64,000 nucleotides of DNA from a virus. Of the stretch, positions 1 through 64,000 are shown piece after piece. Position 1 is the stretch's first letter, and the number at the start of each line of letters is the position of its first letter. A model generated the notes under the pieces. That model did not search any database. It worked only from the letters and a program-made list of their open reading frames with translations, and was not told the origin of the DNA. The stretch lies in the IMG/VR virus record IMGVR_UViG_3300045988_127310; one strand, given 5' to 3'. Both the position numbers and the translations under genes were made by a program.

Positions 1-760
1 CGGAGATAAGTTCTCTGATATTTCCGAAGTTACTTTATGGCTACTTAGAAGGGCTGCCGGCACAACTTCTATCCCGGAAGGAGAAGAGGTTTATGTAGAG
101 GGAGATGAGGTTAATAGTATTATGACCGATATGGAATCAAGGTACGGGATAGACACCATCAACCACTCACATACGACTAAGGCTATAAGGGATCTTGACG
201 GCGTGTCAGGTTATAAAGTAGAATACGGCTTAACCTTTTTGACATACGATCCTTTTATTAGAATATCCAATCCAAGGAAAGAATCTAAGGCCGCAAAAGA
301 CGAGCCTCGTATATCCGAAGAACCGCTTACTCACATATCAAGGGTGACAACCCCTTATTTCCTGTATGGTGGTGACGAAGCATATACATCTGTTCCGGCT
401 AAGGTAGAACCTATACCGGAGAAGATAATGGGTCGTAATGGTATTAAATTTGGTATGAGTGTAGTCGAGCTAACCAAATTAGGGTACAAAAAAGCTGGTG
501 GAAACTGGATATATAAATTCTATATGAACTCAGGTGTGTATGATTTGTATAATATCAGTACCGGTGAAGCGTTTAGGGCAAAACCGGATCTTGGAGTTAA
601 GATAAGTTCCAGTGCATTCATCCGTTCTTTATCTCAATCTGGTAGAAAAATACAAAATATGATGAGTAACATGAGCCAGGAAGAGATAGATAGGAATAAG
701 AATCTTGTAGAAGGTTCTGATAATTCGGATTCGATAAATGAGTTAAACAAGGAGTGTTGA
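1..760 (+). CDS. hypothetical protein, 5'-partial (frame stays open to the window edge; first ATG at 122)
   Basis: Frame 2 has no stop from position 2 to the stop at 758-760, and its third codon positions are A/T-rich like the rest of the genome. The other frames carry early stops. No recognisable motif. Confidence 0.5.
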   Translation, partial: GDKFSDISEVTLWLLRRAAGTTSIPEGEEVYVEGDEVNSIMTDMESRYGIDTINHSHTTKAIRDLDGVSGYKVEYGLTFLTYDPFIRISNPRKESKAAKDEPRISEEPLTHISRVTTPYFLYGGDEAYTSVPAKVEPIPEKIMGRNGIKFGMSVVELTKLGYKKAGGNWIYKFYMNSGVYDLYNISTGEAFRAKPDLGVKISSSAFIRSLSQSGRKIQNMMSNMSQEEIDRNKNLVEGSDNSDSINELNKEC

Positions 761-762
761 GT

Positions 763-1293
763 ATGAGAAGGAGATTTTTTAATGCTGCGGATAATTTCGT
801 GGGAGGATGTTATAATAAGTTATCCAATGAAGATATAAAAAGGCTTGGAGGGAAAAGACCTTATGTATGTCAGTTTAATAAAATTCATATACATATAGGA
901 CCTGTATTAAAAGATCATGATTCTGATGTTAGTTACATAATGTTTAATAGTGATTGGAATTATGGTGGTTATGATTCTATGGTTTATAATCATAGCAATA
1001 ATGGTATTTTTATATTAGGCGAAAATAAAATTGGTAATATAGAAAATCATATACAGGATCTAACATATTGGTACGAATATGATCCAAACATTAATGAAAA
1101 TTATTGTTATTATTATTATGAAGCTGATAATAGTGGAAATGCTATTAAGTTGAATGGTGAGTTTAGTGATGTTAGCACTGTTTTTAACATTCCCAGTTTG
1201 AAGGTTACCACTCTTCGTGATGGCAGTTTGAGTTTTCCAGAGATTTATATAGAAGGAGTTTGGGATCCGTCATTGTATAAGTCGATTTTATAG
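763..1293 (+). CDS. hypothetical N/Y-rich protein beginning MRRRF
   Basis: The ATG at 763 follows an AAGGAG-like element; the track's upstream start is GTG at 754. The N-terminus MRRRFF is shared with the ORFs at 16681 and 17303. Confidence 0.55.
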   Translation: MRRRFFNAADNFVGGCYNKLSNEDIKRLGGKRPYVCQFNKIHIHIGPVLKDHDSDVSYIMFNSDWNYGGYDSMVYNHSNNGIFILGENKIGNIENHIQDLTYWYEYDPNINENYCYYYYEADNSGNAIKLNGEFSDVSTVFNIPSLKVTTLRDGSLSFPEIYIEGVWDPSLYKSIL

Positions 1294-1318
1294 TTAATTT
1301 TGAAAAAAGTCAATTATT

Positions 1319-3577
1319 ATGGGTGTCAAATGTCAGATAGAAAAAAAGGAAAATGAAATAAAACGGGTTAAGGCTCCTAACGGGGAGCCTTCCGTCCTTT
1401 ACGAAAGTGCTTTAAAAGTATTAGGAAACAGCGAGCGGGCTCTTCAGGTATGGGCTAAGGCTTACACTCCTGGTTTTTTGTCGTATTACGGTCATTGGAA
1501 TAACCCGGCTCCAGGGGAGATGTTTAACACCGATCCCAATGACGAACCTCTTTTAGAAGATGTGCTGTCGTATATGAAGCGTCAGACTTATTTTGCTGAT
1601 CCTTTAACGGCTCAGGATGTTAAGGATGTAAGGGATTTCCTTTTGTCTACTCATTATTTTTTCAATGCGTCTTCATTGTCTAATGCTATTCTCTTCGATT
1701 TTTATGTAGATGGCAGTTTGATACTGAATGAGCAGAAATTAAGGAGATCCGGTTTGTATGATGAAACAGAAATAAGTCGTATTTTATCCGATCCTTCTGT
1801 TTTAAACGAGGTTTCGACTTCCATGAGAAAGTTAATAGATTCTTCTATTAACGAACATGATAGGGAAAAGGATAATTATTTTATGTCTGTTGACTATCAG
1901 TATGGTCCTGTTGTTTACAAGGAGGGAGTGTTTAACCAATTTGGTAAAAAAGTACCATATAATCCTTCTGAGCTTTATTGGGCTATGGGCAAAACAGTAG
2001 CCGGCATAAAAAACTTTTCTGAATTTTCATCTGCTTTTGAATCGTTGAGAAATTCATATCCTGAACTGGTTGAGAAATTCGTTTCTGATAAAGAATTTGC
2101 CGAATCTATGTTTGATGAGTTCTCATCTACGAATAAGATTCCGGTAATAAACATAGAAGGGGATGATGTGGTAGAAGGCAAGAGAAGATCCTTGTCTAAG
2201 CTACAAGATCTGTCTTATTACAATCCTGGCAAAATAGAGTTCCTAAGAGCTCGTATATCGGCTTATTTACATAGGGCTAATGCCGACACCGAATCCGATT
2301 TAAGAAGCATGATATGGGATATAGAAGAGGCTTGTACGTGGTTTGGCATAGATATAATAGGGACATCGGAAACTTATGATGGCACAGAAGAATCTTTGAA
2401 TAAGATAGATAATTTGATGCTGGATCTTGATATTTATGTGGCCAGGCATAATGATGTAAATTATGCTCCAACGCTGGCATCTTCTATAGATGATGTTCTT
2501 GGTGATAGCACAGATTATTATTCTGAATTATTGCCGGAGTATATGGATAATTTGAATATCGTTTATTCTGAATCCGATATAGACCCAGTAGAGGCATTTG
2601 AGAAACATTCATTGCTTAAGGTAGGAGATAATCTATATCAAAGGATCAGCAAAGATGATATTAACGAGATGTATCAAATATCAACAGTGTTAGCCAAGCA
2701 CAACCTAACTCATTTTTCTACTAAAATATATCCTGAATCTTGTTTTAAGAACGGCGTTTTGGATAAAGAGAAAGTACGGAACGTAGATAATAATACGCTC
2801 ATGGATTCCATTAAAAAATACGTCAGATCGTTCATGGATTCTCAGAACACGGAGGACATGATAATGACCAGGATGGCGTTTGGTCACCCGGCGGTACTTG
2901 ACGTTCCTTACGTGGATGTGGATCGGGAGTATAGTCGATACATGAACAAAAAACAAGATAGCGAAAACCCATTATCCTTATTCGATTTATACCAATCTTA
3001 CCTTGACAACAAACTCCATAAAACAAAATTATATGATAATGCCCATAAGTATCTTGACTTCAAACCTGGTCCATCTTTGGGCCTTATTTCTGATGATCCT
3101 GATATTTTGAAATCAATAGAATTATCTTTATCTGGAAAAGACAGGTTGATGTTGTTTGATTATAGCATGACCAGTACCGACCCTTCTTTATCAGAATTGT
3201 TTTATTTGGAGAAGTATGACCCTTCGTATGCCGGGAATGATTTTGAACACTATTTTTACACCAGGCACCCGTATTTGTTAAAAGAAAAATCGGGCCCTAA
3301 TATCGTAGAGCAAGATGGTGTTATAACAGCCGAAGGTATTTATGATAATTTTATAAGAGTAGGTAATAAGATATGGTCTAAAGTAAGCGAGAGTAGTTCC
3401 GGCTCTATCTACCAAAATCTGACAGGAACCGAATCAGAGGTGAAATACGATTCTACTCAGAAGGCTAAGACGGTAGAAACCGATTACGCTCCATACCAAA
3501 ACAGATCTGGCTTGACGCAAGACATGACCGTAAGCAAGCCTGAATTGGATGATCTTAATAAATTGGAATGTAGGTAA
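1319..3577 (+). CDS. large hypothetical protein (752 aa), possibly virion-associated
   Basis: Long uninterrupted ORF followed by the hairpin terminator at 3623-3653. No catalytic motif recognised. Confidence 0.6.
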   Translation: MGVKCQIEKKENEIKRVKAPNGEPSVLYESALKVLGNSERALQVWAKAYTPGFLSYYGHWNNPAPGEMFNTDPNDEPLLEDVLSYMKRQTYFADPLTAQDVKDVRDFLLSTHYFFNASSLSNAILFDFYVDGSLILNEQKLRRSGLYDETEISRILSDPSVLNEVSTSMRKLIDSSINEHDREKDNYFMSVDYQYGPVVYKEGVFNQFGKKVPYNPSELYWAMGKTVAGIKNFSEFSSAFESLRNSYPELVEKFVSDKEFAESMFDEFSSTNKIPVINIEGDDVVEGKRRSLSKLQDLSYYNPGKIEFLRARISAYLHRANADTESDLRSMIWDIEEACTWFGIDIIGTSETYDGTEESLNKIDNLMLDLDIYVARHNDVNYAPTLASSIDDVLGDSTDYYSELLPEYMDNLNIVYSESDIDPVEAFEKHSLLKVGDNLYQRISKDDINEMYQISTVLAKHNLTHFSTKIYPESCFKNGVLDKEKVRNVDNNTLMDSIKKYVRSFMDSQNTEDMIMTRMAFGHPAVLDVPYVDVDREYSRYMNKKQDSENPLSLFDLYQSYLDNKLHKTKLYDNAHKYLDFKPGPSLGLISDDPDILKSIELSLSGKDRLMLFDYSMTSTDPSLSELFYLEKYDPSYAGNDFEHYFYTRHPYLLKEKSGPNIVEQDGVITAEGIYDNFIRVGNKIWSKVSESSSGSIYQNLTGTESEVKYDSTQKAKTVETDYAPYQNRSGLTQDMTVSKPELDDLNKLECR

Positions 3578-3622
3578 TTTTTGTGTACATATATATAGTC
3601 TTTTCATAGTTATAATTTGGGA

Positions 3623-3653
3623 AGTGAGGCTTGTGAAAGTCTCACTTTTCTCA
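3623..3653 (+). terminator. rho-independent terminator-like hairpin (AGTGAG/CTCACT stem plus T-run)
   Basis: 6-bp perfect stem with 12-nt loop, followed by TTTTCTC, 46 nt after the stop of the 752-aa ORF. Confidence 0.5.
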
Positions 3654-4285
3654 TATATGCACGTATATCAATAACATACAAGAAAAGTTAGATTTTCATT
3701 GTTTATGAATTATTTTTATTAAGTTTGCAATATTAGTTTCAGGAAGGGATTATAGAAATAGGAAAAAGTAAGAACCGGACGTAACTAATAACAGTAGGAA
3801 ATGAGAATCAGTACCATCAAACGTAATAACAGCATTCATCTTATGTATAAAAACATTATGAATGATTTAGGTCAATTAAGAACTGTAGTTTCAAAATCCT
3901 ATATTTATAATCTGATACAAAATCAAACCGGATTAAGTATCAGAACTATATCCCATGTCTTGAATCATACAAAAGAACAGGATACAGATTCTTTGCGAAA
4001 GGCATACATTTTCATATATTTGTGTGTTCTTTAGTTTTTAGATTTAAGTTTTTCATGGTATTAGTTTAGATTAGTATAGATCAGGGTTCGCAGTGATGCG
4101 GGCCCTGGTTTGATTTAAAAAGTATTAAAATATTTGCTATTTAAAATCCTGTTCCTATCTTTGCTCCAGAAACAATGAACAACGAGATCCCACCTCTGGT
4201 TGTTTGATGTTGAAAGATATTTTTGGCTCATTAGGGTTTGTCATAGTGGGATCTGACATTCTCTTTTGGGCCTATTTTTTTTATC

Positions 4286-4852
4286 ATGGATAAAGTTTCT
4301 GTTTTTGAAAGTTCGGATTTTGGAGAGCTTAGAATTATTGTAGATCCAAAAGGAGATGTTTGGTTTGTGGCGTCAGATGTGGCTAAATCTCTTGGATATA
4401 TAAATGCTAAAGATGCGGTAAAAAGACATGTAGATGATGATGATTCTATGCTTTTGCAAGTATCTGATAATCAATGGGGCGTAAAACGATCTATATTGAA
4501 AACCAGATATATAGATAGTATAAGAATAATTAATGAATCTGGTTTATATTCTCTTATATTATCTTCAAAATTAGAGTCTGCTAAGAGATTTAAGAAATGG
4601 GTAACATCTGAGGTTCTTCCTTCTATTCGTAAAACAGGAGAATATAAAACAAGTTCCGGTGGAAAGGGAATTTTGGTCCCTGACTTTTCTAATCCGGCAG
4701 ATGCAGCAAGAGCCTGGGCTGATCAGTATGAAGCTGCTCAGAGAGCTATAGCCGAAAAGTCGCAGGCAGAGGCAGAAGCCGGCGTTCTGATGGGACGTAC
4801 ATGGGGTACGGTGGTGGTATTTACGACCATTACGGTATGCATGAGAAGATGA
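4286..4852 (+). CDS. Bro-N (BRO family N-terminal / KilA-N-like) domain protein, antirepressor-like
   Basis: The N-terminal ~110 aa (FxFxxxELRIIVDxxGxxWFVASDVAKSLGY...AVKRHVDDDD) match the Bro-N DNA-binding domain signature. The last ~20 codons look out of frame; see the collinear ORF at 4801. Confidence 0.7.
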   Translation: MDKVSVFESSDFGELRIIVDPKGDVWFVASDVAKSLGYINAKDAVKRHVDDDDSMLLQVSDNQWGVKRSILKTRYIDSIRIINESGLYSLILSSKLESAKRFKKWVTSEVLPSIRKTGEYKTSSGGKGILVPDFSNPADAARAWADQYEAAQRAIAEKSQAEAEAGVLMGRTWGTVVVFTTITVCMRR

Positions 4853-5058
4853 AGGAAATGGAAGAACGCGAAAACGAGCTGGAAGAAAGGGAAAGAAGGC
4901 TTGAAGAGCGCGAACGTCGTCATGAAATGGAGGACCGGGAATACCGGAGGATGGGTTACGAATCCTACCCGACCGATTACTATGGAGACGACAGATACTA
5001 CGGTGACGGACCTCAGATGCGTAGAGGTCGCGGACGTGGCAGAGGTCGTTCTTATTGA
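4801..5058 (+). CDS. highly charged Glu/Arg-rich segment ending in an (RG)4 repeat; possibly a frameshifted continuation of the Bro-N gene
   Basis: Strong triplet periodicity. The frame is open from 4732, overlaps the Bro-N ORF by 52 nt in another frame, and ends at a single TGA at 5056-5058. Confidence 0.35.
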   Translation: MGYGGGIYDHYGMHEKMKEMEERENELEERERRLEERERRHEMEDREYRRMGYESYPTDYYGDDRYYGDGPQMRRGRGRGRGRSY

Positions 5059-5151
5059 GGAGCAGACGCAGAGGATCCAGCTTATCAGAAATATGTAGAT
5101 ACTTACGGCTACCATTTTTCTAATGCTCTCGCTGATGAGGCGGTAAAGAAG

Positions 5152-5445
5152 ATGGTCAACGTCGATGGATCCAAGAGGATCTGGAAGCAGCCGGAAATAA
5201 AAGATATTTTTGAAAAGTGCGGAGCGAAGAAGCCGGATAAAGCGACATGGGGCGATGTCCAATATGTCTTTGCAATGTACTATTCGGATGGTTTTCCGAA
5301 GGTCTTCAAATGTGAGAACGAGTTGGTGAAAGCTACGTTAATGTATTTGGATGATCCGGATGCTCCCGAAGGAGTAGCCTTTATAAGATGGCTTGCCGTG
5401 CAAGATTACCTCGGCGAAAAAATAAACTGGAAGGATCTGACCTGA
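5152..5445 (+). CDS. hypothetical protein; same frame as 4801..5058, separated from it only by one TGA
   Basis: Frame 1 is open from 5059 to 5445 with no stops between the TGA and the ATG at 5152. Followed by an imperfect GC hairpin plus T-run at about 5550-5590. Confidence 0.4.
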   Translation: MVNVDGSKRIWKQPEIKDIFEKCGAKKPDKATWGDVQYVFAMYYSDGFPKVFKCENELVKATLMYLDDPDAPEGVAFIRWLAVQDYLGEKINWKDLT

Positions 5446-5880
5446 GATCCAGACCCAGGTCCTTCCGGTGGTGCGGGAGCCATAGTAAAAAAAATATGAT
5501 TCCCGCATTCCCGTTTTTCCCGTTTGGAAAAAAAAGGAATAAAAATATTATACCGGTCGGCGGGCAATAGAATACCCGTGGCCGGTTTGTTTCACATAAC
5601 TTTTTTTTGACATGAATATAGCACACGAATCTAAATCGAATAAAACCCCATTGTATTTAATAGGAGAGTTGATTGGCGTACCGAATACGGTTATGGACTC
5701 AGCATTGCATGAACTGAAAGATAGAATAGACAAAGACCCTAAATATAAAGATGTTAAAAATTGGCTCGAATCTTTACCCAAGATCTGAACCTATTTTTCC
5801 CAATACCAGGCCCGATGCGATTTTAACGTATCGGGTTTTTATTTTAATTCATATTGTTTTATTTTAAATCTAATTAATTT

Positions 5881-6144
5881 ATGAATGTCGTACTTTTGTT
5901 GAAAAAGTATTTTTTTATGGAAAATAAGGAAGATTACGTTGGTTACGAAGATCAAGAACTGTGTAACCGGTATTACAAAGAGGCTGAAGCCATGAGGCAA
6001 AAGCAGGACTGGTCTCGGCTTAGGGCTGCCCCTGCTCCGGCTAAGGGAACGCCATCGCCCGGCTGGGGTCAGCTTGGACGTGGAAATGAAGTTCGTGTCA
6101 AGTACGTTAGCATCAATTCAGGATTGGGAGGGGATAGGTTATGA
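5881..6144 (+). CDS. hypothetical small protein (early-type cluster)
   Basis: First of a run of ten short rightward ORFs with 4-nt ATGA start/stop overlaps. A second in-frame ATG lies at 5917. The middle section is GC-rich. Confidence 0.4.
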   Translation: MNVVLLLKKYFFMENKEDYVGYEDQELCNRYYKEAEAMRQKQDWSRLRAAPAPAKGTPSPGWGQLGRGNEVRVKYVSINSGLGGDRL

Positions 6145-6359
6145 CTGTAGAAGAATTAGCTAATAAAAGATACGGTGGCGAATTTGTTTTCATGCTTGGT
6201 TATTTGGAAGGTGTAACAAGATTCGTTTTTGAATGTTTCGATCCCAGACCTGATCACGAAGGTAAAAATACTTATATGGCTTCCTATTTTGATAAGCGCA
6301 TCCGTAGAAGAGATGTGGTGGATGTACCGTATTATATGAATGTTTCAACGAAATCATGA
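6141..6359 (+). CDS. hypothetical small protein
   Basis: ATGA overlap with the upstream ORF (translational coupling). Confidence 0.45.
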   Translation: MTVEELANKRYGGEFVFMLGYLEGVTRFVFECFDPRPDHEGKNTYMASYFDKRIRRRDVVDVPYYMNVSTKS

Positions 6360-6559
6360 AAACACTACTTTTTAACATACCTTCTTTCTCTGGTAAGATA
6401 GTTTCTCCTACCTGGATTAAGGCCGTAAGATATTTTCAATCCAGATCGAAGGCAGAAAGAGATTCGTATTGTTCGGTTTGTGGATGTACGGGAGGGTGTA
6501 ACCTGTGCGATGATATAAGTAAATATAGGATTTCAGAACAACTAAAATATTATATATAA
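6356..6559 (+). CDS. hypothetical Cys-rich small protein
   Basis: ATGA overlap with the upstream ORF. Carries a CSVCGCTGGCNLCDD cysteine cluster. Confidence 0.45.
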   Translation: MKTLLFNIPSFSGKIVSPTWIKAVRYFQSRSKAERDSYCSVCGCTGGCNLCDDISKYRISEQLKYYI

Positions 6560-6560
6560 T

Positions 6561-7193
6561 ATGGTTAGAATCGCATATTTCGGAACCGATGGCTGCCCCG
6601 GTCATCACGTTATTCCAATACGAGGTAGATTCACAGAAGAGGATATTAAGGTAATAGAATCTGTAGATTGTGATGATTTCTATAAGGTGTTTGACGTCAT
6701 GCGTTTTAAGATAGCTGAGTTTAAAGGATGGACGATATTGGGAATCCCGGCAAGCTTAGACGATCATAGACCTGGAAGCAAAACCGTTATCTTCATAGAG
6801 GGTAAAGCTAACGAAGCTGATTTTATGGAAGTCATACAAGAGTATTCTTTTCTTAAAAATAATGTAAAGAAACTTGCCGAATTGTATCATGATGGAGAAT
6901 GGTTTGCTACTGGTAAATTGAATCAAGATCCGCCTAATAAGGAACAGTTTCAATTTGCGTTAGACAAGGATGATATTATTAACATGATTAGGGGAGTCGA
7001 TTTAGATCCTTATTCTGATGTGGCGAATGAAATGGAGAAAATCGGATTGGGATCATCATCTGATTCTTCATATGAGGGTCCCATATGGTCTTGGTTTGTT
7101 AACAAAGTAGAACTTTGGCAGAAGAATAATGTATGGGATAGTTTCTCCGCTGAGTTTTTGTGGGGTTTGTATTGTAAGATAAAGAAAGTATAA
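6561..7193 (+). CDS. hypothetical protein (210 aa)
   Basis: Starts 2 nt after the previous stop. No recognisable motif. Confidence 0.55.
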   Translation: MVRIAYFGTDGCPGHHVIPIRGRFTEEDIKVIESVDCDDFYKVFDVMRFKIAEFKGWTILGIPASLDDHRPGSKTVIFIEGKANEADFMEVIQEYSFLKNNVKKLAELYHDGEWFATGKLNQDPPNKEQFQFALDKDDIINMIRGVDLDPYSDVANEMEKIGLGSSSDSSYEGPIWSWFVNKVELWQKNNVWDSFSAEFLWGLYCKIKKV

Positions 7194-7216
7194 TAACAAC
7201 TAATTTAAAATAAATC

Positions 7217-8080
7217 ATGGAATTAAAGGATTTTAAAGATGTAATTAGAGTGATGACAAAAGAAGAGTTCGAATCAGCAATCAACGAAGATATTAAATTC
7301 GTTGAAATATTTAAGCATTTTTTTAAACATGATGATGATGCGAGGATAATAGAACACGTAAAGTCAGTGTTAGAAGCATCAGTAGATTACTTCTATCCTA
7401 ATCATCCTGAAGTAGAATTTGAAAAAGATTTTAATATACAATACGATGTCAATAAGATCTTGAACAAATACGGCCACACCGAAATGGGTCTGTATAAAAT
7501 ACAGCTCTATGTAGAGAAGATTTTGGGTAGTATTCAAAACAAGAAGCCTGTAGACGTGGGAGAAGTCTCTGACGGATACCACACTTTCAATGAATTGTAT
7601 CGGTATCGCATGTTGTATAACGCTGCCTTCTTTAATCTATTAGCCAGAAGCGGACAGGTTGAAGTTTGCAAATCAAGGAGACACAGCGACGGAGAAAAAT
7701 GCTTCGGTTCTGATGATTGGTTTATTGTGATGGCGATCCTACCTACCGGTCAGGTATCTAATCACTATGAAAGCAAATACTGGGATTTGTTTGATGTTCC
7801 TGAAAGAGAGACCGCTTTCGAATACGATGGCCATACATCAAATGAAGCTGCCGACAGACTTAAAAAGTATCTCAAACTGCCTCGTCGTGGCATGACATTC
7901 GAACAGGCTTTAGAACGGCTTAAATTAGGTAGTAAGATAAAAAGAATCGATTGGGGTAAAAAGTATATCTGTATATTTGACGTAAATATATTGATGGTAG
8001 ATACAGGTCAAAAAGTAGCATCAAATTGGAATCCAACCGAACATGATATTATGTCTAATGACTGGGAGATTGCGGGATGA
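7217..8080 (+). CDS. fusion protein with a C-terminal DUF2829/Tad2-like domain (candidate anti-Thoeris signal sponge) and an uncharacterised ~225-aa N-terminal region
   Basis: The C-terminal ~60 aa (MTFEQALERLKLGSKIKRIDWGKK...WNPTEHDIMSNDWEI) fit the M-x-F-x-E-A-L...K-x-G-x-K-[VI]-x-R-x-x-W ... W-x-P/S-x-x-D-x-x-x-x-D-W pattern I associate with DUF2829/Tad2. This is recall only, not a database hit. Confidence 0.5.
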   Translation: MELKDFKDVIRVMTKEEFESAINEDIKFVEIFKHFFKHDDDARIIEHVKSVLEASVDYFYPNHPEVEFEKDFNIQYDVNKILNKYGHTEMGLYKIQLYVEKILGSIQNKKPVDVGEVSDGYHTFNELYRYRMLYNAAFFNLLARSGQVEVCKSRRHSDGEKCFGSDDWFIVMAILPTGQVSNHYESKYWDLFDVPERETAFEYDGHTSNEAADRLKKYLKLPRRGMTFEQALERLKLGSKIKRIDWGKKYICIFDVNILMVDTGQKVASNWNPTEHDIMSNDWEIAG

Positions 8081-8352
8081 GTTTGTTTGTATGTTCAAAA
8101 TGTGGCTGTATAGATAATACAGCCACATCATATTACTGGGCTCTTATAAGACCTTGTAAGAATCGTATTTACGATAAGTCGCTAAAGGGATATGAAGGCA
8201 AGCCTCTTTGTTCTGAATGTGCCGCTATTGAATATAGTAAGGGAGGCGAAGTGGTGGTAGTTCCTGGAACGTGGCACGGTAAGTTCAAGAAAGAATGGCC
8301 TACTGAAGAAGAAAAGAAGCATATTGGTAAAAACGGTATTTTAAATTATTGA
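8077..8352 (+). CDS. zinc-ribbon small protein
   Basis: Two CxxC pairs (CSKCGC...CSEC). ATGA overlap with the upstream gene. Confidence 0.5.
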   Translation: MSLFVCSKCGCIDNTATSYYWALIRPCKNRIYDKSLKGYEGKPLCSECAAIEYSKGGEVVVVPGTWHGKFKKEWPTEEEKKHIGKNGILNY

Positions 8353-8355
8353 TTT

Positions 8356-8661
8356 ATGTGTGATAAGGAAATTGTTGTATGTGCAGCTATATGGGTTCAA
8401 GATCACAAGAACAAGCCTCACGGTCCAGTAAATATACCATCTGGAACCGTATTTTGTGGATTGAGACACTGTTCCATAATATCGCAACTTGCGGCATACG
8501 GAATAGCTCATAAAAACCGCAGTGTTCAAGGATTTTTGACAAGCAAGAATCGGTTTTTAACAAGAGAGGAAGCGTCTGAACTTGTTAGAAACAATAATCA
8601 GGAGATGGTGGTAGATAGAAATGCCATTAGAGAACAGTTGTATTCAGAAGATTTGTATTAA
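8356..8661 (+). CDS. hypothetical small protein
   Basis: Colinear ORF with no overlapping competitor. Confidence 0.5.
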   Translation: MCDKEIVVCAAIWVQDHKNKPHGPVNIPSGTVFCGLRHCSIISQLAAYGIAHKNRSVQGFLTSKNRFLTREEASELVRNNNQEMVVDRNAIREQLYSEDLY

Positions 8662-8678
8662 CTAAAAAATAAAACAAT

Positions 8679-9029
8679 ATGGGATTTATAATCAAAAAGT
8701 CAATATTTTATGATATGATGGACGGCAATCAATTAAAGTATGAATTTGACAACAGGGATTTAGATCATATCACATTTAAAGGTGATGGTAAAGAATCTTT
8801 TTCATTTAACAGAGCACTTGTTGAAAATTTAATTGAGACATTTGAAACCATGCATGATATATATTCCGATAATTACAAGCTTAAGGTTTATACTGGTAAT
8901 TGCATAATTCAATTGAGCGAAGATTCAAAGGACTTAAGTAAATCCTTTTTTGACGTATATGATAAAGATGAAATGAAAATGATATACGCAATAAATATCA
9001 GTATCTTGAAAGAAATGTTTGTCATATGA
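8679..9029 (+). CDS. hypothetical small protein
   Basis: Colinear ORF. Confidence 0.5.
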   Translation: MGFIIKKSIFYDMMDGNQLKYEFDNRDLDHITFKGDGKESFSFNRALVENLIETFETMHDIYSDNYKLKVYTGNCIIQLSEDSKDLSKSFFDVYDKDEMKMIYAINISILKEMFVI

Positions 9030-9223
9030 TCACCAAGCAAGATATACAAGCAGCAACATCGTATATTTTCCGAAGCAGTTTTGTCTCGGAGGACCAGGCA
9101 AGGAAAGCAATGGTAAGAGCCGGCAATAACGCTACCAAGAACCTCGTCAAGACCTTTAGAGGCAAGTTGTTCAAGAAAGCTTTTGAAAGAGCCCGTAGAG
9201 GAAAGGATATCAGTTTTTTTTGA
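9026..9223 (+). CDS. hypothetical basic small protein
   Basis: ATGA overlap with the upstream ORF. Lys/Arg-rich. Confidence 0.4.
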   Translation: MITKQDIQAATSYIFRSSFVSEDQARKAMVRAGNNATKNLVKTFRGKLFKKAFERARRGKDISFF

Positions 9224-9332
9224 AAGACAGGAAAAAGAAAGTGGTTTCAACTTTCTTTACAATCCTAATAATGGTCGTATGCAAAGCGGTCATATTATAA
9301 TAGATGGAATTGATCTGTTTAAACAAATAATT

Positions 9333-9503
9333 CATGAAAGGTAAAAAAGTTGATATTCGTTTAGGTAGAGGTCTGGCGAATCAGATTAAGATAAACAAAA
9401 CCATTCCAGTGTCTCATAAACCAAAAGAAGAACGTCGAATGATGTTTATTTGTGGTGATGATATTGCTTCTCTTATAAAGCGGTTTGAAAATGAATCAAA
9501 GTA
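9333..9503 (+). CDS. possible 56-aa ORF below the ORF-track size cut-off
   Basis: Runs from the ATG at 9333 to the TAA at 9501-9503. A hairpin with T-run follows at about 9508-9540. Confidence 0.25.
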
Positions 9504-9553
9504 ATATAAAGTCGGGCATGTGTCTTGTCTGACTTTTTTTATATATTTGTGGC

Positions 9554-9877
9554 ATGGCAAGAGGTTATTATTGGATACCGCAGACAGATGAAACGTTAAA
9601 TGGCAGAAGCTATTACGTGGCTAAGATAGTAGGGGATATCACGTTTGATACTAAACGAAAAAGAATCGTATTTCAAGCTGATAGGTATTTCCCTGTAGGA
9701 TCTGTTTTCCATTTTACGCACAATTGCTTCAATTATATCATAACTTGCCGACTTCGTAAGCCGGGGCTTTGGTTTGAAGCCAGGAGAGAGGATTCGGGCC
9801 CTATTTGCCCTGAAGATATTGAGCGCTTTGAATCGGGAAGGTTTATACACCGAGATGGGTACATGCATTACATATAA
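9554..9877 (+). CDS. hypothetical protein (107 aa)
   Basis: ORF followed by a strong terminator. Confidence 0.5.
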   Translation: MARGYYWIPQTDETLNGRSYYVAKIVGDITFDTKRKRIVFQADRYFPVGSVFHFTHNCFNYIITCRLRKPGLWFEARREDSGPICPEDIERFESGRFIHRDGYMHYI

Positions 9878-9929
9878 GCTGAACTTGACGATTTTTCGTC
9901 AGATTATAATTTTTTTTCATATCATTTTT

Positions 9930-9968
9930 AAGCCATCAGACTTAGGAGTTAGATGGCTTTATTTTTTA
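9930..9968 (+). terminator. rho-independent terminator (AAGCCATC/GATGGCTT stem plus T-run)
   Basis: 8-bp perfect stem and 14-nt loop, followed by TTTATTTTTTAT. Confidence 0.6.
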
Positions 9969-9988
9969 TGATATGCTTGATTTTTAAC

Positions 9989-9996
9989 TACCTTTG
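9989..9996 (+). promoter_or_regulatory. Bacteroidetes-type -7 promoter element TAccTTTG upstream of the giant ORF
   Basis: Matches the TAnnTTTG -7 consensus of Bacteroides sigma-AB promoters, 24 nt before the ATG at 10020. No exact TTTG -33 partner was seen. Confidence 0.25.
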
Positions 9997-10019
9997 TCTC
10001 ATAACAAAAATGTTTTATC

Positions 10020-13000
10020 ATGGTATCAACGTGTATTATTAAAAGAGATAATAAAAAGAAAGTTGTTTCTGTCTCTACCAGATCAGGGGACAGGTCTATG
10101 TTGTTTGATAAAATAGCATCTGTTCCTCTTATGGAGAACAGGGAGCGGGCTACTACTGTTTTTAAAACCGTATTTTCCAACAAGTTCTTAAAGGCTTTTG
10201 GCGACTGGAGAAAGAGAGTGCCTATCAACAAACAGGCTTATAATAAGGTAAAATCCAACATCGATCTTATCCCAGAAGCCTATAGAGAAAGGGTGCTGGA
10301 TAAGGCTTCTAAGATGAGTAATCCTGTTCTTGTATCAAAATCAGATGCAACTTATGGGATTCAAGAATCAGGCTTCGGATTCTATAGCCAAGATCTGGGT
10401 GATAATATTATGTTGGTGGATGCTATGATCCCATCAAGTATTTCCGTACCGGAAGAACCAGGAATAGACGCCGGGCAGTATTTACAAGATGCTATATTTT
10501 CGGACTTCACTCCCGTATCTGTGGTACAGGATAAGGGTGTTAATTATATGGTTATAAAAGACGGTCTTAAGATATTTAGCCCAGAAGAGCTACCAGAAAC
10601 AGATTCTAATCCTGTGGGTGTAACGTATCAGACTGGAGAGCCTCGTTTGTTTTTCATGAACGATCGTAGTCAATTATTTGAAGATTACGGAGAAGCTCTT
10701 CGCTCTGGCGGGAATGATATCAGAATAGGGTTCTTATCAGGCACCGTTCAAGAATCTACCGTGGATGGCGTGGCAGACATTACTTACAAAGCTGGAAAGT
10801 ATGTTCTTAATAATCCCAAATCTTTTATACCGGTCATGACCGCTTCTGCTTCTACTTCTTTATCAACAAAAGGTGGTATAATTAACTACCTTATAAAGAA
10901 AGGTCTTTTGTCCGGATCTAAGATATTCGATCCTGAAACAAGAAGCTATTATCTTACAGGAGAAGGTCATACAGGACAAATTAGACTTTTCAATTCAGCC
11001 TTATCATACACCGAGCTCCGTAATCATTTTGGTTCCGATGTTTCCATGAACGACCAAGGTATGATAACCATAAGCTCGTTGGATAACAGTAAGGTAACTA
11101 TGAGACTCGCCACCGGAGGAACGGAAAGGATTAGTAGGGAACAGATAAAGAACGATCTTAAGTCAGGAAGATACAATGAATTGGACGCCAAGTACGATCA
11201 TTTTGATGCGCTTGTAGTTTCATTCATATTAGAAGATAACGATCTTTATGCTGATACTAAAGCTAAGATCGTATCAGATTATAGCAGGCAGGAACGTGAC
11301 CAACGAAATTCTATTGTCGAGATACTGAAAACGCTTGGCGTTAGTGTCATAGGTATGACCGACTATATAGAGAAGTACCAAACCAAATACGGGCACGAAC
11401 CTTCTGCTAAGGCATTGGCGGATATTGCTAATAACGTAATAGCAGTTGGTGAAGATGCTACTTTATCTGATTTAGTAGAAGAAACAGCCCACTTTCTTGT
11501 AGAGGCATACAGAGATCAGAATGCTGTTGAGGCTGTTCTGCAAGATGTAGAAGGTACGGAAGAGTGGAACCAGTATGCAGGTCAGTATTATAATACATAC
11601 GGTAAAGCGTATGAAGGAGCTGAGCTTGATAATGCTGTTAGGAGAGAAATTCTTGGAAAGATCCTCGCCAGGGAGATGCAGGCCGGCACAGCACAGGCGC
11701 CGGTAGAGCCCACCTCCTTCCTGGGGCGCGTCCGGCAGCTTTTCTCTGGAATCGTAAGCTGGCTTAAATCAGCTTTATCAACCCAAAGACAAGATTTGAA
11801 TAACGTTATTAAAAACATTCGTGATCTTGCCATTACTGACATAGATAAAGGATTTGACACCTCTCTGTTAAAGGATAATGACTTTACATTATACTCCCTT
11901 TCTTCTATGAACAAGAACAAGTTTCTTGAGTCTAAGATCAGATCACTAAGAAAAACATTAAGAGACTTACGTCAGATAAGCTCTGATAGGGCTGTAACTA
12001 CGTCTATGACCCTTGCGCAGCTTAAGACCATAGAAGATAAGATAAATAAGGTAGAGACCGAAATAGACAAGAATGAGATGGCGGCTGCCATGAACAGCAT
12101 GATCTCCACAGCCGAAGCTCAGGTCAGATACTTAAGCAATGTGGTGAACACCATCCTTCATGGTGATACCAAAGACGGCAAGCTTCACTTCAACACCAAT
12201 GATCGAAAGAACGTAGATATTATCAACAATCAGGTTCTTCCGATCATGAACGATCTTCGAGGATATATCCGTAACAGAAGTACCGAATTTGATGAACGTG
12301 AAAAGCAGGATTATACAAATAGGATCAACACCGTCATTGCCGACATCAATGGTATTCAGTCTGATATTAAATCAGTACAAGACCTTGATGAAAGTACGTT
12401 GCTTGATAAGTTAATGAACGAACTTCATGTGCCGGCAGATAAGGTAAAGAGAGTAAAAGAATTTTTCGACAAGGTTCAACACGATGTTTCTTGGATAAGT
12501 AGGTGGTTTGGTATATTAGAGCATTCTTCCAGTCCGTTCAATAACGCTCTTGGAGCTATGATTGCCAAAGACAATTACAATGCGATGGTGAATGCCCAGC
12601 CCGCCATATCCGATTTCCTGGCATATGCGAAAAAGCATGGTTTTAACAAATCTGAATTTGAAAAACTGCTTCAGAAAGTAGACGGCAAAACTTCTAATTA
12701 CCTTCGTAGTGCTCTTGATATGGCTAAATACGATCGTAATAAGAAGCTGGCGCAGATGCGAGCGTTTGCGACTGCCATGAACATAGAGATATCAGAAGAA
12801 GAAATTGGTGATGTGGTTGACAATAACCGTAATTACGTATTTAAAAGAGAAGTAGTTGACAAGGATGGAAATACGGTTACTGAAAACGCTAAATTCAAAC
12901 CATCGTCTGATAGGGTTAATACCGATATTTTTACCATCGAGCAGGAAAAGATCTATACGGAACAGATGGAAAAGTGGGATGCTGAAAATTCGGAACTGGA

Positions 13001-16000
13001 ATTTAGTGAAAGTTATGCCACAAGAATGGAATCCATATACAAAAAGGCTGAAGAAGAATTAGGGCATCCAGTTTCTCAAACAACCAAAGAATACCTTAAT
13101 GCTCTATCCAGGCAAAAACGGATACTGAGGCAGCCTTTTATTGATAGCGGTGGTAATTTTGATGAAGTTGCCTATTTTAAAAGCAGCAATTACGAAGAAG
13201 AAGGACTGCTTCGTAAACAACGTAAAGAAGCAGCTTCAGAATACATATATGTAGGAACCAGGAGAGTGGAAAAAACCGGCGACCAACTTAAGATGGCCAA
13301 AGAAATACAAGCTATAAATGAAGTTTGGAGAAAGGAATCAAATAATGTTACTAATGCCGTATCAGAATCGTTTTTGCAAAAATTGAGAGCGATTCAGAGC
13401 GAATCAGGAGGGGAAGCTGCATTGAGAACGCTTATGTTGGGTGGTCACCTGTCATTCAACGATCGGTTTTGGAATGATATAGAATCGGAACAGTCAGCGC
13501 GCACCGAATCAAATAACAAGGCTTCGTATCTCAAAATGGCGCATGATATCATTAGTTCTACGACAAGCGATAGAGATGCGACTGACGTGGATTCTATTGT
13601 GAAAGATATAGAAAAAAATAAGGCTATTATCAAGGAAATAATCGGAAACAATCGCGATGTGGCTGATATCGGAGAAATTAACGAAGCAACATTTACCTCA
13701 TCCGAAAGAGATGCTTTTAGGGCCGCATCTGAAGCTATTGAAGCCGATTACGCTATTTTGATAGATTATGCTAAGATGGTGGGTCTTGAAGATATTGATA
13801 AGTACCTTACTAAAAGCAATAAGGCTGAAAACGAAGTAAATCAGTCTTATTTAAATGCTCTTGCTGACTCCAAGGAAGTGGAATGGAAGTTCGTACAACG
13901 TCATACTACGGCGAAGAAAGCAAAAAGGATTCAGGCTTTAAGGGATAAGCTGTTTAAGGCTGCTGATAACCGATATCTGTTTACCGTATCTGAAACCAAC
14001 TACCTGTCAGAAAAGCTTGGTATAAGCAAAGAATTAGACGGTAGAGATTTTAGGAATGCTGTTAATGCTAAGATGGCCAGCTTGTTTTTAAATAATACAA
14101 GAGAAGAGGGTATAGAAGCTGACATAAAAGCGGGCATAGAAGAGGCCAATGCTATTGTTAATGAATTTGCCAGGAGCCAGGTCTTTTCGTACTATAAACG
14201 CATGGCGCCTACTGGATATGCGGCTATGATCGACAAAATCGGTCGAGGTGAGATAGATGTGGCGCAGATGGTTAAGGACGTACAAAACGGTACATCCACC
14301 CAAGATTATGGCATGGATATATCGTACCTTTCTTTCGATCCTGCAAGGGCATGGGTGGCTGAATCTGAAGCCGAAAATAGCGGCCGTAATCCTGATTATG
14401 TAAAAGATCATGGGTATGGTCATCGAATGCCTAAGAAAAGCCTGTATCGTGATGAATCGTATTTCAATGACTTTGGCATCAAGTATGATGTTGACGGTAA
14501 TGAGGTTGCTACTAAAAATGTAGAGCAGTGGAATATGATTCAAAAACTCAAGGAAATAAAAAGACAATCCCTTGATCTATACAAAGAGCAGAGCCCGAAC
14601 CTGTATGCTATTCCACAGATATCAAAACAAGACATAGAACGTATAGAAGGATTGGGTATTAACTTCAAAAATACGGTTCGTAATTTTGTATCAGATCTGT
14701 GCCTGGACAGAGTAGACGATTCTCTATATGGTAAGACCAGGCAAGGAGAAGTGTATGACCCGGAAGACAGACTTAGGTCTATACCTAAATACTACATATA
14801 TGAGTTGGAGAACCAAGATGATGTATCTCACGATTTTGGCTACTCTTATTCGATGCTTATGATGCAGTCATCGTTATACAACGAAAAGCAGAAGTCTATA
14901 GAGCTCGCTCAAGGACTGGAACAGATGTTACTGAACAAGCAATTTGAAGGCGGTAAGAAGGCTGAAGCAACCCAAGCATATCAGATGTTCAGAGACTTCT
15001 TCAACGATCATTATTATGGCATTAGGATGAACACCAAAAGACTTACGGTGAACATCGGAGGATATACGGTAGACCTTACAAGAATTATGATGGCTGTTGA
15101 AAGATTTATGTCGGTCATGAACTTGGCACTGTCTCCGTTTGTGGCAGCTACCGGCGCCTTAACAGGTCATATCAACCTCATCATGGAATCTGCCGTAGGA
15201 CAGTATATAAGCAAAGACTCCCTTAAATACGCATCGGCTGAATTTTCACGCCTTGCTCCATCTTGTATAGCAGAAACCGGAGACATAGATAGGAAAAGTA
15301 AATTATATGTCATAGGTGAGAGAATGGGGATATTCAATATCCGAAATCGTATGTATGGTGCCGGATACAATAGAGCGGCCAGGACCTTAATGCGTTCGCC
15401 TATGTATGCTTTTATGGAAATCCTGAACTACCCTCTTGATCCGCAGGTTATGATTGCTACTATGGACAATGTTCGTTATTACAAAGGCCGGTTCTACACG
15501 CTCCAAGATTTCAAGATGGAAAAAGAACGCAATAAAGAACAGAGTACCATAAAAAGAGAATGGAACGCATTAAAAGATCGTACTTTATGGAGTATGGTAG
15601 ACGTCGTGGATGGGAAGGTGGTTGTAAAGCCCGGATCAGGTGTTACTGTTGAGGAAGTTGAAACCCAGATGGCTATAACCAGGAATCAAGTCCGTAGCTT
15701 GTCGCAGATATGTAACGGATCTTTGAATGAAGAAAACCGAACTGCTGCATCGCGCAACTGGATAGCCAGGTTCATGACCGCCCACCGAGGATGGTTGGTG
15801 CTGGCGGCTCAACGTCTGTGGAAAAGACGTGGCTTCAATTTCCAGACAATGCAAGAAGAGGAAGGGTTGTCAATTACGTTAAAGAATATGATAGCCAAAA
15901 CATTTAGCCTGGCTTCCGAGTCTGGTATGAAAAACATCATAGATGCCTGGAATGAAAATAAAGACAATATGAATGAGGTAGAAAAAACCAATCTCAAACG

Positions 16001-16466
16001 TCTCAGTGTCTATGCCGGCACGTTCCTTATCATGCAGGCCGTATCTATGCTTCTTGCCGGATGGCGTGATGATGATGAAAACGAAGAAAGTTGGCTTACT
16101 CAATTCGGATCCTATGTCGGATTCAGAACCATAAACGAAATAGCTTCACAGATGCCGTTTATTATGGAGCTTAACGTGGTAGATATCATTAACGATCCGT
16201 TTGTTATGGGGCGGAAACTGAAGGATCTTACCGATCTTAGGAATTATTCACTTGATAAAGTAACATCCGGCACATACAAAGGAGAGTCTAAGTTATTTAG
16301 GCAACTCGCCAAACAGACGTTTATCAAACAATGGTATAATATCAAGACGCCGGAAGACGTAGCGTGCGCTTATAATTGGTGGCAGCAGACGAACAACAAG
16401 TCAATGATGTTCTTCATCGGCGCCACTCCTGATTCGGAAGGTGATGAGGATACAAGCTACAAATAG
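10020..16466 (+). CDS. giant protein (2148 aa) with long coiled-coil stretches and a C-terminal hydrophobic helix; tape-measure-like or ejected-cargo-like; function unassigned
   Basis: Single uninterrupted ORF bracketed by terminators. It has coiled-coil-like heptad segments and a C-terminal hydrophobic helix (VYAGTFLIMQAVSMLLAGW). No polymerase, terminase or portal motif was recognised. Confidence 0.75.
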   Translation: MVSTCIIKRDNKKKVVSVSTRSGDRSMLFDKIASVPLMENRERATTVFKTVFSNKFLKAFGDWRKRVPINKQAYNKVKSNIDLIPEAYRERVLDKASKMSNPVLVSKSDATYGIQESGFGFYSQDLGDNIMLVDAMIPSSISVPEEPGIDAGQYLQDAIFSDFTPVSVVQDKGVNYMVIKDGLKIFSPEELPETDSNPVGVTYQTGEPRLFFMNDRSQLFEDYGEALRSGGNDIRIGFLSGTVQESTVDGVADITYKAGKYVLNNPKSFIPVMTASASTSLSTKGGIINYLIKKGLLSGSKIFDPETRSYYLTGEGHTGQIRLFNSALSYTELRNHFGSDVSMNDQGMITISSLDNSKVTMRLATGGTERISREQIKNDLKSGRYNELDAKYDHFDALVVSFILEDNDLYADTKAKIVSDYSRQERDQRNSIVEILKTLGVSVIGMTDYIEKYQTKYGHEPSAKALADIANNVIAVGEDATLSDLVEETAHFLVEAYRDQNAVEAVLQDVEGTEEWNQYAGQYYNTYGKAYEGAELDNAVRREILGKILAREMQAGTAQAPVEPTSFLGRVRQLFSGIVSWLKSALSTQRQDLNNVIKNIRDLAITDIDKGFDTSLLKDNDFTLYSLSSMNKNKFLESKIRSLRKTLRDLRQISSDRAVTTSMTLAQLKTIEDKINKVETEIDKNEMAAAMNSMISTAEAQVRYLSNVVNTILHGDTKDGKLHFNTNDRKNVDIINNQVLPIMNDLRGYIRNRSTEFDEREKQDYTNRINTVIADINGIQSDIKSVQDLDESTLLDKLMNELHVPADKVKRVKEFFDKVQHDVSWISRWFGILEHSSSPFNNALGAMIAKDNYNAMVNAQPAISDFLAYAKKHGFNKSEFEKLLQKVDGKTSNYLRSALDMAKYDRNKKLAQMRAFATAMNIEISEEEIGDVVDNNRNYVFKREVVDKDGNTVTENAKFKPSSDRVNTDIFTIEQEKIYTEQMEKWDAENSELEFSESYATRMESIYKKAEEELGHPVSQTTKEYLNALSRQKRILRQPFIDSGGNFDEVAYFKSSNYEEEGLLRKQRKEAASEYIYVGTRRVEKTGDQLKMAKEIQAINEVWRKESNNVTNAVSESFLQKLRAIQSESGGEAALRTLMLGGHLSFNDRFWNDIESEQSARTESNNKASYLKMAHDIISSTTSDRDATDVDSIVKDIEKNKAIIKEIIGNNRDVADIGEINEATFTSSERDAFRAASEAIEADYAILIDYAKMVGLEDIDKYLTKSNKAENEVNQSYLNALADSKEVEWKFVQRHTTAKKAKRIQALRDKLFKAADNRYLFTVSETNYLSEKLGISKELDGRDFRNAVNAKMASLFLNNTREEGIEADIKAGIEEANAIVNEFARSQVFSYYKRMAPTGYAAMIDKIGRGEIDVAQMVKDVQNGTSTQDYGMDISYLSFDPARAWVAESEAENSGRNPDYVKDHGYGHRMPKKSLYRDESYFNDFGIKYDVDGNEVATKNVEQWNMIQKLKEIKRQSLDLYKEQSPNLYAIPQISKQDIERIEGLGINFKNTVRNFVSDLCLDRVDDSLYGKTRQGEVYDPEDRLRSIPKYYIYELENQDDVSHDFGYSYSMLMMQSSLYNEKQKSIELAQGLEQMLLNKQFEGGKKAEATQAYQMFRDFFNDHYYGIRMNTKRLTVNIGGYTVDLTRIMMAVERFMSVMNLALSPFVAATGALTGHINLIMESAVGQYISKDSLKYASAEFSRLAPSCIAETGDIDRKSKLYVIGERMGIFNIRNRMYGAGYNRAARTLMRSPMYAFMEILNYPLDPQVMIATMDNVRYYKGRFYTLQDFKMEKERNKEQSTIKREWNALKDRTLWSMVDVVDGKVVVKPGSGVTVEEVETQMAITRNQVRSLSQICNGSLNEENRTAASRNWIARFMTAHRGWLVLAAQRLWKRRGFNFQTMQEEEGLSITLKNMIAKTFSLASESGMKNIIDAWNENKDNMNEVEKTNLKRLSVYAGTFLIMQAVSMLLAGWRDDDENEESWLTQFGSYVGFRTINEIASQMPFIMELNVVDIINDPFVMGRKLKDLTDLRNYSLDKVTSGTYKGESKLFRQLAKQTFIKQWYNIKTPEDVACAYNWWQQTNNKSMMFFIGATPDSEGDEDTSYK

Positions 16467-16591
16467 ACGAAAAATATCAGACTTGCATTGTTTTTGTATG
16501 ATTCCAATATGCTATATTAGCATCGTCAAAGAGTAGATTGTACGTTTTTTGTTCTTACTTGAAAGGTTATGTAGGTTTATTTTTTCTGAAA

Positions 16592-16634
16592 TTGTTTTCT
16601 TACCGGTTCTCAGTCAGAGATGATAGGGAACCGG
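16592..16634 (+). terminator. rho-independent terminator (ACCGGTTC/GAACCGGT stem plus T-run)
   Basis: 8-bp perfect stem followed by TTTCTTTTAT, 126 nt after the giant ORF stop. It overlaps the track's nominal start (16620) of the next ORF. Confidence 0.6.
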
Positions 16635-16680
16635 TTTCTTTTATGTTGTCAATTATTGCTATCTTGCAAACAAAAAATCA

Positions 16681-17111
16681 TGAGACGAAGATTTCAAATA
16701 GGGATGGGGGTAAATCCCTCGCTTATAATCAATAAAGGCATATACATCCAACATGTAGATGGAGGATTATATACAAAAGAAAATTGGTCTAATAAAGGAT
16801 ATTCCAATGATCTATGCAATGGAATAGCTCTTGTAGATAAAGTGTGTTTTGTTATAGCCACCGAATATATTGGCACATTTCGTTGGGGTAAGAATGGAGA
16901 AATAGACAATATATTTGCACAAGATAGTTCTCATATTGGAACTATTAAAAAGGATTATTGGGGGCGTGAAAATCAGAATGCGTATCTTGAATATGATACC
17001 AGTAATACAGATTACGCTTTTAATAAAGCTAATAGCTATTTATTTAAAAATGGTCAAAATGGATATGTAGGTGGCGCCGGAGAGTTTTTTTTTGATATCA
17101 TTGTATGCTAA
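16681..17111 (+). CDS. hypothetical protein beginning MRRRF
   Basis: The ATG at 16681 lies after the terminator. The N-terminus is MRRRFQ. Gly/Asn/Tyr-rich, with a possible beta-rich binding module. Confidence 0.5.
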
Positions 17112-17302
17112 TGAAATAAACGAATGTCTTTTAATGGTAGGAGGTACGATAATGAGTAATAAAATGTGGACATCCACTCAATCTACACAATTTACCTATT
17201 CGTGGTATTATGATATAAACATCCAAGGAGATCATTTGGATACAAGTACAAGGAGTAATCCACGTTATGTCCGCCCCTTTACCGAATTAATTTTATGAAA
17301 TT

Positions 17303-18040
17303 ATGAGAAGAAGATTTGAAAATAATGCTAAACTATATGAGTATAAGATAGTTAGCAATTGTATAGGGGGGGGGGTAATCGTAGAGGGAAAGAAAGTAGG
17401 CACCATTCCACAGGGCGGGCAATTTATCTTTCTGTCTAAAAAAGAACGGCTGGATTCCATAAGTGTCCAAGGCGGTGTTCCAATGGAAGATAGGCGAGAG
17501 ATCGATAGTCAGGTTGATACGACAGAGAAATTGCTTGAACAGGATTCGGTGGTTCTTGCTATTGCTTTAGCAACCTCTTCTTATTATGGATTTAGAGTAA
17601 GTGTGATAGCACCTGATGAGTTTACGCTAAGAACAACCAATAGGATTAATAGAACCTTTTTAATAACAAGCTTTACTCCACCTGCTGCTATATACGGTGT
17701 AAACTTTGGTGATCCTATTGTCCTTAATTATGATAGTTACCAATATGAGATGCCAGATCTTGTAATTGATGGACCTCATGATAGAATAGTTAGGGCAGAT
17801 CCTAATCTTACTTGGGTTGTAGAATGTACAGACGCCGACTTTAAACCTTTGCCATATCCAAAATCATGGTCTGGCCAAGGTTTAAATTCTATGTTCTTAC
17901 CAGAAATGAAACGTCTTGCTCCTGGTGATCATCATGTATCATATACAGCTTATATTAATTTGGACTTGATAGATGATGGCGGAAGTAAAGTTCATACTGA
18001 ATATCTGATATTAAAAAAAACACTTAATTTTACGATATGA
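17303..18040 (+). CDS. hypothetical protein (245 aa) beginning MRRRF
   Basis: N-terminus MRRRFENN. Last rightward gene before the strand switch. Confidence 0.55.
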   Translation: MRRRFENNAKLYEYKIVSNCIGGGVIVEGKKVGTIPQGGQFIFLSKKERLDSISVQGGVPMEDRREIDSQVDTTEKLLEQDSVVLAIALATSSYYGFRVSVIAPDEFTLRTTNRINRTFLITSFTPPAAIYGVNFGDPIVLNYDSYQYEMPDLVIDGPHDRIVRADPNLTWVVECTDADFKPLPYPKSWSGQGLNSMFLPEMKRLAPGDHHVSYTAYINLDLIDDGGSKVHTEYLILKKTLNFTI

Positions 18041-18129
18041 CAACAATCCCCAACCGTACGCCTATTGTATGGTTGGGGATTGTTGTAGTTACCATCTTTT
18101 CTTATATAAGCAGAACATGAAATAAGTTT

Positions 18130-18618
18130 CTAAGCATTAACTTCATGACCTTCCCTATCTGTGAAAACTAAACCAATACCTTCTATGATATGTCCTACTA
18201 CAGGAGCTTTGTCAAATTCCTCCTTCGTAGCCCAAGTAGCATTATCAGGCATCAGATCCTTGAATGCGTCCGAAACATCACCTTGACACCAGCAGTTATT
18301 TGATGTAACAACGCCTTTCCCTTCGATATTGATATACATTTTTCTTCCATCACATCCAAGGCTGTTCCATCCGCTCGGTACGTTTTCCACCATAGGCTTA
18401 AGCACCCAGCTTACACCGTCTATCCTAACCCATCCAGGATCGTCTTTGTGCTTGTCGTACAAGTTTTGCCAAAAAGAGCATTCGTAGCACCATCCCCTGT
18501 CTTCCATGACAGTTCTTATCTCACTCCTTTCAAATCCATCTGCATCCATCGTGTGCGGAGAATGAGGCTGGTGAGGGGTGCCACATTTTGGACATACGAG
18601 TTTTAAATTATTTTTCAT
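18130..18618 (-). CDS. hypothetical protein with N-terminal zinc ribbon (CPKCG)
   Basis: ORF convergent with the rightward block. Confidence 0.5.
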   Translation of the reverse strand: MKNNLKLVCPKCGTPHQPHSPHTMDADGFERSEIRTVMEDRGWCYECSFWQNLYDKHKDDPGWVRIDGVSWVLKPMVENVPSGWNSLGCDGRKMYINIEGKGVVTSNNCWCQGDVSDAFKDLMPDNATWATKEEFDKAPVVGHIIEGIGLVFTDREGHEVNA

Positions 18619-18750
18619 ATTATTTCACTTTTACGATTTTAATAGAATCTCCGATATTGTATTCTCCTTGGTATCCAACGAATTTTATGATTCTATTATG
18701 TTTAAATATTGAAGGTGATTATATACAACTTTGCACCATCTATATAAAAC

Positions 18751-18795
18751 AGAAGCCGGATAATGATTAACGTATATCCGGCTTCTGTTTTATAT
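18751..18795. terminator. bidirectional terminator hairpin (AGAAGCCGGATA/TATCCGGCTTCT)
   Basis: 12-bp perfect stem flanked by A-run and T-run on both sides. Confidence 0.6.
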
Positions 18796-18797
18796 GG

Positions 18798-18986
18798 TTA
18801 AAATTCTTTTTCGTTACCACCTTTTTTAGAGGTGGTTTTATCAAAAAGAGGGTCGTTAGGATCTGTTTTGGGATTATAGCTAAATACACCTTTAGCTATT
18901 CTCTTCATATCCTTCTCTAATTTTCCACTTTTACTACTTCTGATCGTAGTAGTGGTTGATATTGTGAATTTCTTATTTTTTTTCAT
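18798..18986 (-). CDS. small basic ORF downstream of the transposase
   Basis: 62 aa; overlaps the transposase stop by 4 nt. Weak. Confidence 0.3.
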   Translation of the reverse strand: MKKNKKFTISTTTTIRSSKSGKLEKDMKRIAKGVFSYNPKTDPNDPLFDKTTSKKGGNEKEF

Positions 18987-19906
18987 GCCGTAATTTTCTT
19001 TAGTTGTGAATACCTTAATCGTCGTTTGGTATTCTGCAAAAATACATCGAATCTTTCAGATTCCGATAGATGTTTCGTGTTATATCTGAAAGATTCGCAA
19101 TCTACATATCTTTGAAGATGTTTTCTCGACACCCAGAAATGGGTTCCAGAAATCATTTTCTTCAAATGGCTCCAATATCCTTCGATTGTGTTTGTTGATC
19201 TTCTGCCTATTACATACGCTCCCTTTTTGTGATATACTTTTTGATGATCAAACTTTTCTTTGTCGATCCCGTTATACGCATACCATTCGTCAGAATATAT
19301 GGTAGAATTAGGATGAACGGTATTGTATATCAAAGGAAGTAAGGTTTTACCTTTTGTGTCTGTAACGACATAAGTGACAACAAATCCTTCTCGTTGGAGT
19401 GTCCCAAACACAGGGGTTTTATCTTTTAAAGATCTCCCCTGTGCATCTTTAACTTTATCCTTACTATGTCTATTCTTGTTTTTGCCACCAATATAAGTTT
19501 CATCCACTTCAATCTCGCCTTTCAAACACGGCTCTTTTATTTCAATACTAAAACAATTGTGAATACGTTGAAGCATAAACCAAGCCGTTTTCTGTGTTAC
19601 TCCCACGATTTTAGACAACTGTAAAGATGATACTCCTCTTTTCATTTCAACAACAAAATAACAAGCCAGCATCCATTTTCGTAATGAAACCTTTGAATTT
19701 TCAAAAATCGTTCCTGTACGAACATTGAAGTATTTACCCGTGTTTTTACACTTGTACCTATTTCCTTTGCATTTATACACCTTAGATTCCGGATCAAAAG
19801 GAGAAACAACGTGATCTCCCCACCTTTCTTTTTCAAGAAAGGTTATACACGCTTGCTCATCAGGGAACAATTTTGAAAATTCAGGAAGTGATTTAAAATC
19901 GAACAT
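18983..19906 (-). CDS. IS1595-family (ISXO2-like) DDE transposase
   Basis: 307 aa. It has an N-terminal zinc-ribbon region, then a DDE-type core with the ISXO2-like pattern (GEIEVDETYIGGK ... YSDEWYAYNG ... TNTIEGYWSHLKK). Size and motifs fit IS1595-family transposases, which are common in Bacteroides. Confidence 0.7.
   Translation of the reverse strand: MFDFKSLPEFSKLFPDEQACITFLEKERWGDHVVSPFDPESKVYKCKGNRYKCKNTGKYFNVRTGTIFENSKVSLRKWMLACYFVVEMKRGVSSLQLSKIVGVTQKTAWFMLQRIHNCFSIEIKEPCLKGEIEVDETYIGGKNKNRHSKDKVKDAQGRSLKDKTPVFGTLQREGFVVTYVVTDTKGKTLLPLIYNTVHPNSTIYSDEWYAYNGIDKEKFDHQKVYHKKGAYVIGRRSTNTIEGYWSHLKKMISGTHFWVSRKHLQRYVDCESFRYNTKHLSESERFDVFLQNTKRRLRYSQLKKITA
18983..19906 (-). mobile_element. 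IS1595-family insertion sequence core; terminal inverted repeats not delimited
   Basis: Transposase gene only. Flanking AT-rich DNA gave no clear inverted repeats or target-site duplication. Confidence 0.4.
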
Positions 19907-20075
19907 ACTTCTTATCTTTATATTGGATTATAAAAATACAAAAATATATTCATATAACCAACTAAAAATCAATTAAATTCATCGAATATCTGATTTTGAA
20001 TTATTTTTTTTTTGTTGTTAAATTTCTAATTCTTTTCTATTTTTGAGGATTGTCTAACTTTATAATACTAATATC

Positions 20076-20471
20076 ATGTACAAGGAAACTGTCAAAATTG
20101 ATTCTATAGAGTGTACCATATTTTATGATCAAGATATTAATCTACCTCAAAAACAAGAAATAGATTTTGAATTTAAAATTGAAGACGTGCCCTCATACCA
20201 ATTTAAAAATGGACAAATCAATTCTTATGTTTCGGGTAAGATTTTTGAGATCAAGTCTATTTTACCTATAGAAGGCAATATTTCAAAATCTTCTTCTTTT
20301 GCTGAAATTCCTAAATTTAATATTACTTTTGATTTTCTATATAAATTATCTCTATTTCATTTGGAAAATCACTTGAAAACGTTAGAACTTGTATATAATC
20401 ATAAATTGGATAAAGATTCAATAACCAATATTCTTAAAAAGAAATTGGATGATTTTTTTTATCATAAATAA
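20076..20471 (+). CDS. hypothetical protein (131 aa)
   Basis: ORF in the cargo islet. Overlaps the 3' end of the leftward ORF 20434..20682. Confidence 0.4.
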   Translation: MYKETVKIDSIECTIFYDQDINLPQKQEIDFEFKIEDVPSYQFKNGQINSYVSGKIFEIKSILPIEGNISKSSSFAEIPKFNITFDFLYKLSLFHLENHLKTLELVYNHKLDKDSITNILKKKLDDFFYHK

Positions 20472-20682
20472 ATTTATCATACTCTTCTTTCGATATTCTT
20501 ATGCCATCTTTAAAATAGATGGCATAAGGCGTTTTTTCTGGTATAACTACAGAAATATATCCTTTTGAATGTAATATTTTCTGAAATTTATCATTGTCAA
20601 AAAAATAATAACTTTCAAGTAAATGGATATATTCTTTATCTGTTAACCCCCAAAGACTTTGATAATCTTCTAAATGTTTCAT
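20434..20682 (-). CDS. hypothetical small protein
   Basis: Its ATG directly abuts the conserved 38-nt element at 20681-20718. Confidence 0.45.
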   Translation of the reverse strand: MKHLEDYQSLWGLTDKEYIHLLESYYFFDNDKFQKILHSKGYISVVIPEKTPYAIYFKDGIRISKEEYDKFIYDKKNHPISF

Positions 20683-20718
20683 AACTGTAATTTTTAAAAG
20701 TGAATAATTAATTGATTT
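20681..20718 (-). promoter_or_regulatory. conserved 38-nt promoter/leader element, copy A (ATAACTnTAAnTTTTAAAAnTGAATAATTAATTGA)
   Basis: 35 of 38 nt identical to 43481-43518. Both copies end exactly at a leftward ATG. Confidence 0.45.
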
Positions 20719-20720
20719 AT

Positions 20721-20760
20721 AAAAAGAAAGCGGTGATAAACTAAGTTACCACCGCTTTTA
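20721..20760 (-). terminator. rho-independent terminator for the lipoprotein/OMP transcript (AAGCGGTG/CACCGCTT)
   Basis: 8-bp stem; a T-run on the minus strand follows the lipoprotein stop. Confidence 0.55.
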
Positions 20761-20778
20761 CTATCATATTGTTTCGTA

Positions 20779-21174
20779 TTACTTTATTTTGTACATTGAG
20801 AAATCTTCAAAATCACCAGATATACAATCAAGTTTCAGCCAACCTTCTGACACCTTTACATCATAAACAATAGGTGGCTCAGGGTCACTATCAAATACAA
20901 TGACTAATCTCATTGTATTTTTATCAAAAGAGTATGTGAAAGGATCTGGGCTTTTCTTTTTGCCTTCATTGTAATATACAGTCATTACGCCTGTATCGTC
21001 ATTATAAAATGTGAGTTCGAAAAATTCATCTGCGGGGAATTGCTCTCCCCATGAACCTATTAATATGCTGTTATTGTCATTATTCACATTATCGTCGTTA
21101 CACGAAAATGTGAATAAAAGTAGCAAGGTTAATAATATATGTAGTACTTGTTTCATGTTATTGTTAAAATTCAT
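20779..21174 (-). CDS. lipoprotein (signal peptide plus lipobox FSC)
   Basis: The N-terminus MKQVLHILLTLLLLFTFSCNDD is a type II signal peptide with a lipobox cysteine. Confidence 0.65.
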   Translation of the reverse strand: MNFNNNMKQVLHILLTLLLLFTFSCNDDNVNNDNNSILIGSWGEQFPADEFFELTFYNDDTGVMTVYYNEGKKKSPDPFTYSFDKNTMRLVIVFDSDPEPPIVYDVKVSEGWLKLDCISGDFEDFSMYKIK

Positions 21175-21868
21175 ATCCTACCTTTATACTAAATCCGTTC
21201 ATGTCACCACTTCCATCTCCCCATTCTTCATCAAATGATACCTTTTGTATAGAATATCCTATACCTAAATTAACAGCTTGTTTTTTAGTAGTCATAAACC
21301 GTACACCAATAAAAGGGTTACAATACAATCCACCTTTTTTTGCATGTCTTGGTGCTTCTTTAGTATTGAACTTATACCCTATTCTTAATGCAATAAAAGG
21401 TGATATTGGACCATTTAAGGCATATCCTCTCACATCAGCAAATATAGGTATGCTTACTGTTGAATAATCGGTCATATAGTGTATGCCGGTTCCACCTCCT
21501 ACAAATAAATACTGATTGATTTGGCTTCCATACGTGAAATATAATTCTGGACCTTTGTATCCACCTGCCCAGTATCCAAGATCAATCATAAATCTACTCC
21601 CTGTCAAATCGTACTTTTCATTGGATATCTTAAATGGAATTTTAGATTCTTTCTCTTCTTTGGTTATTTTACTGATATCTTCCATAGGGTACACAAACGT
21701 ACTACCATCAGAAGTGCGAATAGTAATTTGCTTGTCTGGTATCTGCTCGATAATAACCCCTTTTATAACACTTCCATTTTTTAAATGAATAGCTTCAACC
21801 ATTTTGTTCTGTGAGTAAGCGCATACACTACCCAATAGAACAACTAACAATAATAGATACTTTTTCAT
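21164..21868 (-). CDS. outer-membrane beta-barrel protein (Bacteroidetes OMP, porin-like)
   Basis: Signal peptide MKKYLLLLVVLLGSVCAYSQ; alternating amphipathic strands; C-terminal VGYEF aromatic terminus typical of beta-barrel OMPs. Confidence 0.65.
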   Translation of the reverse strand: MKKYLLLLVVLLGSVCAYSQNKMVEAIHLKNGSVIKGVIIEQIPDKQITIRTSDGSTFVYPMEDISKITKEEKESKIPFKISNEKYDLTGSRFMIDLGYWAGGYKGPELYFTYGSQINQYLFVGGGTGIHYMTDYSTVSIPIFADVRGYALNGPISPFIALRIGYKFNTKEAPRHAKKGGLYCNPFIGVRFMTTKKQAVNLGIGYSIQKVSFDEEWGDGSGDMNGFSIKVGYEF

Positions 21869-22363
21869 ATGAAATAATTTTGCTCTTTCTGCCTCCTTCG
21901 AAAGATTAACAAAAAAAAGAAGCGTGGAGACTATTGGATACTACCGCATTGAGGTCTTGGACTACCCTTCGCACAATAGTAAACAATAGCCCCACGCCTT
22001 ATGTCAGTATACTATTATCCCTCTTGTATAATCAGAATGCGTATACAACAACATAGGCGTAGGAGCTGTATGTCTATTATCTTGTGCGAATGAAAGTGTC
22101 CAAGTTTCAATGCAAGATAATATCTTAACGCTTCTACGTCTTTATTCTAATACGTGAGGGCAAAGATAGTTATTCTATCTAATATTTTAAAACGGCTTAA
22201 AAGGATTTAATTTGATGTAAAATGAATATTGGGAATTTTAACAGTTCGTGTTTTTGCATAAACAACAAAATATCTAAGATCATGAACAAATGCAAAAAGC
22301 CATCAAGAGAAACAGCCAGTAAAGCAGGCAAGTTATTAAGAAAGAAGATATCTTCCAAAGATG

Positions 22364-22708
22364 TTAAAACTCTTGCAGGTTACACTTTACAAGCCGCTTC
22401 CCGTCGTGGAAAAAGTAAGAGTGGTTGCCAAAAGAAAGGAAAATAAGTTCTTTAATACAAGCTTTTGGTATGGTCATTATACCAGAAGCTTGTTCTAATG
22501 TATTGGAATTACCAACAGCATAATGACCAGCTACAGATATAGATCTCTCATTTTCATGTACAACAATACCATAGCTCTCTATTTCTGATATATCTGTTTC
22601 GTAATCCTCCAGATCTACCCATGTTCTTTCTGATAGGTTGGAATCTATCCACTTAACTAATACCCGCTTGTTTAAAAGCGATTCTTTTTTATGTCTATTC
22701 TTTTTCAT
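22364..22708 (-). CDS. hypothetical protein (114 aa)
   Basis: Leftward ORF, preferred over the overlapping rightward 74-aa ORF. Confidence 0.45.
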   Translation of the reverse strand: MKKNRHKKESLLNKRVLVKWIDSNLSERTWVDLEDYETDISEIESYGIVVHENERSISVAGHYAVGNSNTLEQASGIMTIPKACIKELIFLSFGNHSYFFHDGKRLVKCNLQEF

Positions 22709-22817
22709 AACTTGTTATATTGATTTTTTAATAAACGAAAAGAGATTGTGCCAGCATTTTGACACAATCTCAATTATATGGGAATAATACTAAGGAAAGG
22801 TGTAAAGTGGTATATAA

Positions 22818-23006
22818 TTACCAAAATTTGTAACCTGGTTTTACAGCTTCCGCTTCTTCTCTCGTATCAAACATTAAGGTAGTGACAGCTCCTATGCCTT
22901 CGCAAATGTAAGACACTTTCACCCACCACCTAAAAATACCAGAACCGTAATCATCATAGTACGGCTCGGAAAGAATCTCTTCTACATACCCATCTAAATA
23001 ATTCAC
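22818..23006 (-). CDS. hypothetical small protein
   Basis: 4-nt overlap with the upstream gene. Confidence 0.35.
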   Translation of the reverse strand: MNYLDGYVEEILSEPYYDDYGSGIFRWWVKVSYICEGIGAVTTLMFDTREEAEAVKPGYKFW

Positions 23007-23725
23007 GATCTCTCCTCCTTGTTTTTAGATTCTGCCTCTTCGAGTATGCTGATCACCTTATCAACAATATCTGAATCGGATATTTTCTCAATAAAAACAT
23101 CCATTGCCTTAGTTATGTCATTGGCTTCTTTTTCTTCAAGAGCTATTTCTCCACCGGTAATAGCATCAGATAATGATGTAGATAAGTGTCTTATCTTATC
23201 AATGCTCATAAACGTAAATGGATTACCACCCCAGCCACCACCCATTTCTTTCATGATCTGATATCCACCTGAAATAAGTCTGCCTGATGTCATGGCCAAG
23301 AAGGATACGATTAGGGACAGTACCGCCGCTTCCGTCCGCTCCTCGGACGCGCCCCTCGACCACACGGCTGCCCTTATAGCGCCGGCCAGGTTGTCTATGT
23401 ATGGCATGAGGCAATCTTCCATCGCTTGTGTTATATCAGCTATAACCTCACTACGCTCTTTATTTATGTAGTAGATAGAAGCATTGTACCTCTTTATCTC
23501 TTTGTCCATATCATTTAAAAGACGCTTGATATTGTGCTTATACATAGGACTGGTTTTAATTACTTCCTTTAGCTTAAGAATGTAATTATAAGCCTGGTCG
23601 TTTACGAACAACGTCATGGTATCAACCGTAGAATGAAGCGTGTTGAGACTGTTAAGAATCTTATCGAAATTGTTTATCAAATAAGCTTTTCTGGCTTTTG
23701 CTGCATAGTTAATCATCGCATTCAA
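23003..23725 (-). CDS. hypothetical protein (240 aa)
   Basis: Colinear ORF; contains a GC-rich island at about 23290-23400. Confidence 0.55.
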   Translation of the reverse strand: MNAMINYAAKARKAYLINNFDKILNSLNTLHSTVDTMTLFVNDQAYNYILKLKEVIKTSPMYKHNIKRLLNDMDKEIKRYNASIYYINKERSEVIADITQAMEDCLMPYIDNLAGAIRAAVWSRGASEERTEAAVLSLIVSFLAMTSGRLISGGYQIMKEMGGGWGGNPFTFMSIDKIRHLSTSLSDAITGGEIALEEKEANDITKAMDVFIEKISDSDIVDKVISILEEAESKNKEERS

Positions 23726-24251
23726 ATTTTAGATTTTCAAGTTCGTGTATTTGTAACTTAAGAGACTTAATTAAATCCGTTCTCTGCTCCTCTGCATGTT
23801 TTAAAGCCTCTTCCTTGCTTTCAAAAGCACAATCCCCTATCTGATAAGGGGTGTAACGACCAGGAGTGTCGGCTAATAAAAGACCACCACAATCTTCTAT
23901 TCTGGCTTTTACCTTTCTTATTTTCCCATCTTTTAGACACATGTCCGTAACCCATACGAATTTACCATATAATTTATCATACTCTTCTAATCTCTCTTCT
24001 TGCAATTCATACCATTTAGGCTTAGGAAATCTTAATGTGAATTTAATTTCGGTATCTTTCTCTAAGACATTAATATCATACGCCTCCGGCCACAGTTCTT
24101 TTATGCTGTCTTCATCTTCAGCATACGCCACCAATACAAATGAATTATCGGATTCTGCACTACACCAATATGGATATTTTATAGGCCATTTGACTGGACG
24201 GTAGTCGTTGTCGCAGTCGGATTTTTTAATGTAAAATCTTGCTCTAATCAT
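23709..24251 (-). CDS. hypothetical protein (180 aa)
   Basis: Colinear ORF. Confidence 0.55.
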   Translation of the reverse strand: MIRARFYIKKSDCDNDYRPVKWPIKYPYWCSAESDNSFVLVAYAEDEDSIKELWPEAYDINVLEKDTEIKFTLRFPKPKWYELQEERLEEYDKLYGKFVWVTDMCLKDGKIRKVKARIEDCGGLLLADTPGRYTPYQIGDCAFESKEEALKHAEEQRTDLIKSLKLQIHELENLKFECDD

Positions 24252-25449
24252 GATTCTTTTATTCTTTTAAGTATATGTTCAATAACTTTAATAGTCCACC
24301 CGTTTCCCAACATCTTGTACTGTTGGGTTTCGCTGCATTCCCATTTATACCAATCTGGTACAGTCTGTAACCTGGAGCACTCTGTAGGGGTTAATCTTCT
24401 TATTCTGAAATCGCCATGTAATGTTCTCTGTATGATAAAATTGTTTCTATCATATGAATTACAAGATAATGTTGGAGTCTTATCTTCATGAAATCCACCT
24501 TTGTTAAATCCTCTTGGTATTTGGAAAATAAGATTATCTTTCTGAACTGTTGTGAGACAATTGGATTTTCCATCGTTTTTAAATTCAATCATCTGAACTG
24601 TTTTAAGACCAGATTCTCTACATGTAGGTTTTTCTGGATTCCTACCTCTCATTGCTACACAAATAAGATCGTACGTGTATTTACCCTTTACGGTAACAGT
24701 ATTGGATTTTTCATCTTTTGTTTTAATATTAGCTCCATAATAATTCCCCTTGTCGTGATTTCTTTTCAAGTGAAAAGCTAAATTGTTTAAAACTTTTTCA
24801 GATAAGTAATATTTTTCATCTACTTCATATTCCTCTATATCACTTATGGTCAAACCCTCGTCTTTAGGCTGAGGGATAATGCCGCCTTGAATATTAGTCC
24901 AATAAATACGTTTCCTGGTTTGAGCGGAAACAAGTGCTGAATTAATATGATTGCCTTTACACCCTATAGCATCATCGAATACCGGCTCCCATTTCTTTCC
25001 CATCTTAACGTTCTCAAGAAGAAACAACACATCAGGATTAGTTTTTCTTACATCATTCAAAATACGAATAAACTCCCAGAATAAGTAAGACTGACCGGCA
25101 AATTCAAATCCTTGTTTTTTTTTAATTCAAGATACTCATCAAGTGATTTGATTTCTATTCCTTCTACGGTAGACAACCCTTTTCTTTTTCCAGAAAAGGA
25201 CATATCTGTACATGGGCTGCCGGCTAAAATAAGATCTATGTGTCCAAGATCTTCTACATTCAAATCCCTTACATCTCCTACTTGTATCGTATTAGGGAAA
25301 TTTAATTGCGTTCGTTTAATAGCAAACTTATCTATTTCTGATGCATAATATACTTCAGGTGTGATCCCTACTTCTTTTAACGCTATTTGACCACATGACA
25401 TTCCGTCAAATAAACTTAACACTCTCATGGCATTATACACATTTTTCAA
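24248..25449 (-). pseudogene. Dcm-type DNA (cytosine-5) methyltransferase, split into two ORFs by a -1 frameshift within an A9 tract (phase-variable OFF, pseudogene, or homopolymer sequencing error)
   Basis: The N-terminal ORF carries motif I (LFDGMSCG) and the PC motif (GSPCTDMS). The C-terminal frame carries ENV (FLLENVKM), QTRKRIYW and the C-terminal RRLTPTECSRLQTVPDWY...LGNGW motifs. The frames join perfectly if the A9 run at 25115-25123 were A10. Confidence 0.8.
25115..25123 (-). repeat. homopolymeric A9 (T9 on the plus strand) tract at the methyltransferase frameshift point
   Basis: Encodes KKN in the N-terminal frame; one extra A restores a KKKQGFEFAGQSYLFWEF reading. Confidence 0.8.
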
Positions 25450-25741
25450 TTTTAATTAATTTTGATGATAGATACATATTCCATTTTCCTCTGCCTCTAT
25501 CACCTTTTTCGTTTTGTTTTTGGATTGTCAAGTACAGATCTCCGTCTTCACATACTTCAACTTTTTTCAAGAAGCCTATCATTTCATCTCCTGTTTCGTG
25601 TAAAATACGGATCTTATCTCCTTCTTTTAACCCATAATTGGAATCAAAGTATTCTTTTTTGATTCTATCAATATTGTCTTTATGTTTTTTTATAGCATAA
25701 AGCTCTTTTCTTAATAAATAATTTAGTTGTTCTATTGTCAT
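25433..25741 (-). CDS. hypothetical protein (102 aa)
   Basis: Colinear ORF. Confidence 0.5.
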   Translation of the reverse strand: MTIEQLNYLLRKELYAIKKHKDNIDRIKKEYFDSNYGLKEGDKIRILHETGDEMIGFLKKVEVCEDGDLYLTIQKQNEKGDRGRGKWNMYLSSKLIKIEKCV

Positions 25742-26295
25742 TTCTTCTCCTCCTTATTTAATGGTATTAATCCTTTCCCGTGCTTATCATACCACAGCAT
25801 AGCTATACAATTCCATGCACATTGTGCAAGATGAAAACATCCTGTATCAGAATCCACTCTTTCTCCTTTCATGTATTCTATCAGGTGTCTAAACATTGCC
25901 GCGCGATACCGTTCAAAGCCGTTGTCAAGATTCTGCCAATTATTAGGCCCATATTTCTTGGCTCCAGCATGATAGACTTTTACAATGTCCTCAATTTCTT
26001 CCATCGGAAGCAAATCCCATCGTAGTTTATCGTCAATGATGTCATTTTTCACCGATTTGTTTTCTCTGGATACTTTGACAGGAATAATACCCATAATGTC
26101 CGTTCCTATGATAAACGTCTCTCCATTGCAACAAACCTCAGCATATTCATCATCTACCTCTATGTCTGATACTGCCTCCACTATAGCTCCTCTGGCTATT
26201 TCTAATTCGGAACTGATTACATCACTTTCCAACATGCGAAAAATAGATCCTTTTGGATAAAGGATGTTTTTAGTATTATTGTCCATCTTTTCCAT
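25738..26295 (-). CDS. hypothetical protein; C-terminal half resembles an all-alpha NTP-pyrophosphohydrolase (MazG-like) domain
   Basis: C-terminal pattern RWDLLP..E...KYG.NNW...GFERYRAAMFRHL...GE..DSDTG..HLA. Assignment is tentative. Confidence 0.4.
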   Translation of the reverse strand: MEKMDNNTKNILYPKGSIFRMLESDVISSELEIARGAIVEAVSDIEVDDEYAEVCCNGETFIIGTDIMGIIPVKVSRENKSVKNDIIDDKLRWDLLPMEEIEDIVKVYHAGAKKYGPNNWQNLDNGFERYRAAMFRHLIEYMKGERVDSDTGCFHLAQCAWNCIAMLWYDKHGKGLIPLNKEEKK

Positions 26296-26339
26296 TGTTT
26301 TATCGTTGTTTTAATCGCTTGATATAATAATATAATCCA

Positions 26340-26678
26340 TCATTCTCCTGTAAAGCGGTCAAATTCTTCTCCGCTCATGACAATGCGGTTAATGATAATT
26401 ATGCCGTTATTGCTATAATTATCACTTTTAACTCCCATATCATCAAGCTCCTTCTTTAAGTCTTCAAATGTGGGACCTTTCTTGTCTTTGAAAAATAAAG
26501 TAGCATGTACAACCTTTCCATTGTTTAGTTTTACTCTCACGGTATAGACATACCCTTTTTCATCTTCATCCTTTTTATTGATATCATCAAGGATGCTATT
26601 TATCATATCCTTGTCCTCACGTGATAGGTTGGATATGGCTATTCTGCCCTTTAATCTAAATACTTCATTTTCGTTCAT
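26340..26678 (-). CDS. hypothetical protein (112 aa)
   Basis: Colinear ORF. Confidence 0.5.
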   Translation of the reverse strand: MNENEVFRLKGRIAISNLSREDKDMINSILDDINKKDEDEKGYVYTVRVKLNNGKVVHATLFFKDKKGPTFEDLKKELDDMGVKSDNYSNNGIIIINRIVMSGEEFDRFTGE

Positions 26679-26962
26679 GACTTTCTGTTTTTGTTGTTTT
26701 CAAAATATTGTCTTACGGCTTCTATGGCTTTATCATCATCAAAAGCTTCTTCAAACTCCGTGTAGAACCTATCTCGCTCCATGCAGAATGTGTTTTTTCC
26801 TTCCGGTATAGGACGGAACACAACCACCCTCTCTTTGTCGTGATTGGTTCCTATTATGTTATTGTCTAAGATAATAGAATACCTTCTTGAACTTTTGTTG
26901 ATAACAACATCATGTTGAAGACCATACAATTTAAGTATTTCCCTTAATTGATTTGTTTCCAT
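26675..26962 (-). CDS. hypothetical protein (95 aa)
   Basis: 4-nt overlap with the downstream gene. Confidence 0.5.
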   Translation of the reverse strand: METNQLREILKLYGLQHDVVINKSSRRYSIILDNNIIGTNHDKERVVVFRPIPEGKNTFCMERDRFYTEFEEAFDDDKAIEAVRQYFENNKNRKS

Positions 26963-27319
26963 TTATATTATTCCTTCCAAATTTACTTTAATAGAACCAT
27001 TTATGGTTTTAATGCTCCCATCTATGGTCGAAATCACATCATCTATATCATTTATAATACTTTCCATGTCATCAACCACCTCCTCCATATCAGTTACAGC
27101 CTGATCTGACTCCCAATATCTTTCTGAGTCTTGTAACGATTCCGGTATATTATCTCTCGCCTCAGTCTCTTCGTCTAAAATCATATCAACATCATCTTTG
27201 GCTGAATTTATGTTGCACTTCAACTCCGACAACTTTGATTTGATGTATTCAAAATCCGTTTTATACTTATTTACGTTGTTAATAACATCCAATATTTTTT
27301 TTCTTCTCTTGTTGTTCAT
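26963..27319 (-). CDS. hypothetical acidic protein (118 aa)
   Basis: Colinear ORF; Asp/Glu-rich. Confidence 0.5.
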   Translation of the reverse strand: MNNKRRKKILDVINNVNKYKTDFEYIKSKLSELKCNINSAKDDVDMILDEETEARDNIPESLQDSERYWESDQAVTDMEEVVDDMESIINDIDDVISTIDGSIKTINGSIKVNLEGII

Positions 27320-28740
27320 GCCTTTATCCTATTATAATATTCGATAATCTTTTCTTTTCTATCTCCTGGTTTTACTGCCATATTCTCAGCCAAGAACCTA
27401 AAATAAGACACCGGTATGTCCTTGAATCTAATTCCTTCATATTTTCCAAACCACATTATTATACTGTCAAGATCGTCTTCTCTCCTACCATCTCCATTCA
27501 CAGATTTAAGCGAGGCTGCCCGGCGAAGGATCTCGTCTTTGGTAATAATATCACCCATCCTTATATTGGACAGAAGTTGATCGCCGGCAAACATACACCA
27601 GCCCTTAGAAGGGAATTGTTCGATTGTCAGGTCTTCTATCCGACCAAAGCGTCTCATGTTGTCGCAGCAATCAACTATCAGCGCCTCTTTCTTGTCAGGA
27701 TGGATGCGTACGGCGCGGCCTAATATTTGGTAATAAGTTGAATATGAGAAAGTTGGGCGACCAAATATCACACAATCAAGTTCAGGAAAATCAAATCCGG
27801 TAGCAAGCGTTGAATAATTAAAAACCACCTTCAACTTACCTTCTTTGAAATCGGATATAATTTGTTCTCTTTTCTTTTTGGTTGTTAGCGATGTTACGAC
27901 ACCGGTTATGGCTCCCATCCTGGCATTCATGAACTCTGATATTCTATTACATGATTCGATAGAATCCATGCAAACCAAAATGGCTTTACGCTCGTTCATA
28001 AGTTGAAGAAGGCGCTTGTAGATAGAGTTGTTTAAGCCGTTTCGTACAATACTTTCTTTAATAGATTCGTTGGTGTATTCAGCTCCGGTACTGTTTAACA
28101 TCAGAGCCGATTCATCAAAAGACCATCGTTCGTACTTAAGTGGACACCAAAACCCTTGAGAAGTTAGTTCTTGTATTTGAGTCACATGAACTATTTTCTT
28201 GAAGAAGTTATGCTCGTCTTTCGTCAACATATTGAGCTTGCTGTAGTTTCCTTCCAGCATGGAACTGTAGGTTCGGAGGCGGCAGGGAGTGGCGGTGAAG
28301 CCCAGCACCTTCGCCTCTGGAAACCCGTTCATAAACTCCATAAATTCAGAACCTTCTTCAGGAGAATATCCTGAATGACATTCGTCTATCAATAAGGTAT
28401 CTATCCCTATATCCTTCAACCTCGCTACATCTTTCTTTATGCTCTTTAATGTTGCATAAGTCATAGCCGACAGCTCCTTTATACCACATGAAGCAGAATA
28501 TATAGTAGGTTCAGAACCGAATGATACGGCCTTCGCATAATTCTGCTCCAGAATCTCTTTTGAGGGCTGTAATACTAATGTCGGTCTATTTATTTCATGT
28601 GCTATCTTGGATATCAGAAGGCTCTTTCCACATCCGCATGGGGCTACGATTATGCCAGGCTTCTTAGATCTTCCTGTAAGAAACTTAAGCCCGGCATCTA
28701 CTGCCTCTTTTTGGTAAGGTCTAAGTTCAAAGCCCATCAC
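27316..28740 (-). CDS. SF2 DEAD/DEAH-type DNA helicase (DECH box)
   Basis: LRPYQ motif, Walker A (APCGCGKS), motif II (LIDECH), motif III (FTATP) and motif VI (QILGRAVR). Confidence 0.8.
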   Translation of the reverse strand: MMGFELRPYQKEAVDAGLKFLTGRSKKPGIIVAPCGCGKSLLISKIAHEINRPTLVLQPSKEILEQNYAKAVSFGSEPTIYSASCGIKELSAMTYATLKSIKKDVARLKDIGIDTLLIDECHSGYSPEEGSEFMEFMNGFPEAKVLGFTATPCRLRTYSSMLEGNYSKLNMLTKDEHNFFKKIVHVTQIQELTSQGFWCPLKYERWSFDESALMLNSTGAEYTNESIKESIVRNGLNNSIYKRLLQLMNERKAILVCMDSIESCNRISEFMNARMGAITGVVTSLTTKKKREQIISDFKEGKLKVVFNYSTLATGFDFPELDCVIFGRPTFSYSTYYQILGRAVRIHPDKKEALIVDCCDNMRRFGRIEDLTIEQFPSKGWCMFAGDQLLSNIRMGDIITKDEILRRAASLKSVNGDGRREDDLDSIIMWFGKYEGIRFKDIPVSYFRFLAENMAVKPGDRKEKIIEYYNRIKA

Positions 28741-29104
28741 AATCTATTATATTATTTTTTGAAAGTTCTATTATCGCCTCTTTCAACATCTCCCTTGCTT
28801 TATCTTCGTTATCTTCAAGCAAGCATACACTGCACGATATGCCCATACGATCTCCATAAGCCTCGGCATTACCTAATGTGAATGCGCAGCAGTAATCATA
28901 ATCCATGTTTTTTGCTACGGTAATAAACTGATTATCTTCTATCAGTACAGCATATTCAGCATTGGTTTCACACATGATAATGGCTTTATCTTTTTTTATA
29001 GACAATACCTTGTTTCTGAAAAGTCCGTTATAAATCCATAGTTCCTTTCCTGCATTTTTATAAAACGCAGCCATATCTTCCTTGATTGTAACTTCTTTTT
29101 TCAT
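28727..29104 (-). CDS. hypothetical protein (125 aa)
   Basis: Colinear ORF. Confidence 0.5.
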   Translation of the reverse strand: MKKEVTIKEDMAAFYKNAGKELWIYNGLFRNKVLSIKKDKAIIMCETNAEYAVLIEDNQFITVAKNMDYDYCCAFTLGNAEAYGDRMGISCSVCLLEDNEDKAREMLKEAIIELSKNNIIDCDGL

Positions 29105-29107
29105 GAC

Positions 29108-29464
29108 TTACTTGTGTTTAACATCAGTAATTAAAACATATCTTTTAACAATATCTTCAAGACTCACAGAAGAACGTATATATAGTTTTTCTTCGTACTC
29201 ATATAGAGCGTACCCTTCTTTTATGTCTAATATCTTAATCACATGCTTGCCTCTTTCAAATGGATCCTCAAAGTAGCTCTTATGTTCGTATCTTTGACCG
29301 ACTTTTATTTTGTCAGTTTTCTTCTTCATCTTATAACGATCTATTGCTCTACCTGTTTTTATGAAAGCTGTCGTGAGTAAGTATAATAAAACTAAATACA
29401 AAAGGATCGCTACTCCACATATTAGATCTTCTTTCATTACACTCCTTTTAAATAGTTGAACCAT
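29108..29464 (-). CDS. membrane-anchored hypothetical protein (N-terminal TM helix)
   Basis: Hydrophobic segment ICGVAILLYLVLLYLLTTAFI near the N-terminus. Confidence 0.5.
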   Translation of the reverse strand: MVQLFKRSVMKEDLICGVAILLYLVLLYLLTTAFIKTGRAIDRYKMKKKTDKIKVGQRYEHKSYFEDPFERGKHVIKILDIKEGYALYEYEEKLYIRSSVSLEDIVKRYVLITDVKHK

Positions 29465-29603
29465 ATATCCTCCAGCTTCTCCTGAAGCTCAAACGCTTTC
29501 TTGAAATTCCCGCATCGTTCAGCAACGTCTCTCATGTATGTCAAGTTTATAACTTCCGGATCTTGCCGGTATTTTGTTCTTAACTTTTGAACATCCTCAT
29601 ATT

Positions 29604-30623
29604 TCATCGTTTTATCTTTTTAGACGGATCCCAATCCGAAGAGAAAGGGCATTCGTTTTTGTTATGTAATCCAAAGTCACAATAATAACACAGTGCTGAC
29701 GGGCAGGGCAGCTTGTTTTGCGGAACAGGCTGACTTAGGGTGGCGCGCCGCTTGCTATACCTGGCTCCTTCTGCTCCCTGGATGTACGCTTGAAATGTTT
29801 TTACACTATTATCTTCAAAATCATACATTTTGGATAAAGTGTCATTTAGCATTTCTATAGATTTTGTTTTACGTTCCTCATCAACTTTAACCTTTTGGTA
29901 TTGTCTGGTCCTGGTAAAGAAATAGATGTTCATATCCGGCAGAACCCCACCATATTTTCTATAGATGTAAAATGAATATATAGGATGCTGTAAATTCGTT
30001 TCCAACTTCTTAGAATCAAAAACCTTATTCCCTGATTTCCAATCTATGACATAATGGTGAACTACGTTCTTGCTTTTTATAGCCAGATGAAGGTCTACTG
30101 ATCCTACTATGTACACATGTGTATGAACGTCACCATTTATATCAACAGGCTTAGGAAGACGATACGGCAGCACAAAATCTTCTTCTACTCCAACTATAGC
30201 ACCGTGTCTGATAAGTTTCTCACAGGGATTAAGATCACTATCAGCTATCATAAACCTATTGCCGTCTTTTTTGAACAGATCCACAATCCAAGCAAGAAGC
30301 TCCCCAGATTGTTTCATGGCTATCATCATATTTTCTGGTGATTGCCAAGGTATGTCTTCTTGATAGGAATAGTAACTTATCGCTTCTCCAAGGTCTTTAC
30401 CAGAAGGCTGTCTTCCGTTCTTAAAGAAGTATTCCAGTGTTTTATGGATAACCGTACCATAAGATGTAGCTTCTTGTTTTTCTGTAGACCTTTTACCCTC
30501 TACGTAAGTCTTATACCATTTCATTGGACAAGTAAGAAACGTATCTATCTGGGAATAAGATATGGCAAGACGTTTCACACCATTAAACTCCTTATATAGC
30601 AAATGTGTTTCCGGGACCATCAT
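29604..30623 (-). CDS. Cas4/RecB-family PD-(D/E)xK exonuclease with Fe-S cluster cysteines
   Basis: Motif II (GSVDLHL), motif III (VIDWKSGNK), a QhxxY-like motif (QHPIYSFYIY), one N-terminal Cys (TCPMKWY) and a C-terminal CPSALCYYC...C cluster. Confidence 0.7.
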   Translation of the reverse strand: MMVPETHLLYKEFNGVKRLAISYSQIDTFLTCPMKWYKTYVEGKRSTEKQEATSYGTVIHKTLEYFFKNGRQPSGKDLGEAISYYSYQEDIPWQSPENMMIAMKQSGELLAWIVDLFKKDGNRFMIADSDLNPCEKLIRHGAIVGVEEDFVLPYRLPKPVDINGDVHTHVYIVGSVDLHLAIKSKNVVHHYVIDWKSGNKVFDSKKLETNLQHPIYSFYIYRKYGGVLPDMNIYFFTRTRQYQKVKVDEERKTKSIEMLNDTLSKMYDFEDNSVKTFQAYIQGAEGARYSKRRATLSQPVPQNKLPCPSALCYYCDFGLHNKNECPFSSDWDPSKKIKR

Positions 30624-30979
30624 AAGTCATTGTCTTTAAATCCTTCCGGGTAATATACGACATACTTCTTACCGTCTTCTGGTGTCATGGCAAACTGCAT
30701 GTAGTTATCGCGATTACGATGCTTACCATCTAATCCTCGCTTCCAATACAGAATCCCGTCTATATCCACATAAGACCGTCCGCGTTCGGCTCTAACTACG
30801 TCCGTGTGCAGCAGATACCCGTCGGAAGACACAATCCATACTTTATCTCCTTTGTTTAAATAAGATATTCTTTTTCTTACAACAACCTTTTTCTTATTAT
30901 CCAATACAAATTCCTCGTCAGTCATACTCTTCATCCTCCTCTTCTTCTGTTTCAAAATCAATTCCATAACACTGATCAT
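30620..30979 (-). CDS. hypothetical protein (119 aa)
   Basis: 4-nt overlap with the nuclease gene. Confidence 0.5.
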   Translation of the reverse strand: MISVMELILKQKKRRMKSMTDEEFVLDNKKKVVVRKRISYLNKGDKVWIVSSDGYLLHTDVVRAERGRSYVDIDGILYWKRGLDGKHRNRDNYMQFAMTPEDGKKYVVYYPEGFKDNDL

Positions 30980-31142
30980 AATGCTTGGTCAGTTCTTCTG
31001 GTTCTAAATCTTGTCCAAAATCCATGTTAAAAATATCGTAATTAGTAAAGCACTTAAAATCACTGTCCCTGCCGGCATGAAATCTATGAATGCTGCTTTT
31101 GCTTCTTCAATTAGGCCCAAGTGTAACCTTGGGCCATTGTAT

Positions 31143-32843
31143 TTATTTTTTGTCATCTCCTTTTAACTTCTTTAAAGTATCTGCAATCGGAAGCTGATCA
31201 ATGACTCCCAATGCCGGAGCGACGGTCTTGACAACATTATTAAGGAAATTACCGGTACTGTTCTGACCGCCGTCAAATACCGTGATATTTCCGAGGTTAA
31301 TGTGCTCAAATGCTTTAACCTGTTCTCCAGCAATTTCTTTCCACTGATTAACCATCTTGTACTGGATGGCGATCTGAGGATTGGATTCTGCTGCTTCCAC
31401 CATAGCCTTAAATCCGTCGGCTTCTGCCATTAACGACTTTTTCTTACCTTCGGCTTCTGCCCCCAGTTTCATCTGAATAGCTTTTGCCTCTGCCTCAGCT
31501 TTTGCCAAATGTGCTGATGCCTCAGCCTCAGCCCGGCGTTTGATCTTCTCGGCCTCGGCATCAGCTTGCAAGATAGCCTCTTCCTTTTGGGTTTCAGCCG
31601 GCACAATCTTTTCAGCCTTAAGCGCAGCCTGAACTTTCTTAGCCTTAGCTTCTTCCACTTCTTTGTCGGCAAGCTCTTTTGCTGTTTTTACAGCCGCTTC
31701 CGATTTAACTTTTTCTTCTCCGGCCTTCTTTTCTGATTGAGCTTTGATGATCTGTAGTTCTGATACTGACACAGCAACCTCCTTCTGGGCATTGTTGTAT
31801 CCTATAGACGCATTTTTCTCAGCCTCAGCCTTCTTAATCTGAGCTTCAGAGTCTTGTATTGCTATAGCCGCTTCCTTGTCAGCTTCAGCCTTATTCTTTC
31901 CGACTTCTTCCATCCTTTCAGCCTCGGCTTTATTTACTTCAAGTTCTGCCTTAGATCTTACGATCGCCGATTCCTTGTCGGTTAAAGTTTTTGCGATAAC
32001 CGCAGCCCTGTCTCTATCTGCTTGAGCTACACCGATCTGTTTCTCTTTATCGGTTAAAGCCAAGGCTATTTCTTTTTCTTTTTTCGTTTCAGCTACTATC
32101 GTTTCCTTTTCTTTTTCAGTACAAGCAATTTGAATCTCTTGTTCTTTTTTGGTATTAGCCACAGCCGTTTCTTTCTCCTTCTGCTGTACAGCAATCTTAA
32201 TAGCACCCAGCTTCTCCTGCTCTTCGATATTAGCCTGTGCTTCGTTCAGAGCCCTACTTTCAGCCTCCTTACCAAGGTTCATAATATAACCGGCTTCGTC
32301 TCTGATGTCACTGATGTTGATGTTCAGGAGGTAAAGACCTAACTTATTAAGCTCGTTATCAATGTTCTTTCTTGCCTTATCCAAAAACTCATCCCTGTCA
32401 GAATTAAGTTTTTCGATTGTCATTTCAGCAATAATCAAACGCATCTGACCGTAAACGATGTCCGTAATAAGATTTTCAGTAGATTCGGTATCCATCCCCA
32501 AAAGTCTTTCTGCCGCATTTTGCATGATTTCGGGATTTGTACTGATAGCTACTGTAATGGTCGTAGGTACATCTACTCTAATATTCTGAGATGACAAAGC
32601 ACCGGTAAGCTTGCAATCTATTTGCATAGGCTCCATTGACAAAACATCATAGCTTTGAATAATAGGCAAGACAAATGCCGCTCCACCATGATATAATTTC
32701 GCCGATTTCTTTTCCCCACCTGTCTTACCATAAACGACCAAGACCTGATTAGGCTTACATCTACGATACCTTGATAAGACTCCGATGATTGTCAAAATAA
32801 TCACTACAGCTAAGATAGCTGACACGTACATGATTGTTGTCAT
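31143..32843 (-). CDS. flotillin-like SPFH/band-7 membrane scaffold protein (FloT/YqiK type)
   Basis: N-terminal TM helix and an SPFH-like domain, then a ~250-aa Ala/Glu/Lys-rich coiled-coil (EA-repeat) region and a conserved C-terminal tail. The overall architecture is that of bacterial flotillins. Confidence 0.8.
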   Translation of the reverse strand: MTTIMYVSAILAVVIILTIIGVLSRYRRCKPNQVLVVYGKTGGEKKSAKLYHGGAAFVLPIIQSYDVLSMEPMQIDCKLTGALSSQNIRVDVPTTITVAISTNPEIMQNAAERLLGMDTESTENLITDIVYGQMRLIIAEMTIEKLNSDRDEFLDKARKNIDNELNKLGLYLLNINISDIRDEAGYIMNLGKEAESRALNEAQANIEEQEKLGAIKIAVQQKEKETAVANTKKEQEIQIACTEKEKETIVAETKKEKEIALALTDKEKQIGVAQADRDRAAVIAKTLTDKESAIVRSKAELEVNKAEAERMEEVGKNKAEADKEAAIAIQDSEAQIKKAEAEKNASIGYNNAQKEVAVSVSELQIIKAQSEKKAGEEKVKSEAAVKTAKELADKEVEEAKAKKVQAALKAEKIVPAETQKEEAILQADAEAEKIKRRAEAEASAHLAKAEAEAKAIQMKLGAEAEGKKKSLMAEADGFKAMVEAAESNPQIAIQYKMVNQWKEIAGEQVKAFEHINLGNITVFDGGQNSTGNFLNNVVKTVAPALGVIDQLPIADTLKKLKGDDKK

Positions 32844-32874
32844 AACTTTTAAAATTTAATTGTTGATAAAAAAA

Positions 32875-33363
32875 TTAGATACTTAATTCTCCTTCTTCAT
32901 ATTTTATATTCGCCTTGTCGCCGTTTTTGTAGGTTTTTCCAGACAAGCATCTTACTCTCATTTGCTCTTGTCTTCCATTTTTCGAAATATTTACCATATA
33001 ATGATTCTTCCCTGATCTAAATACTATCTCCACTTCTCTTCCGTTTAAATCTTCCGGACATTCGTACACCATTTCTTGCTTTAACTTAAGAAGTAACTTA
33101 TATACGTAAAACAAAACGATAAAGAAAAACGACCCTATCACAACCCCTACTAAATGAGAACCCGAAAAGTAGGTAGTCCAGCTATATCCAAGAATAAAAT
33201 GTGTTATACCCTTAAATGATATGATGTCTGATAAAGACATGCTTAAATCAGAAGCATTGTCAATATCCGTATCCAGATCAGATCCTAATATCGACAACAA
33301 AAACTGTATAACAAAAGCAAATGATGCTATTAAAGCCATGCATAAAATTATATCACTTTCCAT
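32875..33363 (-). CDS. NfeD-like membrane protein (short form: N-terminal TM helices plus C-terminal OB-fold)
   Basis: Two N-terminal hydrophobic helices and a C-terminal beta-rich ~60 aa (VEIVFRSGKNHYMVNISKNGRQEQMRVRCLSGK...). Sits immediately upstream of flotillin, as in yuaF-floT and yqeZ-floA operons. Confidence 0.65.
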   Translation of the reverse strand: MESDIILCMALIASFAFVIQFLLSILGSDLDTDIDNASDLSMSLSDIISFKGITHFILGYSWTTYFSGSHLVGVVIGSFFFIVLFYVYKLLLKLKQEMVYECPEDLNGREVEIVFRSGKNHYMVNISKNGRQEQMRVRCLSGKTYKNGDKANIKYEEGELSI

Positions 33364-33604
33364 ACCCTTCTGTTATTATTTTGTAAACAAGATCAGTCAT
33401 ATCTTTGATGGTCTCCATATCATAATCAATAATAACAATATTGAATTTTTGTTCCACCATCACTTCCAGTTCAATTTGATCAACAGAATCTAATCCAAGT
33501 TCTTTAAACGTCACATCTTCTTCATGAACTATATCTATTTCCGAATTAAGAAACTGAGTAATAATTATATCCTCTATTATCTTTCTGATTCTTACTTTTT
33601 CCAT
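33353..33604 (-). CDS. acyl-carrier-protein-like protein (phosphopantetheine attachment motif)
   Basis: 83 aa, acidic. ELGLDSVDQIEL matches the LGxDS[LV] Ser-attachment motif of ACP/PCP domains. Overlaps the NfeD start by 11 nt. Confidence 0.55.
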   Translation of the reverse strand: MEKVRIRKIIEDIIITQFLNSEIDIVHEEDVTFKELGLDSVDQIELEVMVEQKFNIVIIDYDMETIKDMTDLVYKIITEGYGK

Positions 33605-34305
33605 TGCTTTCTAATTTTGTTAAATAAATACGTTTTTATGTTTTTCAATCGCTCTTTGTCTGTTTCAGAACTTCCGGTAAACAAATAATCCGGATTGCCT
33701 TTAGCTGGCGGCGTAGGCAATTTAGATACGGCAAACAACCAATCCATTTCCTTATTCTTCTTAGACTCCAAATAAGGCTCGGTAGCGATCTTAAATTTTT
33801 CAGCTATTAAGTCAAAGAGCTTTGAATTTTTAAGGTTCATATGAACTGAAAAAGCCTGAGAAGGCGGTTTCCATATGAAGTTGCATAAGCTCATTGTATA
33901 ATCTCCTGACTCTGCTATATAAGATTCCGTTACCTGAAGTATGACCTCTTTCTTGAATGAGGTGTTACCCATAAACCAACACAATCTGGATTCCGCTTCT
34001 TTTCTGCTGACACCTATGTCTTTTGAATATGATTCGTACATTCCTATCATAATCTTCAACGTTTCCAGAACCTCGTCTGTCATCTCCGGTGTCTCTATAT
34101 AATTCACAAAAGACGTTCCTTTGTTGGTCAATCTCATCACGCCTGATTTTAATTTCTCAACCAGGCCAAGCTCTATATACCTCCCAGCATCTTCTTCCGG
34201 CATGGCTTCGATCATAACCGTATCCTTCTGTCTTATGGCAAGAAGATTAGCAAGATCATTAGGAGTCATGTCTGATGCTGCAAGTTGTCTGAAATTGATG
34301 TACAT
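33592..34305 (-). CDS. hypothetical protein (237 aa)
   Basis: Overlaps the ACP start; colinear. Confidence 0.55.
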   Translation of the reverse strand: MYINFRQLAASDMTPNDLANLLAIRQKDTVMIEAMPEEDAGRYIELGLVEKLKSGVMRLTNKGTSFVNYIETPEMTDEVLETLKIMIGMYESYSKDIGVSRKEAESRLCWFMGNTSFKKEVILQVTESYIAESGDYTMSLCNFIWKPPSQAFSVHMNLKNSKLFDLIAEKFKIATEPYLESKKNKEMDWLFAVSKLPTPPAKGNPDYLFTGSSETDKERLKNIKTYLFNKIRKQWKK

Positions 34306-34307
34306 AC

Positions 34308-34505
34308 CTAATCAGCTTTAATGAAAATAACATCCTTGTTATCTTGTTTATCAATATGTTCACATGGACCAATAATCATGTCTGTACATGAACAATAATT
34401 GTATTTTTCAAATATACACCTATCGCATGTATCACCTTCCACACATTTTAATCTTACAAGTCCGGCAGTAAACACTTCTCCTACTTTAAATTCCTTCTTT
34501 TCCAT
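34308..34505 (-). CDS. small Cys-rich zinc-ribbon protein
   Basis: CVEGDTCDRC...CSC...CEH cysteine pattern. Confidence 0.4.
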   Translation of the reverse strand: MEKKEFKVGEVFTAGLVRLKCVEGDTCDRCIFEKYNYCSCTDMIIGPCEHIDKQDNKDVIFIKAD

Positions 34506-34520
34506 ATTCCCTCCTTGTTT

Positions 34521-35123
34521 TTAACTGTTGTACCCTTCTTTAATAATCGAATTTCTACCGGTAGATACCGACTGTCGAAGATCGTCATGTACAGAATCTA
34601 CCGTAGAATACTTGTTTCTGGTTGTAAAAATCACTTCCAGCATCTCCTTGTAATCACCTAAAGCTACTTCGTATCTCGGATCTACTTTGGCTTTTCTTTC
34701 AGCCTCGGCATTACTTTTAGCCAGTTCTCGATCAAGAAGATCTTCTTTGATTCGGTCAGCAATCATATCAAGTTCTTTTTTAATAACTTCTCCTGCTGCC
34801 CGAAGTTGACCTTCTACGTCACCAAGCTGGTCTTGGACGGTTCCTATTTCTTTCTTTAGACGATCGTATTCGTTAATCATACCCATATCACCAGCATAGC
34901 CAGAAAAGTCCTTGATTATTCTGGTTCCTTCTTTAAGGAGCTCAATAACTCGTCTTTTACGTTCTCTGCTTATTAAAGACGGAAGACGATAATTCATATC
35001 CGCCACCGCCTTATCATGTATGGAGTTGATTAAAAACATCTCTCTTTCATCCCCTGCAAACTCAGTAAGAACCAAAAGGAACTTACTTATCAGGTATTCG
35101 TTTTCTTCTACCGTTAGTCTCAT
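34521..35123 (-). CDS. hypothetical coiled-coil protein (200 aa)
   Basis: Colinear ORF; heptad-like charged stretches. Confidence 0.55.
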   Translation of the reverse strand: MRLTVEENEYLISKFLLVLTEFAGDEREMFLINSIHDKAVADMNYRLPSLISRERKRRVIELLKEGTRIIKDFSGYAGDMGMINEYDRLKKEIGTVQDQLGDVEGQLRAAGEVIKKELDMIADRIKEDLLDRELAKSNAEAERKAKVDPRYEVALGDYKEMLEVIFTTRNKYSTVDSVHDDLRQSVSTGRNSIIKEGYNS

Positions 35124-35137
35124 GGTTCTTATTTTTT

Positions 35138-36256
35138 TTAATACAATGACTGTTCTTCTTTTGTCTCTTGTTCCTGATTGTCCGTAACGTCTTCCACAGT
35201 ATAGAGCTTAGGCGGCGTCGGCGGCTGGTTGGGGTTCACGAACTTCGTCCCGCCCTCCCCGTACATCCATCCATGTCCCGGCAGTATCTCTGGGTGGATT
35301 GTATTAGTAAGCTCTTCCATACTAACTTGCCTTACCTTCAGTATATGATGAAACACAAGTCCGGCTGTCCTGAATGATGTTTTGTTTTCAGTTTTAAACC
35401 TATCAAGAGTCTGATACCAATCTTTCCCAAATATCATATACTTATCCAGCCCGTACCTACGAGGATTGTGCAAACCTATCATTAACGTACATAACTGACC
35501 CAGCGTATCAGATTGGTAAAAATCAGAAAGACGCGGAGGTTGCTCTTGTGGGCTTTTTATCCTTCCTTCTATCTCTCTGTTGAATTGGGATATGATGAGG
35601 AAAAATATGTTTTTATATACTAATTTAGCTTCGTTCATAACCGCCACCAAATCATCTATAGCCGACTTAGGATCTAACCCCATTCTTTTTATCAAAGCAA
35701 TATGATCGACTTTAAATATTATAAGACGTTTGTCTTTGTGTTTGGTAGCTATATGATACACAGCCGCCTCAAACTCTTTTACCGTACACGGAGCATCGAT
35801 GTATATTATATTATTCCTGATTTCACCTTGAAGGATTTCAAACATCCTCATCTCTTCTACTGTATTAGAATCTTGCCTTCTTAATATTTCAGGAGCTCGC
35901 TTTTTCATATCCTGGCTCATTCTACGAAGAAGAAGATCTTGAGGATTCATTTCGAACTCGCAATTAACAAGAAAATAATCTTCTGCTTGCGGGTTGATCA
36001 TCGGATTCATCACATTTTCCAATATCTTTTGGGCCACATACGATTTACCTACAGATGGCCGGGCTCCTATGGCAATAGCGTGCTGAGGAAAAATACCTCC
36101 AAGCAAAGCCTCATCAATATAATCGTATCCGGTTTTAGCGGGGATAAGCTCTCCCCGCCTGTATTTCAAGATATTCTCATACGCCTCTTCCATAACCTGT
36201 TTAGAGGTCTTGAATATCCTTCTTATATCTATCCTATTTGCTATCTCCTCTTGCAT
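35138..36256 (-). CDS. DnaB-like replicative helicase (RecA-fold C-terminal domain)
   Basis: Walker A (GARPSVGKS), a Walker B/H2-like LIIFKVDHIALI, and an H3 SQFNR match to the DnaB SQLNR motif. Confidence 0.7.
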   Translation of the reverse strand: MQEEIANRIDIRRIFKTSKQVMEEAYENILKYRRGELIPAKTGYDYIDEALLGGIFPQHAIAIGARPSVGKSYVAQKILENVMNPMINPQAEDYFLVNCEFEMNPQDLLLRRMSQDMKKRAPEILRRQDSNTVEEMRMFEILQGEIRNNIIYIDAPCTVKEFEAAVYHIATKHKDKRLIIFKVDHIALIKRMGLDPKSAIDDLVAVMNEAKLVYKNIFFLIISQFNREIEGRIKSPQEQPPRLSDFYQSDTLGQLCTLMIGLHNPRRYGLDKYMIFGKDWYQTLDRFKTENKTSFRTAGLVFHHILKVRQVSMEELTNTIHPEILPGHGWMYGEGGTKFVNPNQPPTPPKLYTVEDVTDNQEQETKEEQSLY

Positions 36257-36512
36257 TTTTGTCGCCTTTCGTATCCGACTTGGATCCCCTATTAGCTTTT
36301 ACTGATTTATACCTAAGACCGTTCTTGGTATGAGAACAATCCTTGCCTTTCCTCCAGCCCTTGCCCTTCTTCTTGTCCGTTTCGTAGTTTTTACGACCAA
36401 GCTCCCGGCGTTTGGCTTTCTGTTCCGGTCTGGCATTTATCTCCTTGTCCTTTTTAGCCTTTTTCTTCCTGGCTTCTGGATGAGTCCTGTAGTACTCTGT
36501 TGATCTGCCCAT
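36234..36512 (-). CDS. highly basic Lys/Arg-rich small protein (possible DNA-binding)
   Basis: 92 aa with more than 35% K+R. Overlaps the DnaB-like start by 23 nt. Confidence 0.45.
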   Translation of the reverse strand: MGRSTEYYRTHPEARKKKAKKDKEINARPEQKAKRRELGRKNYETDKKKGKGWRKGKDCSHTKNGLRYKSVKANRGSKSDTKGDKNARGDSK

Positions 36513-36564
36513 GTGCTTATATTTTTTTTGATTAATAATAGCACAAAGATAGGCAATTCGCGCC

Positions 36565-37131
36565 CTATTTCAACCTGCCGTAGCTCATATCAGGATCACA
36601 CCAGACATACCCATCTTTCTCATCATGGAGATACTCAGGACATCCTCTACATGCGCTACTTCCTGACACTATTTGATTGTTTTTATTAGGGCACTTATCT
36701 CCAGGTTTATGCCATTCTATTCTCGAACCTGATCGCTCTTTGTTTACATGACAGAATTGAAAGACTTTTCCCATCGTCTTCTCGCCAAACATACCTATAT
36801 GTGTGTACTCTTCCGGTATAGATAGAAATTCAGATAAATCTTTATACATCCCTTCCCGTTCCTCCGGCGTAGACCATAATCTGTCAAGTTCGGCATGGAC
36901 TCTTATCTTAAGAGACCTCAGTGATGGCCCCGCAAGCCGGCCTTTAGCTTTTCCCTTATTCGGCCCTGATTCATGAACACCGACATAAGCGTTGCATGGT
37001 TTGCACATCATAACCATCCCTAAGTCTTTTCTGCTATATATTTTATCGGCATTTACCAGCTCAGTTTCTCTTCCGCAATAAGGACAAATTTCGCCTCTTA
37101 AAACCCGTTGTTGGCGCTCATTAAGTTCCAT
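36565..37131 (-). CDS. multi-zinc-ribbon protein (188 aa)
   Basis: CPYCG...CKPC and CPNK...CRGC clusters. An HNH-like function is possible but not established. Confidence 0.5.
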   Translation of the reverse strand: MELNERQQRVLRGEICPYCGRETELVNADKIYSRKDLGMVMMCKPCNAYVGVHESGPNKGKAKGRLAGPSLRSLKIRVHAELDRLWSTPEEREGMYKDLSEFLSIPEEYTHIGMFGEKTMGKVFQFCHVNKERSGSRIEWHKPGDKCPNKNNQIVSGSSACRGCPEYLHDEKDGYVWCDPDMSYGRLK

Positions 37132-37373
37132 ACCCTATTCTTTTGTTTTTCTTTAAACTTTTCATACAAACTGCTTTCAGTTTCCATTTCTGAGATCTCT
37201 ACCTCTACGTCCTCTCTTTTGAAAATTACTTTCTTGGCTGTCGGATACGCACATTTAGAGATACGAATAGCATTACGAATAGCGTAAACAAAATACGTTT
37301 CTGGCGACGATTCAATCACCACTACCTCGTTTAAAGTGTTTTTGTAATTTTCCATATTATCTACTTGCTTCAA
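37098..37373 (-). CDS. hypothetical protein (91 aa)
   Basis: Colinear ORF. Confidence 0.45.
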   Translation of the reverse strand: MKQVDNMENYKNTLNEVVVIESSPETYFVYAIRNAIRISKCAYPTAKKVIFKREDVEVEISEMETESSLYEKFKEKQKNRVWNLMSANNGF

Positions 37374-37707
37374 TTATATAACCCGGATGATCTTCACACG
37401 CCTCTTTATATTCGATAAGAAACTTAAGAAATGAATCATAAGACCCCCATCCGTTTTCCGGCTCGTATCTCAAAAGACTTTTTCTCTTAGAGATCATAAT
37501 ACATATGCCTTTTGTAAGTACATTCTTCATCTCATCGGTATCTATTTCCCTACCCAATTCTTCTGGTCTCCAAACATAATCGTACAGCGTTTCTTTATTT
37601 TCTGATACGAATATTCTTTGTGCCATCTTGTTCATGTTGTGGGTGATGTTCGCAACCCATTCACGATCTTCTTTCTTCTTGTTCTTAATATAAACATCCA
37701 GGCTCAT
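37357..37707 (-). CDS. hypothetical protein (116 aa)
   Basis: Colinear ORF. Confidence 0.5.
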   Translation of the reverse strand: MSLDVYIKNKKKEDREWVANITHNMNKMAQRIFVSENKETLYDYVWRPEELGREIDTDEMKNVLTKGICIMISKRKSLLRYEPENGWGSYDSFLKFLIEYKEACEDHPGYIIEASR

Positions 37708-38698
37708 GATATTTTTCTTTTACCTTGTTATTGATTATCAAATCTGCCACATCATCTCCGTCTCCTACATTTTCAACATTTTGAAGATAGTCCGATACTT
37801 TTATCCTTGACTTCATCATCATCCCATCTATCTTTTTACTCCATGTCTCAAATGCTTGTCCTTTGTCCGGAAAAGCTACGGTCTTTCTATCTTTTAAAAC
37901 ATCTATCACTTCCGGTCTTAGATTCTGCAACCCACCGGTAGCTACAAATAACTCATCCGGTTTATTCACAGCGCATATAATAGCCGTCTTTTCTGATTCC
38001 ACCAAATTAACCACCTTATCCGGATATTGGCTTAGAAGATGTTCTCCGAACAGGCATTGTCTAAACAAGAAGTCTCTTGCATGCAACGAGTGATAAAACA
38101 TAACATGAGGCCGCTCATTGTCACCGTCTTTTTCTTTCACTCTTTTTACATCAATCTCATTCCCCTGGCTGTCGGTCTTTATATAAAAGTCCATGATCTT
38201 GCCGGTTCTACATACAAAATCTTTGTCTATCTGCCAGAATATACAACACCCTTTCCATCCCCATAAGTCCATTGTTCCGACATGATACCTTCTGAACACA
38301 TCAGATACCCTTTCTTTTCCCCATAGAGACGATAAAAATCTAAATACGGTGTTTCTATCGTCTGGAACCACAGTCCTCTCAAACTCGCTAAAAGGTATGT
38401 AATTTACAACGTCAGGATTTACAGGAGGACGATAAGCTCTTATGCACTTGTTTCCCGAGATCCAAAGATCTTTGTCACCTACATCCTTACCAGTAGGTCG
38501 TTTATCGTAACCGCAAGTCCGTTCATGATCGCATCTTCCGAACTCGTTGCCGACAACCTGGCCTGTTGCCACATCAATATAAGGGGTGAGACACCGGCTT
38601 TTCCCGCAAGCTGGGCAGGTTAGCTTCAGTCGGCTCCTGCCCGGCCTGCGGTCAAGTTGAAACCGAGGTACGTTTTCGTATTTTCTAAAATCAAGCAT
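37685..38698 (-). CDS. DnaG-like DNA primase (N-terminal zinc-binding domain plus degenerate TOPRIM)
   Basis: Zinc-binding CPACGKSRC...GRCDHERTCGYD at the N-terminus and a TOPRIM-like VNLVESEKTAIICA ... VAFPDKGQA at the C-terminus. Two genes away from the DnaB-like helicase. Confidence 0.55.
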   Translation of the reverse strand: MLDFRKYENVPRFQLDRRPGRSRLKLTCPACGKSRCLTPYIDVATGQVVGNEFGRCDHERTCGYDKRPTGKDVGDKDLWISGNKCIRAYRPPVNPDVVNYIPFSEFERTVVPDDRNTVFRFLSSLWGKERVSDVFRRYHVGTMDLWGWKGCCIFWQIDKDFVCRTGKIMDFYIKTDSQGNEIDVKRVKEKDGDNERPHVMFYHSLHARDFLFRQCLFGEHLLSQYPDKVVNLVESEKTAIICAVNKPDELFVATGGLQNLRPEVIDVLKDRKTVAFPDKGQAFETWSKKIDGMMMKSRIKVSDYLQNVENVGDGDDVADLIINNKVKEKYHEPGCLY

Positions 38699-39041
38699 TT
38701 TTAACTCCTCTCATCGCCTCTATGATTCTATCTGCTATAGTTATAGACCATGACACCACATCTGGTATATATACTCCGCAATCTATTTCTCCTTTTCTAT
38801 CTTGCATTTTAATGAACTCAATAGAATAAGCCTTAACAAGATCGAATCTACGTTGTTCCCAATCTACGTCTTTGTTTTTATCATCCACAGGAAGGGTATC
38901 GAGATAATAATTTAAACTCTCATTTATCACACTTCCGTTGCTGTCATAGAATTGTATTTGGTCATAGTCGCTTCTTATAGTTGAACCACTGAAGGTGATT
39001 ACGTCTATTATCTCCCCGGTTCTTCTAATTTTTCTTTTCAT
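38691..39041 (-). CDS. hypothetical protein (116 aa)
   Basis: Colinear ORF. Confidence 0.5.
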   Translation of the reverse strand: MKRKIRRTGEIIDVITFSGSTIRSDYDQIQFYDSNGSVINESLNYYLDTLPVDDKNKDVDWEQRRFDLVKAYSIEFIKMQDRKGEIDCGVYIPDVVSWSITIADRIIEAMRGVKNA

Positions 39042-39238
39042 ACTCTTCTTGTGTTTCTAACCAGTATAGGCATTGTCACATTAACAGTCTTGCCATATTT
39101 CTCGTAAGATGTGAGTATGCATATTGCATACTTATCCCCTATTTTCAAATCTTTCGATAATCTTAATCTTGAACCCCTTTTGATGTTAATAAAATAATCA
39201 CCAAAAGGATTGATACATATCGGTTTTACGATTTCCAC
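39038..39238 (-). CDS. hypothetical small protein
   Basis: 4-nt overlap with the upstream gene. Confidence 0.4.
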   Translation of the reverse strand: MEIVKPICINPFGDYFINIKRGSRLRLSKDLKIGDKYAICILTSYEKYGKTVNVTMPILVRNTRRV

Positions 39239-39266
39239 ATAATCTCCTTAGGAATAACAATATCAC

Positions 39267-40583
39267 TCATATTACGAATCTTTTAGACATTTCCTCAGCA
39301 ATATCATATACGACAATATGATCCTCTTCATTGTACGGCTTATTGATATTCAGCACTCCTTTTCTCACTTTAAACCTCTTATCTTTTCTGATATGATTCA
39401 ACATCCCTTGTTGGAATACACAGTCTGCCTTCTCCATAGCAGCATTTTTATCAGACCATTCCTTTAGCGTATAACCTTTACTGTTCGTGCTTTTTGGAGA
39501 AAAATTCATAATACGTGCATCAATTCCGTACCAGTTTTTAACCATTCTCCTTTCAGCCTCCAATTGAAAAGCATGTTCATTTCGTATGTCACCTGATTTA
39601 AAATCTAAGATAACAATCTCTTCTTTCTCCACTTCTCTCACTTCCTTCTTCGGATCTCCTTTTTTGAACTGCCCCGTAGCCCTTTGATACACGGCTCCAA
39701 AATAACCTTCTTCTTTGTATTTGAATGTCATTTTAACCATCGCATCTATCGGCGTAGCTACCAAATAATCTTCTAATGACAATATTCTTTCAATCATCAT
39801 CGGCTTAACCTTATACTCTGAACAAAATTTAGCAAACTTCATAACTCTGACAATCATATCGTCAAGATCATCTATGCTACCAAAGAATTTGTCAAGATTC
39901 TTTTTTGATATTTTAAGCTTGCCTTCTTGCACTGTCTTAACTATAAAACTTCGATTTAAGACCATATCTCTACCCGTCAAGTACAATCCGTATAGGTAGT
40001 GCATGATCGTTCCTTTATCTGCATCATATTCTGATACTTCTTCCGGATTGCGACCAATCATCCTCATCTCCTGTCTCCATTCTTGAAGAGCCGTCTTGTC
40101 ATCTACGAATCCGTCTCTGATCATGGTTGTTACCGAAGCATATATCTTGGCTGTCCCATCGTCCATCTTTCTTACATAAAAACGATTACCGTCTAATGTC
40201 AATCTTACGAATTTGGGAGTCTCGATCTTCTTTAACTCATCACAGATATAAAACGGCTCTAACGTTTCCTGATTTTCTGTAAACGGATTCGAATCCTCTT
40301 CTCCAGGGTTAGGAGCGGCTTCCTCCGCCGGAGCTTCCGGTTCCTCCTTCTGGGCCTGCTCTGGCTCAGGCGCCGGCTCTTCAACTACTGGAACCTGTCC
40401 ACCTCTTTCCGCTATGTCTCTGTTCTTTATTAAAGACATAACCTCCTTCTTCAACTGCTCTGGTGTTTGGTTAGGATCTGACACCGACATCACAACATCG
40501 TTCATTCTAAACAACGTATTTCCTTCTCCTTCTACCATAGGCGCAAACCCTAAATCTGTCAATATTTTTATTTTCTCTTTCAT
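39267..40583 (-). CDS. PD-(D/E)xK nuclease of the RecB/YqaJ family with an N-terminal Pro/Glu/Ala-rich linker
   Basis: PIDAMV motif, then IVILDFKSGD (the hhDxK[ST]G nuclease motif) and QLEAE; the catalytic spacing is unusually long. An acidic low-complexity segment lies at residues 55-100. Confidence 0.5.
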   Translation of the reverse strand: MKEKIKILTDLGFAPMVEGEGNTLFRMNDVVMSVSDPNQTPEQLKKEVMSLIKNRDIAERGGQVPVVEEPAPEPEQAQKEEPEAPAEEAAPNPGEEDSNPFTENQETLEPFYICDELKKIETPKFVRLTLDGNRFYVRKMDDGTAKIYASVTTMIRDGFVDDKTALQEWRQEMRMIGRNPEEVSEYDADKGTIMHYLYGLYLTGRDMVLNRSFIVKTVQEGKLKISKKNLDKFFGSIDDLDDMIVRVMKFAKFCSEYKVKPMMIERILSLEDYLVATPIDAMVKMTFKYKEEGYFGAVYQRATGQFKKGDPKKEVREVEKEEIVILDFKSGDIRNEHAFQLEAERRMVKNWYGIDARIMNFSPKSTNSKGYTLKEWSDKNAAMEKADCVFQQGMLNHIRKDKRFKVRKGVLNINKPYNEEDHIVVYDIAEEMSKRFVI

Positions 40584-40741
40584 GATCTTCCTCTAATCAA
40601 TTCTTCTTTAATACAATGTAACACTGTTTCCACTTCATCTTTATCTCTATCTTTCACTGCGATAGCTATATCCTTGCCATAACTCTCTCTCTTCGTATGT
40701 GAGCATAAAAGATAGTTTCATCGTCAGCTTCTATTCTTATT

Positions 40742-41257
40742 TTATAAAGTTTTCTCATATCTGTCAATTATTTCAATAATTAATCTACCTCTTTCTTTAA
40801 TCATTCCCCTGCTTTCCATATCCAGTACCTTCTTTACCGCATACTTCCACACAAAAGGAAATTCTGTTTCAAGTTTATCAAATTCCATCCGGTCAAGATA
40901 CATGTCGAATACCGTATGCTCCGATTCATGAAGGAAAACTATATTATCCCTGCAAGTAGCAACCGACTTATATATCCTTTTCGGAAGTATGTGACATACG
41001 TTACATACTGTAGGAAAATGAATAGCCTTACCGGTCATAGACATTCGAATAGTACTCAACTCCTCCAACATAAGACGAAAAAACCCGGATAAATCCGGGT
41101 TCTCTAACTTTTTCTTCTTGCTGCTGTTTTTAATGGATGTAATTCTGTCTTTTTTCTTCGGAGTCAACTCTTTGCTCCTGCAAGCCTGGCATAAGCCATG
41201 ACTTCTTATCATTACTTTTCGTCCGCATTTTTCGCAGACGTACAATTTCTTTTCCAC
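40742..41257 (-). CDS. zinc-ribbon protein (171 aa)
   Basis: N-terminal CEKCGRK...CQAC. Confidence 0.5.
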   Translation of the reverse strand: MEKKLYVCEKCGRKVMIRSHGLCQACRSKELTPKKKDRITSIKNSSKKKKLENPDLSGFFRLMLEELSTIRMSMTGKAIHFPTVCNVCHILPKRIYKSVATCRDNIVFLHESEHTVFDMYLDRMEFDKLETEFPFVWKYAVKKVLDMESRGMIKERGRLIIEIIDRYEKTL

Positions 41258-41463
41258 TTTTTATATTTCGATACAAGCGATATGTATTTAGATATAAGCG
41301 ATATACTTGAAAAAGATAACGCCGTTAAAGACAGCGTATATGGTAAGTTCATTAACCATCTTGGCACTTCTTCTGTCTTAATCACTATCAGTAAAGTAGC
41401 ACCTGCCACTACCAATAATACAATTGCTGTCGCAAGTGCTACACGGGAAACAACATCACTCAT
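41212..41463 (-). CDS. small 2-TM membrane protein with a charged C-terminus (holin-like topology)
   Basis: Two hydrophobic helices and a KYKKWKRN tail. Overlaps the downstream gene by 46 nt, so it is uncertain. Confidence 0.3.
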   Translation of the reverse strand: MSDVVSRVALATAIVLLVVAGATLLIVIKTEEVPRWLMNLPYTLSLTALSFSSISLISKYISLVSKYKKWKRNCTSAKNADEK

Positions 41464-41926
41464 CAGTTTTCTTTTCTCCCAATTTTTCTACGCCTTTTTG
41501 CAGATCGTATTTAAACACTTCAATGATTTTCGTTTCCACAATAGACTCGCAATTCCAGTCTCCTAACGTACCCTGCATACCTTTAGTCAACACAGCTTCG
41601 GCATCCTTAGGATTGCCGGCCTGGATATACATATAGCATGGAGTTTTCTTTTCTTTACCTTTCTTTTCATCCAGTGTAATGTAATTCACCTTACACTTAT
41701 ACCAGTACTCAGCTTCTCCGTTGAAGAAGATTTCCGACACTTTAATAGGATTAATTTTTACAACCTCGAAAGATTTGTACAAATCCTTGAAGATCTCCAA
41801 CGATCTTGATTCTGCCTCTGTGTAAGACAAGGCATCCACCAAATACTTTTCAGTTACTTTCTTTTTTTTGCCGTTCTCGATATTATCAATCTCGGCTTTT
41901 ACCGTAATTTCAAACCAGCGATTCAT
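41456..41926 (-). CDS. hypothetical protein (156 aa)
   Basis: Colinear ORF. Confidence 0.55.
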   Translation of the reverse strand: MNRWFEITVKAEIDNIENGKKKKVTEKYLVDALSYTEAESRSLEIFKDLYKSFEVVKINPIKVSEIFFNGEAEYWYKCKVNYITLDEKKGKEKKTPCYMYIQAGNPKDAEAVLTKGMQGTLGDWNCESIVETKIIEVFKYDLQKGVEKLGEKKTDE

Positions 41927-41937
41927 TGTATTAATAT

Positions 41938-42192
41938 TTAATTAGTTGATTTCTTTCCTTTCTCTATACTATTTTTAAGTCTTTCAGAACACCACTGCAA
42001 AACGTCCATCATCATCATCTCATTGTTGGATAAGATACCTTTTATAATTAACGCCAATTGATGCTGTGACATTCTTAGGCTCATATCAAATCTTCTTTCC
42101 TCTTCATTTACTATCGTGGCTACGAAATACTTACACCCCTCTAAGTGCGTCAGGGCTTCAATCATAGCTTCTTTTATCTCTTTTTCTTCCAT
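41938..42192 (-). CDS. hypothetical protein (84 aa)
   Basis: Colinear ORF. Confidence 0.45.
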   Translation of the reverse strand: MEEKEIKEAMIEALTHLEGCKYFVATIVNEEERRFDMSLRMSQHQLALIIKGILSNNEMMMMDVLQWCSERLKNSIEKGKKSTN

Positions 42193-42267
42193 TCTGTTTG
42201 TTTTTTTTGGACAAAGATACGTCTTTTGATAATAAAAAAAAATTCAAAATGATTTAATTTAGCCTAA

Positions 42268-42936
42268 TTACGGCTCTTTTGATTCGTCCGGTATAGGCAT
42301 GTCAAACTTTTTTCTGATAAACGACTCTGTTTCTTCATTGAATGGATAGGCCTCCTTAATAAAATTCATAGCTACCTCCATATCACCGTCTGCTATATCT
42401 TTATACCTTTCAAAGATACCAATCAGGTCATTGTTATATGAACGCTCTTGTTTTATGTTGTACACGTATTTCAACACCCTGTCTTTAATTTCATTGGCTT
42501 TTTTCACAGTATCATTGAAGGAATTTATACTTTCCAATTCTGGATCTTTGTTTTCCTTGTTTACCTTATCAAACTCTTCCTTGCTATATCCTGCTTCTCC
42601 TGTAATGGCTGGGCAAACACTTCCATTTATGATCCAAAACTGTTCATACGATCCTATCAGAAACTTTGATTCCATTTTAAATGCATTATATTTAATAAGC
42701 AAATTAGCCACCTCTGTTGCACCTTCTATGGTTCTAAAACCGATACCGATATCTTTTAACATAAATACTGGAACTCCAGTTCTTGGATACACGACTTCTT
42801 TTTTGTTCTTTATATTCCAGTTTTTAGCTTCAATTGGAATACCTTTACCAGCAAGCTCTTTGTCTATATACAGATATATCTCTTTGCATGTCAATGACAC
42901 GATCTCATCTCTGCTTAAATCAAAAACTGTTTTCAT
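42268..42936 (-). CDS. hypothetical protein (222 aa)
   Basis: Colinear ORF. Confidence 0.55.
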   Translation of the reverse strand: MKTVFDLSRDEIVSLTCKEIYLYIDKELAGKGIPIEAKNWNIKNKKEVVYPRTGVPVFMLKDIGIGFRTIEGATEVANLLIKYNAFKMESKFLIGSYEQFWIINGSVCPAITGEAGYSKEEFDKVNKENKDPELESINSFNDTVKKANEIKDRVLKYVYNIKQERSYNNDLIGIFERYKDIADGDMEVAMNFIKEAYPFNEETESFIRKKFDMPIPDESKEP

Positions 42937-43136
42937 TTATTTTTATTTATTAAATTAAACAATCTACCTCTTTGTTCAGGCTCCGTATATTCTACCCATA
43001 TATCGGCTGCCACATTTCTAAGAAATTCCATAAAGTCATGATGATCCCTGTATTCAACAGAATCGACTTTTCTCACAAAACTTAGGATTTCCTTTAACAT
43101 CTTATTGTTTTCTTCAAGAAGCTCTCTGTCGGTCAT
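42933..43136 (-). CDS. hypothetical small protein
   Basis: 4-nt overlap. Confidence 0.4.
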   Translation of the reverse strand: MTDRELLEENNKMLKEILSFVRKVDSVEYRDHHDFMEFLRNVAADIWVEYTEPEQRGRLFNLINKNK

Positions 43137-43321
43137 AACCTTTCAAATTTTCTTCTTAATTTATTCATTCTTCTATTTTCTTTAAAACAAGGAAATGGCT
43201 TATCTTTTACCGATAAATAACCATCTTGAATACAGTCGCTTATAGCTTTAGAGGATAGTATTTTTACTAATTTTGTACCCGATCTATCATTAGGATCGTC
43301 AAGTCCTAAAACGTTTTGCAT
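43133..43321 (-). CDS. hypothetical small protein
   Basis: 4-nt overlap. Confidence 0.4.
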   Translation of the reverse strand: MQNVLGLDDPNDRSGTKLVKILSSKAISDCIQDGYLSVKDKPFPCFKENRRMNKLRRKFERL

Positions 43322-43480
43322 TCCGGTATTAGACCTCGCCTCTACGAATTAAATAACATTCTCCTTTTTTATTAGGATGCTTCTTAAACGGATCTTTTGG
43401 CAAATATATGTATTCATACTTATCAGTACATTTTTTTTGTTTCTCCAAATTGGATGAAGTGTTTTTCCTTTTTTTGTCTC

Positions 43481-43518
43481 ATAACTCTAACTTTTAAAAA
43501 TGAATAATTAATTGAGTA
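43481..43518 (-). promoter_or_regulatory. conserved 38-nt promoter/leader element, copy B
   Basis: 35 of 38 nt identical to 20681-20718. Abuts the ATG at 43472 of a 19-codon ORF. Confidence 0.45.
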
Positions 43519-43527
43519 TATAATTAC

Positions 43528-43794
43528 CTAAGGTAATAGATCATCCAAATAAGCCCATGATTCCATTTCATCTAATCTGCATAAAATACATCCTGGACGG
43601 CTGGATATAAAAGTTCTGTTCTCTTCCAATATACCCATAATTGGATTCTTTGATCCTATTGTTGATTTCTTAGGGAGAAACACAATAAAACGGTGGCAAT
43701 CTGGAATTACTGTTATAGAATGCCACACGCTGTTAATGCGCCACTCTGCACCAGCTTTAAAAAGAGGAACAGCATATTCTATATCTTGTTTCAT
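43528..43794 (-). CDS. hypothetical protein (88 aa)
   Basis: Colinear ORF. Confidence 0.45.
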   Translation of the reverse strand: MKQDIEYAVPLFKAGAEWRINSVWHSITVIPDCHRFIVFLPKKSTIGSKNPIMGILEENRTFISSRPGCILCRLDEMESWAYLDDLLP

Positions 43795-44092
43795 GTCTTA
43801 TTATTGTTTAATTAATTTAAATATTTTTAGTTTTGAAATTATTTAATATGCTTATCGGCTGGATTGATTATCAATCCATCGTCACATGAAGGGAATGATA
43901 TGTTAGATTCTCCATTATCAAGATTAGTCAGTTTAACCGTTCCAGCATATTCATCATCCACAAAAAAACAATTGACCCGAAGAAACCACAAACCTGCATT
44001 GATATGTATTCATCATTGCTCCAAGTTGTCTAATCTTAGTTTTAATCTCTAAAAGTTGAGCGTTGTTGATTATATTCTTATTCATATTTTTT

Positions 44093-44548
44093 TTAGTTTT
44101 GAATTAATGTGAAAAGGGCAATTATAGTCGCAACTGATATAATAGATAAAATAACATTTGCCAATGTATGCCTTAAAAGGCGTCTTTCGAGATTTGCGAT
44201 ATGCTTTCTTAGTCCTTCGCAATGTTTTTTTGTAGACCTGGATTCTTTGAGTTCTTTGTTGTATTTTATCATATTTTTGTCACACCATTTCATTATATCA
44301 GCACTTGCTTTGTTAAGCATATCTCTGATTTTTTCATCATCATAGAATGGTATTTCAACATCAACACAAGTATTTGGCCTGTATAATAATCCGTATGTAT
44401 CAAAGCACACTTTCAATGTGACAACTTCAGGCTTAGCCATTTCTTCGGCTTGTTTCTTTATCTGCTCATCTGTTGCTTCGGCTTTAGCTTTAAGCTCATT
44501 GTAGTCTTCTATATTCAGCAAAGCCATGTTTTCAAATTTTGTATTCAT
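44093..44548 (-). CDS. tail-anchored membrane protein (C-terminal TM helix)
   Basis: C-terminal hydrophobic helix NVILSIISVATIIALFTLI. Confidence 0.5.
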   Translation of the reverse strand: MNTKFENMALLNIEDYNELKAKAEATDEQIKKQAEEMAKPEVVTLKVCFDTYGLLYRPNTCVDVEIPFYDDEKIRDMLNKASADIMKWCDKNMIKYNKELKESRSTKKHCEGLRKHIANLERRLLRHTLANVILSIISVATIIALFTLIQN

Positions 44549-44734
44549 ATCTACTATTTCTTATTTAGAGTGAATGTTTGCCAAATGCTTTATCCCAACG
44601 CCTGTTTGTTATCTGTACACGTACTACCAACGCATCACGATATTTACGGGATTATATGGTTCTTATGTGGCGGATGTTGATAATCCTAACAACGCATTCG
44701 TACTGATTTTTGCAAACTGTTCACTCAATTATTT

Positions 44735-44986
44735 TTAATTTTTAATTAATTCAACTCCTATAATATCTTCGTAATCAATATAGTGCATCATTGAAACACC
44801 GTTGTCATCATTAGCCATTATTTCAACACAAGCAGAACATCTATTGAATGCACCTTCGATTGTTATACCCGTTAATTGCCTAAAGAATCCTAAAAATTTC
44901 TTTGGCCTGATAATCCTAATACGGACAAGATCATTCCAAGTTATTCCTTTATATTCACAAATAGATTTAAACTTCTCGGCTGTCAT
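44735..44986 (-). CDS. hypothetical protein (83 aa)
   Basis: Colinear ORF. Confidence 0.45.
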   Translation of the reverse strand: MTAEKFKSICEYKGITWNDLVRIRIIRPKKFLGFFRQLTGITIEGAFNRCSACVEIMANDDNGVSMMHYIDYEDIIGVELIKN

Positions 44987-45005
44987 AATTCGATTATTTT
45001 AGCTG

Positions 45006-45260
45006 TTAGTCATTTTTTGGAATCCAGTTATCCGTATCACAGTGAAAGCAATATCCGGTTTTAGGATGCTCCGCACCGTCTTTAGCTCCGCAGGTTCCGC
45101 AATAATATTCCTTATCATATTCTGGGGAAAGACCTTTATTTCGTTCTTTGATAACAGCTTTTCTTTCTTCGAGCATCATCATTTTATCAGGATTACGACT
45201 CAAATAAAACTTTCTGACTTTATGTATTTGCTTATCAAAGCAGATCATCGGACTCGGCAA
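45006..45260 (-). CDS. zinc-ribbon small protein
   Basis: CGTCG...CFHC. Confidence 0.45.
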   Translation of the reverse strand: MPSPMICFDKQIHKVRKFYLSRNPDKMMMLEERKAVIKERNKGLSPEYDKEYYCGTCGAKDGAEHPKTGYCFHCDTDNWIPKND

Positions 45261-45444
45261 TTTGTTTTGCTGTATATTTACTCATGCTCAATTATTTTTA
45301 AAGTTTATCTATTATTTTGTCACCCATTTCCTGCCATTCATCACTCACGCTTATAACCAATCCTATGATAGTGAATGATAATAACAACGTAAAAATAAGT
45401 CATAACAGAAAGCAGATAAAAACACATACATACCTCATGATTTT

Positions 45445-46191
45445 TTAGTTGTTAGATAAAAGCAAAATCGGTTCATTTGACTCCGCAATTGCTTTTATTT
45501 GTTCTGGATTGATAAAACTCTTAACTTGTTCGCTTATATTACAAATGGACTTGATCATATCAACGAATAATTTCGAGGTACATTCGTTACACTCCACTTC
45601 CATTACCTGTTTATATCTATTGTATGATATGCCCGTTACACAATTCAGCCAGTGCGCATAGGTTCCTTTTTCTGTATTTAACCTGCTGTATTCTACTTTT
45701 GTCTCTCCATTTCCATATTCAATTACTCTTTTTAGAAATGGTTTTGCATAAACACTAAAACCGAAAGGTTGGGTGTTTAAGGCATCTAAACGGGAAGTTC
45801 CATCCCTCCATTCTCCATTTTCATCGCCTCCTGTCCATTCCTTAGAGGTGTTAGGGACAATATTTCCGTTTTTGTCATATGAAAACAGGCAATTCGTTTC
45901 CAGTTGATACTTAATAACAGGCACTTCTTCTACTATTTTATAACTCAAACATCTCTTCAGAACTTTCCTGATTTGACTCACTAGATCAGAAAATGATGTG
46001 CTATTGAAATATCCTTCGTTACCTAATCTGTTTGTAGGTAATTTGATCCCATAAGAACGAATCTTATCCACATCTTCTTTTGATAAAGTAGTGGTAAACA
46101 CTCCTTTTTGGGTGATATTCACTTTAACAGTTACAGATAAACTGTTGTTATCATTCTTTTCCGTTATATTTAGTGTTGTTAATACTGCCAT
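45445..46191 (-). CDS. hypothetical protein (248 aa)
   Basis: Colinear ORF. Confidence 0.55.
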   Translation of the reverse strand: MAVLTTLNITEKNDNNSLSVTVKVNITQKGVFTTTLSKEDVDKIRSYGIKLPTNRLGNEGYFNSTSFSDLVSQIRKVLKRCLSYKIVEEVPVIKYQLETNCLFSYDKNGNIVPNTSKEWTGGDENGEWRDGTSRLDALNTQPFGFSVYAKPFLKRVIEYGNGETKVEYSRLNTEKGTYAHWLNCVTGISYNRYKQVMEVECNECTSKLFVDMIKSICNISEQVKSFINPEQIKAIAESNEPILLLSNN

Positions 46192-46209
46192 AATCAGATC
46201 TTTTTAAAA

Positions 46210-46461
46210 TCAATTTGAATAAATATAATGCATTCCTGCTTCATATACCTTATGTACATCAGGGTCATTCTTGTCTTCCGGTTCCAATTCACTCTCTTCA
46301 CAAGTATAATCCCATTCAGAGTTGTAGTACATATCCTCGTCTGTTTTCTCCAAGGAACAATCTTTCATTAGATTCATATTTTCTCCCCATACTGCAACTT
46401 CTTGCTGTTGCTCTTCTTCTGTCATAAGGGATATTTTGTCTTTCAATTCTTTCCAGGTCAT
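46210..46461 (-). CDS. hypothetical acidic protein (83 aa)
   Basis: Colinear ORF. Confidence 0.45.
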   Translation of the reverse strand: MTWKELKDKISLMTEEEQQQEVAVWGENMNLMKDCSLEKTDEDMYYNSEWDYTCEESELEPEDKNDPDVHKVYEAGMHYIYSN

Positions 46462-46485
46462 GATTTCTAAAATATGATCAATAAT

Positions 46486-46869
46486 TCATTCTACATCAAA
46501 AAGTTGATCTAACACCAATAATTCGGCATCCATATCTTCATCTTTCGGGAAACGAACTTTTATGTTTCCGAACTTAGATGTCTTAAACAAGATGTAGGGG
46601 TTCATGTCTTCGGCAGTCACCGGCTTATATTCCTTAACTTCCGACATCTTGAGATACCAGTCGCCTATTTTTACAAATCTGGAGAAGACAGAACATAGAT
46701 GCGCTTTTACAGACTGTATCTCCTTTTTATCTTTGAAAGATATAATTTCGTCCTTTCCCCTTATCCTGATTGACAGAAAAGGGCGAATGTTATCTGTTTC
46801 ATTTTGAAATTTGAAGCCTGTTATGGCCTGCTTTGGGATTCTTCTCCCCGTTAATATAAAATAGCTCAT
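46486..46869 (-). CDS. hypothetical protein (127 aa)
   Basis: Colinear ORF. Confidence 0.5.
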   Translation of the reverse strand: MSYFILTGRRIPKQAITGFKFQNETDNIRPFLSIRIRGKDEIISFKDKKEIQSVKAHLCSVFSRFVKIGDWYLKMSEVKEYKPVTAEDMNPYILFKTSKFGNIKVRFPKDEDMDAELLVLDQLFDVE

Positions 46870-46881
46870 TGTTGAAAATAT

Positions 46882-47679
46882 TTAATTGGACATAAATATA
46901 CGAGTTTTACTAAGATATCCTTCTGTCATCTCTATGAAATTCACACAATCTAATTTGCTTAACTTGTAAATCAATGCCGGATTGTGTACTATGGCTATAA
47001 TCTGTGTTTGTGGTTTATGGAATGACAATACATTATAAATTTGCATTATGTTGTCAATGTCAAGATTCCTATCTGGCTCATCCATGAGAACCGTGTATTC
47101 AAAACTGCTTTTTGTTAATGTTATGCGGTTTCTTTCATAATACTTCAACAGGTTATCAATTCTTTTAATCCAAAACGCATTTGATTTTTTCTTGTATTCT
47201 ACAAGATCTTGTATTGGAAATGTATAATCCTTTTGACCGAACATTAAATTGAAAAGTGATTCCAATGATAACACCACTTTCTCTCCATAAGATCTTCGAA
47301 TATTATTCACATACAAATCTAAGTTGCTGATGTTTTTCAATACGCTATCTCGATTCATCTCCGCCGATGGCAATAAACGGAATACTTTCCCTGCATAATC
47401 GGATGATATGTCAATCCCATCAAGAACCTTGTCATCATCATCAAATATAGGTGGAAAATCCAGTGCCTCGATCGGTATTTCAGAGCACATGGACTTCTCG
47501 CATAACGCATACATTGATATGATGTTAAGCAAGGTTGATTTTCCACTACCGTTTTTCCCTATAATCACATTCACTCCTGGCTTGAAAATAAATTCTCTGC
47601 CATTTTCAAATGCTTCTATATCCGAAACATATTCAAATGGAGTTTTTGTATTGTCTTTTATTTTTACTGATGTTATCAT
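46882..47679 (-). CDS. minimal ABC-type (AAA_21-like) ATPase
   Basis: Walker A (GKNGSGKST), a signature-like SYGEK motif, Walker B plus D-loop (TVLMDEPDRNLD) and an H-loop (IAIVHN). There is no coiled-coil or nuclease domain. Confidence 0.7.
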   Translation of the reverse strand: MITSVKIKDNTKTPFEYVSDIEAFENGREFIFKPGVNVIIGKNGSGKSTLLNIISMYALCEKSMCSEIPIEALDFPPIFDDDDKVLDGIDISSDYAGKVFRLLPSAEMNRDSVLKNISNLDLYVNNIRRSYGEKVVLSLESLFNLMFGQKDYTFPIQDLVEYKKKSNAFWIKRIDNLLKYYERNRITLTKSSFEYTVLMDEPDRNLDIDNIMQIYNVLSFHKPQTQIIAIVHNPALIYKLSKLDCVNFIEMTEGYLSKTRIFMSN

Positions 47680-47690
47680 TGTAATCCTTT

Positions 47691-48545
47691 TTAAAAATCA
47701 ATTACCGCCCGAACCATGTCTCCGATGTGCTTGTTGCCGGTGCCCGTGAGGCCACTGGAGAAGACCACGTACCACGCGACGGCCTGGCTGCTCTCAGTAC
47801 TGGACCAATACCACGTCGAGGAGAGGGGAGATGCCGAAACATAAGTGAATGCTTTGTTTAGTTCGTCCATATAATGGGCCATTAAATTTAATTGACCAAG
47901 AGATGGTATATACTCGCCATCTTCCAGCAGATTTCTCAATTTTGGATTTCTGGTTACAAGGCGTTCCGTATTGCCGCGTCCGTCAATGTCAAACAGCGCA
48001 TCACATTCACGTTCGTAATATGTCCCACTTCCGGATTCTTCACGGCTATCATCGTCAAGCAATTGTATGATATCATGCTCCGTCAGTGAGATTGCAAATG
48101 ACATGTATCTGTGCTTCAACCCAATGTATCGTACACAATCTTTGGAGTTATCGCCGGTAAACGGCTCTGCATGTCCGTCTTTGTAGATTATATACAGTCC
48201 GTCAGTTGACTCTTTCTTATCCTCTTCGGATGGTACTCTGTTTTCACATGTACATTTCTCACTTTTGGATCTTACGATTATATTCAACTCATTTAATACA
48301 TGATCCCTGATGACGCTCTCGCACGCTTCTCTTACAAAATCATGATCTCTTCGTTTGAGTTCATCATTCACCATGCATCTGATCCAGTTTTCTATCTGGT
48401 TGTCACCTCCATATGTATTAACCATGTACCGTTTTACGTGTTTCTCCAATAACGGCTCTATGTTTTTGATTATATCTTCTTTGGTAAGGTGAAGTTCATT
48501 TAATATACAGCTCCTTACTGCCTTGCATTCTTTACTTGTGCTCAT
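47691..48545 (-). CDS. hypothetical protein (284 aa), immediately upstream partner of the ABC ATPase
   Basis: Its stop lies 12 nt before the ATPase start. Cys/His-containing, with a GC-rich island at its 3' end. No motif recognised. Confidence 0.55.
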   Translation of the reverse strand: MSTSKECKAVRSCILNELHLTKEDIIKNIEPLLEKHVKRYMVNTYGGDNQIENWIRCMVNDELKRRDHDFVREACESVIRDHVLNELNIIVRSKSEKCTCENRVPSEEDKKESTDGLYIIYKDGHAEPFTGDNSKDCVRYIGLKHRYMSFAISLTEHDIIQLLDDDSREESGSGTYYERECDALFDIDGRGNTERLVTRNPKLRNLLEDGEYIPSLGQLNLMAHYMDELNKAFTYVSASPLSSTWYWSSTESSQAVAWYVVFSSGLTGTGNKHIGDMVRAVIDF

Positions 48546-48556
48546 GATATGCCCAT

Positions 48557-49024
48557 TTAATACTGTGAATCATATTTTCTTTCTCTCCCGCTGTCTTCCC
48601 CTATAGGATTATCCCATCCGTATTTTACAGCCGTAGCTTTAAATAGAGGTAGCCCGTAAAATCCATAATCATCCTCATCCCAGTCTTCAAGACCTTCTTC
48701 CAGGATGTAGTTCCACATCATTACACATTCAAACATTAAACTGGCTGATATTCCTCTCTGATTTAATGCCTTTTCAAAACCGAATCTTACATCTTCCTCA
48801 AGCTGTTTCAAAACATTCTCCCTGGTAAATTCAACTACAGTACTGTTCCACCTTTCTTCGTTATTGTATTCTTCGTTCGGCTTCATACCGAAATCCTTTA
48901 TCATGTTATATGGGATAAATTTAGCCAGTCTGTTAAAATCTCTACCGTCTAAACATCTTGATGTTAATTCTTTAAGTTGTTCTAATGTTTTCATAAGCAA
49001 TTTTGTTTTATAGGTTAATCCCAT
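48557..49024 (-). CDS. hypothetical acidic helical protein (155 aa) translationally coupled to the nucleotidyltransferase
   Basis: Overlaps the upstream nucleotidyltransferase gene by 10 nt. Contains no histidine at all, so it is not a HEPN domain. Confidence 0.5.
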   Translation of the reverse strand: MGLTYKTKLLMKTLEQLKELTSRCLDGRDFNRLAKFIPYNMIKDFGMKPNEEYNNEERWNSTVVEFTRENVLKQLEEDVRFGFEKALNQRGISASLMFECVMMWNYILEEGLEDWDEDDYGFYGLPLFKATAVKYGWDNPIGEDSGRERKYDSQY

Positions 49025-49677
49025 CCTCCAGTAGTGTACAAAGATATATCTTCCTCCTCTACGTTTACACCTTTAATAGCCTGTAGAAGTTTTTTCTTTG
49101 TCTCCCGGCACATATTGTAACCATATCCTTTATACCGATATGAGCGCTCCCATGTACTTACTGGAAAAGGGATATTTTCGTCAATAACCAGCCTCTTCAT
49201 ATGAAGATGTTCGAAGAATTTCTCATGATAGAGTAGTTTGTACTCGTATGCTACTATACTTGCAGATGAGAATGGAAAATAATCATCTTCTTTTTCTTCG
49301 TATTTGGGCTCCTTATAGTAAGCCATTTTTGTCACAGTAAAATCGAAGCTCCTAAGAATCTCTTTCGGCTTTCCAAACTCTGACTCTATGAACTCTATCC
49401 ATACCTTTTCTCCCTCTTTCTGGAACGCACATACCTTCTCATTTCTGTACTTAAATTTCCATCCTTCTTTCTGATGTTTTTCATCATTGAACAAATCAAC
49501 AGCTTCCTGAAAATCGCTTTCACTTTCAAAGAAAATATCAATATCTTTCACTTTTTCTCCGGAAAGGATATTCTTAAAACATCCACCAGCTATGAACCCT
49601 TTGTGACCTTCCATATACTTGTCAAGCCATCTTATTTGCCAGAAATTATCTGGAGTATCTATTACAAAATTGTTCAT
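49015..49677 (-). CDS. nucleotidyltransferase with a PolyA-polymerase/CCA-adding-enzyme head-domain motif (Pol-beta superfamily)
   Basis: FIAGGCFKNILSGEKVKDIDIFF matches the GGxVRDxLLGxxxKDxDh head-domain signature of class-II tRNA nucleotidyltransferases and poly(A) polymerases. It is only 220 aa, lacking the usual body and tail domains. Confidence 0.6.
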   Translation of the reverse strand: MNNFVIDTPDNFWQIRWLDKYMEGHKGFIAGGCFKNILSGEKVKDIDIFFESESDFQEAVDLFNDEKHQKEGWKFKYRNEKVCAFQKEGEKVWIEFIESEFGKPKEILRSFDFTVTKMAYYKEPKYEEKEDDYFPFSSASIVAYEYKLLYHEKFFEHLHMKRLVIDENIPFPVSTWERSYRYKGYGYNMCRETKKKLLQAIKGVNVEEEDISLYTTGGWD

Positions 49678-49695
49678 ATCGTTTGTATTTTGCTG

Positions 49696-49950
49696 TTACC
49701 AAGCGAGATAAAAATTCCGCTTCACAATAATACAGTGAGTGTAATTGCTTAGGTCGATTCCATTGTCCGTAAATGTATCCAGGACCCGTTTTTCCACGTA
49801 TTTGAGTTTTACTGTTATCCCCTTCTTAAACACTTCTATTAACTTCTCATTGCACTCAATAGGTCCAATAAAACAGTACCTATTTGAAGGACTGTCTGAT
49901 ATACAATATGTCTGACATCCTAACATGTTGCTTAAAATATTCTCATACAT
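49696..49950 (-). CDS. hypothetical protein (84 aa)
   Basis: Colinear ORF. Confidence 0.4.
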   Translation of the reverse strand: MYENILSNMLGCQTYCISDSPSNRYCFIGPIECNEKLIEVFKKGITVKLKYVEKRVLDTFTDNGIDLSNYTHCIIVKRNFYLAW

Positions 49951-50075
49951 ATTTTCTATATTTTACAATTTTTAGCTATGTTACTTAATTCAGCAGTCAT
50001 TATCAAATCTGATAGTGATCGCCCCGCATGCACATTTTTGAATAAATTTTATCTTTAATAATTTTCTCATTAGAG

Positions 50076-50549
50076 TTATCCTCTATTTACTTTTTTCTTT
50101 ATTTCTTCCGCGATCTCTTCTAATGTTGTTGGAGATAAATAATCATCTATCCTCAACTCTCTTACATAATCTAAGCAATCCAGACCCTTAGCATCTATTT
50201 CCTGCCTCTCTTCGTCGACCCACCTTAAAGTGCCATTTTCTCCACATTCCGGGCATTTGTCAGCTCCACATGGAAGAAGCATTTGTGCTCCACATAAGAC
50301 ACATCTTACCCAGTCTCCGTGCTGCACCCCTTCGTATGTTCTTGTTTTCATATTTGTCATTTTATCATTTACAACTTTCACTTCTTCGCTCCACAAACGT
50401 ATCTTATATATCGGAGTGATGCCGATCAGAATACCACTATCTTCACCCCAATACTGAAGTGTTTTGGACTCGATTTTATGATGCAATTCCTGTATTCCTC
50501 CTTTGTTTCTGTCATAAGGATAAAAATCAGATAACTTTATCGTTTTCAT
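50076..50549 (-). CDS. zinc-ribbon protein (157 aa)
   Basis: CVLCG...CPECG. Confidence 0.5.
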   Translation of the reverse strand: MKTIKLSDFYPYDRNKGGIQELHHKIESKTLQYWGEDSGILIGITPIYKIRLWSEEVKVVNDKMTNMKTRTYEGVQHGDWVRCVLCGAQMLLPCGADKCPECGENGTLRWVDEERQEIDAKGLDCLDYVRELRIDDYLSPTTLEEIAEEIKKKVNRG

Positions 50550-51283
50550 TTTTCTGGATTTTCAGCAGTTTCTAAAAGACATCCATTGCCCTCAAAAGGA
50601 ATGCAATAATCCCATAATGTTCCATTGAAACATTCATACTTATAAGGCAATCCATTATAATCGTCCACAATTTCCCTTGCAAACAAACTGATATTCCATT
50701 TTTTATTTCCTTCTTTTCTTACCAGCACTTTGTCAAACGGCTTAAAATCATATTTCGGTTTTTCTTCAATTCCGAAGAAGCGTTTCAGATATTCTTTTGC
50801 TTTAGGATTTTCGCTTTTCTTTAACGCTTTAATCATCTTCTGTTTTTCCGAATCTGTTGCAAGTCTATAACATTCTATGTGGTTTTCGTGTGCAGCAATA
50901 TTATCCGATATATTAAGACTTGTTCCCGCTGCAAGACTCGCATACAAAGATGTTAAATATTTCCCATGCATATTTAAAATAAAAATATAACTTCCATCTT
51001 TGTTGCTTAACACATCTCCATCTTTAAATGTAGTATATTCCGGGACTTCAAGAAGGAGGCGATTTTCGCTGCTAAATGCTTTTCCTGTAGCAGAAAACCA
51101 ATCTGCCGATACAGAAATAGAATGAATTACAACCAATAACGGACAAATTGACGAATTGTCTTCATATACTATTTCTGCTCTATTTCGTCCTTTCTCTGTC
51201 ACAATCTGACCTACTCTTTCCCCTATGTTTATTTTTTTCGCCGTTTCTAAATCAAACGGGATTGTTACCATTTTATATTCCAT
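50546..51283 (-). CDS. hypothetical protein, tandem paralog A (245 aa)
   Basis: Shares VPFDL.TA.KI, FK.GDVL...G..FI and DFKPF..VLVR...W...LF...CIP[FY]EGN..LL with 51288..52025. Confidence 0.6.
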   Translation of the reverse strand: MEYKMVTIPFDLETAKKINIGERVGQIVTEKGRNRAEIVYEDNSSICPLLVVIHSISVSADWFSATGKAFSSENRLLLEVPEYTTFKDGDVLSNKDGSYIFILNMHGKYLTSLYASLAAGTSLNISDNIAAHENHIECYRLATDSEKQKMIKALKKSENPKAKEYLKRFFGIEEKPKYDFKPFDKVLVRKEGNKKWNISLFAREIVDDYNGLPYKYECFNGTLWDYCIPFEGNGCLLETAENPEK

Positions 51284-51287
51284 AATC

Positions 51288-52025
51288 TTATTTGTTTTTA
51301 TTGGTTCCTAAAAGATGTTCGTTCCCTTCGTATGGGATACACTGACTAAATCCTACCCCTCCTAAGCATTCGTATTTATTATCTCCTACTGATTCTCTGG
51401 AAAATAGATGCAATTTCCACCTCTCTTGGTTAGTTCTTCTTACCAGCACTCGTTCAAATGGTTTGAAGTCACGTTTCGGCATCTCATCTAATAGATACTC
51501 ATATTCACTTAAATATCGTTTTATTATATCTATTTTTCTACTGTCTTCGGCTTTTATAATCTTTTCTGCTAAAAATTTCTTCTCTTCCTCTATAGCCTTT
51601 CTTACATGCCGTTTTCTATATTCGTCATACACATCAGTCCATGATTTGTAATCAAACCCAATATCTCCAAATGATGCCATTCCGCATATACATCCCATTA
51701 CCCCTTTGGTAATAATTCCATCATATATGAATTGATATCCATTAGTGCTTGTTAATACATCTCCTTTCTTAAAATACGCTCCAGCCTCTACTTTCAATTC
51801 CAGAGTGGTGCCGCCAATAGTACAACCTTCCGTGTTGGCATATATAGCACTTACCCCATATCCATCTTTTTTTACAAAAAGCAAATTATAAGGACCTGCA
51901 CAGTCTTTCGACTCATATACAAATTCTATTTCAATATTATCAATTAATACCGAACCTTCTATTTCTCCGCTTTTAATTTTTCTCGCCGTATTTAAATCAA
52001 ACGGAACAATAATTGGATTTTCCAT
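51288..52025 (-). CDS. hypothetical protein, tandem paralog B (245 aa)
   Basis: Same length and conserved blocks as 50546..51283. Confidence 0.6.
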   Translation of the reverse strand: MENPIIVPFDLNTARKIKSGEIEGSVLIDNIEIEFVYESKDCAGPYNLLFVKKDGYGVSAIYANTEGCTIGGTTLELKVEAGAYFKKGDVLTSTNGYQFIYDGIITKGVMGCICGMASFGDIGFDYKSWTDVYDEYRKRHVRKAIEEEKKFLAEKIIKAEDSRKIDIIKRYLSEYEYLLDEMPKRDFKPFERVLVRRTNQERWKLHLFSRESVGDNKYECLGGVGFSQCIPYEGNEHLLGTNKNK

Positions 52026-52065
52026 ATCTTTTCGTTTTTAATTGTTATAAAACAGGATGGGTTAC

Positions 52066-53127
52066 TTACGCCCATCCCAGTTGTTTTGCTATTCTCTCCA
52101 TTTCGTCATATGCTATCCTATGACATCCAGCGGTTAGCAAATCGTTTTCGTACCGATTTAGACTCCACTGGTGACCGGTGACGTCCTCCACCAGACCGTG
52201 CCGAAACTCGGCGCCCCGGTGCATTGCCGACACAGCCCGCCACAGTTTTCTGGCTTCTGCTACTCCAATCTTTATCTGTTTACTTGTCTCAATAATATTT
52301 CCTTTTATACGAATCCAGGCGTTAGGTTTTTCACCAGGAATATAGAAAGGTGTATTCAAGAAATTTATTTCTCCTGACTTCCACTCTTCCAGTTTTTCAT
52401 CAAAATCCTTGTAACGGGCTTCTTCTTCCTTTCTTAATCTCTCTAATTTTATTCTTTCTCTTTCTTCCTCACCCTTTCTCCATCTTTCAGATCTTTCTGA
52501 ATACTTAATCCATGTACCTTCCCCGCAAACTTCATCAACAATCACATTTACGGTCCCTAACACTTTTAATCCTTGATGATCTAATAAAATTTGAAAGATG
52601 CGTTTTAATTCATGTACGTGCTTACGCTTGATACTATCTCCGCTCTTGGATAATTCATGATTGGTTCCAAGCCAATCATTAGCACTCTTTTTAAGGATAC
52701 TCTTAGCAGTCCCCATGTTAAAGAACTGAATGTAATCCATCATATTCCCAAAAGCGCCCCAAATATCTGTATAAGATAATTCTGTTTTAGCTCTTTTGTA
52801 TTTTTCAATAGACTTCTTAATTGATTCCAGTTTGCTGGCAACAAACCCCATATTACCAGTATCCGATATATTATCCCCTACACTGAAAACCATTGCCCAA
52901 GTTGGTATCGCATTACGAACATAGCATTGATGTTTGTTCGTGGTAGCAGAATAATAATCTTCATTTATCAGGTATGCTTTCTTCCCTTGTTTGTTTTTTA
53001 CTATTCTCCCGACTTCAAAGTGATACCCATAAGAATAAATACTTGTACCTTCAAAGAAGAAATTGCTCCCTGATGCTGATTCTTCTTGTTCATGAGCCCA
53101 CAAGTGAGCGACCATTGAATTGTTCAT
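52066..53127 (-). CDS. hypothetical protein (353 aa) with a central charged coiled-coil
   Basis: Long ORF with a KGEEERERIKLERLRKEEEARYKDFDEKLEEW segment and a GC-rich island near its 3' end. Confidence 0.6.
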   Translation of the reverse strand: MNNSMVAHLWAHEQEESASGSNFFFEGTSIYSYGYHFEVGRIVKNKQGKKAYLINEDYYSATTNKHQCYVRNAIPTWAMVFSVGDNISDTGNMGFVASKLESIKKSIEKYKRAKTELSYTDIWGAFGNMMDYIQFFNMGTAKSILKKSANDWLGTNHELSKSGDSIKRKHVHELKRIFQILLDHQGLKVLGTVNVIVDEVCGEGTWIKYSERSERWRKGEEERERIKLERLRKEEEARYKDFDEKLEEWKSGEINFLNTPFYIPGEKPNAWIRIKGNIIETSKQIKIGVAEARKLWRAVSAMHRGAEFRHGLVEDVTGHQWSLNRYENDLLTAGCHRIAYDEMERIAKQLGWA

Positions 53128-53139
53128 ATAAATATCTTT

Positions 53140-53406
53140 TTAATTGTTTAACTTACCTTTATCATATGACATTCTCTTTTCGTATTTTTCAATACGTTCG
53201 GTTATCATATCGCAGAAGACTTGCCCCTCTTTTTCGGAACCTCTGAAGTAACCAACCATCTTCAGAATATTTCCGTCAAATTCATGGACAAACTTGTTAT
53301 AATAATGCTCACCCATTACCCGTCCGTATTTTTCTACGAACAAATCCTTGTCCAGTGATTCATCCTTAAAGCAACGATTGTAATCCCATCTTGCTTTTAT
53401 GCTCAT
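53140..53406 (-). CDS. hypothetical protein (88 aa)
   Basis: Colinear ORF. Confidence 0.45.
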   Translation of the reverse strand: MSIKARWDYNRCFKDESLDKDLFVEKYGRVMGEHYYNKFVHEFDGNILKMVGYFRGSEKEGQVFCDMITERIEKYEKRMSYDKGKLNN

Positions 53407-53795
53407 AGTTTTATTAATCTACAGTTACTATCTTCAAATACCGGAACCTTCCCTTGTTCTCTAAAATAAGCAGTGGCCACCTTGAAAGCATAAAGCGGAT
53501 TTACTTTCTGGATTTCTCGTTGTGATTTATAGAAAGATAACGGCTTACATACATAGAAATTTTCATTGCCAAGACTCCCAAAAAGCCAATCCATACTACC
53601 TTCATCACAATTAGTGCCACCCAGTATTATTAAATCACATCCGGTCTTTCGGGTTCCAAGAATAAACATCTTATTCTTGTTTTTCGGTTGCATAAATATT
53701 TCCTTGTCGATTTTAAACCAGTCACTCTGGCAACTCTCCACATCCCGGCGAACGATTTCGTCGATTTCATGGGCATATTCTTCTTGTGTTTTCAT
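53403..53795 (-). CDS. hypothetical protein (130 aa)
   Basis: 4-nt overlap with the downstream gene. Confidence 0.5.
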   Translation of the reverse strand: MKTQEEYAHEIDEIVRRDVESCQSDWFKIDKEIFMQPKNKNKMFILGTRKTGCDLIILGGTNCDEGSMDWLFGSLGNENFYVCKPLSFYKSQREIQKVNPLYAFKVATAYFREQGKVPVFEDSNCRLIKL

Positions 53796-53823
53796 AAGAT
53801 ATGTTATTAAAAATGATAACTAC

Positions 53824-54248
53824 ATATGTTTCTTAAAAGAAATTCCAACAACCTGTTACGATAAATTCTCCCATCCCGTATTCAGCAAGTTGCTTAAACG
53901 ATTCTATCCCATTGCAATAATAAAAAACATTATCATTATCATCATCGTTGATGCTCAATGATAGTTTTATTGTCGCTCTTTTATCGTCTCCTGTCTTCTT
54001 CCACACAATCTGACATTCTATGTATTCAGGCTCCTTACCTGTTTTTTCTACAAATTCATGAAATCTTAAATCAATTTCATGTTTGACTTCTTCAACGTTA
54101 GATATTATTACCTCGTTTTCACAATCCCCGCAAATAGCATGCGTGAAAGATTCATCAAAATAATCTATTATTTCTCTGGTATTCGGATTTACTATGGCTT
54201 CACAAGCAACCTTTGTTCCACCACATCTTGTACATATATATCCCGTAA
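53824..54248 (-). CDS. candidate zinc-ribbon CDS (~135 codons) with no ATG/GTG/TTG start; possible frameshifted continuation of 54249..54437
   Basis: A stop-free frame encodes ...YICTRCGG...CGDC... It exactly fills a 450-nt gap that has no other ORF. In-frame start candidates are only ATA/ATT. Confidence 0.3.
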
Positions 54249-54437
54249 TTATCTTCTTTTAAAATGTTGAATAATTTCATCTACTGTAGCCTTACGCCAT
54301 GTGATGCAGCTTGCGTCTCCCCTGAACCGGAGCTCTTCGCACTTTACCCACCTGTCTCCTATGGCGTCCGTCACTATCAGCCATTGACCTGAATCAGTAT
54401 TATTTGTAATTCTTTGGTGTTCTTTTTGATAATACAC
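54249..54437 (-). CDS. hypothetical small protein
   Basis: 62 aa; contains a GC-rich island. Confidence 0.35.
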   Translation of the reverse strand: MYYQKEHQRITNNTDSGQWLIVTDAIGDRWVKCEELRFRGDASCITWRKATVDEIIQHFKRR

Positions 54438-54458
54438 CCTCGTGATCTCCCCATCTCC

Positions 54459-55355
54459 TTATTCTTTCAGGTTATGTTCTTTCATTATTTCTTCTATCAA
54501 TTCGTCTGTTTCCATATAATAACCCCAACAGGAATCAACCTCTTCCCATCCTTCTCCCTCTTCATCCTCCCTGGATTCATCTTCGTATTTCTTGACAAAT
54601 TTCACTTTCTTTTCAAGCACGTACCCCTTTACATCTTCCCGCATCCACATACCTATGGATTTCACTTCATCATCAATCAATTTGTCAATTTGGGTTTTCC
54701 AATCGGAAGTATTATTACTAACTATTTTTGTGTACCTCTCCTTTGTACAGAAAGCTATACCTTTAACATAATCCTCTTGACTGTATCCTGTTGTGGACCA
54801 TTCTTTGACAAATATATCCTTGCCTAAGTCTGAAAGAATCTGAATCAATTCTTCACATCCTAAGTCTTCTATAAATTCATACGTATAATCATACGTGTAA
54901 AGATCTGATGGAGAAATGCTAAAAATTTCTTTATAATACCACATTTTATCATGGTTATCATATCTCAGTCGATAACCGTCAATCTTGCCTTTCTTAAAAT
55001 AATTCAGCAAGTCTTTCCATTTAACATATTCACTAATAAGTTTATGTAGTGCATCTATAAGTGAGTGCCGACTATCTCCGTATTTACCAAACACTTCTCT
55101 CCAATCGCACACATCTTGCAGTCGATGTAAATAGATACATTCCCATAAGAAACATGCTGCCATATCCCAACTTTCACAAGGACATGCACTGTCAGTATCA
55201 TAGTATATTTTTATACGATAATTCCCTACTTCTTTTGTTGTAATAAGTCCGTCTTCCATGTCTTTATATTTTACACAAAGTGAATAATATATATCTAACA
55301 CCATAACTGTTATGTTTATATGATACCGAGAAACCCTCAGAACGAGCAAAATCAA
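54459..55355 (-). CDS. hypothetical protein (298 aa)
   Basis: Colinear ORF. Confidence 0.55.
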   Translation of the reverse strand: MILLVLRVSRYHINITVMVLDIYYSLCVKYKDMEDGLITTKEVGNYRIKIYYDTDSACPCESWDMAACFLWECIYLHRLQDVCDWREVFGKYGDSRHSLIDALHKLISEYVKWKDLLNYFKKGKIDGYRLRYDNHDKMWYYKEIFSISPSDLYTYDYTYEFIEDLGCEELIQILSDLGKDIFVKEWSTTGYSQEDYVKGIAFCTKERYTKIVSNNTSDWKTQIDKLIDDEVKSIGMWMREDVKGYVLEKKVKFVKKYEDESREDEEGEGWEEVDSCWGYYMETDELIEEIMKEHNLKE

Positions 55356-55548
55356 TTGCTACCTGTTCATGTGCCATACGAATTGTGTTACCATTAGATG
55401 ATATATTAGTTTCTCGAATATGCTTGTCGCAAATAAAACTTGCATATCCATACGCCTTAATTAGACGAGAGATTTTACTAATAAATTCGTCTTTACTGAA
55501 TGGTGCTTCTTGCGCTATTTCCATACGCAATTTTTCTGCTGCTGTCAT
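55264..55548 (-). CDS. hypothetical small protein (true start probably an internal Met)
   Basis: Overlaps the downstream gene by 92 nt as called. Confidence 0.4.
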   Translation of the reverse strand: MTAAEKLRMEIAQEAPFSKDEFISKISRLIKAYGYASFICDKHIRETNISSNGNTIRMAHEQVAIDFARSEGFSVSYKHNSYGVRYILFTLCKI

Positions 55549-55552
55549 AATA

Positions 55553-55867
55553 TTAATCTGTTATTTTATAATAATAATCAAGTTCCTCTCCCTTAAAGTT
55601 GTTCATGGCATACTCGTCAGCTTCCCGCCACAACCGGTCATACAATGCGGCCAGTTCACGATTGCTTTCATAATGCTGCCAGATTTTATGATTCAATACG
55701 AGCGTTAATTCCGTGAAAAACTTATAATCATCTTCCCATTCACTGAATGCACGTTTGTAGGTATCTTTGACACCTGCTACACCATACTTGTCGGCTATGC
55801 TGAAATCTTCCCAAAAGGTAGTTATCAGGTCATAGCCGTTCTCCTGCATAAATTCTCGAAATGTCAT
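55553..55867 (-). CDS. hypothetical protein (104 aa)
   Basis: Colinear ORF. Confidence 0.5.
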   Translation of the reverse strand: MTFREFMQENGYDLITTFWEDFSIADKYGVAGVKDTYKRAFSEWEDDYKFFTELTLVLNHKIWQHYESNRELAALYDRLWREADEYAMNNFKGEELDYYYKITD

Positions 55868-56026
55868 AAGCTATTATTTTAATCTTCTTTTTACATTATG
55901 CTTACTTTTTCCAGCACCAAAAATTCACAGCATATTTCCCAGTAGTTATAAATATCTTATCCCCTCCTATCTCCGCAAGTATGTTCTTTCCAAATATCCT
56001 TGTAAGAAGCGGTATGTACTTTGCAT

Positions 56027-56422
56027 CTATAGGTAAATCCTGGGTTTTGTATTAAACAGCCTAACAGTGTGAAAATCTTCATTTAGCTCTACCCTGTTTT
56101 TATCCCAATACCCCAAATCGTTGATAGTTGCCGGGAATCCTCCTACGTCGTTATACTTATAGTAATCGTTTTGATTAAAAACGATTCCCTTTATTAAGAG
56201 GTTCCCGATGCTTTTCATGTTGAATCCGGACAACGCGATCTGCTCTGAGATATAACTAATCAAACAGTTATGATACGTGTTTGGCTTATCTCCTCTCTCG
56301 TTAATAATTTTCTTCCATTTCTTCGTTAATGGAACCCTAATATCCATATATGTACCAAATACGACTATGTTAGGACATTCTCCTTCAAACTTCGTTAAAT
56401 CTTCTACTCTCATAATCAACAA
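56027..56422 (-). CDS. hypothetical protein (131 aa)
   Basis: Colinear ORF. Confidence 0.5.
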   Translation of the reverse strand: MLIMRVEDLTKFEGECPNIVVFGTYMDIRVPLTKKWKKIINERGDKPNTYHNCLISYISEQIALSGFNMKSIGNLLIKGIVFNQNDYYKYNDVGGFPATINDLGYWDKNRVELNEDFHTVRLFNTKPRIYL

Positions 56423-56515
56423 ACATTTGTATTGTTTTCGTCGTTCACTATCTGACTAATGTACGGTCCTGGCCACAGACAGCCAGGCCGGCCTCATGGC
56501 AGGGCAGGCGCCGCC

Positions 56516-56704
56516 TTACTCTGGCTGTTCTACCCACTCCCTGTATCCTACATTAAAACCAATAGGATCATACCTTTTGATCATAGTGCCATAATTCTCT
56601 CTACCGCAATACCTGTTCTTTCCTCCAATGATCCATCTCTCATCGTCTCTATCTGGAGATATTGAGTTAAGATACTTCTCATAATCTTTTCTACTCTTTC
56701 CCAT
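56516..56704 (-). CDS. hypothetical small protein
   Basis: 62 aa; GC-rich 3' end. Confidence 0.35.
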   Translation of the reverse strand: MGKSRKDYEKYLNSISPDRDDERWIIGGKNRYCGRENYGTMIKRYDPIGFNVGYREWVEQPE

Positions 56705-57059
56705 CTTTGTCTTGATTTAAGCAATAGTTAATAAAATAAGCAACCTGTTCATTTTCCCCTGTATTATCATAATCACCTAAAGTCATATCATCATAATCCA
56801 GCAGAACTATACGAAAATCGTTTTTTTTGACATACACTTCCGTTAAATACATAGGAATCCCAGCAATTTCTATTATCACCGGAAACTGATCGTCAAAGTC
56901 AAATACATCATTAGTTTCTTTAAATTCTTTAAACTCTTTAAATTTTAGCTTTATAATTCCATTGTTTTCTGCTAATGCTTCTTTGATGTACTTTAATCTT
57001 TTTGCATTCAGATCAACCTCCGCTTTTTCTATTTCTTTGTACAATTCATTCAGATCCAT
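56691..57059 (-). CDS. hypothetical acidic protein (122 aa)
   Basis: Colinear ORF. Confidence 0.5.
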   Translation of the reverse strand: MDLNELYKEIEKAEVDLNAKRLKYIKEALAENNGIIKLKFKEFKEFKETNDVFDFDDQFPVIIEIAGIPMYLTEVYVKKNDFRIVLLDYDDMTLGDYDNTGENEQVAYFINYCLNQDKDGKE

Positions 57060-57561
57060 ATTCCACTATATTTATGTTGTCAAATTTTTCTTTTATAACA
57101 TCCAAGGCGCCACACTCGTTTGTTACCATAGCATACTTTCCTGGCTTCATTCTCCACAGATTGAAATACCTTGTCACATTTATAATGTTGTTAAATAATG
57201 ATATTTCGTATCTTGTATTCCCATTTACATCATGTCCAGCTTTTTTTAAATAACATAGGGTCGGCTTGTATTTGAAATAATTAAAAAGCCTATACCATCC
57301 CTTTCCGTTACATGTTTCACGATTCCATATTCCAGTAAGCTTCCTATATCCCCTTACCGGTATTTTCTCTATTTCTTTTGGTACAATCTTGACATACTCT
57401 CCTTCTCCGATTGGTATAGTCATATTACCTGCCTCTTCCGTGCAAAAGTATTCTATTTCAGATGCCATTCCTTTATACACATAGAACCGGTATGGGTTCC
57501 CGTCAGGGTCTACCCGATCCATATAGTATAATATCACTTTGTCTACTTTTATCTTTTTCAT
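57046..57561 (-). CDS. hypothetical protein (171 aa)
   Basis: Colinear ORF. Confidence 0.55.
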   Translation of the reverse strand: MKKIKVDKVILYYMDRVDPDGNPYRFYVYKGMASEIEYFCTEEAGNMTIPIGEGEYVKIVPKEIEKIPVRGYRKLTGIWNRETCNGKGWYRLFNYFKYKPTLCYLKKAGHDVNGNTRYEISLFNNIINVTRYFNLWRMKPGKYAMVTNECGALDVIKEKFDNINIVEYGSE

Positions 57562-57809
57562 TCCTTTATTCTCCTTATCTTTAAATCGTTATTCCCACAG
57601 TATTCCTTCAACCAACTATCCGTTAGATAACGATTAACTCTATCGTATTTCTTTTTCGGACCCTTGCTCCAGAATTTCCATTCGTTTGTGATATTGTACC
57701 CATATTTATCAAACCAATGGATATAATACACTACGTTACCGTACAAATCCACTCTTTTTCTTTCCTGTATGACTACCTCGTAAGGCATCTTCTTGCCTCT
57801 TTTCTCCAT
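57558..57809 (-). CDS. hypothetical protein (83 aa)
   Basis: 4-nt overlap. Confidence 0.45.
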   Translation of the reverse strand: MEKRGKKMPYEVVIQERKRVDLYGNVVYYIHWFDKYGYNITNEWKFWSKGPKKKYDRVNRYLTDSWLKEYCGNNDLKIRRIKE

Positions 57810-57887
57810 CTTTGTCCTCCTTTCTTGAATAAAAAAAACGGCACCTATCTTCGCAGACCAGTGCCGGTAACTAACTTACATGGAAAA

Positions 57888-58298
57888 CTATTTTACTTCA
57901 ACTAATTCTACAGAGCTGTAGAATTTAGTGAAGCTACCAACAAATTCTCTTATATTTTTATATTCTTCTGGTCGTTTTCTGTTATCGTCTTTTATATAAT
58001 TTACCCACAGTCTATCTTCTATGCTCTTAATCGCATTTTCTATAGTAAATTCGTCGCTGACACACATTAAACACGAAGATCCGGTTTTCTTATGTGGTTT
58101 ATACACCCTTGAAAAAGACCACATTTTTATCCTGTCGTATATATATCCGTTGTTTGGATAAACGAATCCTATCCGGCTGTCACCTTCTTTGGCATAAAAT
58201 ACACCTGGCTCCTTCCCGCCCTTTCTATATACTACGAATCCTTTTTCTTTTAGGATCTTAACCACTTTATTTAATTTATTTTCTACGTTCATTTTCAT
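57888..58298 (-). CDS. hypothetical protein (136 aa)
   Basis: Colinear ORF. Confidence 0.5.
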   Translation of the reverse strand: MKMNVENKLNKVVKILKEKGFVVYRKGGKEPGVFYAKEGDSRIGFVYPNNGYIYDRIKMWSFSRVYKPHKKTGSSCLMCVSDEFTIENAIKSIEDRLWVNYIKDDNRKRPEEYKNIREFVGSFTKFYSSVELVEVK

Positions 58299-58749
58299 GC
58301 AAAAATTTAAAAACGACCTTCATTACATTTCCAAAGTTCTCCACCTTAACCCACTCGTGAGCTACTGCTCTAAGTACGGATGTTTCGTATGTCGGAATAT
58401 TGTCTTCTTCAACCACCTTACAAGAAGCCAGAACTCCTTCAGTCGGCTTTAGTCCGAGGTCATGCAGCTCGCAGAGACCGCCCGGCTGGCGGAATGCGCA
58501 CCACCCGTCTTTCTCTGTTGGCTGGATCATCGCTATTGGTTTTTCTTTCACTGCAAGATACCCTACCATCCACATTGTTTCTTTTAACCTGTCAGCGTAT
58601 CCGGCATCTATGATAGCTTCTATGTCTTTTGGCGTACCAATACAAGGAACTTTACACATGTTTTTACATTTATCACATGTACAAGGTTGCTCCCATCTGT
58701 TATGATCTATGCCTACCAACTTCTTTATCCGTTCTACTTCTTCTTTCAT
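58276..58749 (-). CDS. Cys-rich protein (possible zinc/iron-chelating CxxCxxxC cluster)
   Basis: CTCDKCKNMCKVPC. Confidence 0.5.
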   Translation of the reverse strand: MKEEVERIKKLVGIDHNRWEQPCTCDKCKNMCKVPCIGTPKDIEAIIDAGYADRLKETMWMVGYLAVKEKPIAMIQPTEKDGWCAFRQPGGLCELHDLGLKPTEGVLASCKVVEEDNIPTYETSVLRAVAHEWVKVENFGNVMKVVFKFLHENERRK

Positions 58750-58750
58750 A

Positions 58751-59032
58751 TTATACTATCTCTGTTAGTTTTTCATAATACAACTTCATTTCCGGTGAAG
58801 CATATTCCATGAATGCTTCGAATAAGTAGGGTACCTCTATTATCATATTCACATTACAACCTTCTGCCTGTGAAAGAGATTCAAGATCATTGCTGTATGA
58901 ACACGTTACATGAGCTCCTACATTAAACACATGTAAATCTAATCTTACATATTCCATACATAAATCTAACGCTTTAAACAAGTTTTCTACCTCAATCTCC
59001 TGAAATAGGTCTATAAACATCCTTAAATCCAT
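58751..59032 (-). CDS. hypothetical protein (93 aa)
   Basis: Colinear ORF. Confidence 0.45.
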   Translation of the reverse strand: MDLRMFIDLFQEIEVENLFKALDLCMEYVRLDLHVFNVGAHVTCSYSNDLESLSQAEGCNVNMIIEVPYLFEAFMEYASPEMKLYYEKLTEIV

Positions 59033-59415
59033 TATTTTACTACCCTTTCTATGTGTTTAATTAATACTACTGCCATCCCCTTACCTGTTTTTATCGCACA
59101 TTCCGATCCTTTTATCCATTCTACACACCCTACATACTTTTCCGTAGCATGAAATCCGGGATTGTATTTTCCAGATGTACTGAACTCTACCGTATCCCCT
59201 ACCTTCAGATCATCAAAAGCAATAGACCATGTGGTCCAAATTCTATCATGTCTCCCAGGCTGAATAGCTCCGATTACGCCTTTTTTACGACCGTTTTTTA
59301 TCGCCCTTAGTATTATCTTCCTATCACCTTCGATAAGGCTGCAAAAGCGCCCGTAAAAGGTCAAATCAACCTGTTTTCCTCCTATTTCTTCTCTTATTTT
59401 TGTTATTCTGTTCAT
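59032..59415 (-). CDS. hypothetical protein (127 aa)
   Basis: Colinear ORF. Confidence 0.5.
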   Translation of the reverse strand: MNRITKIREEIGGKQVDLTFYGRFCSLIEGDRKIILRAIKNGRKKGVIGAIQPGRHDRIWTTWSIAFDDLKVGDTVEFSTSGKYNPGFHATEKYVGCVEWIKGSECAIKTGKGMAVVLIKHIERVVK

Positions 59416-59659
59416 TTTCTGATTTTGTTTTATTTTTTTCTTTGTTTTTTCTATCTTCTATAGAAGATGATAATAACATTATCTTTTCTATGTTACTTTT
59501 TGACTGTAAAAAAGAATCGCATTTCATTACTACTACCACCTTCTTAAGTTCCCCATTATCGTATAGCGATACACGCATCATGTTTTGCACCTCGTCCACT
59601 ATCAGACCTGGAGTAGTCTTAACCATTTTGCGTAGCTTATTATACTCCGGTCTTTCCAT
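59366..59659 (-). CDS. hypothetical protein with a basic C-terminal tail
   Basis: Overlaps the downstream gene by 50 nt, so it is uncertain. Confidence 0.35.
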   Translation of the reverse strand: MERPEYNKLRKMVKTTPGLIVDEVQNMMRVSLYDNGELKKVVVVMKCDSFLQSKSNIEKIMLLSSSIEDRKNKEKNKTKSENEQNNKNKRRNRRKTG

Positions 59660-59924
59660 TTCCTCTGTTTATTACTCTATAGTATTTATCCTTGTCCCCT
59701 TCTTTCAACTTCTCCAGATAGAAAATTCCATCATGTAAATGAGACAAACAAAACCTGTATCCGTATTTCTGTACTCTTCTTACATGATCCCGCAGTCTTA
59801 TCTCTTCACTTTTGTCTTGTACTTTGATCTTAATACTGTCTCCTTCTTTGATTGTGTATAAAATAGTTTGAATCTCTTCTTTTTTCATCTTATAAAATAT
59901 TTTAACGGCAGCACCTATACTCAC
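59640..59924 (-). CDS. hypothetical protein (94 aa)
   Basis: Colinear ORF. Confidence 0.45.
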   Translation of the reverse strand: MSIGAAVKIFYKMKKEEIQTILYTIKEGDSIKIKVQDKSEEIRLRDHVRRVQKYGYRFCLSHLHDGIFYLEKLKEGDKDKYYRVINRGNGKTGV

Positions 59925-59951
59925 GCACCACTACTGCCTTATGTTTAACAA

Positions 59952-60584
59952 TTAAATACTTAACTCTTCAATGGTCAAGCCTTTTTCTTTTGCCCATTTT
60001 AACATTGCGCATAATTCTGTTTCTGACTTATATTTCGGATCACGCCACGCCCATCCGAATTTATCCAGGACATGATGATATAATTCGTCGGCCTTTGCCG
60101 TGTAAATGTCTTTGAATAAATGCTCCGAACCTTCTGGTATAAGCATCTCTGTTGTTGCAAAATCAGAATACGACAAACATCCGTAAGCATATTCTGTTAT
60201 TTCACTCCATGCTTCTCCGGCTTTAAATCCAAATTCTTTTACAAAAGCCAAAGTTAGATACATGTTTAATAATATTGTTACATCATATCCAGAATCCGAC
60301 TTTCTTTCTATTATTTTCTTTTCAAATTCCTTTAAATCTTCAGGCCCTAAAAAGATGTATCCTGGTACCGACCGATAATTAGCCTCCGCATACTTCTTGC
60401 ATTTATCATCATTAACAATCTTACCAATGTTAGATAACATCTTTTGCCTCCATTCATCACAAAACTCTATCCTTACATCCATCCAATCAGTATCATAATT
60501 GTACTCTTTTGGATGTCCTACCGATATTACCTTTATGTTATTCACGCCATATTCATAAAGGCGTTCACCCACCTCATTCGCCAT
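59952..60584 (-). CDS. hypothetical protein (210 aa)
   Basis: Colinear ORF. Confidence 0.55.
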   Translation of the reverse strand: MANEVGERLYEYGVNNIKVISVGHPKEYNYDTDWMDVRIEFCDEWRQKMLSNIGKIVNDDKCKKYAEANYRSVPGYIFLGPEDLKEFEKKIIERKSDSGYDVTILLNMYLTLAFVKEFGFKAGEAWSEITEYAYGCLSYSDFATTEMLIPEGSEHLFKDIYTAKADELYHHVLDKFGWAWRDPKYKSETELCAMLKWAKEKGLTIEELSI

Positions 60585-60760
60585 TCCTGTACAAAAGGAA
60601 CAAACTTATTGCAATAAGAATCAAAATCAAAATCCGATTCTTCTTCATATTCCGGCATCTCATCATATTCCTGTGAAAAGAAATGACGCGGGTCTGCTAT
60701 TGTTTCATAAAAACTTACGTTAATGAAACAAAATTCGTTGGTTGTTGTTTTTAATATCAT
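60542..60760 (-). CDS. hypothetical small protein
   Basis: Overlaps the neighbouring gene by 43 nt. Confidence 0.35.
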   Translation of the reverse strand: MILKTTTNEFCFINVSFYETIADPRHFFSQEYDEMPEYEEESDFDFDSYCNKFVPFVQEWRMRWVNAFMNMA

Positions 60761-61011
60761 AGCTTTTTGTATTTACGTACATTTTTCTTGCCATAGAATC
60801 TACACATGGCACGAATCTGACTATAAAATACTTTTGTCCTCCTGGCCTCAAAGTATTTAAACATTTCTTCATTCTTTGTTTCCCACACGTAATCCGTTTG
60901 GGAACTCATGTGATTTTTGTCCTTGCGTGAATAATGGTAATATGATACCACAACACGTTTCGCGCCATTCTTTACAGGTACGATATTCACGTCTATGTTA
61001 TTATCTGTCAT
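60757..61011 (-). CDS. hypothetical protein (84 aa)
   Basis: 4-nt overlap. Confidence 0.45.
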   Translation of the reverse strand: MTDNNIDVNIVPVKNGAKRVVVSYYHYSRKDKNHMSSQTDYVWETKNEEMFKYFEARRTKVFYSQIRAMCRFYGKKNVRKYKKL

Positions 61012-61311
61012 ATTATTATTGTTTTATGTTATTTAATGGTAATACTGATCCCATTTATGTGTCAGATGATAATCAAACATTATATTTGCCCTGTCTTGCG
61101 ACCTCGGAAGGGCATTTCCGAGTTGGAAAGTGCGGGTGATTCCAACGATTGTAAAACCGGGGGTTCCGTACGTTTGTATCCAAGAATCCCGTTTGCTTTA
61201 GCGATGGGAGTATGTCAAGCATTATATAAATACAAAGAGCGCATACCTTCACAGGCCGGCGCTCCTTTCAATAAAAATGAAAAAACTAACATTAACATAA
61301 AAATCCGTTTT

Positions 61312-61539
61312 CTACTTCTTATGTTTTAATCTTTTAATGGCATCCTTTCTTGAGTATGCCATTACTTTAGTGCCATTAATATCAAATTCTTTTTCTGTTC
61401 TGACAATCTTTTCTCTTCTATATGTAGATTGCATTCCTTTTCCCCTTTTAGTATTTAGCACAAAGGCATCATCTCCGCACATTGCAGCTAATATCATAGG
61501 GAGCAACAGACCTCTGTATTTCATATTTTTCCTCCACAA
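61312..61539 (-). CDS. hypothetical basic small protein
   Basis: Colinear ORF. Confidence 0.4.
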   Translation of the reverse strand: MWRKNMKYRGLLLPMILAAMCGDDAFVLNTKRGKGMQSTYRREKIVRTEKEFDINGTKVMAYSRKDAIKRLKHKK

Positions 61540-61751
61540 TTATTATATCTGCCATATTCGTTTCTTCCATCATTCCGTATTTCAAAAATCATCTTCTTAT
61601 GATCTTTGCCTGGTAACTTATCCTTAACAGCCGATATTACGCCCGCTATAGACGTGAATCCCGAATCTGTTATTGAACACAGTAACACACCTCTGTCTGC
61701 GCCGGTGCTTATCGCTGACGCCTTTATAATATTATTTTTATATATTCTCAT
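61521..61751 (-). CDS. hypothetical small protein
   Basis: Colinear ORF. Confidence 0.4.
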   Translation of the reverse strand: MRIYKNNIIKASAISTGADRGVLLCSITDSGFTSIAGVISAVKDKLPGKDHKKMIFEIRNDGRNEYGRYNNCGGKI

Positions 61752-61929
61752 AATCTTTCGTTTTATTATCTACAAACTTATCTATATCGTCTCTTATTCT
61801 TTTTAGTACTCCGGCTATAATTTCCGGCATCCCTCCTTCGGTACGGTTCGGAGTTTCTATCACCCCATCAATCCTACCAATTTGACGCCATAAGAAATTG
61901 GCGTCTTTCGCATTAAATTCCCCCATCAT
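61738..61929 (-). CDS. hypothetical small protein
   Basis: Colinear ORF. Confidence 0.35.
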   Translation of the reverse strand: MMGEFNAKDANFLWRQIGRIDGVIETPNRTEGGMPEIIAGVLKRIRDDIDKFVDNKTKDYENI

Positions 61930-62161
61930 GTCTTATTTTACAGTAAACAACTTGCTTTTTTAAGCACCAGTCTTGCGATTCTGAGAGTGAACACCGTTCG
62001 GAGTTGTTAAAAAATATACAATCTTTGCAGAACATAAGAGGATCTTCGTCGTCACCAACTACTTTGACATCATACTCTATGCCATACAATTTTAATCTAA
62101 ATACATCCCCTGCTTCTTTAGAAGACAAATCCATGTTCGGACCGAATGTTATTACTTCCAT
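61913..62161 (-). CDS. hypothetical protein (82 aa)
   Basis: Its ATG lies 22 nt downstream of the conserved 25-nt element. Confidence 0.45.
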   Translation of the reverse strand: MEVITFGPNMDLSSKEAGDVFRLKLYGIEYDVKVVGDDEDPLMFCKDCIFFNNSERCSLSESQDWCLKKQVVYCKIRHDGGI

Positions 62162-62180
62162 ATAATTATGTTTTATTGTT

Positions 62181-62205
62181 TGTGAGATGCCCAGAATCGA
62201 ACCAG
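62181..62205 (-). promoter_or_regulatory. conserved 25-nt promoter-proximal element, copy 1 (tRNA T-arm-like: CTGGTTCGATTCTGGGCATCTCACA on the minus strand)
   Basis: 22 of 25 nt identical to 63429-63453. Both copies lie 22-24 nt upstream of a leftward ATG and follow a terminator hairpin. Confidence 0.45.
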
Positions 62206-62248
62206 GACCGGCACATACGCACCGGCACGCCGCGTCATCCCTCTATGA

Positions 62249-62288
62249 TACAGAAATAGGCATGTCTATCCTCACGAACCGACATGCC
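62249..62288 (-). terminator. rho-independent terminator (GGCATGTC/GACATGCC stem plus T-run on the minus strand)
   Basis: 8-bp perfect stem and 14-nt loop, followed by TATTTCTGTAT. Downstream of gene 62335..62649. Confidence 0.55.
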
Positions 62289-62334
62289 AAAACCCAAAAC
62301 TTAATTTGATGAATAAAATAGATTAACAAAAATA

Positions 62335-62649
62335 CTATTCTAATTCTTTTATAATATCTTTCACAATATTCAGCCTCACCTCCTTCGTTTTTGGACTAAG
62401 ACAACCAAACCACCCATAAAACGTTCTTGTTTCCTCTGGTTCTGTGGCCATACTTATCTTCTCCTCCAATTCCGGGAAATATATTCTCACCATTTCGTCT
62501 GAACAAAACTCATATATATTTTTATGTGTTTTGAGATACATAAACACTACATTTCTTAACGCAACACATATGTATTCCCCATCCTCTAACCTATCAATCA
62601 TCTCATATACCTTTTTCCATATGAATAATCGCTCTTCTTTTGTAAACAT
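62335..62649 (-). CDS. hypothetical protein (104 aa)
   Basis: Colinear ORF. Confidence 0.5.
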   Translation of the reverse strand: MFTKEERLFIWKKVYEMIDRLEDGEYICVALRNVVFMYLKTHKNIYEFCSDEMVRIYFPELEEKISMATEPEETRTFYGWFGCLSPKTKEVRLNIVKDIIKELE

Positions 62650-62663
62650 ATCCTTCTTTATTT

Positions 62664-63005
62664 TTATGGTATTATTTGACTGTATGCAGACTTTTCCATG
62701 TACACAACACTATGTTCCTGTCCAAGTATTTTCTTTGCTGCTTCTTTCTTTATCGCGCAATATCTCCCTGTACGATACGGATTCTTTTGATCTGATCCAT
62801 CCTCGACTTCGATAATAAAACAACCTCCGTCATCTATTATCTTTTTGCAATTGTCACATATTTCTCCCGTGCATATATGATGCGGCGCCTGCCCTTTGAT
62901 GTTATTCCCTAATAAAGCAATCCCCATCTCTTCGCCACATATCATGCAGACTTCTATAGACGGATTCAATCCGTGTTCTGGATGTAATGTAATACCATCT
63001 TTCAT
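62664..63005 (-). CDS. Cys/His-containing hypothetical protein (113 aa)
   Basis: CMICGEE...HHICTGEICDNC cysteine pattern. Confidence 0.5.
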   Translation of the reverse strand: MKDGITLHPEHGLNPSIEVCMICGEEMGIALLGNNIKGQAPHHICTGEICDNCKKIIDDGGCFIIEVEDGSDQKNPYRTGRYCAIKKEAAKKILGQEHSVVYMEKSAYSQIIP

Positions 63006-63406
63006 TTTCTTTCCTCCTTCATTAATTCTATTATAAACTTTTTATCTTGTTCCCACAATGGCAGCCCTTCTTTTACTGTGTATGCCACTGTTTCCCTCTC
63101 TCCTATTAATCGCACGGCAATCTCTCTTGCTTTCAAGTCATCCTCCTCATGCGATTTATTTATTAAATCATAGGCACATGATTCCACCTTTTGCCTTTCG
63201 ATTATTATCGAACCCATTAACTCGCTTATATACGATCCTAAAAACGATAAGACATTAATAGCTTTCCCAATATCATTTGAAATAGCACTTGCTAAATACA
63301 TCTTATCCATATACTCCGGCAAAGCCTCGTATGCCGTTTCTATGTTTTTATACTGATTTTCGTTTACCTCCCTTTTAATCAGTTCTTCAAATTCTTCTTT
63401 TAACAT
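63002..63406 (-). CDS. hypothetical protein (134 aa)
   Basis: Its ATG lies 24 nt downstream of the conserved 25-nt element, copy 2. Confidence 0.5.
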   Translation of the reverse strand: MLKEEFEELIKREVNENQYKNIETAYEALPEYMDKMYLASAISNDIGKAINVLSFLGSYISELMGSIIIERQKVESCAYDLINKSHEEDDLKAREIAVRLIGERETVAYTVKEGLPLWEQDKKFIIELMKEERK

Positions 63407-63428
63407 GTTCTTCCCTATTTTAATGTTG

Positions 63429-63453
63429 TGTGAGATCGCCGGAATCGAACCAG
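63429..63453 (-). promoter_or_regulatory. conserved 25-nt promoter-proximal element, copy 2 (CTGGTTCGATTCCGGCGATCTCACA on the minus strand)
   Basis: See copy 1. Confidence 0.45.
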
Positions 63454-63469
63454 CCTACCGCACCATGAA

Positions 63470-63511
63470 TCCCATAAAGCAAATGCTCCGATCTTCGCAG
63501 ACGGGAGCATT
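63470..63511 (-). terminator. rho-independent terminator (AATGCTCC/GGAGCATT stem plus T-run on the minus strand)
   Basis: 8-bp perfect stem followed by TTTGCTTTAT on the minus strand. Confidence 0.5.
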
Positions 63512-63630
63512 CTGTCTAAAGCATAAGAAAATTAATGAAGAAATTTTTCTCACTTACGCCATAGCATCTAAAATAGCTATCAGCACTATTTCTATGACAA
63601 ACATAATAGAAAATATCTTAAATGCCTTTT

Positions 63631-63915
63631 TCATATTATTTCCTCCTTCTTCTTTATGTTTATAGTTCTTCTATACAGGATCTCTCCGGTCGTAATATCC
63701 TGTGCGCTTACACTAATACGAACACAGTCCTTTAACCAACTCGGTCTGTGTTTAAGCAATTCTTTAGCACTCGTTCTTAATATCATCTCTTTGGCATCTG
63801 ATACCGGCATAGACCTGTTGCTTATTAGTCTACTACTTTTCGAACCTGTAGAAGATACCCAATTTATCCAAATATAATGTATTGTTCTTCCATCTTTTTT
63901 CTTTTTACGTTCCAC
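63631..63915 (-). CDS. hypothetical protein (94 aa)
   Basis: Colinear ORF near the window edge. Confidence 0.45.
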   Translation of the reverse strand: MERKKKKDGRTIHYIWINWVSSTGSKSSRLISNRSMPVSDAKEMILRTSAKELLKHRPSWLKDCVRISVSAQDITTGEILYRRTINIKKKEEII

Positions 63916-64000
63916 AATAAACTGTCCTGGCTCTGCTCCGACCTCCGTTCCACCTACAACCGCAGGCCTTAGCCCAAGGCGCCGCCTACTCCCCCTCTAT

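Follow-up and report, generated by a model that had tools for sequence, protein, structure and literature searches.

Two nearly identical short sequences stand directly in front of the start codons of two leftward genes that lie some 23 kb apart in a stretch of viral DNA of 64,000 nucleotides (IMG/VR record IMGVR_UViG_3300045988_127310; the whole stretch is called the window below). An earlier note on this DNA had read them as a duplicated promoter plus leader, or as a repressor operator, by which the phage would place a gene of a cargo islet under the same control as a gene deep in its own leftward block. What is this element, and how did it come to precede both genes?

Two copies of the element in the window

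The two copies are the following:

20683-20715, minus strand: copy A, 33-nt leader TCAATTAATTATTCACTTTTAAAAATTACAGTT, directly 5' of the ATG at 20682-20680; the same 33 nt occur in the bacterial copy L166
43483-43515, minus strand: copy B, 33-nt leader TCAATTAATTATTCATTTTTAAAAGTTAGAGTT, directly 5' of the ATG at 43482-43480; kept in phage csAssE-Sib and in IMG/VR relatives

The repeat is real, but the strings quoted for it are 35 nt long and identical at 32 of 35 positions (20681-20715 versus 43481-43515), rather than 38 nt long with 35 identities. Ungapped extension brings it to 41 nt, with 37 of 41 positions identical (20675-20715 versus 43475-43515), the extension running 6 nt into the coding region of both genes. 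On the minus strand the element reads TCAATTAATTATTCA[C/T]TTTTAAAA[A/G]TTA[C/G]AGTT. As had been noted, each copy adjoins a leftward ATG, which follows immediately, so that the element consists of the 33 nt preceding a start codon. A perfect 8-bp palindrome, AATTAATT, is present in both window copies. The ORFs behind copies A and B have no significant similarity to each other, in agreement with their description as unrelated genes.

In a search allowing up to 3 mismatches, copies A and B were the sole matches in the 64-kb window, with 0.00 expected from shuffled sequences, and chance or low complexity was therefore rejected as the origin of the repeat. A profile for weaker copies was made from all variants of the element. 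It recovered copies A and B with E values of 3.8e-11 and 7.2e-11, the next best match having an E value of 3.3; no weaker or degenerate copy was thus found in the window. One more backbone copy lies outside the window, at positions 13716-13758 of csAssE-Sib. Searching the window and csAssE-Sib with the profile yielded no copies beyond two per genome, which rules out a many-copy promoter class; the element is present in 2 to 3 copies per genome.

The phage and its host

Phage csAssE-Sib (OR575929.1, 151 kb, human gut), whose annotation includes crAss-type ring and muzzle proteins, matches parts of the window at 93-95% identity. A literature search on csAssE-Sib found nothing. Several window genes carry the Bacteroidetes -7 box TAnnTTTG, and the 101 genes of the window show A at a frequency of 0.56 to 0.69 at positions -14 to -11 and a purine at -3, without a Shine-Dalgarno sequence. 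This combination of A enrichment, purine at -3, -7 boxes and lack of Shine-Dalgarno sequences places the host almost certainly in the Bacteroidota.

Copy A lies inside an IS1595-family transposon

Copy A was found within a transposon bounded by inverted repeats. Its features are given below in minus-strand order, that is, left repeat, three passenger genes, terminator, copy A, 82-aa ORF, convergent 131-aa ORF, transposase, 62-aa ORF, hairpin and right repeat.

18714-22822, minus strand: IS1595-family cargo transposon, 4,109 bp, with inverted repeats and transposase, found at other sites in phages and bacteria; contains copy A
22799-22822, minus strand: left inverted repeat GGTAATTATATACCACTTTACACC (repeat search)
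20779-22708, minus strand: span of the passenger genes
22364-22708, minus strand: passenger gene, 114 aa
21164-21868, minus strand: passenger gene, 234 aa, weak similarity to outer membrane protein (OMP) beta-barrels
20779-21174, minus strand: passenger gene, 131 aa, DUF5640-like
20727-20758, minus strand: terminator-like hairpin (13-bp stem and T-run), U-runs on either strand; separates the passenger genes from copy A
20434-20682, minus strand: 82-aa ORF behind copy A, forward gene of a variable slot; weak similarity to forward ORFs in L165, L169 and L168 (bacterial copies)
20076-20471, plus strand: convergent 131-aa ORF, reverse gene of the variable slot; overlaps the 82-aa ORF by 38 nt
20038-20075, plus strand: leader C, a second conserved leader; its canonical -7 box TATTTTTG occupies 20038-20045 and precedes the ATG at 20076 by 30 nt
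18983-19906, minus strand: IS1595-family DDE transposase, 307 aa (Pfam DDE_Tnp_IS1595, 4.1e-42, and Zn_ribbon_IS1595)
18798-18986, minus strand: conserved 62-aa ORF 3' of the transposase; the same ORF follows the transposase in bacterial copies
18742-18795: perfect 21-bp hairpin after the 62-aa ORF
18714-18737, plus strand: right inverted repeat GGTGATTATATACAACTTTGCACC (repeat search)

The inverted repeats are 24 nt long and 88% complementary, none being expected by chance, with the consensus GGT[G/A]ATTATATAC[A/C]ACTTT[G/A]CACC; their tip, GGnnATTAT, seems to resemble that of the ISNwi1 subgroup. The transposase scores 192.8 bits against NCBIfam NF033547, for a cut-off of 75. Family searches of the transposon genes returned no tyrosine or serine recombinase, the DDE transposase being the only enzyme of this kind, and no DNA-binding or regulator gene is consistently present across transposon copies. 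As stated in the earlier note, copy A follows the terminator of the islet: the hairpin occupies 20758-20727 and is separated from the element by an 11-nt spacer. The region including it folds at -23.9 kcal/mol (z -3.84).

The window transposon has no 8-bp target duplication, its flanks reading atattgaa and aaaatttg. Of its phage relatives, copy L045 is flanked by a perfect 8-bp duplication, ATTTTAGT, and copy L022 by one matching at 7 of 8 positions. The repeat-bounded unit was found at no fewer than 5 different positions in related phages (IMG/VR contigs) and at 4 chromosomal sites in bacteria. The earlier note would have taken it as a refutation if the element belonged to a longer duplicated segment such as an IS end. 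This applies in part: both copies derive from an IS, but the element is not an IS end, copy A lying about 2.0-2.1 kb from either inverted repeat.

IS1595-family insertion sequences with passenger genes have reportedly been described under the name of "transporter IS". The window transposon has in common with them the DDE transposase, terminal inverted repeats and passengers placed between one repeat and the transposase, and its sister copies also have the 8-bp target duplications. Unlike them, it resides in crAss-like phage genomes as well as in Bacteroidales chromosomes, and it has a conserved order of terminator, leader A, two convergent overlapping ORFs, leader C, transposase and 62-aa ORF, in which the two-ORF part is hypervariable. 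The finding is nevertheless largely explained by this known kind of element. A literature search on IS1595 passenger genes returned no description of this particular transposon.

The same transposon in Bacteroidales chromosomes and in a sister lineage

Searches with the transposase gave 6,897 matching proteins at E values up to 1e-20, and relatives of it are encoded on 237 IMG/VR stretches. Proteins 86-90% identical to the transposase are encoded in Bacteroidales chromosomes, on long contigs together with ordinary bacterial genes, among them those for glycogen phosphorylase, queC, queF and dnaX; for one of the proteins, a source gives the name Parabacteroides faecis. The bacterial copies keep the internal gene order of the window transposon and have inverted repeats of 23 nt; these are perfect in L165 and L168, while L166 and L169 show 1-2 substitutions. 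Target duplications of 8 bp flank L165, L166, L168 and L169 (sequences AAGCAAAT, ATTTCTTA, ATAATTTT and TGATATTG). In L166 the leader is identical to copy A at 33 of 33 positions and occupies the same internal position, before a different ORF of 63 aa; that of L168 departs from copy A by a 1-nt deletion and one substitution.

A sister transposon lineage, with a transposase 71-72% identical to that of the window, is common in phage contigs of about 150 kb. Its leader reads TTATTAACTTTTAAAAATTACA(A/G)TT-ATG and is identical to copy A at 21 of 22 positions over -24 to -3, compared to 55-59% identity for neighbouring non-coding DNA and 69% for the transposase coding sequence. Conservation of the leader across lineages above the level of its flanks and of the coding sequence argues that it is an old, selectively maintained part of the transposon. 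A transposon common to Bacteroidales chromosomes and to crAss-like gut phages of about 150 kb provides both a clue to the host and a concrete route of gene flow between phage and host. This sharing, and the architecture of a conserved leader joined to a variable slot, seem to be undescribed.

Copy B is the remnant of a second transposon copy

Two features surround copy B in the phage backbone:

43516-43528, minus strand: solo 13-nt inverted-repeat tip GGTAATTATATAC, adjoining copy B without spacer; corresponds to nucleotides 1-13 of the left repeat and is oriented like it
43329-43482, minus strand: small ORF behind copy B, 50 codons in relatives, 19 codons in the window (43423-43482)

The first G of the tip is also the last base of the stop codon of the upstream gene. 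Matches to the repeat tip number 3 in the window, namely the two transposon ends and the copy B site, where 0.14 are expected, and the presence of this tip next to copy B identifies it as a transposon remnant. The ORF behind it had been described as having 19 codons, which holds for the window; this is however a frameshifted form of a 50-codon ORF, truncated by a run of seven A (43469-43475) where csAssE-Sib and the IMG/VR relatives have six.

Eighty loci of the copy-B site were gathered through the neighbouring 88-aa gene rather than through the element, which avoids ascertainment bias. The site lies between this gene and a 67-aa gene (42933-43136), and three classes of alleles were distinguished:

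Class 1: repeat tip, full leader and 50-aa ORF; about 9 loci, plus the window
Class 2: repeat tip, leader with a 12-nt deletion that takes out the AATTAATT palindrome, and 82-aa ORF; about 45 loci
Class 3: neither tip nor leader, and an unrelated Zn-ribbon ORF; about 24 loci

The ORFs of the first two classes are also found in transposons. The 50-aa ORF occupies the slot behind leader A in intact copies (L035/L174 and L181), and the 82-aa ORF of class 2 stands behind the transposon terminator and leader in L013. The further backbone copy of csAssE-Sib precedes a 66-aa ORF; upstream of this copy stands one half of the transposon terminator, and downstream a tip resembling that of the right repeat. 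Three different junctions all begin after position 13-14 of the inverted repeat. Taken together, the repeat tips, the allele classes and the ORFs in common with intact transposons indicate that the backbone copies are decayed transposon insertions. Several small backbone ORFs (50-aa, 82-aa MKKDLTDKEKE, 66-aa and 54-aa) appear to be leftovers of the transposon slot that have retained the transposon leader.

Solo IS-end remnants can leave expression signals beside host genes. Copy B is likewise made of an inverted-repeat fragment and internal transposon sequence, now fronting a resident ORF; it differs from such remnants in that 13 nt of the repeat are joined directly to a leader situated about 2 kb inside the intact element, and in that this type of junction recurs with other downstream sequences.

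The repeat is thus the footprint of a mobile element, with one intact and one decayed transposon copy, and not a phage control circuit. In the proposal that the phage puts an islet gene under the same control as a backbone gene, the direction was reversed: the leader is intrinsic to an IS1595-family transposon that also resides in bacterial chromosomes. Origin of the element from the transposon is well supported.

A variable slot between two conserved leaders

Among transposon copies otherwise 97-99% identical, homology ends exactly at the ATG that follows leader A and resumes exactly at the ATG of the convergent ORF. An apparent boundary at 20078-20091 had been considered as a further repeat and was rejected, as it corresponds to the start codon of this convergent ORF. 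In the phage copies measured, the segment between the two ATGs is 370 to 638 nt long and always encodes two convergent ORFs, which overlap by 10 to 38 nt. The reverse ATG is placed 162-176 nt from the transposase ATG (26 measured copies out of 26). Module types recur across transposon lineages:

Type I: forward ORF of 51-66 aa and DUF1508 reverse ORF (31.2 bits)
Type II: forward ORF of 55-56 aa and weakly Myb-like reverse ORF
Type III: includes the pair of the window

Several slot ORF pairs have no detectable relatives. Pfam and PHROGs searches gave nothing reliable for the 9 forward ORFs, and only the type I reverse ORF has a match, to DUF1508. No fewer than 9 distinct small ORFs stand behind the leader, and one ORF can follow different upstream contexts; the 50-aa ORF, for instance, comes after the 88-aa gene in the backbone and after the terminator in the transposon. 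Within the element itself, chimeric variants were found.

The element as a probable translation initiation region

Copy A has A at -13 to -9 and at -6, and G at -3; copy B has A at -13 to -10 and at -6, and G at -3. Neither leader copy contains a Shine-Dalgarno sequence, and a literature search for a Bacteroides ribosome-binding sequence returned nothing. Both are unstructured, with minimum free energies of -4.0 and -3.1 kcal/mol over 70 nt (z +0.39 and +0.90 relative to shuffled sequences). In Flavobacterium johnsoniae, A is enriched at -14 to -11, -6 and -3, and leaders have a mean length of 33 nt (Baez et al. 2019, PMC6847099), which is the length of the present leader. The Bacteroidia initiation regions described there, devoid of Shine-Dalgarno sequences, share with the element the A-run at about -14 to -11, the A at -6, the purine at -3, low structure and a leader of about 33 nt. 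They are however statistical preferences over many genes, whereas here one specific 33-nt sequence, carried along by a mobile element and for this reason nearly unchanged, is found before unrelated ORFs. General constraints on initiation would not by themselves preserve 33 identical nucleotides.

Scored on the upstream profile of the window's own genes, the element reaches 5.8 bits, for a mean of 3.8 and a standard deviation of 3.9. It stands only about 0.5 standard deviation above the mean, and the view that it is an exceptional initiation region was discarded in favour of a typical one. Upstream of window genes, TTTTAAAA occurs 4 times versus 0.7 expected, and AATTAA 17 times versus 2.9 expected; this modest enrichment reflects leaders of loosely similar sequence rather than additional copies of the element.

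The GTDB has 29 genomes with a 22-nt core of the element, AATTAATTATTCANTTTTAAAA, and about 20 of these genomes belong to the Bacteroidota. In 10 of the 29, the core precedes an ORF of at least 72 aa, standing 7-12 nt before the ATG and always in sense orientation. Two Chitinophagaceae have a -7 box, TACATTTG, just 5' of the core, at the distance expected for a transcription start, and after the core a 201-aa ORF, whose N-terminus, by eye, looks like superoxide dismutase. Rfam covariance models gave nothing at the element with E values up to 1, and no family at gathering score in the window.

We consider it likely, though not certain, that the element serves as 5' leader (translation initiation region) for the gene that opens a variable two-gene slot in an IS1595-family cargo transposon, which circulates between Bacteroidales and crAss-like gut phages of about 150 kb, copy A belonging to an intact transposon and copy B to a relic. 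In this reading copy A is the leader within the intact transposon at 18714-22822, and copy B the same leader from an older transposon copy, fused to the first 13 nt of the left repeat and fronting a small backbone ORF. The structure, distribution and conservation of the element are shown, whereas its function is inferred. From its position and composition, the element would offer ribosomes a landing site on the mRNA like those of Bacteroidia, A/U-rich, unstructured and independent of a Shine-Dalgarno sequence. It may also provide a patch of homology for the exchange of small-gene cassettes between transposon copies and the phage backbone, since it is conserved while both its flanks vary; the combinatorial pairings of upstream and downstream sequences, and the chimeric variants, support its use as a crossover patch.

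Promoter, operator, recombination site or captured phage leader

Of the earlier reading of a duplicated promoter plus leader, the leader is retained, the full 33 nt before the ATG being duplicated with the initiation-region features of Bacteroidia, and the promoter is not, as no TAnnTTTG occurs in or just upstream of either copy. Searched as TAHHTTTG, the -7 box, which in Bacteroidetes promoters lies 4-5 nt before the transcription start, was absent between the terminator or stop codon and the ATG at both copies, while the same DNA provided positive controls at 20038-20045 (TATTTTTG) and at the genes at 10020, 36512 and 42192. As a consequence, read-through or a non-canonical promoter, within the element or beside it, must be assumed for the forward ORF. 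A self-contained promoter with a short leader, made of the element and an upstream TATAAA or TATATAC box and rendering each small ORF autonomous, would meet this need, through a host RNA polymerase of non-canonical specificity or a phage-directed polymerase. It would fit with the position of copy A behind a terminator, where the 82-aa ORF seems to need a promoter of its own, with the sequence TTATA(A/T)A shared by upstream contexts U1 to U4 at 36-41 nt before the ATG, and with TCAYTTTTAAAA being the best conserved segment across transposon lineages. Also in its favour, the middle promoters of the crAss-like phage phi14:2 are similar to sigma-70 -35/-10 boxes, and E. coli RNA polymerase uses them in vitro; early promoters of this phage have no common motif, and the literature on crAss-like promoters offered no consensus usable for this clade. 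We nevertheless find such a promoter rather doubtful. The convergent ORF and several phage genes have a TAnnTTTG box and the element has none, a generic sigma-70 scan listed nothing at the element, 2-3 copies per genome without degenerate relatives are unlike a promoter class, and in bacterial genomes the core sits between the -7 box and the ATG, hence inside the transcript. An operator is far less probable still. In this proposal the AATTAATT palindrome, perfect over 8 bp in both window copies, would bind a phage or transposon repressor co-regulating both genes, and one slot variant does encode a weakly Myb-like protein. The palindrome is however missing from most alleles, which argues against an operator: a 12-nt deletion removes it in roughly 45 of the 80 copy-B alleles, it is absent from L169, and it is replaced by TCATATTTA in the sister lineage with the 72% identical transposase, which keeps the 3' part of the leader. 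Moreover, the transposon has no consistent DNA-binding gene, and AATTAA is generally enriched upstream of genes in this DNA.

Breaks of homology exactly at the start codons on both sides of the slot, and the many different cassettes of 370-638 nt found there, could also suggest an integron-like site-specific recombination site, at which cassettes are inserted and excised precisely at the ATG. This appears improbable for a transposon without tyrosine or serine recombinase, and for an unstructured element that forms no attC-like structure; the most conserved part is the initiation region rather than a symmetrical core site, and the chimeric patterns of variable positions inside the element fit homologous crossovers. 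There remains the converse origin, in which the leader is ancestral in the phage, as copy B, and was later acquired from it by the transposon. Copy B is indeed fixed at one backbone position in many phages. We give this origin very little credence, because chromosomal transposon copies flanked by target duplications have the leader at the corresponding internal position, as does the lineage whose transposase is only 71-72% identical, and because the backbone site has alleles without leader and copy B carries the inverted-repeat tip of the transposon.

Possible exchange of convergent gene pairs

Since the terminator-like hairpin has U-runs on both strands, the convergent transcript, once past the leader in antisense, probably terminates at it. 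Control of the forward gene by such a transcript is speculation. Tentatively, leaders A and C may bound a dedicated hypervariable slot for interchangeable modules of convergent, 3'-overlapping ORFs, which would amount to an undescribed cassette-exchange or addiction/defence-type system operating between Bacteroidales and crAss-like phages, and in which the antisense convergent transcript could control the forward gene. A variable convergent two-ORF slot between two conserved leaders is in any case an unusual and testable architecture.

Comparable arrangements reportedly exist in the promoter-early stem-loop (PeSL) cassettes of T4-type phages and in the morons and boundary sequences of lambdoid phages. 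There too, short conserved expression signals by a terminator flank small accessory ORFs and serve as crossover points, by which these ORFs are shuffled from genome to genome. The present case differs from both in that no promoter consensus was found for the leader, in that the conserved signal belongs to a DDE transposon and not to the regulatory repertoire of the phage, and in that two leaders here enclose a variable pair of convergent genes.

Variable parts of the IS1595-family transposon

The cargo transposon of the window contains a hypervariable slot occupied by two small convergent ORFs that overlap by 10-38 nt, and whose edges are exactly the two ATGs, with a conserved leader on each side. 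Among the collected loci (L numbers: related phage contigs, bacterial chromosome copies and GTDB loci), equivalents were found as follows.

Window 20076-20682: variable slot
L022, L035, L038, L045, L165-L169 and L174-L209: equivalent slots

The same module types were found repeatedly in different transposon lineages: one type has a DUF1508 partner, another has a partner that is weakly Myb-like, and still others have no detectable relatives.

Comparison of the flanks of the window transposon (18706-18713 versus 22823-22830) revealed no 8-bp target duplication, whereas sister copies carry one. This difference suggests that the flanks were swapped by recombination between copies, or that the transposon arrived via homologous recombination rather than by transposition.

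The 23-nt inverted repeats of this transposon also bound a 1,349-bp unit in the human gut phage csAssE-Sib.

csAssE-Sib OR575929.1 64111-65459 (L033 14111-15459): TnpB unit

Its sole annotated gene encodes a TnpB-family RNA-guided endonuclease, and neither an IS1595 transposase nor a target duplication was found. It looks like a non-autonomous derivative sharing the ends of the IS1595 transposon.

Leaders joined to repeat tips and in Bacteroidota

At several loci, a 13-14-nt inverted-repeat tip is joined to different downstream leaders, namely CTAATTTAAT..., CTAAAATAAT..., and a hybrid TCAATTAAGATAATTATATATC-TCAATTAATT. The independent junctions all start after position 13-14 of the inverted repeat.

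L043 11772 and 2835 (oriented with the element, the 33-nt leader, on the plus strand): tip-leader junctions
L015, L020, L025, L027, L029 and L030, near the element: tip-leader junctions

In diverse Bacteroidota, genes unrelated to one another carry the exact 22-nt core, AATTAATTATTCANTTTTAAAA, 7-12 nt 5′ of their start codons.

GTDB loci L055, L057, L058/L067, L063, L065, L072, L073, L076 and L081: exact 22-nt core sites

In L076 and L073 the core is followed by ATTACA(N)T(T)ATG, in common with the phage element. These sites suggest either convergent use of this type of leader, or a broader spread of transposon-derived leaders.

Other start-codon regions

One gene of the window has a Shine-Dalgarno-like AAGGAGG 6 nt 5′ of its ATG, downstream of a terminator, which is unusual, the genome being elsewhere without such sequences. 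Two related stretches, each a short way 5′ of an ORF start, terminate in sequence resembling the T-arm and acceptor of a tRNA (GGTTCGATTC...CATCTCACA). ARAGORN detected no tRNA in them, and no Rfam family reached threshold; possible identities are tRNA fragments and tRNA-like elements.

About 57810-57850, upstream of gene 57558-57809: Shine-Dalgarno-like site
62166-62300 and 63415-63530, minus strand: tRNA-like stretches

In genes behind copy B, the relic copy of the leader, a poly-A tract immediately 3′ of the start codon was A6, A7 or A8 long in otherwise near-identical contigs.

Window 43469-43475; loci L103, L105, L119, L122 and L154: variable poly-A tract

Such length changes, which could reflect slipped-strand phase variation or assembly error, shift the frame of the small ORF, as in the 19-codon form of the window.

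Follow-up and report, generated by a model that had tools for sequence, protein, structure and literature searches.

The window analysed here is a 64,000-nucleotide stretch of viral DNA (IMG/VR record IMGVR_UViG_3300045988_127310). Within it, two minus-strand open reading frames (ORFs) meet at an A9 run of a C5-cytosine methyltransferase gene, at positions 25115-25123, which reads as T9 on the plus strand and as A9 on the coding minus strand. The features of this locus are as follows.

25057..25428, minus strand: methyltransferase N-terminal fragment ORF (N-part), 123 aa followed by TGA, with motifs I and IV and a PF00145 match
25115..25123, minus strand: frameshift site, A9 homopolymer (T9 on the plus strand), a tract that is hypermutable among relatives
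24248..25114, minus strand: methyltransferase C-terminal reading frame (C-part), with motifs VI and VIII, the TRD, motifs IX and X, then TGA, and a PF00145 match
24552..24602, minus strand: in-frame 51-nt segment encoding 17 aa (TVQMIEFKNDGKSNCLT) in the variable/target-recognition region

The N-part starts with TTG at 25449 or, more probably, with ATG at 25428 and stops at TGA 25057-25059, with a tail of 19 out-of-frame residues (NKDLNLPVSLTYSGSLFVF). The C-part lies in the -1 frame relative to the N-part and runs from the tract to TGA 24248-24250; aside from the break at the tract, the window allele contains no further stop or frameshift in this part. A first-pass annotation had placed the break exactly at the A9 run, and we confirmed this position and found the same split in independent assemblies. 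It had also stated that A10 would give one intact ORF. Indeed, one added A yields a single ORF of 393 aa, and removal of two A's (A7), a solution absent from that annotation, likewise yields a single ORF. In the A7 form the tract codons AAA AAA encode Lys-Lys within ...ELKKQGFEF..., between motifs IV and VI of the enzyme. Since translation of the A9 allele stops after 123 residues and leaves the TRD and motifs VI-X unmade, the gene in the window is genetically OFF. The window has the long form of the gene, with the 51-nt segment, which is flanked by an 11-nt direct repeat, AACAGTTCAGA, at 24592-24602 and 24541-24551; phage csAssE-Sib and many relatives have the short form, without it.

We found that the repaired protein matches Pfam PF00145 with 137.3 bits (cut-off 22; E 1e-39), and a match to PHROG 116 'DNA methyltransferase' was obtained at 1.9e-66. 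Each part also matches PF00145 alone, the N-part over profile positions 1-87 (62.3 bits, E 6.7e-17) and the C-part over positions 150-323 (66.7 bits, E 3.2e-18). As read off the translation, the N-part carries motifs I (LFDGMSCG) and IV (GSPCTD), while the C-part carries motifs VI (ENV), VIII (QTRKR), IX (RRLTPTECSRLQTVPD) and X (GNGWTIKV). These motifs follow the canonical order and align with DNMT3B and M.HhaI, which bears out the earlier claim that C5-methyltransferase motifs are split over two frames. The accompanying label 'Dcm-type' holds only loosely. Among solved structures, the catalytic domain of DNMT3A/B (E 3.5e-18) comes closest, followed by M.HhaI (3e-15). Both score far better than 3lx6/3me5, which are deposited merely as 'Cytosine-specific methyltransferase', which we take to be enterobacterial Dcm-type, and which match residues 337-389 only, approximately 50 C-terminal residues, with E values of approximately 1e-5 to 3e-5. 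We therefore rejected membership of the E. coli Dcm (CCWGG) subfamily.

Around the methyltransferase lie genes for an SF2 helicase and for a dATP/dGTP diphosphohydrolase (PF18909), together with small ORFs of no assigned function. No cognate restriction endonuclease was found among the neighbouring genes, so the locus does not form a Type II restriction-modification system. The gene product is a predicted solitary phage C5-cytosine DNA methyltransferase without a nuclease partner. No close characterised homologue, no bacterial cognate restriction-modification system and no near-identical host copy turned up; the best bacterial matches, in Bacteroidales, are 41-56% identical. The nearest record is phage csAssE-Sib (151 kb), which is classified just as Caudoviricetes and whose name is what suggests a crAss-like (Crassvirales) affiliation. 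The next-best relatives of the SF2 helicase are in Cellulophaga phages phi17:2 and phi4:1 and in Bacteroides phages, and intact homologues of the methyltransferase are present in cultured Bacteroides phages, for example ARB14 and BO1. Seemingly split homologues in cultured Bacteroides phages ('x2' features) proved to be an intact methyltransferase of approximately 300 aa plus an adjoining gene. Orphan phage C5-methyltransferases that act against host restriction are known, such as the enzymes of Bacillus phages SPR and phi3T. The window gene resembles them as a solitary PF00145 protein in a replication/early module with no cognate endonuclease. Unlike the window gene, these enzymes (SPR/phi3T; ARB14, BO1) are each encoded by one intact ORF, for which no length-variable tract has been reported.

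The A9 in the window is a real, inherited allele. A Logan contig (L252; ERR2227701) matches the window with 100% identity across 3053 nt, and two further contigs, L251 (ERR2227670) and L253 (ERR2227669, assembled with MEGAHIT), are 99.9% identical to it. All three show A9 and the split into 123 and 270 aa; thus, the allele was assembled from at least three runs by two assemblers. A related genome, L034/L137, also carries A9. In the strain of the window, three runs from a single project, 0-3 SNPs apart, all have A9 as their consensus, and the allele appears stably inherited there. We did not find A7 and A9 of one strain within one project; the A7 sister comes from other samples (ERZ1309965, ERZ1309968).

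Tract length varies widely among relatives. Across 48 related IMG/VR contigs, we counted A7 in 35, A8 in 10, A9 in 2 and A10 in 1. A7 and A10 are in frame while A6, A8 and A9 truncate the protein, so that 36 of the 48 contigs contain a single in-frame ORF and 12 are out of frame. Truncated products were also recovered from a collection of 15 billion proteins, where the A8 product (ending ...ELKKTRI) occurs on 76, 23, 10 and fewer contigs and the A9 product ends ...ELKKNKDL, the exact truncated product of the window being on 21 contigs. A6 products (ending ...ELKNKDL; 17, 6 and 2 contigs) have a length that we inferred from truncated proteins in Logan and ENA, and no A5 or A6 alleles were found in IMG/VR. 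In-frame A10 arose on two backgrounds, the short form (L045/P0032, 14 contigs) and the long form (P0035). We excluded the clusters of full-length proteins (1385 and 2935 members) from these frequencies, and did not use them as a denominator, because they also hold a neighbouring 180-aa protein. In more distant relatives the tract is interrupted (AAAAGAA, AAAAAGCAAA). Five other coding runs, A7 at 13612, A8 at 18013, T7 at 25685, T8 at 27295 and T7 at 28991, were invariant, with 0 of 111 observations variant compared to 12 of 48 out of frame at the methyltransferase tract (Fisher p=2e-7).

We placed these states on a neighbor-joining tree built from the gene and 700 nt of flank on either side, with the tract masked (total 1.06 substitutions per site). 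The root state is A7, which is both the ancestral and the modal length. Mapping the tract gave minima of 11 state changes, 15 single-nucleotide steps and 9 ON/OFF flips. Tract lengths are scattered over the phylogeny and at times differ between genomes that are only 0.03-0.2% apart. For example, A10 in L045 and A7 in L140 are separated by 0.03% divergence, and A8 in L035 and A7 in L005 by 0.14%. The A9 state lies 0.24% from its A7 sister, and a single clade no more than 0.45% divergent includes A7, A8 and A9. OFF alleles are located on short terminal branches (median 0.0011 versus 0.0044).

The methyltransferase gene is under purifying selection, with dN/dS of approximately 0.20 overall, 0.09 in the N-part and 0.23 in the C-part. 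All A8, A9 and A10 alleles are intact outside the tract, and none of the 14 OFF alleles examined (10 A8, 4 A9) carries a second lesion. Reassignment of a stop codon was considered and rejected: once the tract is normalised, the internal stops are stops 1-2 codons early at the C-terminus (TAA for GAA or TCA). The exceptions are a true W362 to TAG change in L012 and one contig of 1x coverage.

We propose that the poly(A) tract is probably a slipped-strand, contingency-type ON/OFF switch in an orphan phage methyltransferase that is now OFF, a reading drawn from comparison of natural sequences. As in contingency loci, the tract lies within an ORF, its length shifts the frame, and it is polymorphic among close relatives above the level of comparable tracts. 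The first-pass annotation had suggested a phase-variable gene in its OFF state. At the level of natural populations this is supported (A6-A10, at least 9 flips, no secondary lesions), while the A9 of the window's strain looks stable. The ancestral in-frame A7 has shifted repeatedly in nature to A6, A8 and A9, which are out of frame, and to A10, which is in frame again. Such changes in length may be due to slippage of the polymerase as the phage DNA is replicated. A8 and A9 are presumably less stable than A7, and since longer tracts would be less stable, OFF alleles could go on, or back, to an in-frame length. Phages in the ON state might methylate their own DNA and thereby evade a host Type II restriction enzyme, while those in the OFF state might be spared methylation-dependent (Type IV) restriction or the enzyme's cost. 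If each state is favoured on different hosts, a mixed population would hedge across hosts. Switching within a population, its adaptive value and an anti-restriction role are thus what we infer from the pattern.

An alternative is that the tract is a non-adaptive hotspot in a dispensable gene, where A7 mutates often and A6, A8 and A9 are recurrent dead-end knock-outs, left to drift or to be removed slowly, with neither a switch function nor meaningful reversion. Several observations fit this explanation. Compared with classical contingency tracts the modal A7 is short, and an AAA AAA Lys-Lys pair is expected by chance at 37% GC. OFF alleles are mainly singletons, and their short tips would equally fit recurrent, mildly deleterious knock-outs being purged. 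The A9 of the window is unchanged over three runs, and the gene has suffered other lesions: besides the W362 to TAG change in L012, frameshifts at GGAAAAAGAAAAGGG in P0003 and P0011. We saw no sign of selection for an uninterrupted tract (AAG at 2 of 27 AAA-majority Lys codons), a test that is uninformative because nearly all AAA Lys codons across the gene stay AAA. As to a return from OFF to ON, the data consist of A10 on two backgrounds, the tight clade with A7, A8 and A9, and OFF alleles free of second lesions; no lineage was seen reverting, and one 3-nt insertion could take A7 to A10 without OFF intermediates. However, approximately 25% of assembled genomes are OFF and one OFF allele is found on up to 76 contigs, which is high for a deleterious state in a gene with dN/dS of 0.2. 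The lack of second lesions in OFF alleles, the in-frame A10 on two backgrounds and the coexistence of A7, A8 and A9 in one tight clade also argue against dead-end knock-outs, as do two other genes of the same genomes that behave alike. We consider such a hotspot unlikely.

We also considered programmed recoding, in which A9 would be a designed slippage or -1 frameshift site that yields the full-length enzyme plus a short product. The zero frame TTA AAA AAA AAC holds a perfect -1 slippery heptamer (A_AAA_AAA), and both a -1 product and a transcript with one added A would equal the A10 protein. RNA polymerase slippage is detectable from runs of at least 8 A, phage single-subunit RNA polymerases slip far more, and tssM1 is rescued by an A11 run. 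Against this, the configuration is not conserved: most relatives have A7 in frame, and A8 would need the opposite shift. A9 is also recent, given its distance of 0.24% from the A7 sister. No downstream stimulatory structure was found (MFE -16 kcal/mol, z = -0.42 versus shuffles), and an E. coli-type RNA polymerase rescues poly(A) runs of the tested lengths weakly or not at all. A designed site is therefore very unlikely. Under the contingency-type switch that we favour, an A9 phage may still leak some full-length enzyme by RNA polymerase slippage (+1 A) or by -1 ribosomal slippage on A_AAA_AAA, which would be incidental.

The first-pass annotation had left room for an assembly error, that is, a homopolymer indel in a genome that is truly A10 or A7. 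Indel errors are a classic problem at homopolymers, and a second gene in the window is likewise broken at a 9-nt run (T9 at 17085). We nevertheless reject this explanation as highly improbable because A9 recurs across runs and assemblers at 99.9-100% identity, and in L034/L137; because the five control runs of 7-8 nt do not change in the same contigs; and because non-modal states at the two variable loci do not co-occur, the methyltransferase tract and the T tract at 17085 being independent over 27 contigs (p=1.0). Naturally split C5-methyltransferases such as M.AquI exist and both parts here retain Pfam matches, but an active enzyme formed from two such subunits is highly improbable, since the break falls within the catalytic domain, with motif IV before it and motif VI after it, outside the variable region, the first start codon of the C-part (TTG at 25060) would lose QGFEFAGQSYLFWEFIRIL, and the split is not conserved while A7 single ORFs predominate.

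The proposed ON/OFF switch has counterparts in bacteria, where phasevarions rely on repeat tracts in Type III mod or Type I/II methyltransferases (Haemophilus, Neisseria, Helicobacter, Campylobacter). In both cases, a repeat within a methyltransferase ORF shifts the frame and would turn methylation ON or OFF. Phasevarions differ in that they are chromosomal, usually have longer or multi-nucleotide tracts and reprogram host expression, whereas the window gene is phage-borne, lacks a partner nuclease and would have the phage's own DNA as its substrate.

The first-pass annotation held that a phase-variable methyltransferase on a phage would be notable, which overstates its novelty, since a contingency locus with an A-tract in a phage DNA-modification gene has already been reported. 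In phage T2, the alpha-glucosyltransferase gene agt contains a 9-nt A-tract (bases 288-296) in which +/-1 frameshifts turn modification off, toggling glucosylation of the DNA between the restriction systems TgvAB and McrA/BC (Gomez, Barrick & Waters, bioRxiv 10.1101/2025.10.21.683753). In experiments, reversion was approximately 1000-fold faster than that of a SNP, with 7e-4 mutant reads (bioRxiv 10.1101/2025.10.21.683753). The two cases share a poly(A) tract in a phage DNA-modification gene and a proposed trade-off between escape from modification-dependent restriction and restriction of unmodified DNA, and many more homopolymers of the T2 genome behave alike. The T2 work is experimental, while our evidence is comparative only and comes from natural metagenomic genomes. 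The gene here encodes a C5-methyltransferase, not a glucosyltransferase, in an uncultured human-gut phage of approximately 150 kb with a modal A7 and a range of A6-A10. We found no literature that ties crAss-like phages, methyltransferases and homopolymers together or that names csAssE-Sib. Such a homopolymer switch is thus of a kind already known and would be new for this phage group.

Should the switch prove functional, methylating and non-methylating genomes would coexist as standing mixtures in gut phage populations, and these populations would thereby handle the numerous restriction systems of Bacteroidales hosts differently. Phage contingency loci, shown to date in coliphages of the laboratory and in phages of Campylobacter, would then extend to abundant, uncultured phages of the human gut, on the strength of sequences already publicly available.

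Just downstream of a giant structural gene, two further coding tracts of the same genomes vary in length. The tract at 17085 is T7, T8 or T9 among relatives (T9 in the window), and that at 17366 ranges from G6 to G10 (G10 in the window). It is possible, though doubtful, that these form a multi-locus 'phasome' in a gut phage of approximately 150 kb, in which at least three coding tracts (poly(A), poly(T) and poly(G)) toggle independently and the methyltransferase serves as an adaptive bet-hedge between Type II and Type IV restriction. Such a system, if true, would provide natural-population evidence for phage contingency loci and a phage-borne epigenetic ON/OFF switch. In Campylobacter Fletchervirus phages, hypermutable tracts of polyG within coding genes for receptor-binding proteins reportedly produce ON/OFF subpopulations (Sorensen et al. 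2021, Cell Rep 35:109214). G10 at 17366 and T9 at 17085 resemble the Fletchervirus case most, while the tract studied here is a poly(A) in a DNA methyltransferase. The split ORFs at A, T and G tracts are real alleles, which annotation pipelines should neither silently 'repair' nor drop.

We found that the phage C5-cytosine methyltransferase gene in the window is carried by two minus-strand open reading frames (ORFs) that abut at a poly(A) run, T9 on the plus strand and A9 on the coding strand at 25115-25123, which confirms the break described in the first-pass annotation. The reading frame of the C-terminal part is -1 relative to the N-terminal part.

25428 (ATG) to 25057-25059 (TGA), minus strand: N-terminal part, with an upstream TTG at 25449
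Tract to 24248-24250 (TGA), minus strand: frame of the C-terminal part

Each half alone matched PF00145 (profile positions 1-87 for the N-terminal and 150-323 for the C-terminal part), and so did the repaired protein (1e-39). Insertion of one A (A10) yields a single 393-aa ORF, as had been predicted, and deletion of two (A7) likewise restores one ORF, of 392 aa. The earlier label "Dcm-type" is correct only loosely, as a C5-methyltransferase, since among solved structures the DNMT3A/B catalytic domains and M.HhaI are closest, and entries that we regard as enterobacterial Dcm-type give only weak matches.

In the closest GenBank record, that of the 151-kb human-gut phage csAssE-Sib (93.9% identity across the region), one intact CDS with an A7 tract (...ELKKQGFEF...) encodes the methyltransferase (375 aa). 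Across 48 IMG/VR contigs the tract was A7 in 35, A8 in 10, A9 in 2 and A10 in 1; a scan of metagenome contigs, in which some entries duplicate IMG/VR ones, gave 13 further tracts (12 A7 and 1 A9). Within a 15-billion-protein collection, the exact truncated product of the window was found on 21 contigs and its 90% cluster held 300 distinct truncated sequences. Judged by protein ending, these public products represent A8 (...ELKKTRI, up to 76 contigs for one sequence), A9 (...ELKKNKDL, 21 contigs) and A6 (...ELKNKDL, 17, 6 and 2 contigs), and in-frame A10 proteins occur in two different backgrounds, one of them on 14 contigs. In homologues that are more remote (56-79% aa identity), the tract is interrupted (CTAAAAGAACAAGG, CTAAAAAGCAAAGG), indicating that the uninterrupted run is specific to the clade of the window.

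Our data show that, in nature, changes in tract length have occurred independently on many occasions, going in both directions and via both out-of-frame states. On a neighbour-joining tree of 54 sequences (the gene and 700 nt each side, tract masked; total length 1.06 substitutions per site), the root state is A7, and the minimum numbers required are 11 tract-state changes, 15 single-nucleotide steps and 9 flips between in-frame (ON) and out-of-frame (OFF) states. The proposal that the gene is currently OFF at a hypermutable tract is thereby supported. Tract states differ between very similar contigs: A10 and A7 at 0.03% divergence (L045, L140), A8 and A7 at 0.14% (L035, L005), and A9, A9, A7 and A8 at 0.45% or less (the window, L034, L002, L067). 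OFF alleles are common and undecayed; all A8, A9 and A10 alleles are intact apart from the tract. Purifying selection acts on the gene as a whole (dN/dS 0.20 as the median over pairs; 0.09 in the N-terminal and 0.23 in the C-terminal part). Apparent internal stops were alternative terminal stops 1-2 codons early.

We infer that the tract may act as a strict phase-variation switch and that the enzyme may serve an anti-restriction role. Tract-length changes would arise by slipped-strand mispairing during replication, with longer tracts presumably less stable, and a mixture of ON and OFF phages may be beneficial because methylated DNA would withstand Type II restriction yet be targeted by Type IV systems. 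The main rival, a non-adaptive hotspot at which a dispensable gene is repeatedly knocked out and OFF alleles are purged, seems less likely to us. In its favour, terminal branches are shorter for OFF (median 0.0011) than for ON alleles (0.0044), modal tract length is modest (A7), A9 is stable in the strain of the window and we found no evidence for the tract being kept uninterrupted; against this stand an OFF frequency of approximately 25% despite a gene dN/dS of 0.2, OFF alleles free of secondary lesions, two independent A10 alleles, and two other genes that behave alike.

Homopolymer switches in bacterial methyltransferase genes are classic. A-tract contingency loci, the DNA-modification gene agt among them, were recently described in T2 and T4, and a trade-off between modification and restriction was shown experimentally for the T2 agt A-tract (bioRxiv 10.1101/2025.10.21.683753). 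The ON/OFF logic that we infer for Type II versus Type IV systems is that of T2 agt, where it is experimental. We found no report in the literature of such a tract for this phage group or any phage C5-methyltransferase. To the known homopolymer switches, the finding adds evidence from natural populations.

Sequencing error is an unlikely source of A9, and the assembly error once offered as the other option is ruled out. Logan assemblies of ERR2227701 and ERR2227670 (100 and 99.91% identical to the window) and a MEGAHIT assembly of ERR2227669 (99.96%), all compared over 2.4-3.4 kb, contain A9, and in each of them the gene is called as 123 + 270 aa. Furthermore, the tract was out of frame in 12 of 48 contigs, whereas in the same contig set a further five A/T runs of 7-8 nt in coding sequence (window 13612, 18013, 25685, 27295 and 28991) were non-modal in 0 of 111 cases (Fisher p=2e-7). 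Since its state is independent of that of a second variable tract (27 contigs covering both; OR 0.94, p=1.0), the variation is not explained by a subset of poor assemblies. These data show that A9 is a real, inherited allele that cuts the enzyme short after motif IV.

Some full-length enzyme could still leak from the A9 allele. It contains the -1 slippery heptamer A_AAA_AAA, and slippage by RNA polymerases occurs on runs of at least 8 A, with phage single-subunit enzymes slipping far more than host RNAP. Programmed recoding is unlikely, however, since we found no stimulatory structure downstream of the tract (folding z = -0.42), the arrangement in two frames is not conserved and an A8 allele needs a shift the other way. 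It is also unlikely that the two parts, with motifs I and IV in the N-terminal and VI, VIII, IX and X in the C-terminal one, form a functional split enzyme.

The neighbourhood of the methyltransferase looks like a replication/nucleotide module, comprising small ORFs without known function, a diphosphohydrolase and an SF2 helicase, with no flanking nuclease gene among the neighbours.

25738-26295, minus strand: PF18909 (MazZ-like) dATP/dGTP diphosphohydrolase, two genes upstream of the methyltransferase
18983..19906: IS1595-family transposase (PF12762, E 4e-42), within 18714-22822

The PF18909 domain is known in phages that substitute 2-aminoadenine for adenine. The methyltransferase has no close bacterial homologue (best, Bacteroidales at 41-56% identity), the next relatives of the helicase are from Cellulophaga and Bacteroides phages, and a Bacteroidota host is plausible. 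Segment 18714-22822 (~4.1 kb) is missing in the closest relatives (L034, L002, L067), whose sequence skips from ~22823 to ~18713; given the transposase and a DUF5640 protein also encoded there, the segment resembles an insertion sequence or an accessory island in the phage genome.

Further length variation was found within genes.

16620..17298, plus strand: second gene broken at a 9-nt homopolymer (T9 at 17085-17093)
17366-17375, plus strand: G10 tract at about codon 22 of ORF 17303..18040 (245 aa), in frame in the window
24552-24602: 51-nt in-frame indel (17 aa, TVQMIEFKNDGKSNCLT) in the variable/target-recognition region of the methyltransferase

The second gene, which has no Pfam or PHROG match, lies directly downstream of a 2148-aa structural ORF (10020..16466). 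T8 gives one 225-aa ORF and T9 of the window splits it into 16620..17111 and 17071..17298; relatives have T7 in 11, T8 in 59 and T9 in 10 distinct contexts, thus approximately 26% are out of frame. The G tract (G6 in 1, G8 in 8, G9 in 23 and G10 in 17 relatives, a majority out of frame) looks like a polyG ON/OFF locus adjoining the structural module, and recalls the polyG tracts published for receptor-binding proteins of Campylobacter phages (Sorensen et al. 2021, Cell Rep 35:109214). The 51-nt indel is bounded by an 11-nt direct repeat (24541-24551 and 24592-24602), and forms with and without the 51 nt are both common; with other in-frame variants the gene is 1164, 1167 or 1200 nt long, and these include a 7-aa QTQLNFP duplication in one contig (L013).

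A second, shorter A-rich stretch lies in the N-terminal part at ~25178-25195 (minus-strand GGAAAAAGAAAAGGG), and two public truncated products, P0003 (...GKEKGCLP) and P0011, point to frameshifts at the GGAAAAAGAAAAGGG stretch in other genomes. Intergenic runs also vary among relatives (T8-T10 at 9910-9917, T7-T8 at 9534-9540, A7-A9 at 32868-32874 and T8-T10 at 35132-35139), as expected of unconstrained slippage, and a T7 run at 7318-7324 in ORF 7217..8080 was 6, 7 or 8 nt long in five sequences. Contigs of very low coverage were not relied on; in one at 1.6x (L254, ENA ERZ1309968, 2676-3205), gene calling splits the 180-aa gene that lies downstream of the methyltransferase into 68 + 98 aa ORFs, probably a low-coverage error.

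Follow-up and report, generated by a model that had tools for sequence, protein, structure and literature searches.

An abundant human gut phage carries a flotillin/NfeD-like gene pair of apparent Bacteroidales ancestry

Introduction

Do a flotillin gene, a NfeD-like gene, and an acyl carrier protein (ACP) gene located side by side in a phage genome constitute a single module, where did they originate, and what might a phage gain from them? These questions are raised by a block of leftward genes within a 64-kb stretch of viral DNA, referred to here as the window. To our knowledge, flotillins occur widely in bacteria together with NfeD proteins and both are poorly understood, while those of the Bacteroidales are essentially unstudied; no publication combining Bacteroides, flotillin, and NfeD was found in the literature, and the cellular pair has apparently not been studied. 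A preliminary description of the locus, made from its sequence, viewed the three genes as one overlapping and functionally coupled operon, in which a membrane microdomain scaffold is joined to an acyl carrier.

Results

The locus and its genomic setting

The three leftward reading frames lie exactly at the positions given in the preliminary description. The features of the locus, including two neighboring genes and a segment prone to deletion, are as follows:

31143..32843, minus strand: flotillin, 566 aa
32875..33363, minus strand: NfeD-like partner protein, 162 aa
33353..33604, minus strand: acyl carrier protein (ACP), 83 aa, containing ELGLDSVDQIEL, motif LGLDS (Ser40)
31004..31156, minus strand: p50, a 50-aa reading frame with a C-terminal hydrophobic segment
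33592..34305, minus strand: p237, a conserved 237-aa protein with no assigned function
31033..32873, no strand: deletion-prone segment comprising flotillin and most of p50, flanked by the direct repeat ATTTTT

The genes had been described as overlapping, which is accurate for the ACP and NfeD-like genes (11 nt), but not for the NfeD-like and flotillin genes, which are 31 nt apart. Likewise, p237 shares 13 nt with the start of the ACP gene, and p50 shares 14 nt with the end of the flotillin gene. Such short overlaps are the norm throughout the leftward array, a series of tightly packed codirectional genes spanning ~45 kb; the proposed replication-gene surroundings are evident from a PD-(D/E)XK exonuclease and a DnaB-like helicase encoded nearby. 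Within this array, no promoter or terminator private to the three genes was detectable by a sigma-70-type scan, which does not cover Bacteroidota or phage promoter types and which returned 23 promoter-like sites vs. 18.6 ± 4.4 in shuffled sequences, while the block contained 6 terminator-like sites vs. 4.1 ± 2.2 in shuffled sequences, so that neither kind of site was enriched.

The preliminary description had also raised the prospect that this DNA could be host chromosome. It is phage DNA: the segment is 97.4% identical to GenBank OR575929.1, the window runs collinear along its whole length with this phage genome, which is complete at 151 kb and bears terminase, portal, capsid, and tail genes, and the same gene context is found on hundreds of independent viral contigs of 75–155 kb. 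The lineage is an abundant ~150-kb phage of the human gut with csAssE-Sib as its GenBank representative. Among cultured phages, its capsid protein is nearest to those of two Cellulophaga phages of ~145 kb, phi17:2 and phi4:1 (34% identity), and an affinity with the classical crAssphage was not confirmed. The deposited annotation employs crAss-type names for the structural proteins. As for the supposed novelty of the locus, the module is uncommon among phages, with neither the flotillin nor its partner matching any PHROG family, but the arrangement is less new than was implied; the annotation of OR575929.1 already names both a flotillin family protein and an acyl carrier protein.

A genuine flotillin with a diverged NfeD-like partner

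The identity of the flotillin is supported by both of its characteristic Pfam domains, each scoring above the gathering cutoff: Band_7/SPFH (PF01145) at aa 30–211 (7.6e-26, 91.7 bits vs. a cutoff of 23.6) and the C-terminal Flot domain (PF15975) at aa 450–559 (5.7e-9, 36.6 bits vs. a cutoff of 27). A single hydrophobic segment at aa 1–28 (Kyte-Doolittle) is the predicted N-terminal membrane anchor, and a coiled coil at ~212–449 is composed of 21% Ala, 17% Glu, and 17% Lys. Among solved structures, eukaryotic flotillin-1/flotillin-2 give the best sequence matches, headed by the human flotillin-2/1 cage (9BQ2/9L3G, E = 2e-22 over aa 30–305), and homology to these suggests that the phage flotillin may likewise assemble into a large, membrane-attached oligomeric cage. 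Eukaryotic flotillins attach to membranes via acylation and hairpins, not an N-terminal helix, and they form hetero-oligomers without a NfeD partner. Since the NCBIfam FloT equivalog model (NF058507) scored just 144.6 bits vs. its cutoff of 700, the phage protein is, judging by sequence, a flotillin family member and not a FloT equivalog. By this score it is also no ortholog of the flotillins encoded by the Bacillus subtilis yuaF-floT (NfeD1b-FloT) and yqeZ-floA operons, from which the phage pair also differs in its phylum of origin, its viral context, and a partner that fails the Pfam NfeD profile.

The assignment of the partner to NfeD holds by fold, architecture, and synteny, but not by sequence profile. 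Searched at E ≤ 10, neither the phage protein nor two host homologs matched Pfam NfeD (PF01957), NCBIfam likewise fails to assign the protein to NfeD by sequence, only one of 71 family members reached PF01957 (6e-5), and a profile of the family reached just E = 0.22 against YuaF (2K14). The previously proposed N-terminal transmembrane region is predicted from hydrophobic segments at aa 1–30 and 65–94, and an AF2 model places hydrophobic helices at aa 2–27, 50–67, and 70–94, with an acidic disordered loop at aa 28–43. The C-terminal domain (~107–162) is modeled as a five-stranded OB-type beta-barrel like the solved NfeD C-domains. The pLDDT of this model was 85.5 with a 69-sequence family alignment and 62 with six near-identical sequences. 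The protein represents the short form of NfeD, i.e. without a protease domain. Within IMG/VR, the family was found in this phage clade only, except for one host-like contig end, among the matches listed; the listed matches from viral-contig scans seeded with flotillin, helicase, or NfeD were taken up by near-identical genomes, as were those from the ACP homology search.

Host origin of the pair

We identified 80 cellular loci (L011–L090) by scanning a genome collection with an 8-sequence seed alignment. In every one of these Bacteroidales loci, which derive from Bacteroides, Phocaeicola, Parabacteroides, and others, the NfeD-like gene is directly upstream of the SPFH-family flotillin gene, just as it is in the phage, and the pair sits in housekeeping contexts. 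The chromosomal pairs, for example those of Bacteroides xylanisolvens XB1A, Phocaeicola massiliensis, and Parabacteroides hominis, have the same genes, order, orientation, and domain architecture as the phage pair, whereas the neighboring ACP, p237, and p50 genes are phage-specific and absent from the hosts, and the phage flotillin, unlike its chromosomal counterpart, is variably present. Identity between the phage and Bacteroidales flotillins is 62–67% across the full protein and rises to ~80% within the SPFH and C-terminal domains, while the NfeD-like proteins are 30–42% identical and have the signature SFKG.THF in common. In neighbor-joining trees of both proteins, the phage copies group together on a long branch of their own, nested at the same position within the Bacteroidales. 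Because both proteins branch inside the Bacteroidales, the trees indicate that the pair was captured once, from a bacterium of this order.

Such plainly cellular ancestry could suggest that the segment is nothing more than an ordinary host chromosome carrying a floT-type operon, or an assembly chimera. However, the collinearity of the window with a complete phage genome excludes a host-chromosome origin, the context recurs on hundreds of viral contigs, and the nearest cellular copies are no closer than the identities given above. We consider the chance of either explanation to be negligible.

The acyl carrier protein

The 83-aa protein is an ACP, as had been proposed, scoring 26.7 bits against PP-binding (PF00550; cutoff 20.8). 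It is acidic, with 20 Asp+Glu vs. 9 Lys+Arg, its profile matches 111 solved type-II ACPs over nearly their full length (best 1.9e-11), and it matches phrog_5934, a family in the category "auxiliary metabolic gene", at 2e-8. With the phage ACPs of PHROG 5934 it shares the small, acidic, AcpP-like form and the DS(L/V)D motif, although it is highly diverged; among deposited phages, no closer relatives were found besides csAssE-Sib. Ser40 within LGLDS does not change among variants, not even in one from a subclade with just 38% identity, and LGLDS aligns with the DSL of Escherichia coli AcpP, with 37% identity over helix II only. The NCBIfam models for housekeeping ACPs (TIGR00517 and related) all scored below their cutoffs of 70–71 bits (best 28–30), and on this basis the protein is a diverged ACP and not an equivalog of housekeeping AcpP. 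Neither the 70 reading frames of the arm nor the deposited annotation revealed a phosphopantetheinyl transferase or other acyl-handling enzyme. Presumably, modification of the ACP depends upon host enzymes, in which case 4'-phosphopantetheinylation of the predicted Ser40 site would fall to the host AcpS. No ACP gene was found within 4 kb of any of the 80 cellular NfeD-flotillin loci (0/80), and the phage ACP (dN/dS 0.25) evolves much faster than the flotillin pair.

Natural loss of flotillin

Flotillin is an accessory gene, being under strong purifying selection when present and repeatedly deleted in nature. Its dN/dS is 0.038 (0.048 for the NfeD-like gene), and its between-subclade dN of 0.121 falls below the values for the helicase (0.149) and exonuclease (0.168). 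Among 76 helicase-anchored genomes, 53 encode an intact flotillin, 19 lack it, and 4 retain a portion, while the corresponding values for 77 NfeD-anchored genomes are 65, 11, and 1; both tallies count metagenome assemblies, many of which come from one IMG/VR dataset, and the samples share some of their genomes. Across tallies, flotillin is absent from ~15–25% of genomes. The deletions have several distinct end points, with retained fragments encoding aa 1–26, 1–50, 1–75, or 364–566. From junction alignment, the most common allele joins exactly at the bounds of 31033..32873, at the ATTTTT direct repeat, leaving a p50 remnant at the junction and shortening the stretch between the NfeD end and the p119 start from ~1,900 bp to 56–58 bp. 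No tandem DNA repeats were found that might account for the length variation or deletion of flotillin. In the 19 flotillin-less genomes of the helicase-anchored sample, the ACP gene is intact in 18 and the NfeD-like gene in 17.

p50, which has a hydrophobic segment at aa 21–50, is co-deleted with flotillin in the deletion alleles and has no counterpart after the host flotillin in Bacteroidales loci; its dN/dS of 0.33 renders its coding status less certain. p237 (dN/dS 0.037) is syntenic in all relatives (L004, L005/L006), occurs among deposited phages only in csAssE-Sib, and has no match in Pfam, PHROG, NCBIfam, PADLOC, or PDB. We considered p237 as the missing phosphopantetheinyl transferase or an acyltransferase and rejected this candidate, due to the lack of similarity in Pfam, PHROG, NCBIfam, and PDB. 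An "SRKEAE" stretch in p237 was spotted by eye and is backed by no profile.

Discussion

The results lead us to regard the locus as probably comprising a two-gene NfeD-like/flotillin cassette, captured once from the Bacteroidales and serving as an accessory, host-mimicking membrane scaffold, with the ACP gene being separate. One competing view is that of the preliminary description, in which all three genes form one module, either for lipid remodeling or for a replication or assembly site. Several observations favor it: the ACP and NfeD-like genes overlap, the attachment serine of the ACP is invariant, and the three genes maintain the same adjacency and order, with p237 upstream, in two diverged phage subclades, which likewise weighs against our own reading. 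Conservation of the trio among related phages is nonetheless incomplete, given that flotillin is lost from 19/76 genomes, and outside of this clade no ACP is annotated beside the flotillin of Vibrio phage KIT04 or present in the 80 cellular loci. The ancestral cellular unit is the NfeD-like gene plus flotillin. The ACP gene apparently stands apart from that unit as an auxiliary gene specific to the clade, because it is absent from all cellular loci, remains intact in nearly all flotillin-less genomes, evolves rapidly, and has no partner enzymes in the arm. Gene overlaps are usual along the array, and the sigma-70-type scan provided no private transcription signals. Furthermore, the frequency of flotillin loss excludes an essential role for it in replication or assembly. 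We therefore consider a single three-gene module to be very unlikely.

If the pair is a captured scaffold, its mode of action may be envisioned by analogy to known SPFH and NfeD proteins. During infection, the phage flotillin would anchor in the host cytoplasmic membrane via its N-terminal helix and use its coiled coil and C-terminal domain to oligomerize, forming a scaffold or cage of the flotillin type, to which the OB domain of the NfeD-like partner would dock. The phage might thereby supplement or commandeer the 65%-identical flotillin system that the host itself possesses, such that membrane organization is kept or reshaped while the cell is exploited. The physiological role of the pair, be it membrane homeostasis or another, we infer by analogy.

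Other roles are conceivable for the same proteins. The pair could serve as a device for competition or exclusion, altering the inner membrane to block the DNA entry or maturation of other phages, as in superinfection exclusion, or to counter membrane-acting host defenses. Presence/absence polymorphism combined with strong purifying selection typifies accessory genes that take part in conflicts and are useful under certain conditions, and the location of flotillin in the early/replication arm would also fit, but none of the seven block proteins matched a PADLOC anti-phage defense model, and a nearly full-length flotillin with structured domains ~80% conserved relative to a housekeeping-type host protein exhibits no sign of neofunctionalization, making such a role unlikely. 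Another scenario derives from established knowledge of SPFH proteins. HflK/C cage the protease FtsH and control lambda CII, and the flotillins of B. subtilis interact with FtsH. By analogy, the phage flotillin might regulate a membrane protease such as FtsH and thus tune protein stability and the tempo of infection, i.e. lytic vs. persistent carrier state. A similar speculation has been offered for the SPFH domain of another Crassvirales genus (2026 preprint). Here, however, the protein belongs to the flotillin subfamily and not to HflK/C, as it has the Flot C-terminal domain and its best solved matches are flotillin-1/2, its partner is of the protease-free short form, and no FtsH-related gene is nearby, all of which leave this scenario with little probability.

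The behavior of the NfeD-like gene points to a further variant. Its retention in 17/19 flotillin-less genomes implies that it has a value of its own, beyond what a simple cassette model provides, and purifying selection maintains it also where the phage flotillin is missing. Docking of the NfeD-like protein onto the host flotillin is conceivable; the C-terminal domain of the latter is ~80% identical to that of the phage. It is imaginable, if quite unlikely, that the phage exploits host flotillin microdomains and does not simply duplicate them, with the NfeD-like protein docking on host flotillin, the phage flotillin co-assembling, and ACP, p237, and p50 completing a virus-specific membrane platform. 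If true, this would be a bacterial-virus counterpart of the exploitation of lipid rafts by eukaryotic viruses.

Flotillin genes have evidently entered phages more than once, as illustrated by Vibrio phage KIT04 (Demerecviridae), which encodes a "flotillin family protein" with 29% identity to ours across the SPFH region. Ahead of it lies an 82-aa protein whose membrane helices and acidic loop are arranged as in the NfeD-like partner, but which lacks the OB domain; the neighbors of the KIT04 flotillin are mostly hypothetical proteins. An SPFH domain has also been reported, as a domain match only, in a Crassvirales genus of Segatella copri (2026 preprint). In both cases the gene was acquired independently and from a different host.

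These results correct the view of a lipid module made up of three genes, in that the ACP gene is an auxiliary phage gene in its own right, for which phage-encoded partner enzymes were not found. What remains is a very abundant human gut phage whose copy of the host flotillin pair is strongly conserved, and its many near-isogenic natural variants with and without flotillin provide a ready genetic contrast for determining the value of flotillin to a cell under attack or to the virus.

A flotillin gene pair within a phage genome

Within its arm of leftward replication genes, the phage encodes an intact and constrained NfeD-like/flotillin gene pair that is host-derived. ORF calling returned the three leftward genes of the preliminary description at exactly its coordinates:

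31143..32843, leftward: 566-aa protein, flotillin
32875..33363, leftward: 162-aa protein, NfeD-like
33353..33604, leftward: 83-aa protein, acyl carrier protein (ACP)

To describe all three as overlapping is slightly overstated, since the ACP and middle genes share 11 nt, whereas the middle gene and flotillin lie 31 nt apart. The identities proposed for the outer two proteins are both upheld. Flotillin residues 30-211 match Pfam Band_7/SPFH (7.6e-26) and residues 450-559 the Pfam C-terminal Flotillin family (5.7e-9), both above the gathering score, and human flotillin-2 and flotillin-1 are the top solved structures (E 2e-22). The protein has a single hydrophobic segment, which is N-terminal, and a middle region composed of 21% Ala, 17% Glu and 17% Lys. 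Among close relatives, flotillin length varies from ~467 to 595 aa (481 aa in locus L004); the differences from the protein at 31143-32843 appear to be located in the coiled-coil region, and no tandem DNA repeat was found that would explain them. The small acidic protein exceeds the Pfam PP-binding cut-off (26.7 versus 20.8 bits), matches PHROG 5934 ("acyl carrier protein") and, when used as a profile, matched 111 solved type-II ACPs over almost the full length (best 1.9e-11).

The middle protein is less straightforward. Neither it nor two cellular homologues had any Pfam or NCBIfam match, even at E ≤ 10, and a word-based search recovered close relatives only. An exhaustive profile search yielded 232 cluster representatives that make up its family, most of them 155-180 aa long; Pfam NfeD touched just 1 of 71 family members (6e-5), and the family profile only grazed the C-terminal domain of B. 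subtilis YuaF (E 0.22). The AlphaFold model is confident (pLDDT 85.5, from a 69-sequence alignment) and predicts helices at 2-27, 50-67 and 70-94, an acidic disordered loop and a beta domain from ~107. Given this model, the membrane region and the flotillin gene immediately downstream, "NfeD-like" is justified as a structural and syntenic assignment, not as profile-level membership; the earlier NfeD claim thus fails by sequence and stands by structure and synteny.

The segment is phage DNA. Positions 29500-37000 are 97.4% identical to csAssE-Sib, a 151-kb human-gut phage (GenBank OR575929.1) whose genome includes terminase, portal, capsid, tail, DGR and tRNA genes, and collinearity of the entire window with the 92.6-150 kb interval of csAssE-Sib rules out a host-chromosome origin. 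Flotillin is also present on very many 75-155-kb contigs. With 34% identity, the ~145-kb Cellulophaga phages phi17:2 and phi4:1 provide the closest cultured relatives of the capsid protein. For this reason, we call the phage nothing more specific than a large Bacteroidota-type gut phage; the crAss-style structural names were the depositors' choice.

Several other features of the window were encountered. GC and AT skew change sign at ~18100, coinciding with the switch from rightward structural genes, which include one for a 2,148-aa protein (10020-16466), to the long leftward replication/early arm. A ~4-kb segment (~18713-22823) carrying an IS1595-family transposase (18983-19906, minus strand; DDE_Tnp_IS1595, 4e-42) is absent from the corresponding position of csAssE-Sib and marks a recent mobile-element insertion in the strand-switch region. 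A C5 cytosine DNA methyltransferase is split between overlapping minus-strand ORFs (24248-25060 and 25057-25449) bearing Pfam DNA_methylase positions 1-87 and 150-323 separately; csAssE-Sib is annotated with a single 1,128-nt gene, and a frameshift, pseudogenization or a sequencing error may account for the split. A 265-aa P-loop protein (46882-47679, minus strand) with similarity to AAA_21 (AbiEii-type), SMC_N and AAA_23 is labeled only "AAA ATPase domain protein" in csAssE-Sib.

Probable host origin of the pair and the place of the ACP

The two most diverged flotillin matches occur in housekeeping contexts. Both follow a gene for a 165-aa protein that shares 40% identity with the phage NfeD-like protein (E 8e-40). 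A scan of one genome per species gave 80 cellular loci, almost all from Bacteroides, Phocaeicola and Parabacteroides, and in every one an NfeD-like gene is directly followed by flotillin. Flotillin identity to the phage copy is 62-67% for the gut genera and drops to 40-45% for a few distant Bacteroidia. The neighbor-joining trees of the two proteins agree: in each, the three phage representatives form a single clade inside the Bacteroidales whose sister is the gut Bacteroidaceae/Tannerellaceae/Prevotellaceae group. Within IMG/VR, the NfeD-like family is limited to this phage clade, except for one host-like contig end. We infer that a single event transferred both genes together from a Bacteroidales bacterium, probably of the host lineage. 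Host copies are 86-97% identical among themselves versus 64-68% between phage and host; therefore, either the capture is old or evolution was faster afterwards. Phage-host conservation of flotillin is uneven as well (SPFH ~79%, C-terminal domain ~80%, coiled coil ~50%).

The preliminary description had placed the ACP in a three-gene operon with this pair, which was not borne out. Two diverged subclades do share the order p237 (a 237-aa protein) - ACP - NfeD-like - flotillin - p50 (a 50-aa ORF), and this synteny is the only evidence tying the ACP to the pair. Against a single module, no homologue of phage ACP, p237 or p50 lies within 4 kb of any of the 80 cellular pairs; ACP dN/dS is 0.25 versus 0.04-0.05 for the pair genes; its between-subclade identity is 38% versus 82%, although its LGLDS motif is kept; scans of the region for sigma-70-type promoters and for terminators gave no enrichment; and gene overlaps are the norm along the leftward arm. 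A search of 70 leftward-arm ORFs and of the deposited csAssE-Sib annotation likewise turned up no phosphopantetheinyl transferase, acyltransferase, ketosynthase, AMP-ligase or thioesterase. Most likely, the ACP acts separately from the flotillin pair: host AcpS would modify it, and host acyl-ACP-dependent enzymes would be its partners.

Recurrent loss of flotillin

Among 76 informative genomes sampled by loci anchored on the neighboring helicase, which are unbiased with respect to the module, flotillin was intact in 53, absent in 19 and partial in 4; the NfeD-anchored sample (77 informative genomes) gave 65, 11 and 1, respectively. Flotillin is evidently dispensable. The 19 flotillin-less helicase-anchored genomes also lost p50, while the ACP was intact in 18 and the NfeD-like gene in 17. 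The distance from the NfeD-like stop to the next gene is ~1,900 bp in the intact allele, most commonly 56-58 bp in deletion alleles, and otherwise 32, 77, 269-374, 425-433 or 856 bp; partial alleles retain flotillin residues 1-26, 1-50, 1-75 or 364-566. The common deletion allele leaves the last ~24 nt of p50 with its junction at an ATTTTT microhomology, and flotillin-less alleles are therefore recurrent deletions rather than an ancestral empty site. Further natural deletion products are in-frame chimeras (metagenomic ORFs P0017, P0028 and P0033, plus P0025, P0030, P0045 and P0046) joining the NfeD-like N-terminal membrane part to the last ~85 residues of flotillin. Where present, flotillin is under strong constraint (dN/dS 0.038), and its dN between subclades falls below the values for the core helicase and exonuclease.

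One family of deletion alleles (~425-433 bp; L217, L219, L221, L234, L249 and others) carries a ~360-bp non-coding insert right after the junction, between the NfeD-like gene and p119, the next gene beyond p50, whose first codons it replaces. In L217 (12461-12705) this insert matches HEARO RNA (Rfam RF02033; 94.4 bits versus a gathering score of 83, E 5e-20) with no nuclease ORF beside it. HEARO RNAs are associated with IscB-type IS200/IS605 elements. Downstream of the block in the 82%-identity subclade, L005 (13180-13707) and L006 (12880-13707) differ at one position, which is occupied by an OrfB_IS605/TnpB-like gene in one of them and by a NAMPT/NAPRTase (NAD salvage) gene in the other; this is another accessory-gene hotspot.

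Possible function and significance

Flotillins are oligomeric membrane scaffolds or cages, bacterial FloA and FloT affect membrane fluidity and the organization of membrane machines, and the OB domain of NfeD proteins binds their SPFH partner. By analogy, the phage would express its own copy of a host scaffold during infection, which may supplement or take over the host flotillin system and thereby hold the cytoplasmic membrane in a state favorable for phage production. The benefit may be conditional upon the host or circumstances, which would explain frequent flotillin loss. Survival of the NfeD-like gene without phage flotillin suggests that its product may also work with host flotillin, whose C-terminal domain shares ~80% identity with that of the phage protein. 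The pair may instead serve superinfection exclusion or counter-defence, for which PADLOC gave no support, or flotillin may exert HflK/C-like control over a membrane protease, against which stand its different SPFH subfamily and a partner lacking a protease domain.

Flotillins are rare in phages, as the phage protein matched no PHROG family and only a handful of deposited phage records show SPFH-region similarity. One of these, the unrelated T5-like Vibrio phage KIT04 (LC487410.1), has a flotillin gene (L251, 2929-4350) directly preceded by one for an 82-aa protein (2680-2928). In its layout of one helix, an acidic DLDD loop and two more helices, this protein resembles the NfeD-like membrane part, but it has no OB domain. 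The arrangement suggests that a flotillin pair was captured independently. Our literature searches found no paper in which flotillin is connected to crAss-like phages, nor any that treats Bacteroides together with flotillin and NfeD; for another Crassvirales genus, an SPFH domain match is mentioned in a 2026 preprint. The csAssE-Sib record already contains the names "flotillin family protein", "transmembrane protein" and "acyl carrier protein"; new here are the NfeD-like nature of the partner, the host origin and presence/absence polymorphism of the pair, and the ACP's separation from it. As a host-derived auxiliary gene pair, it is of moderate interest, mainly since its natural knock-outs make its function testable.
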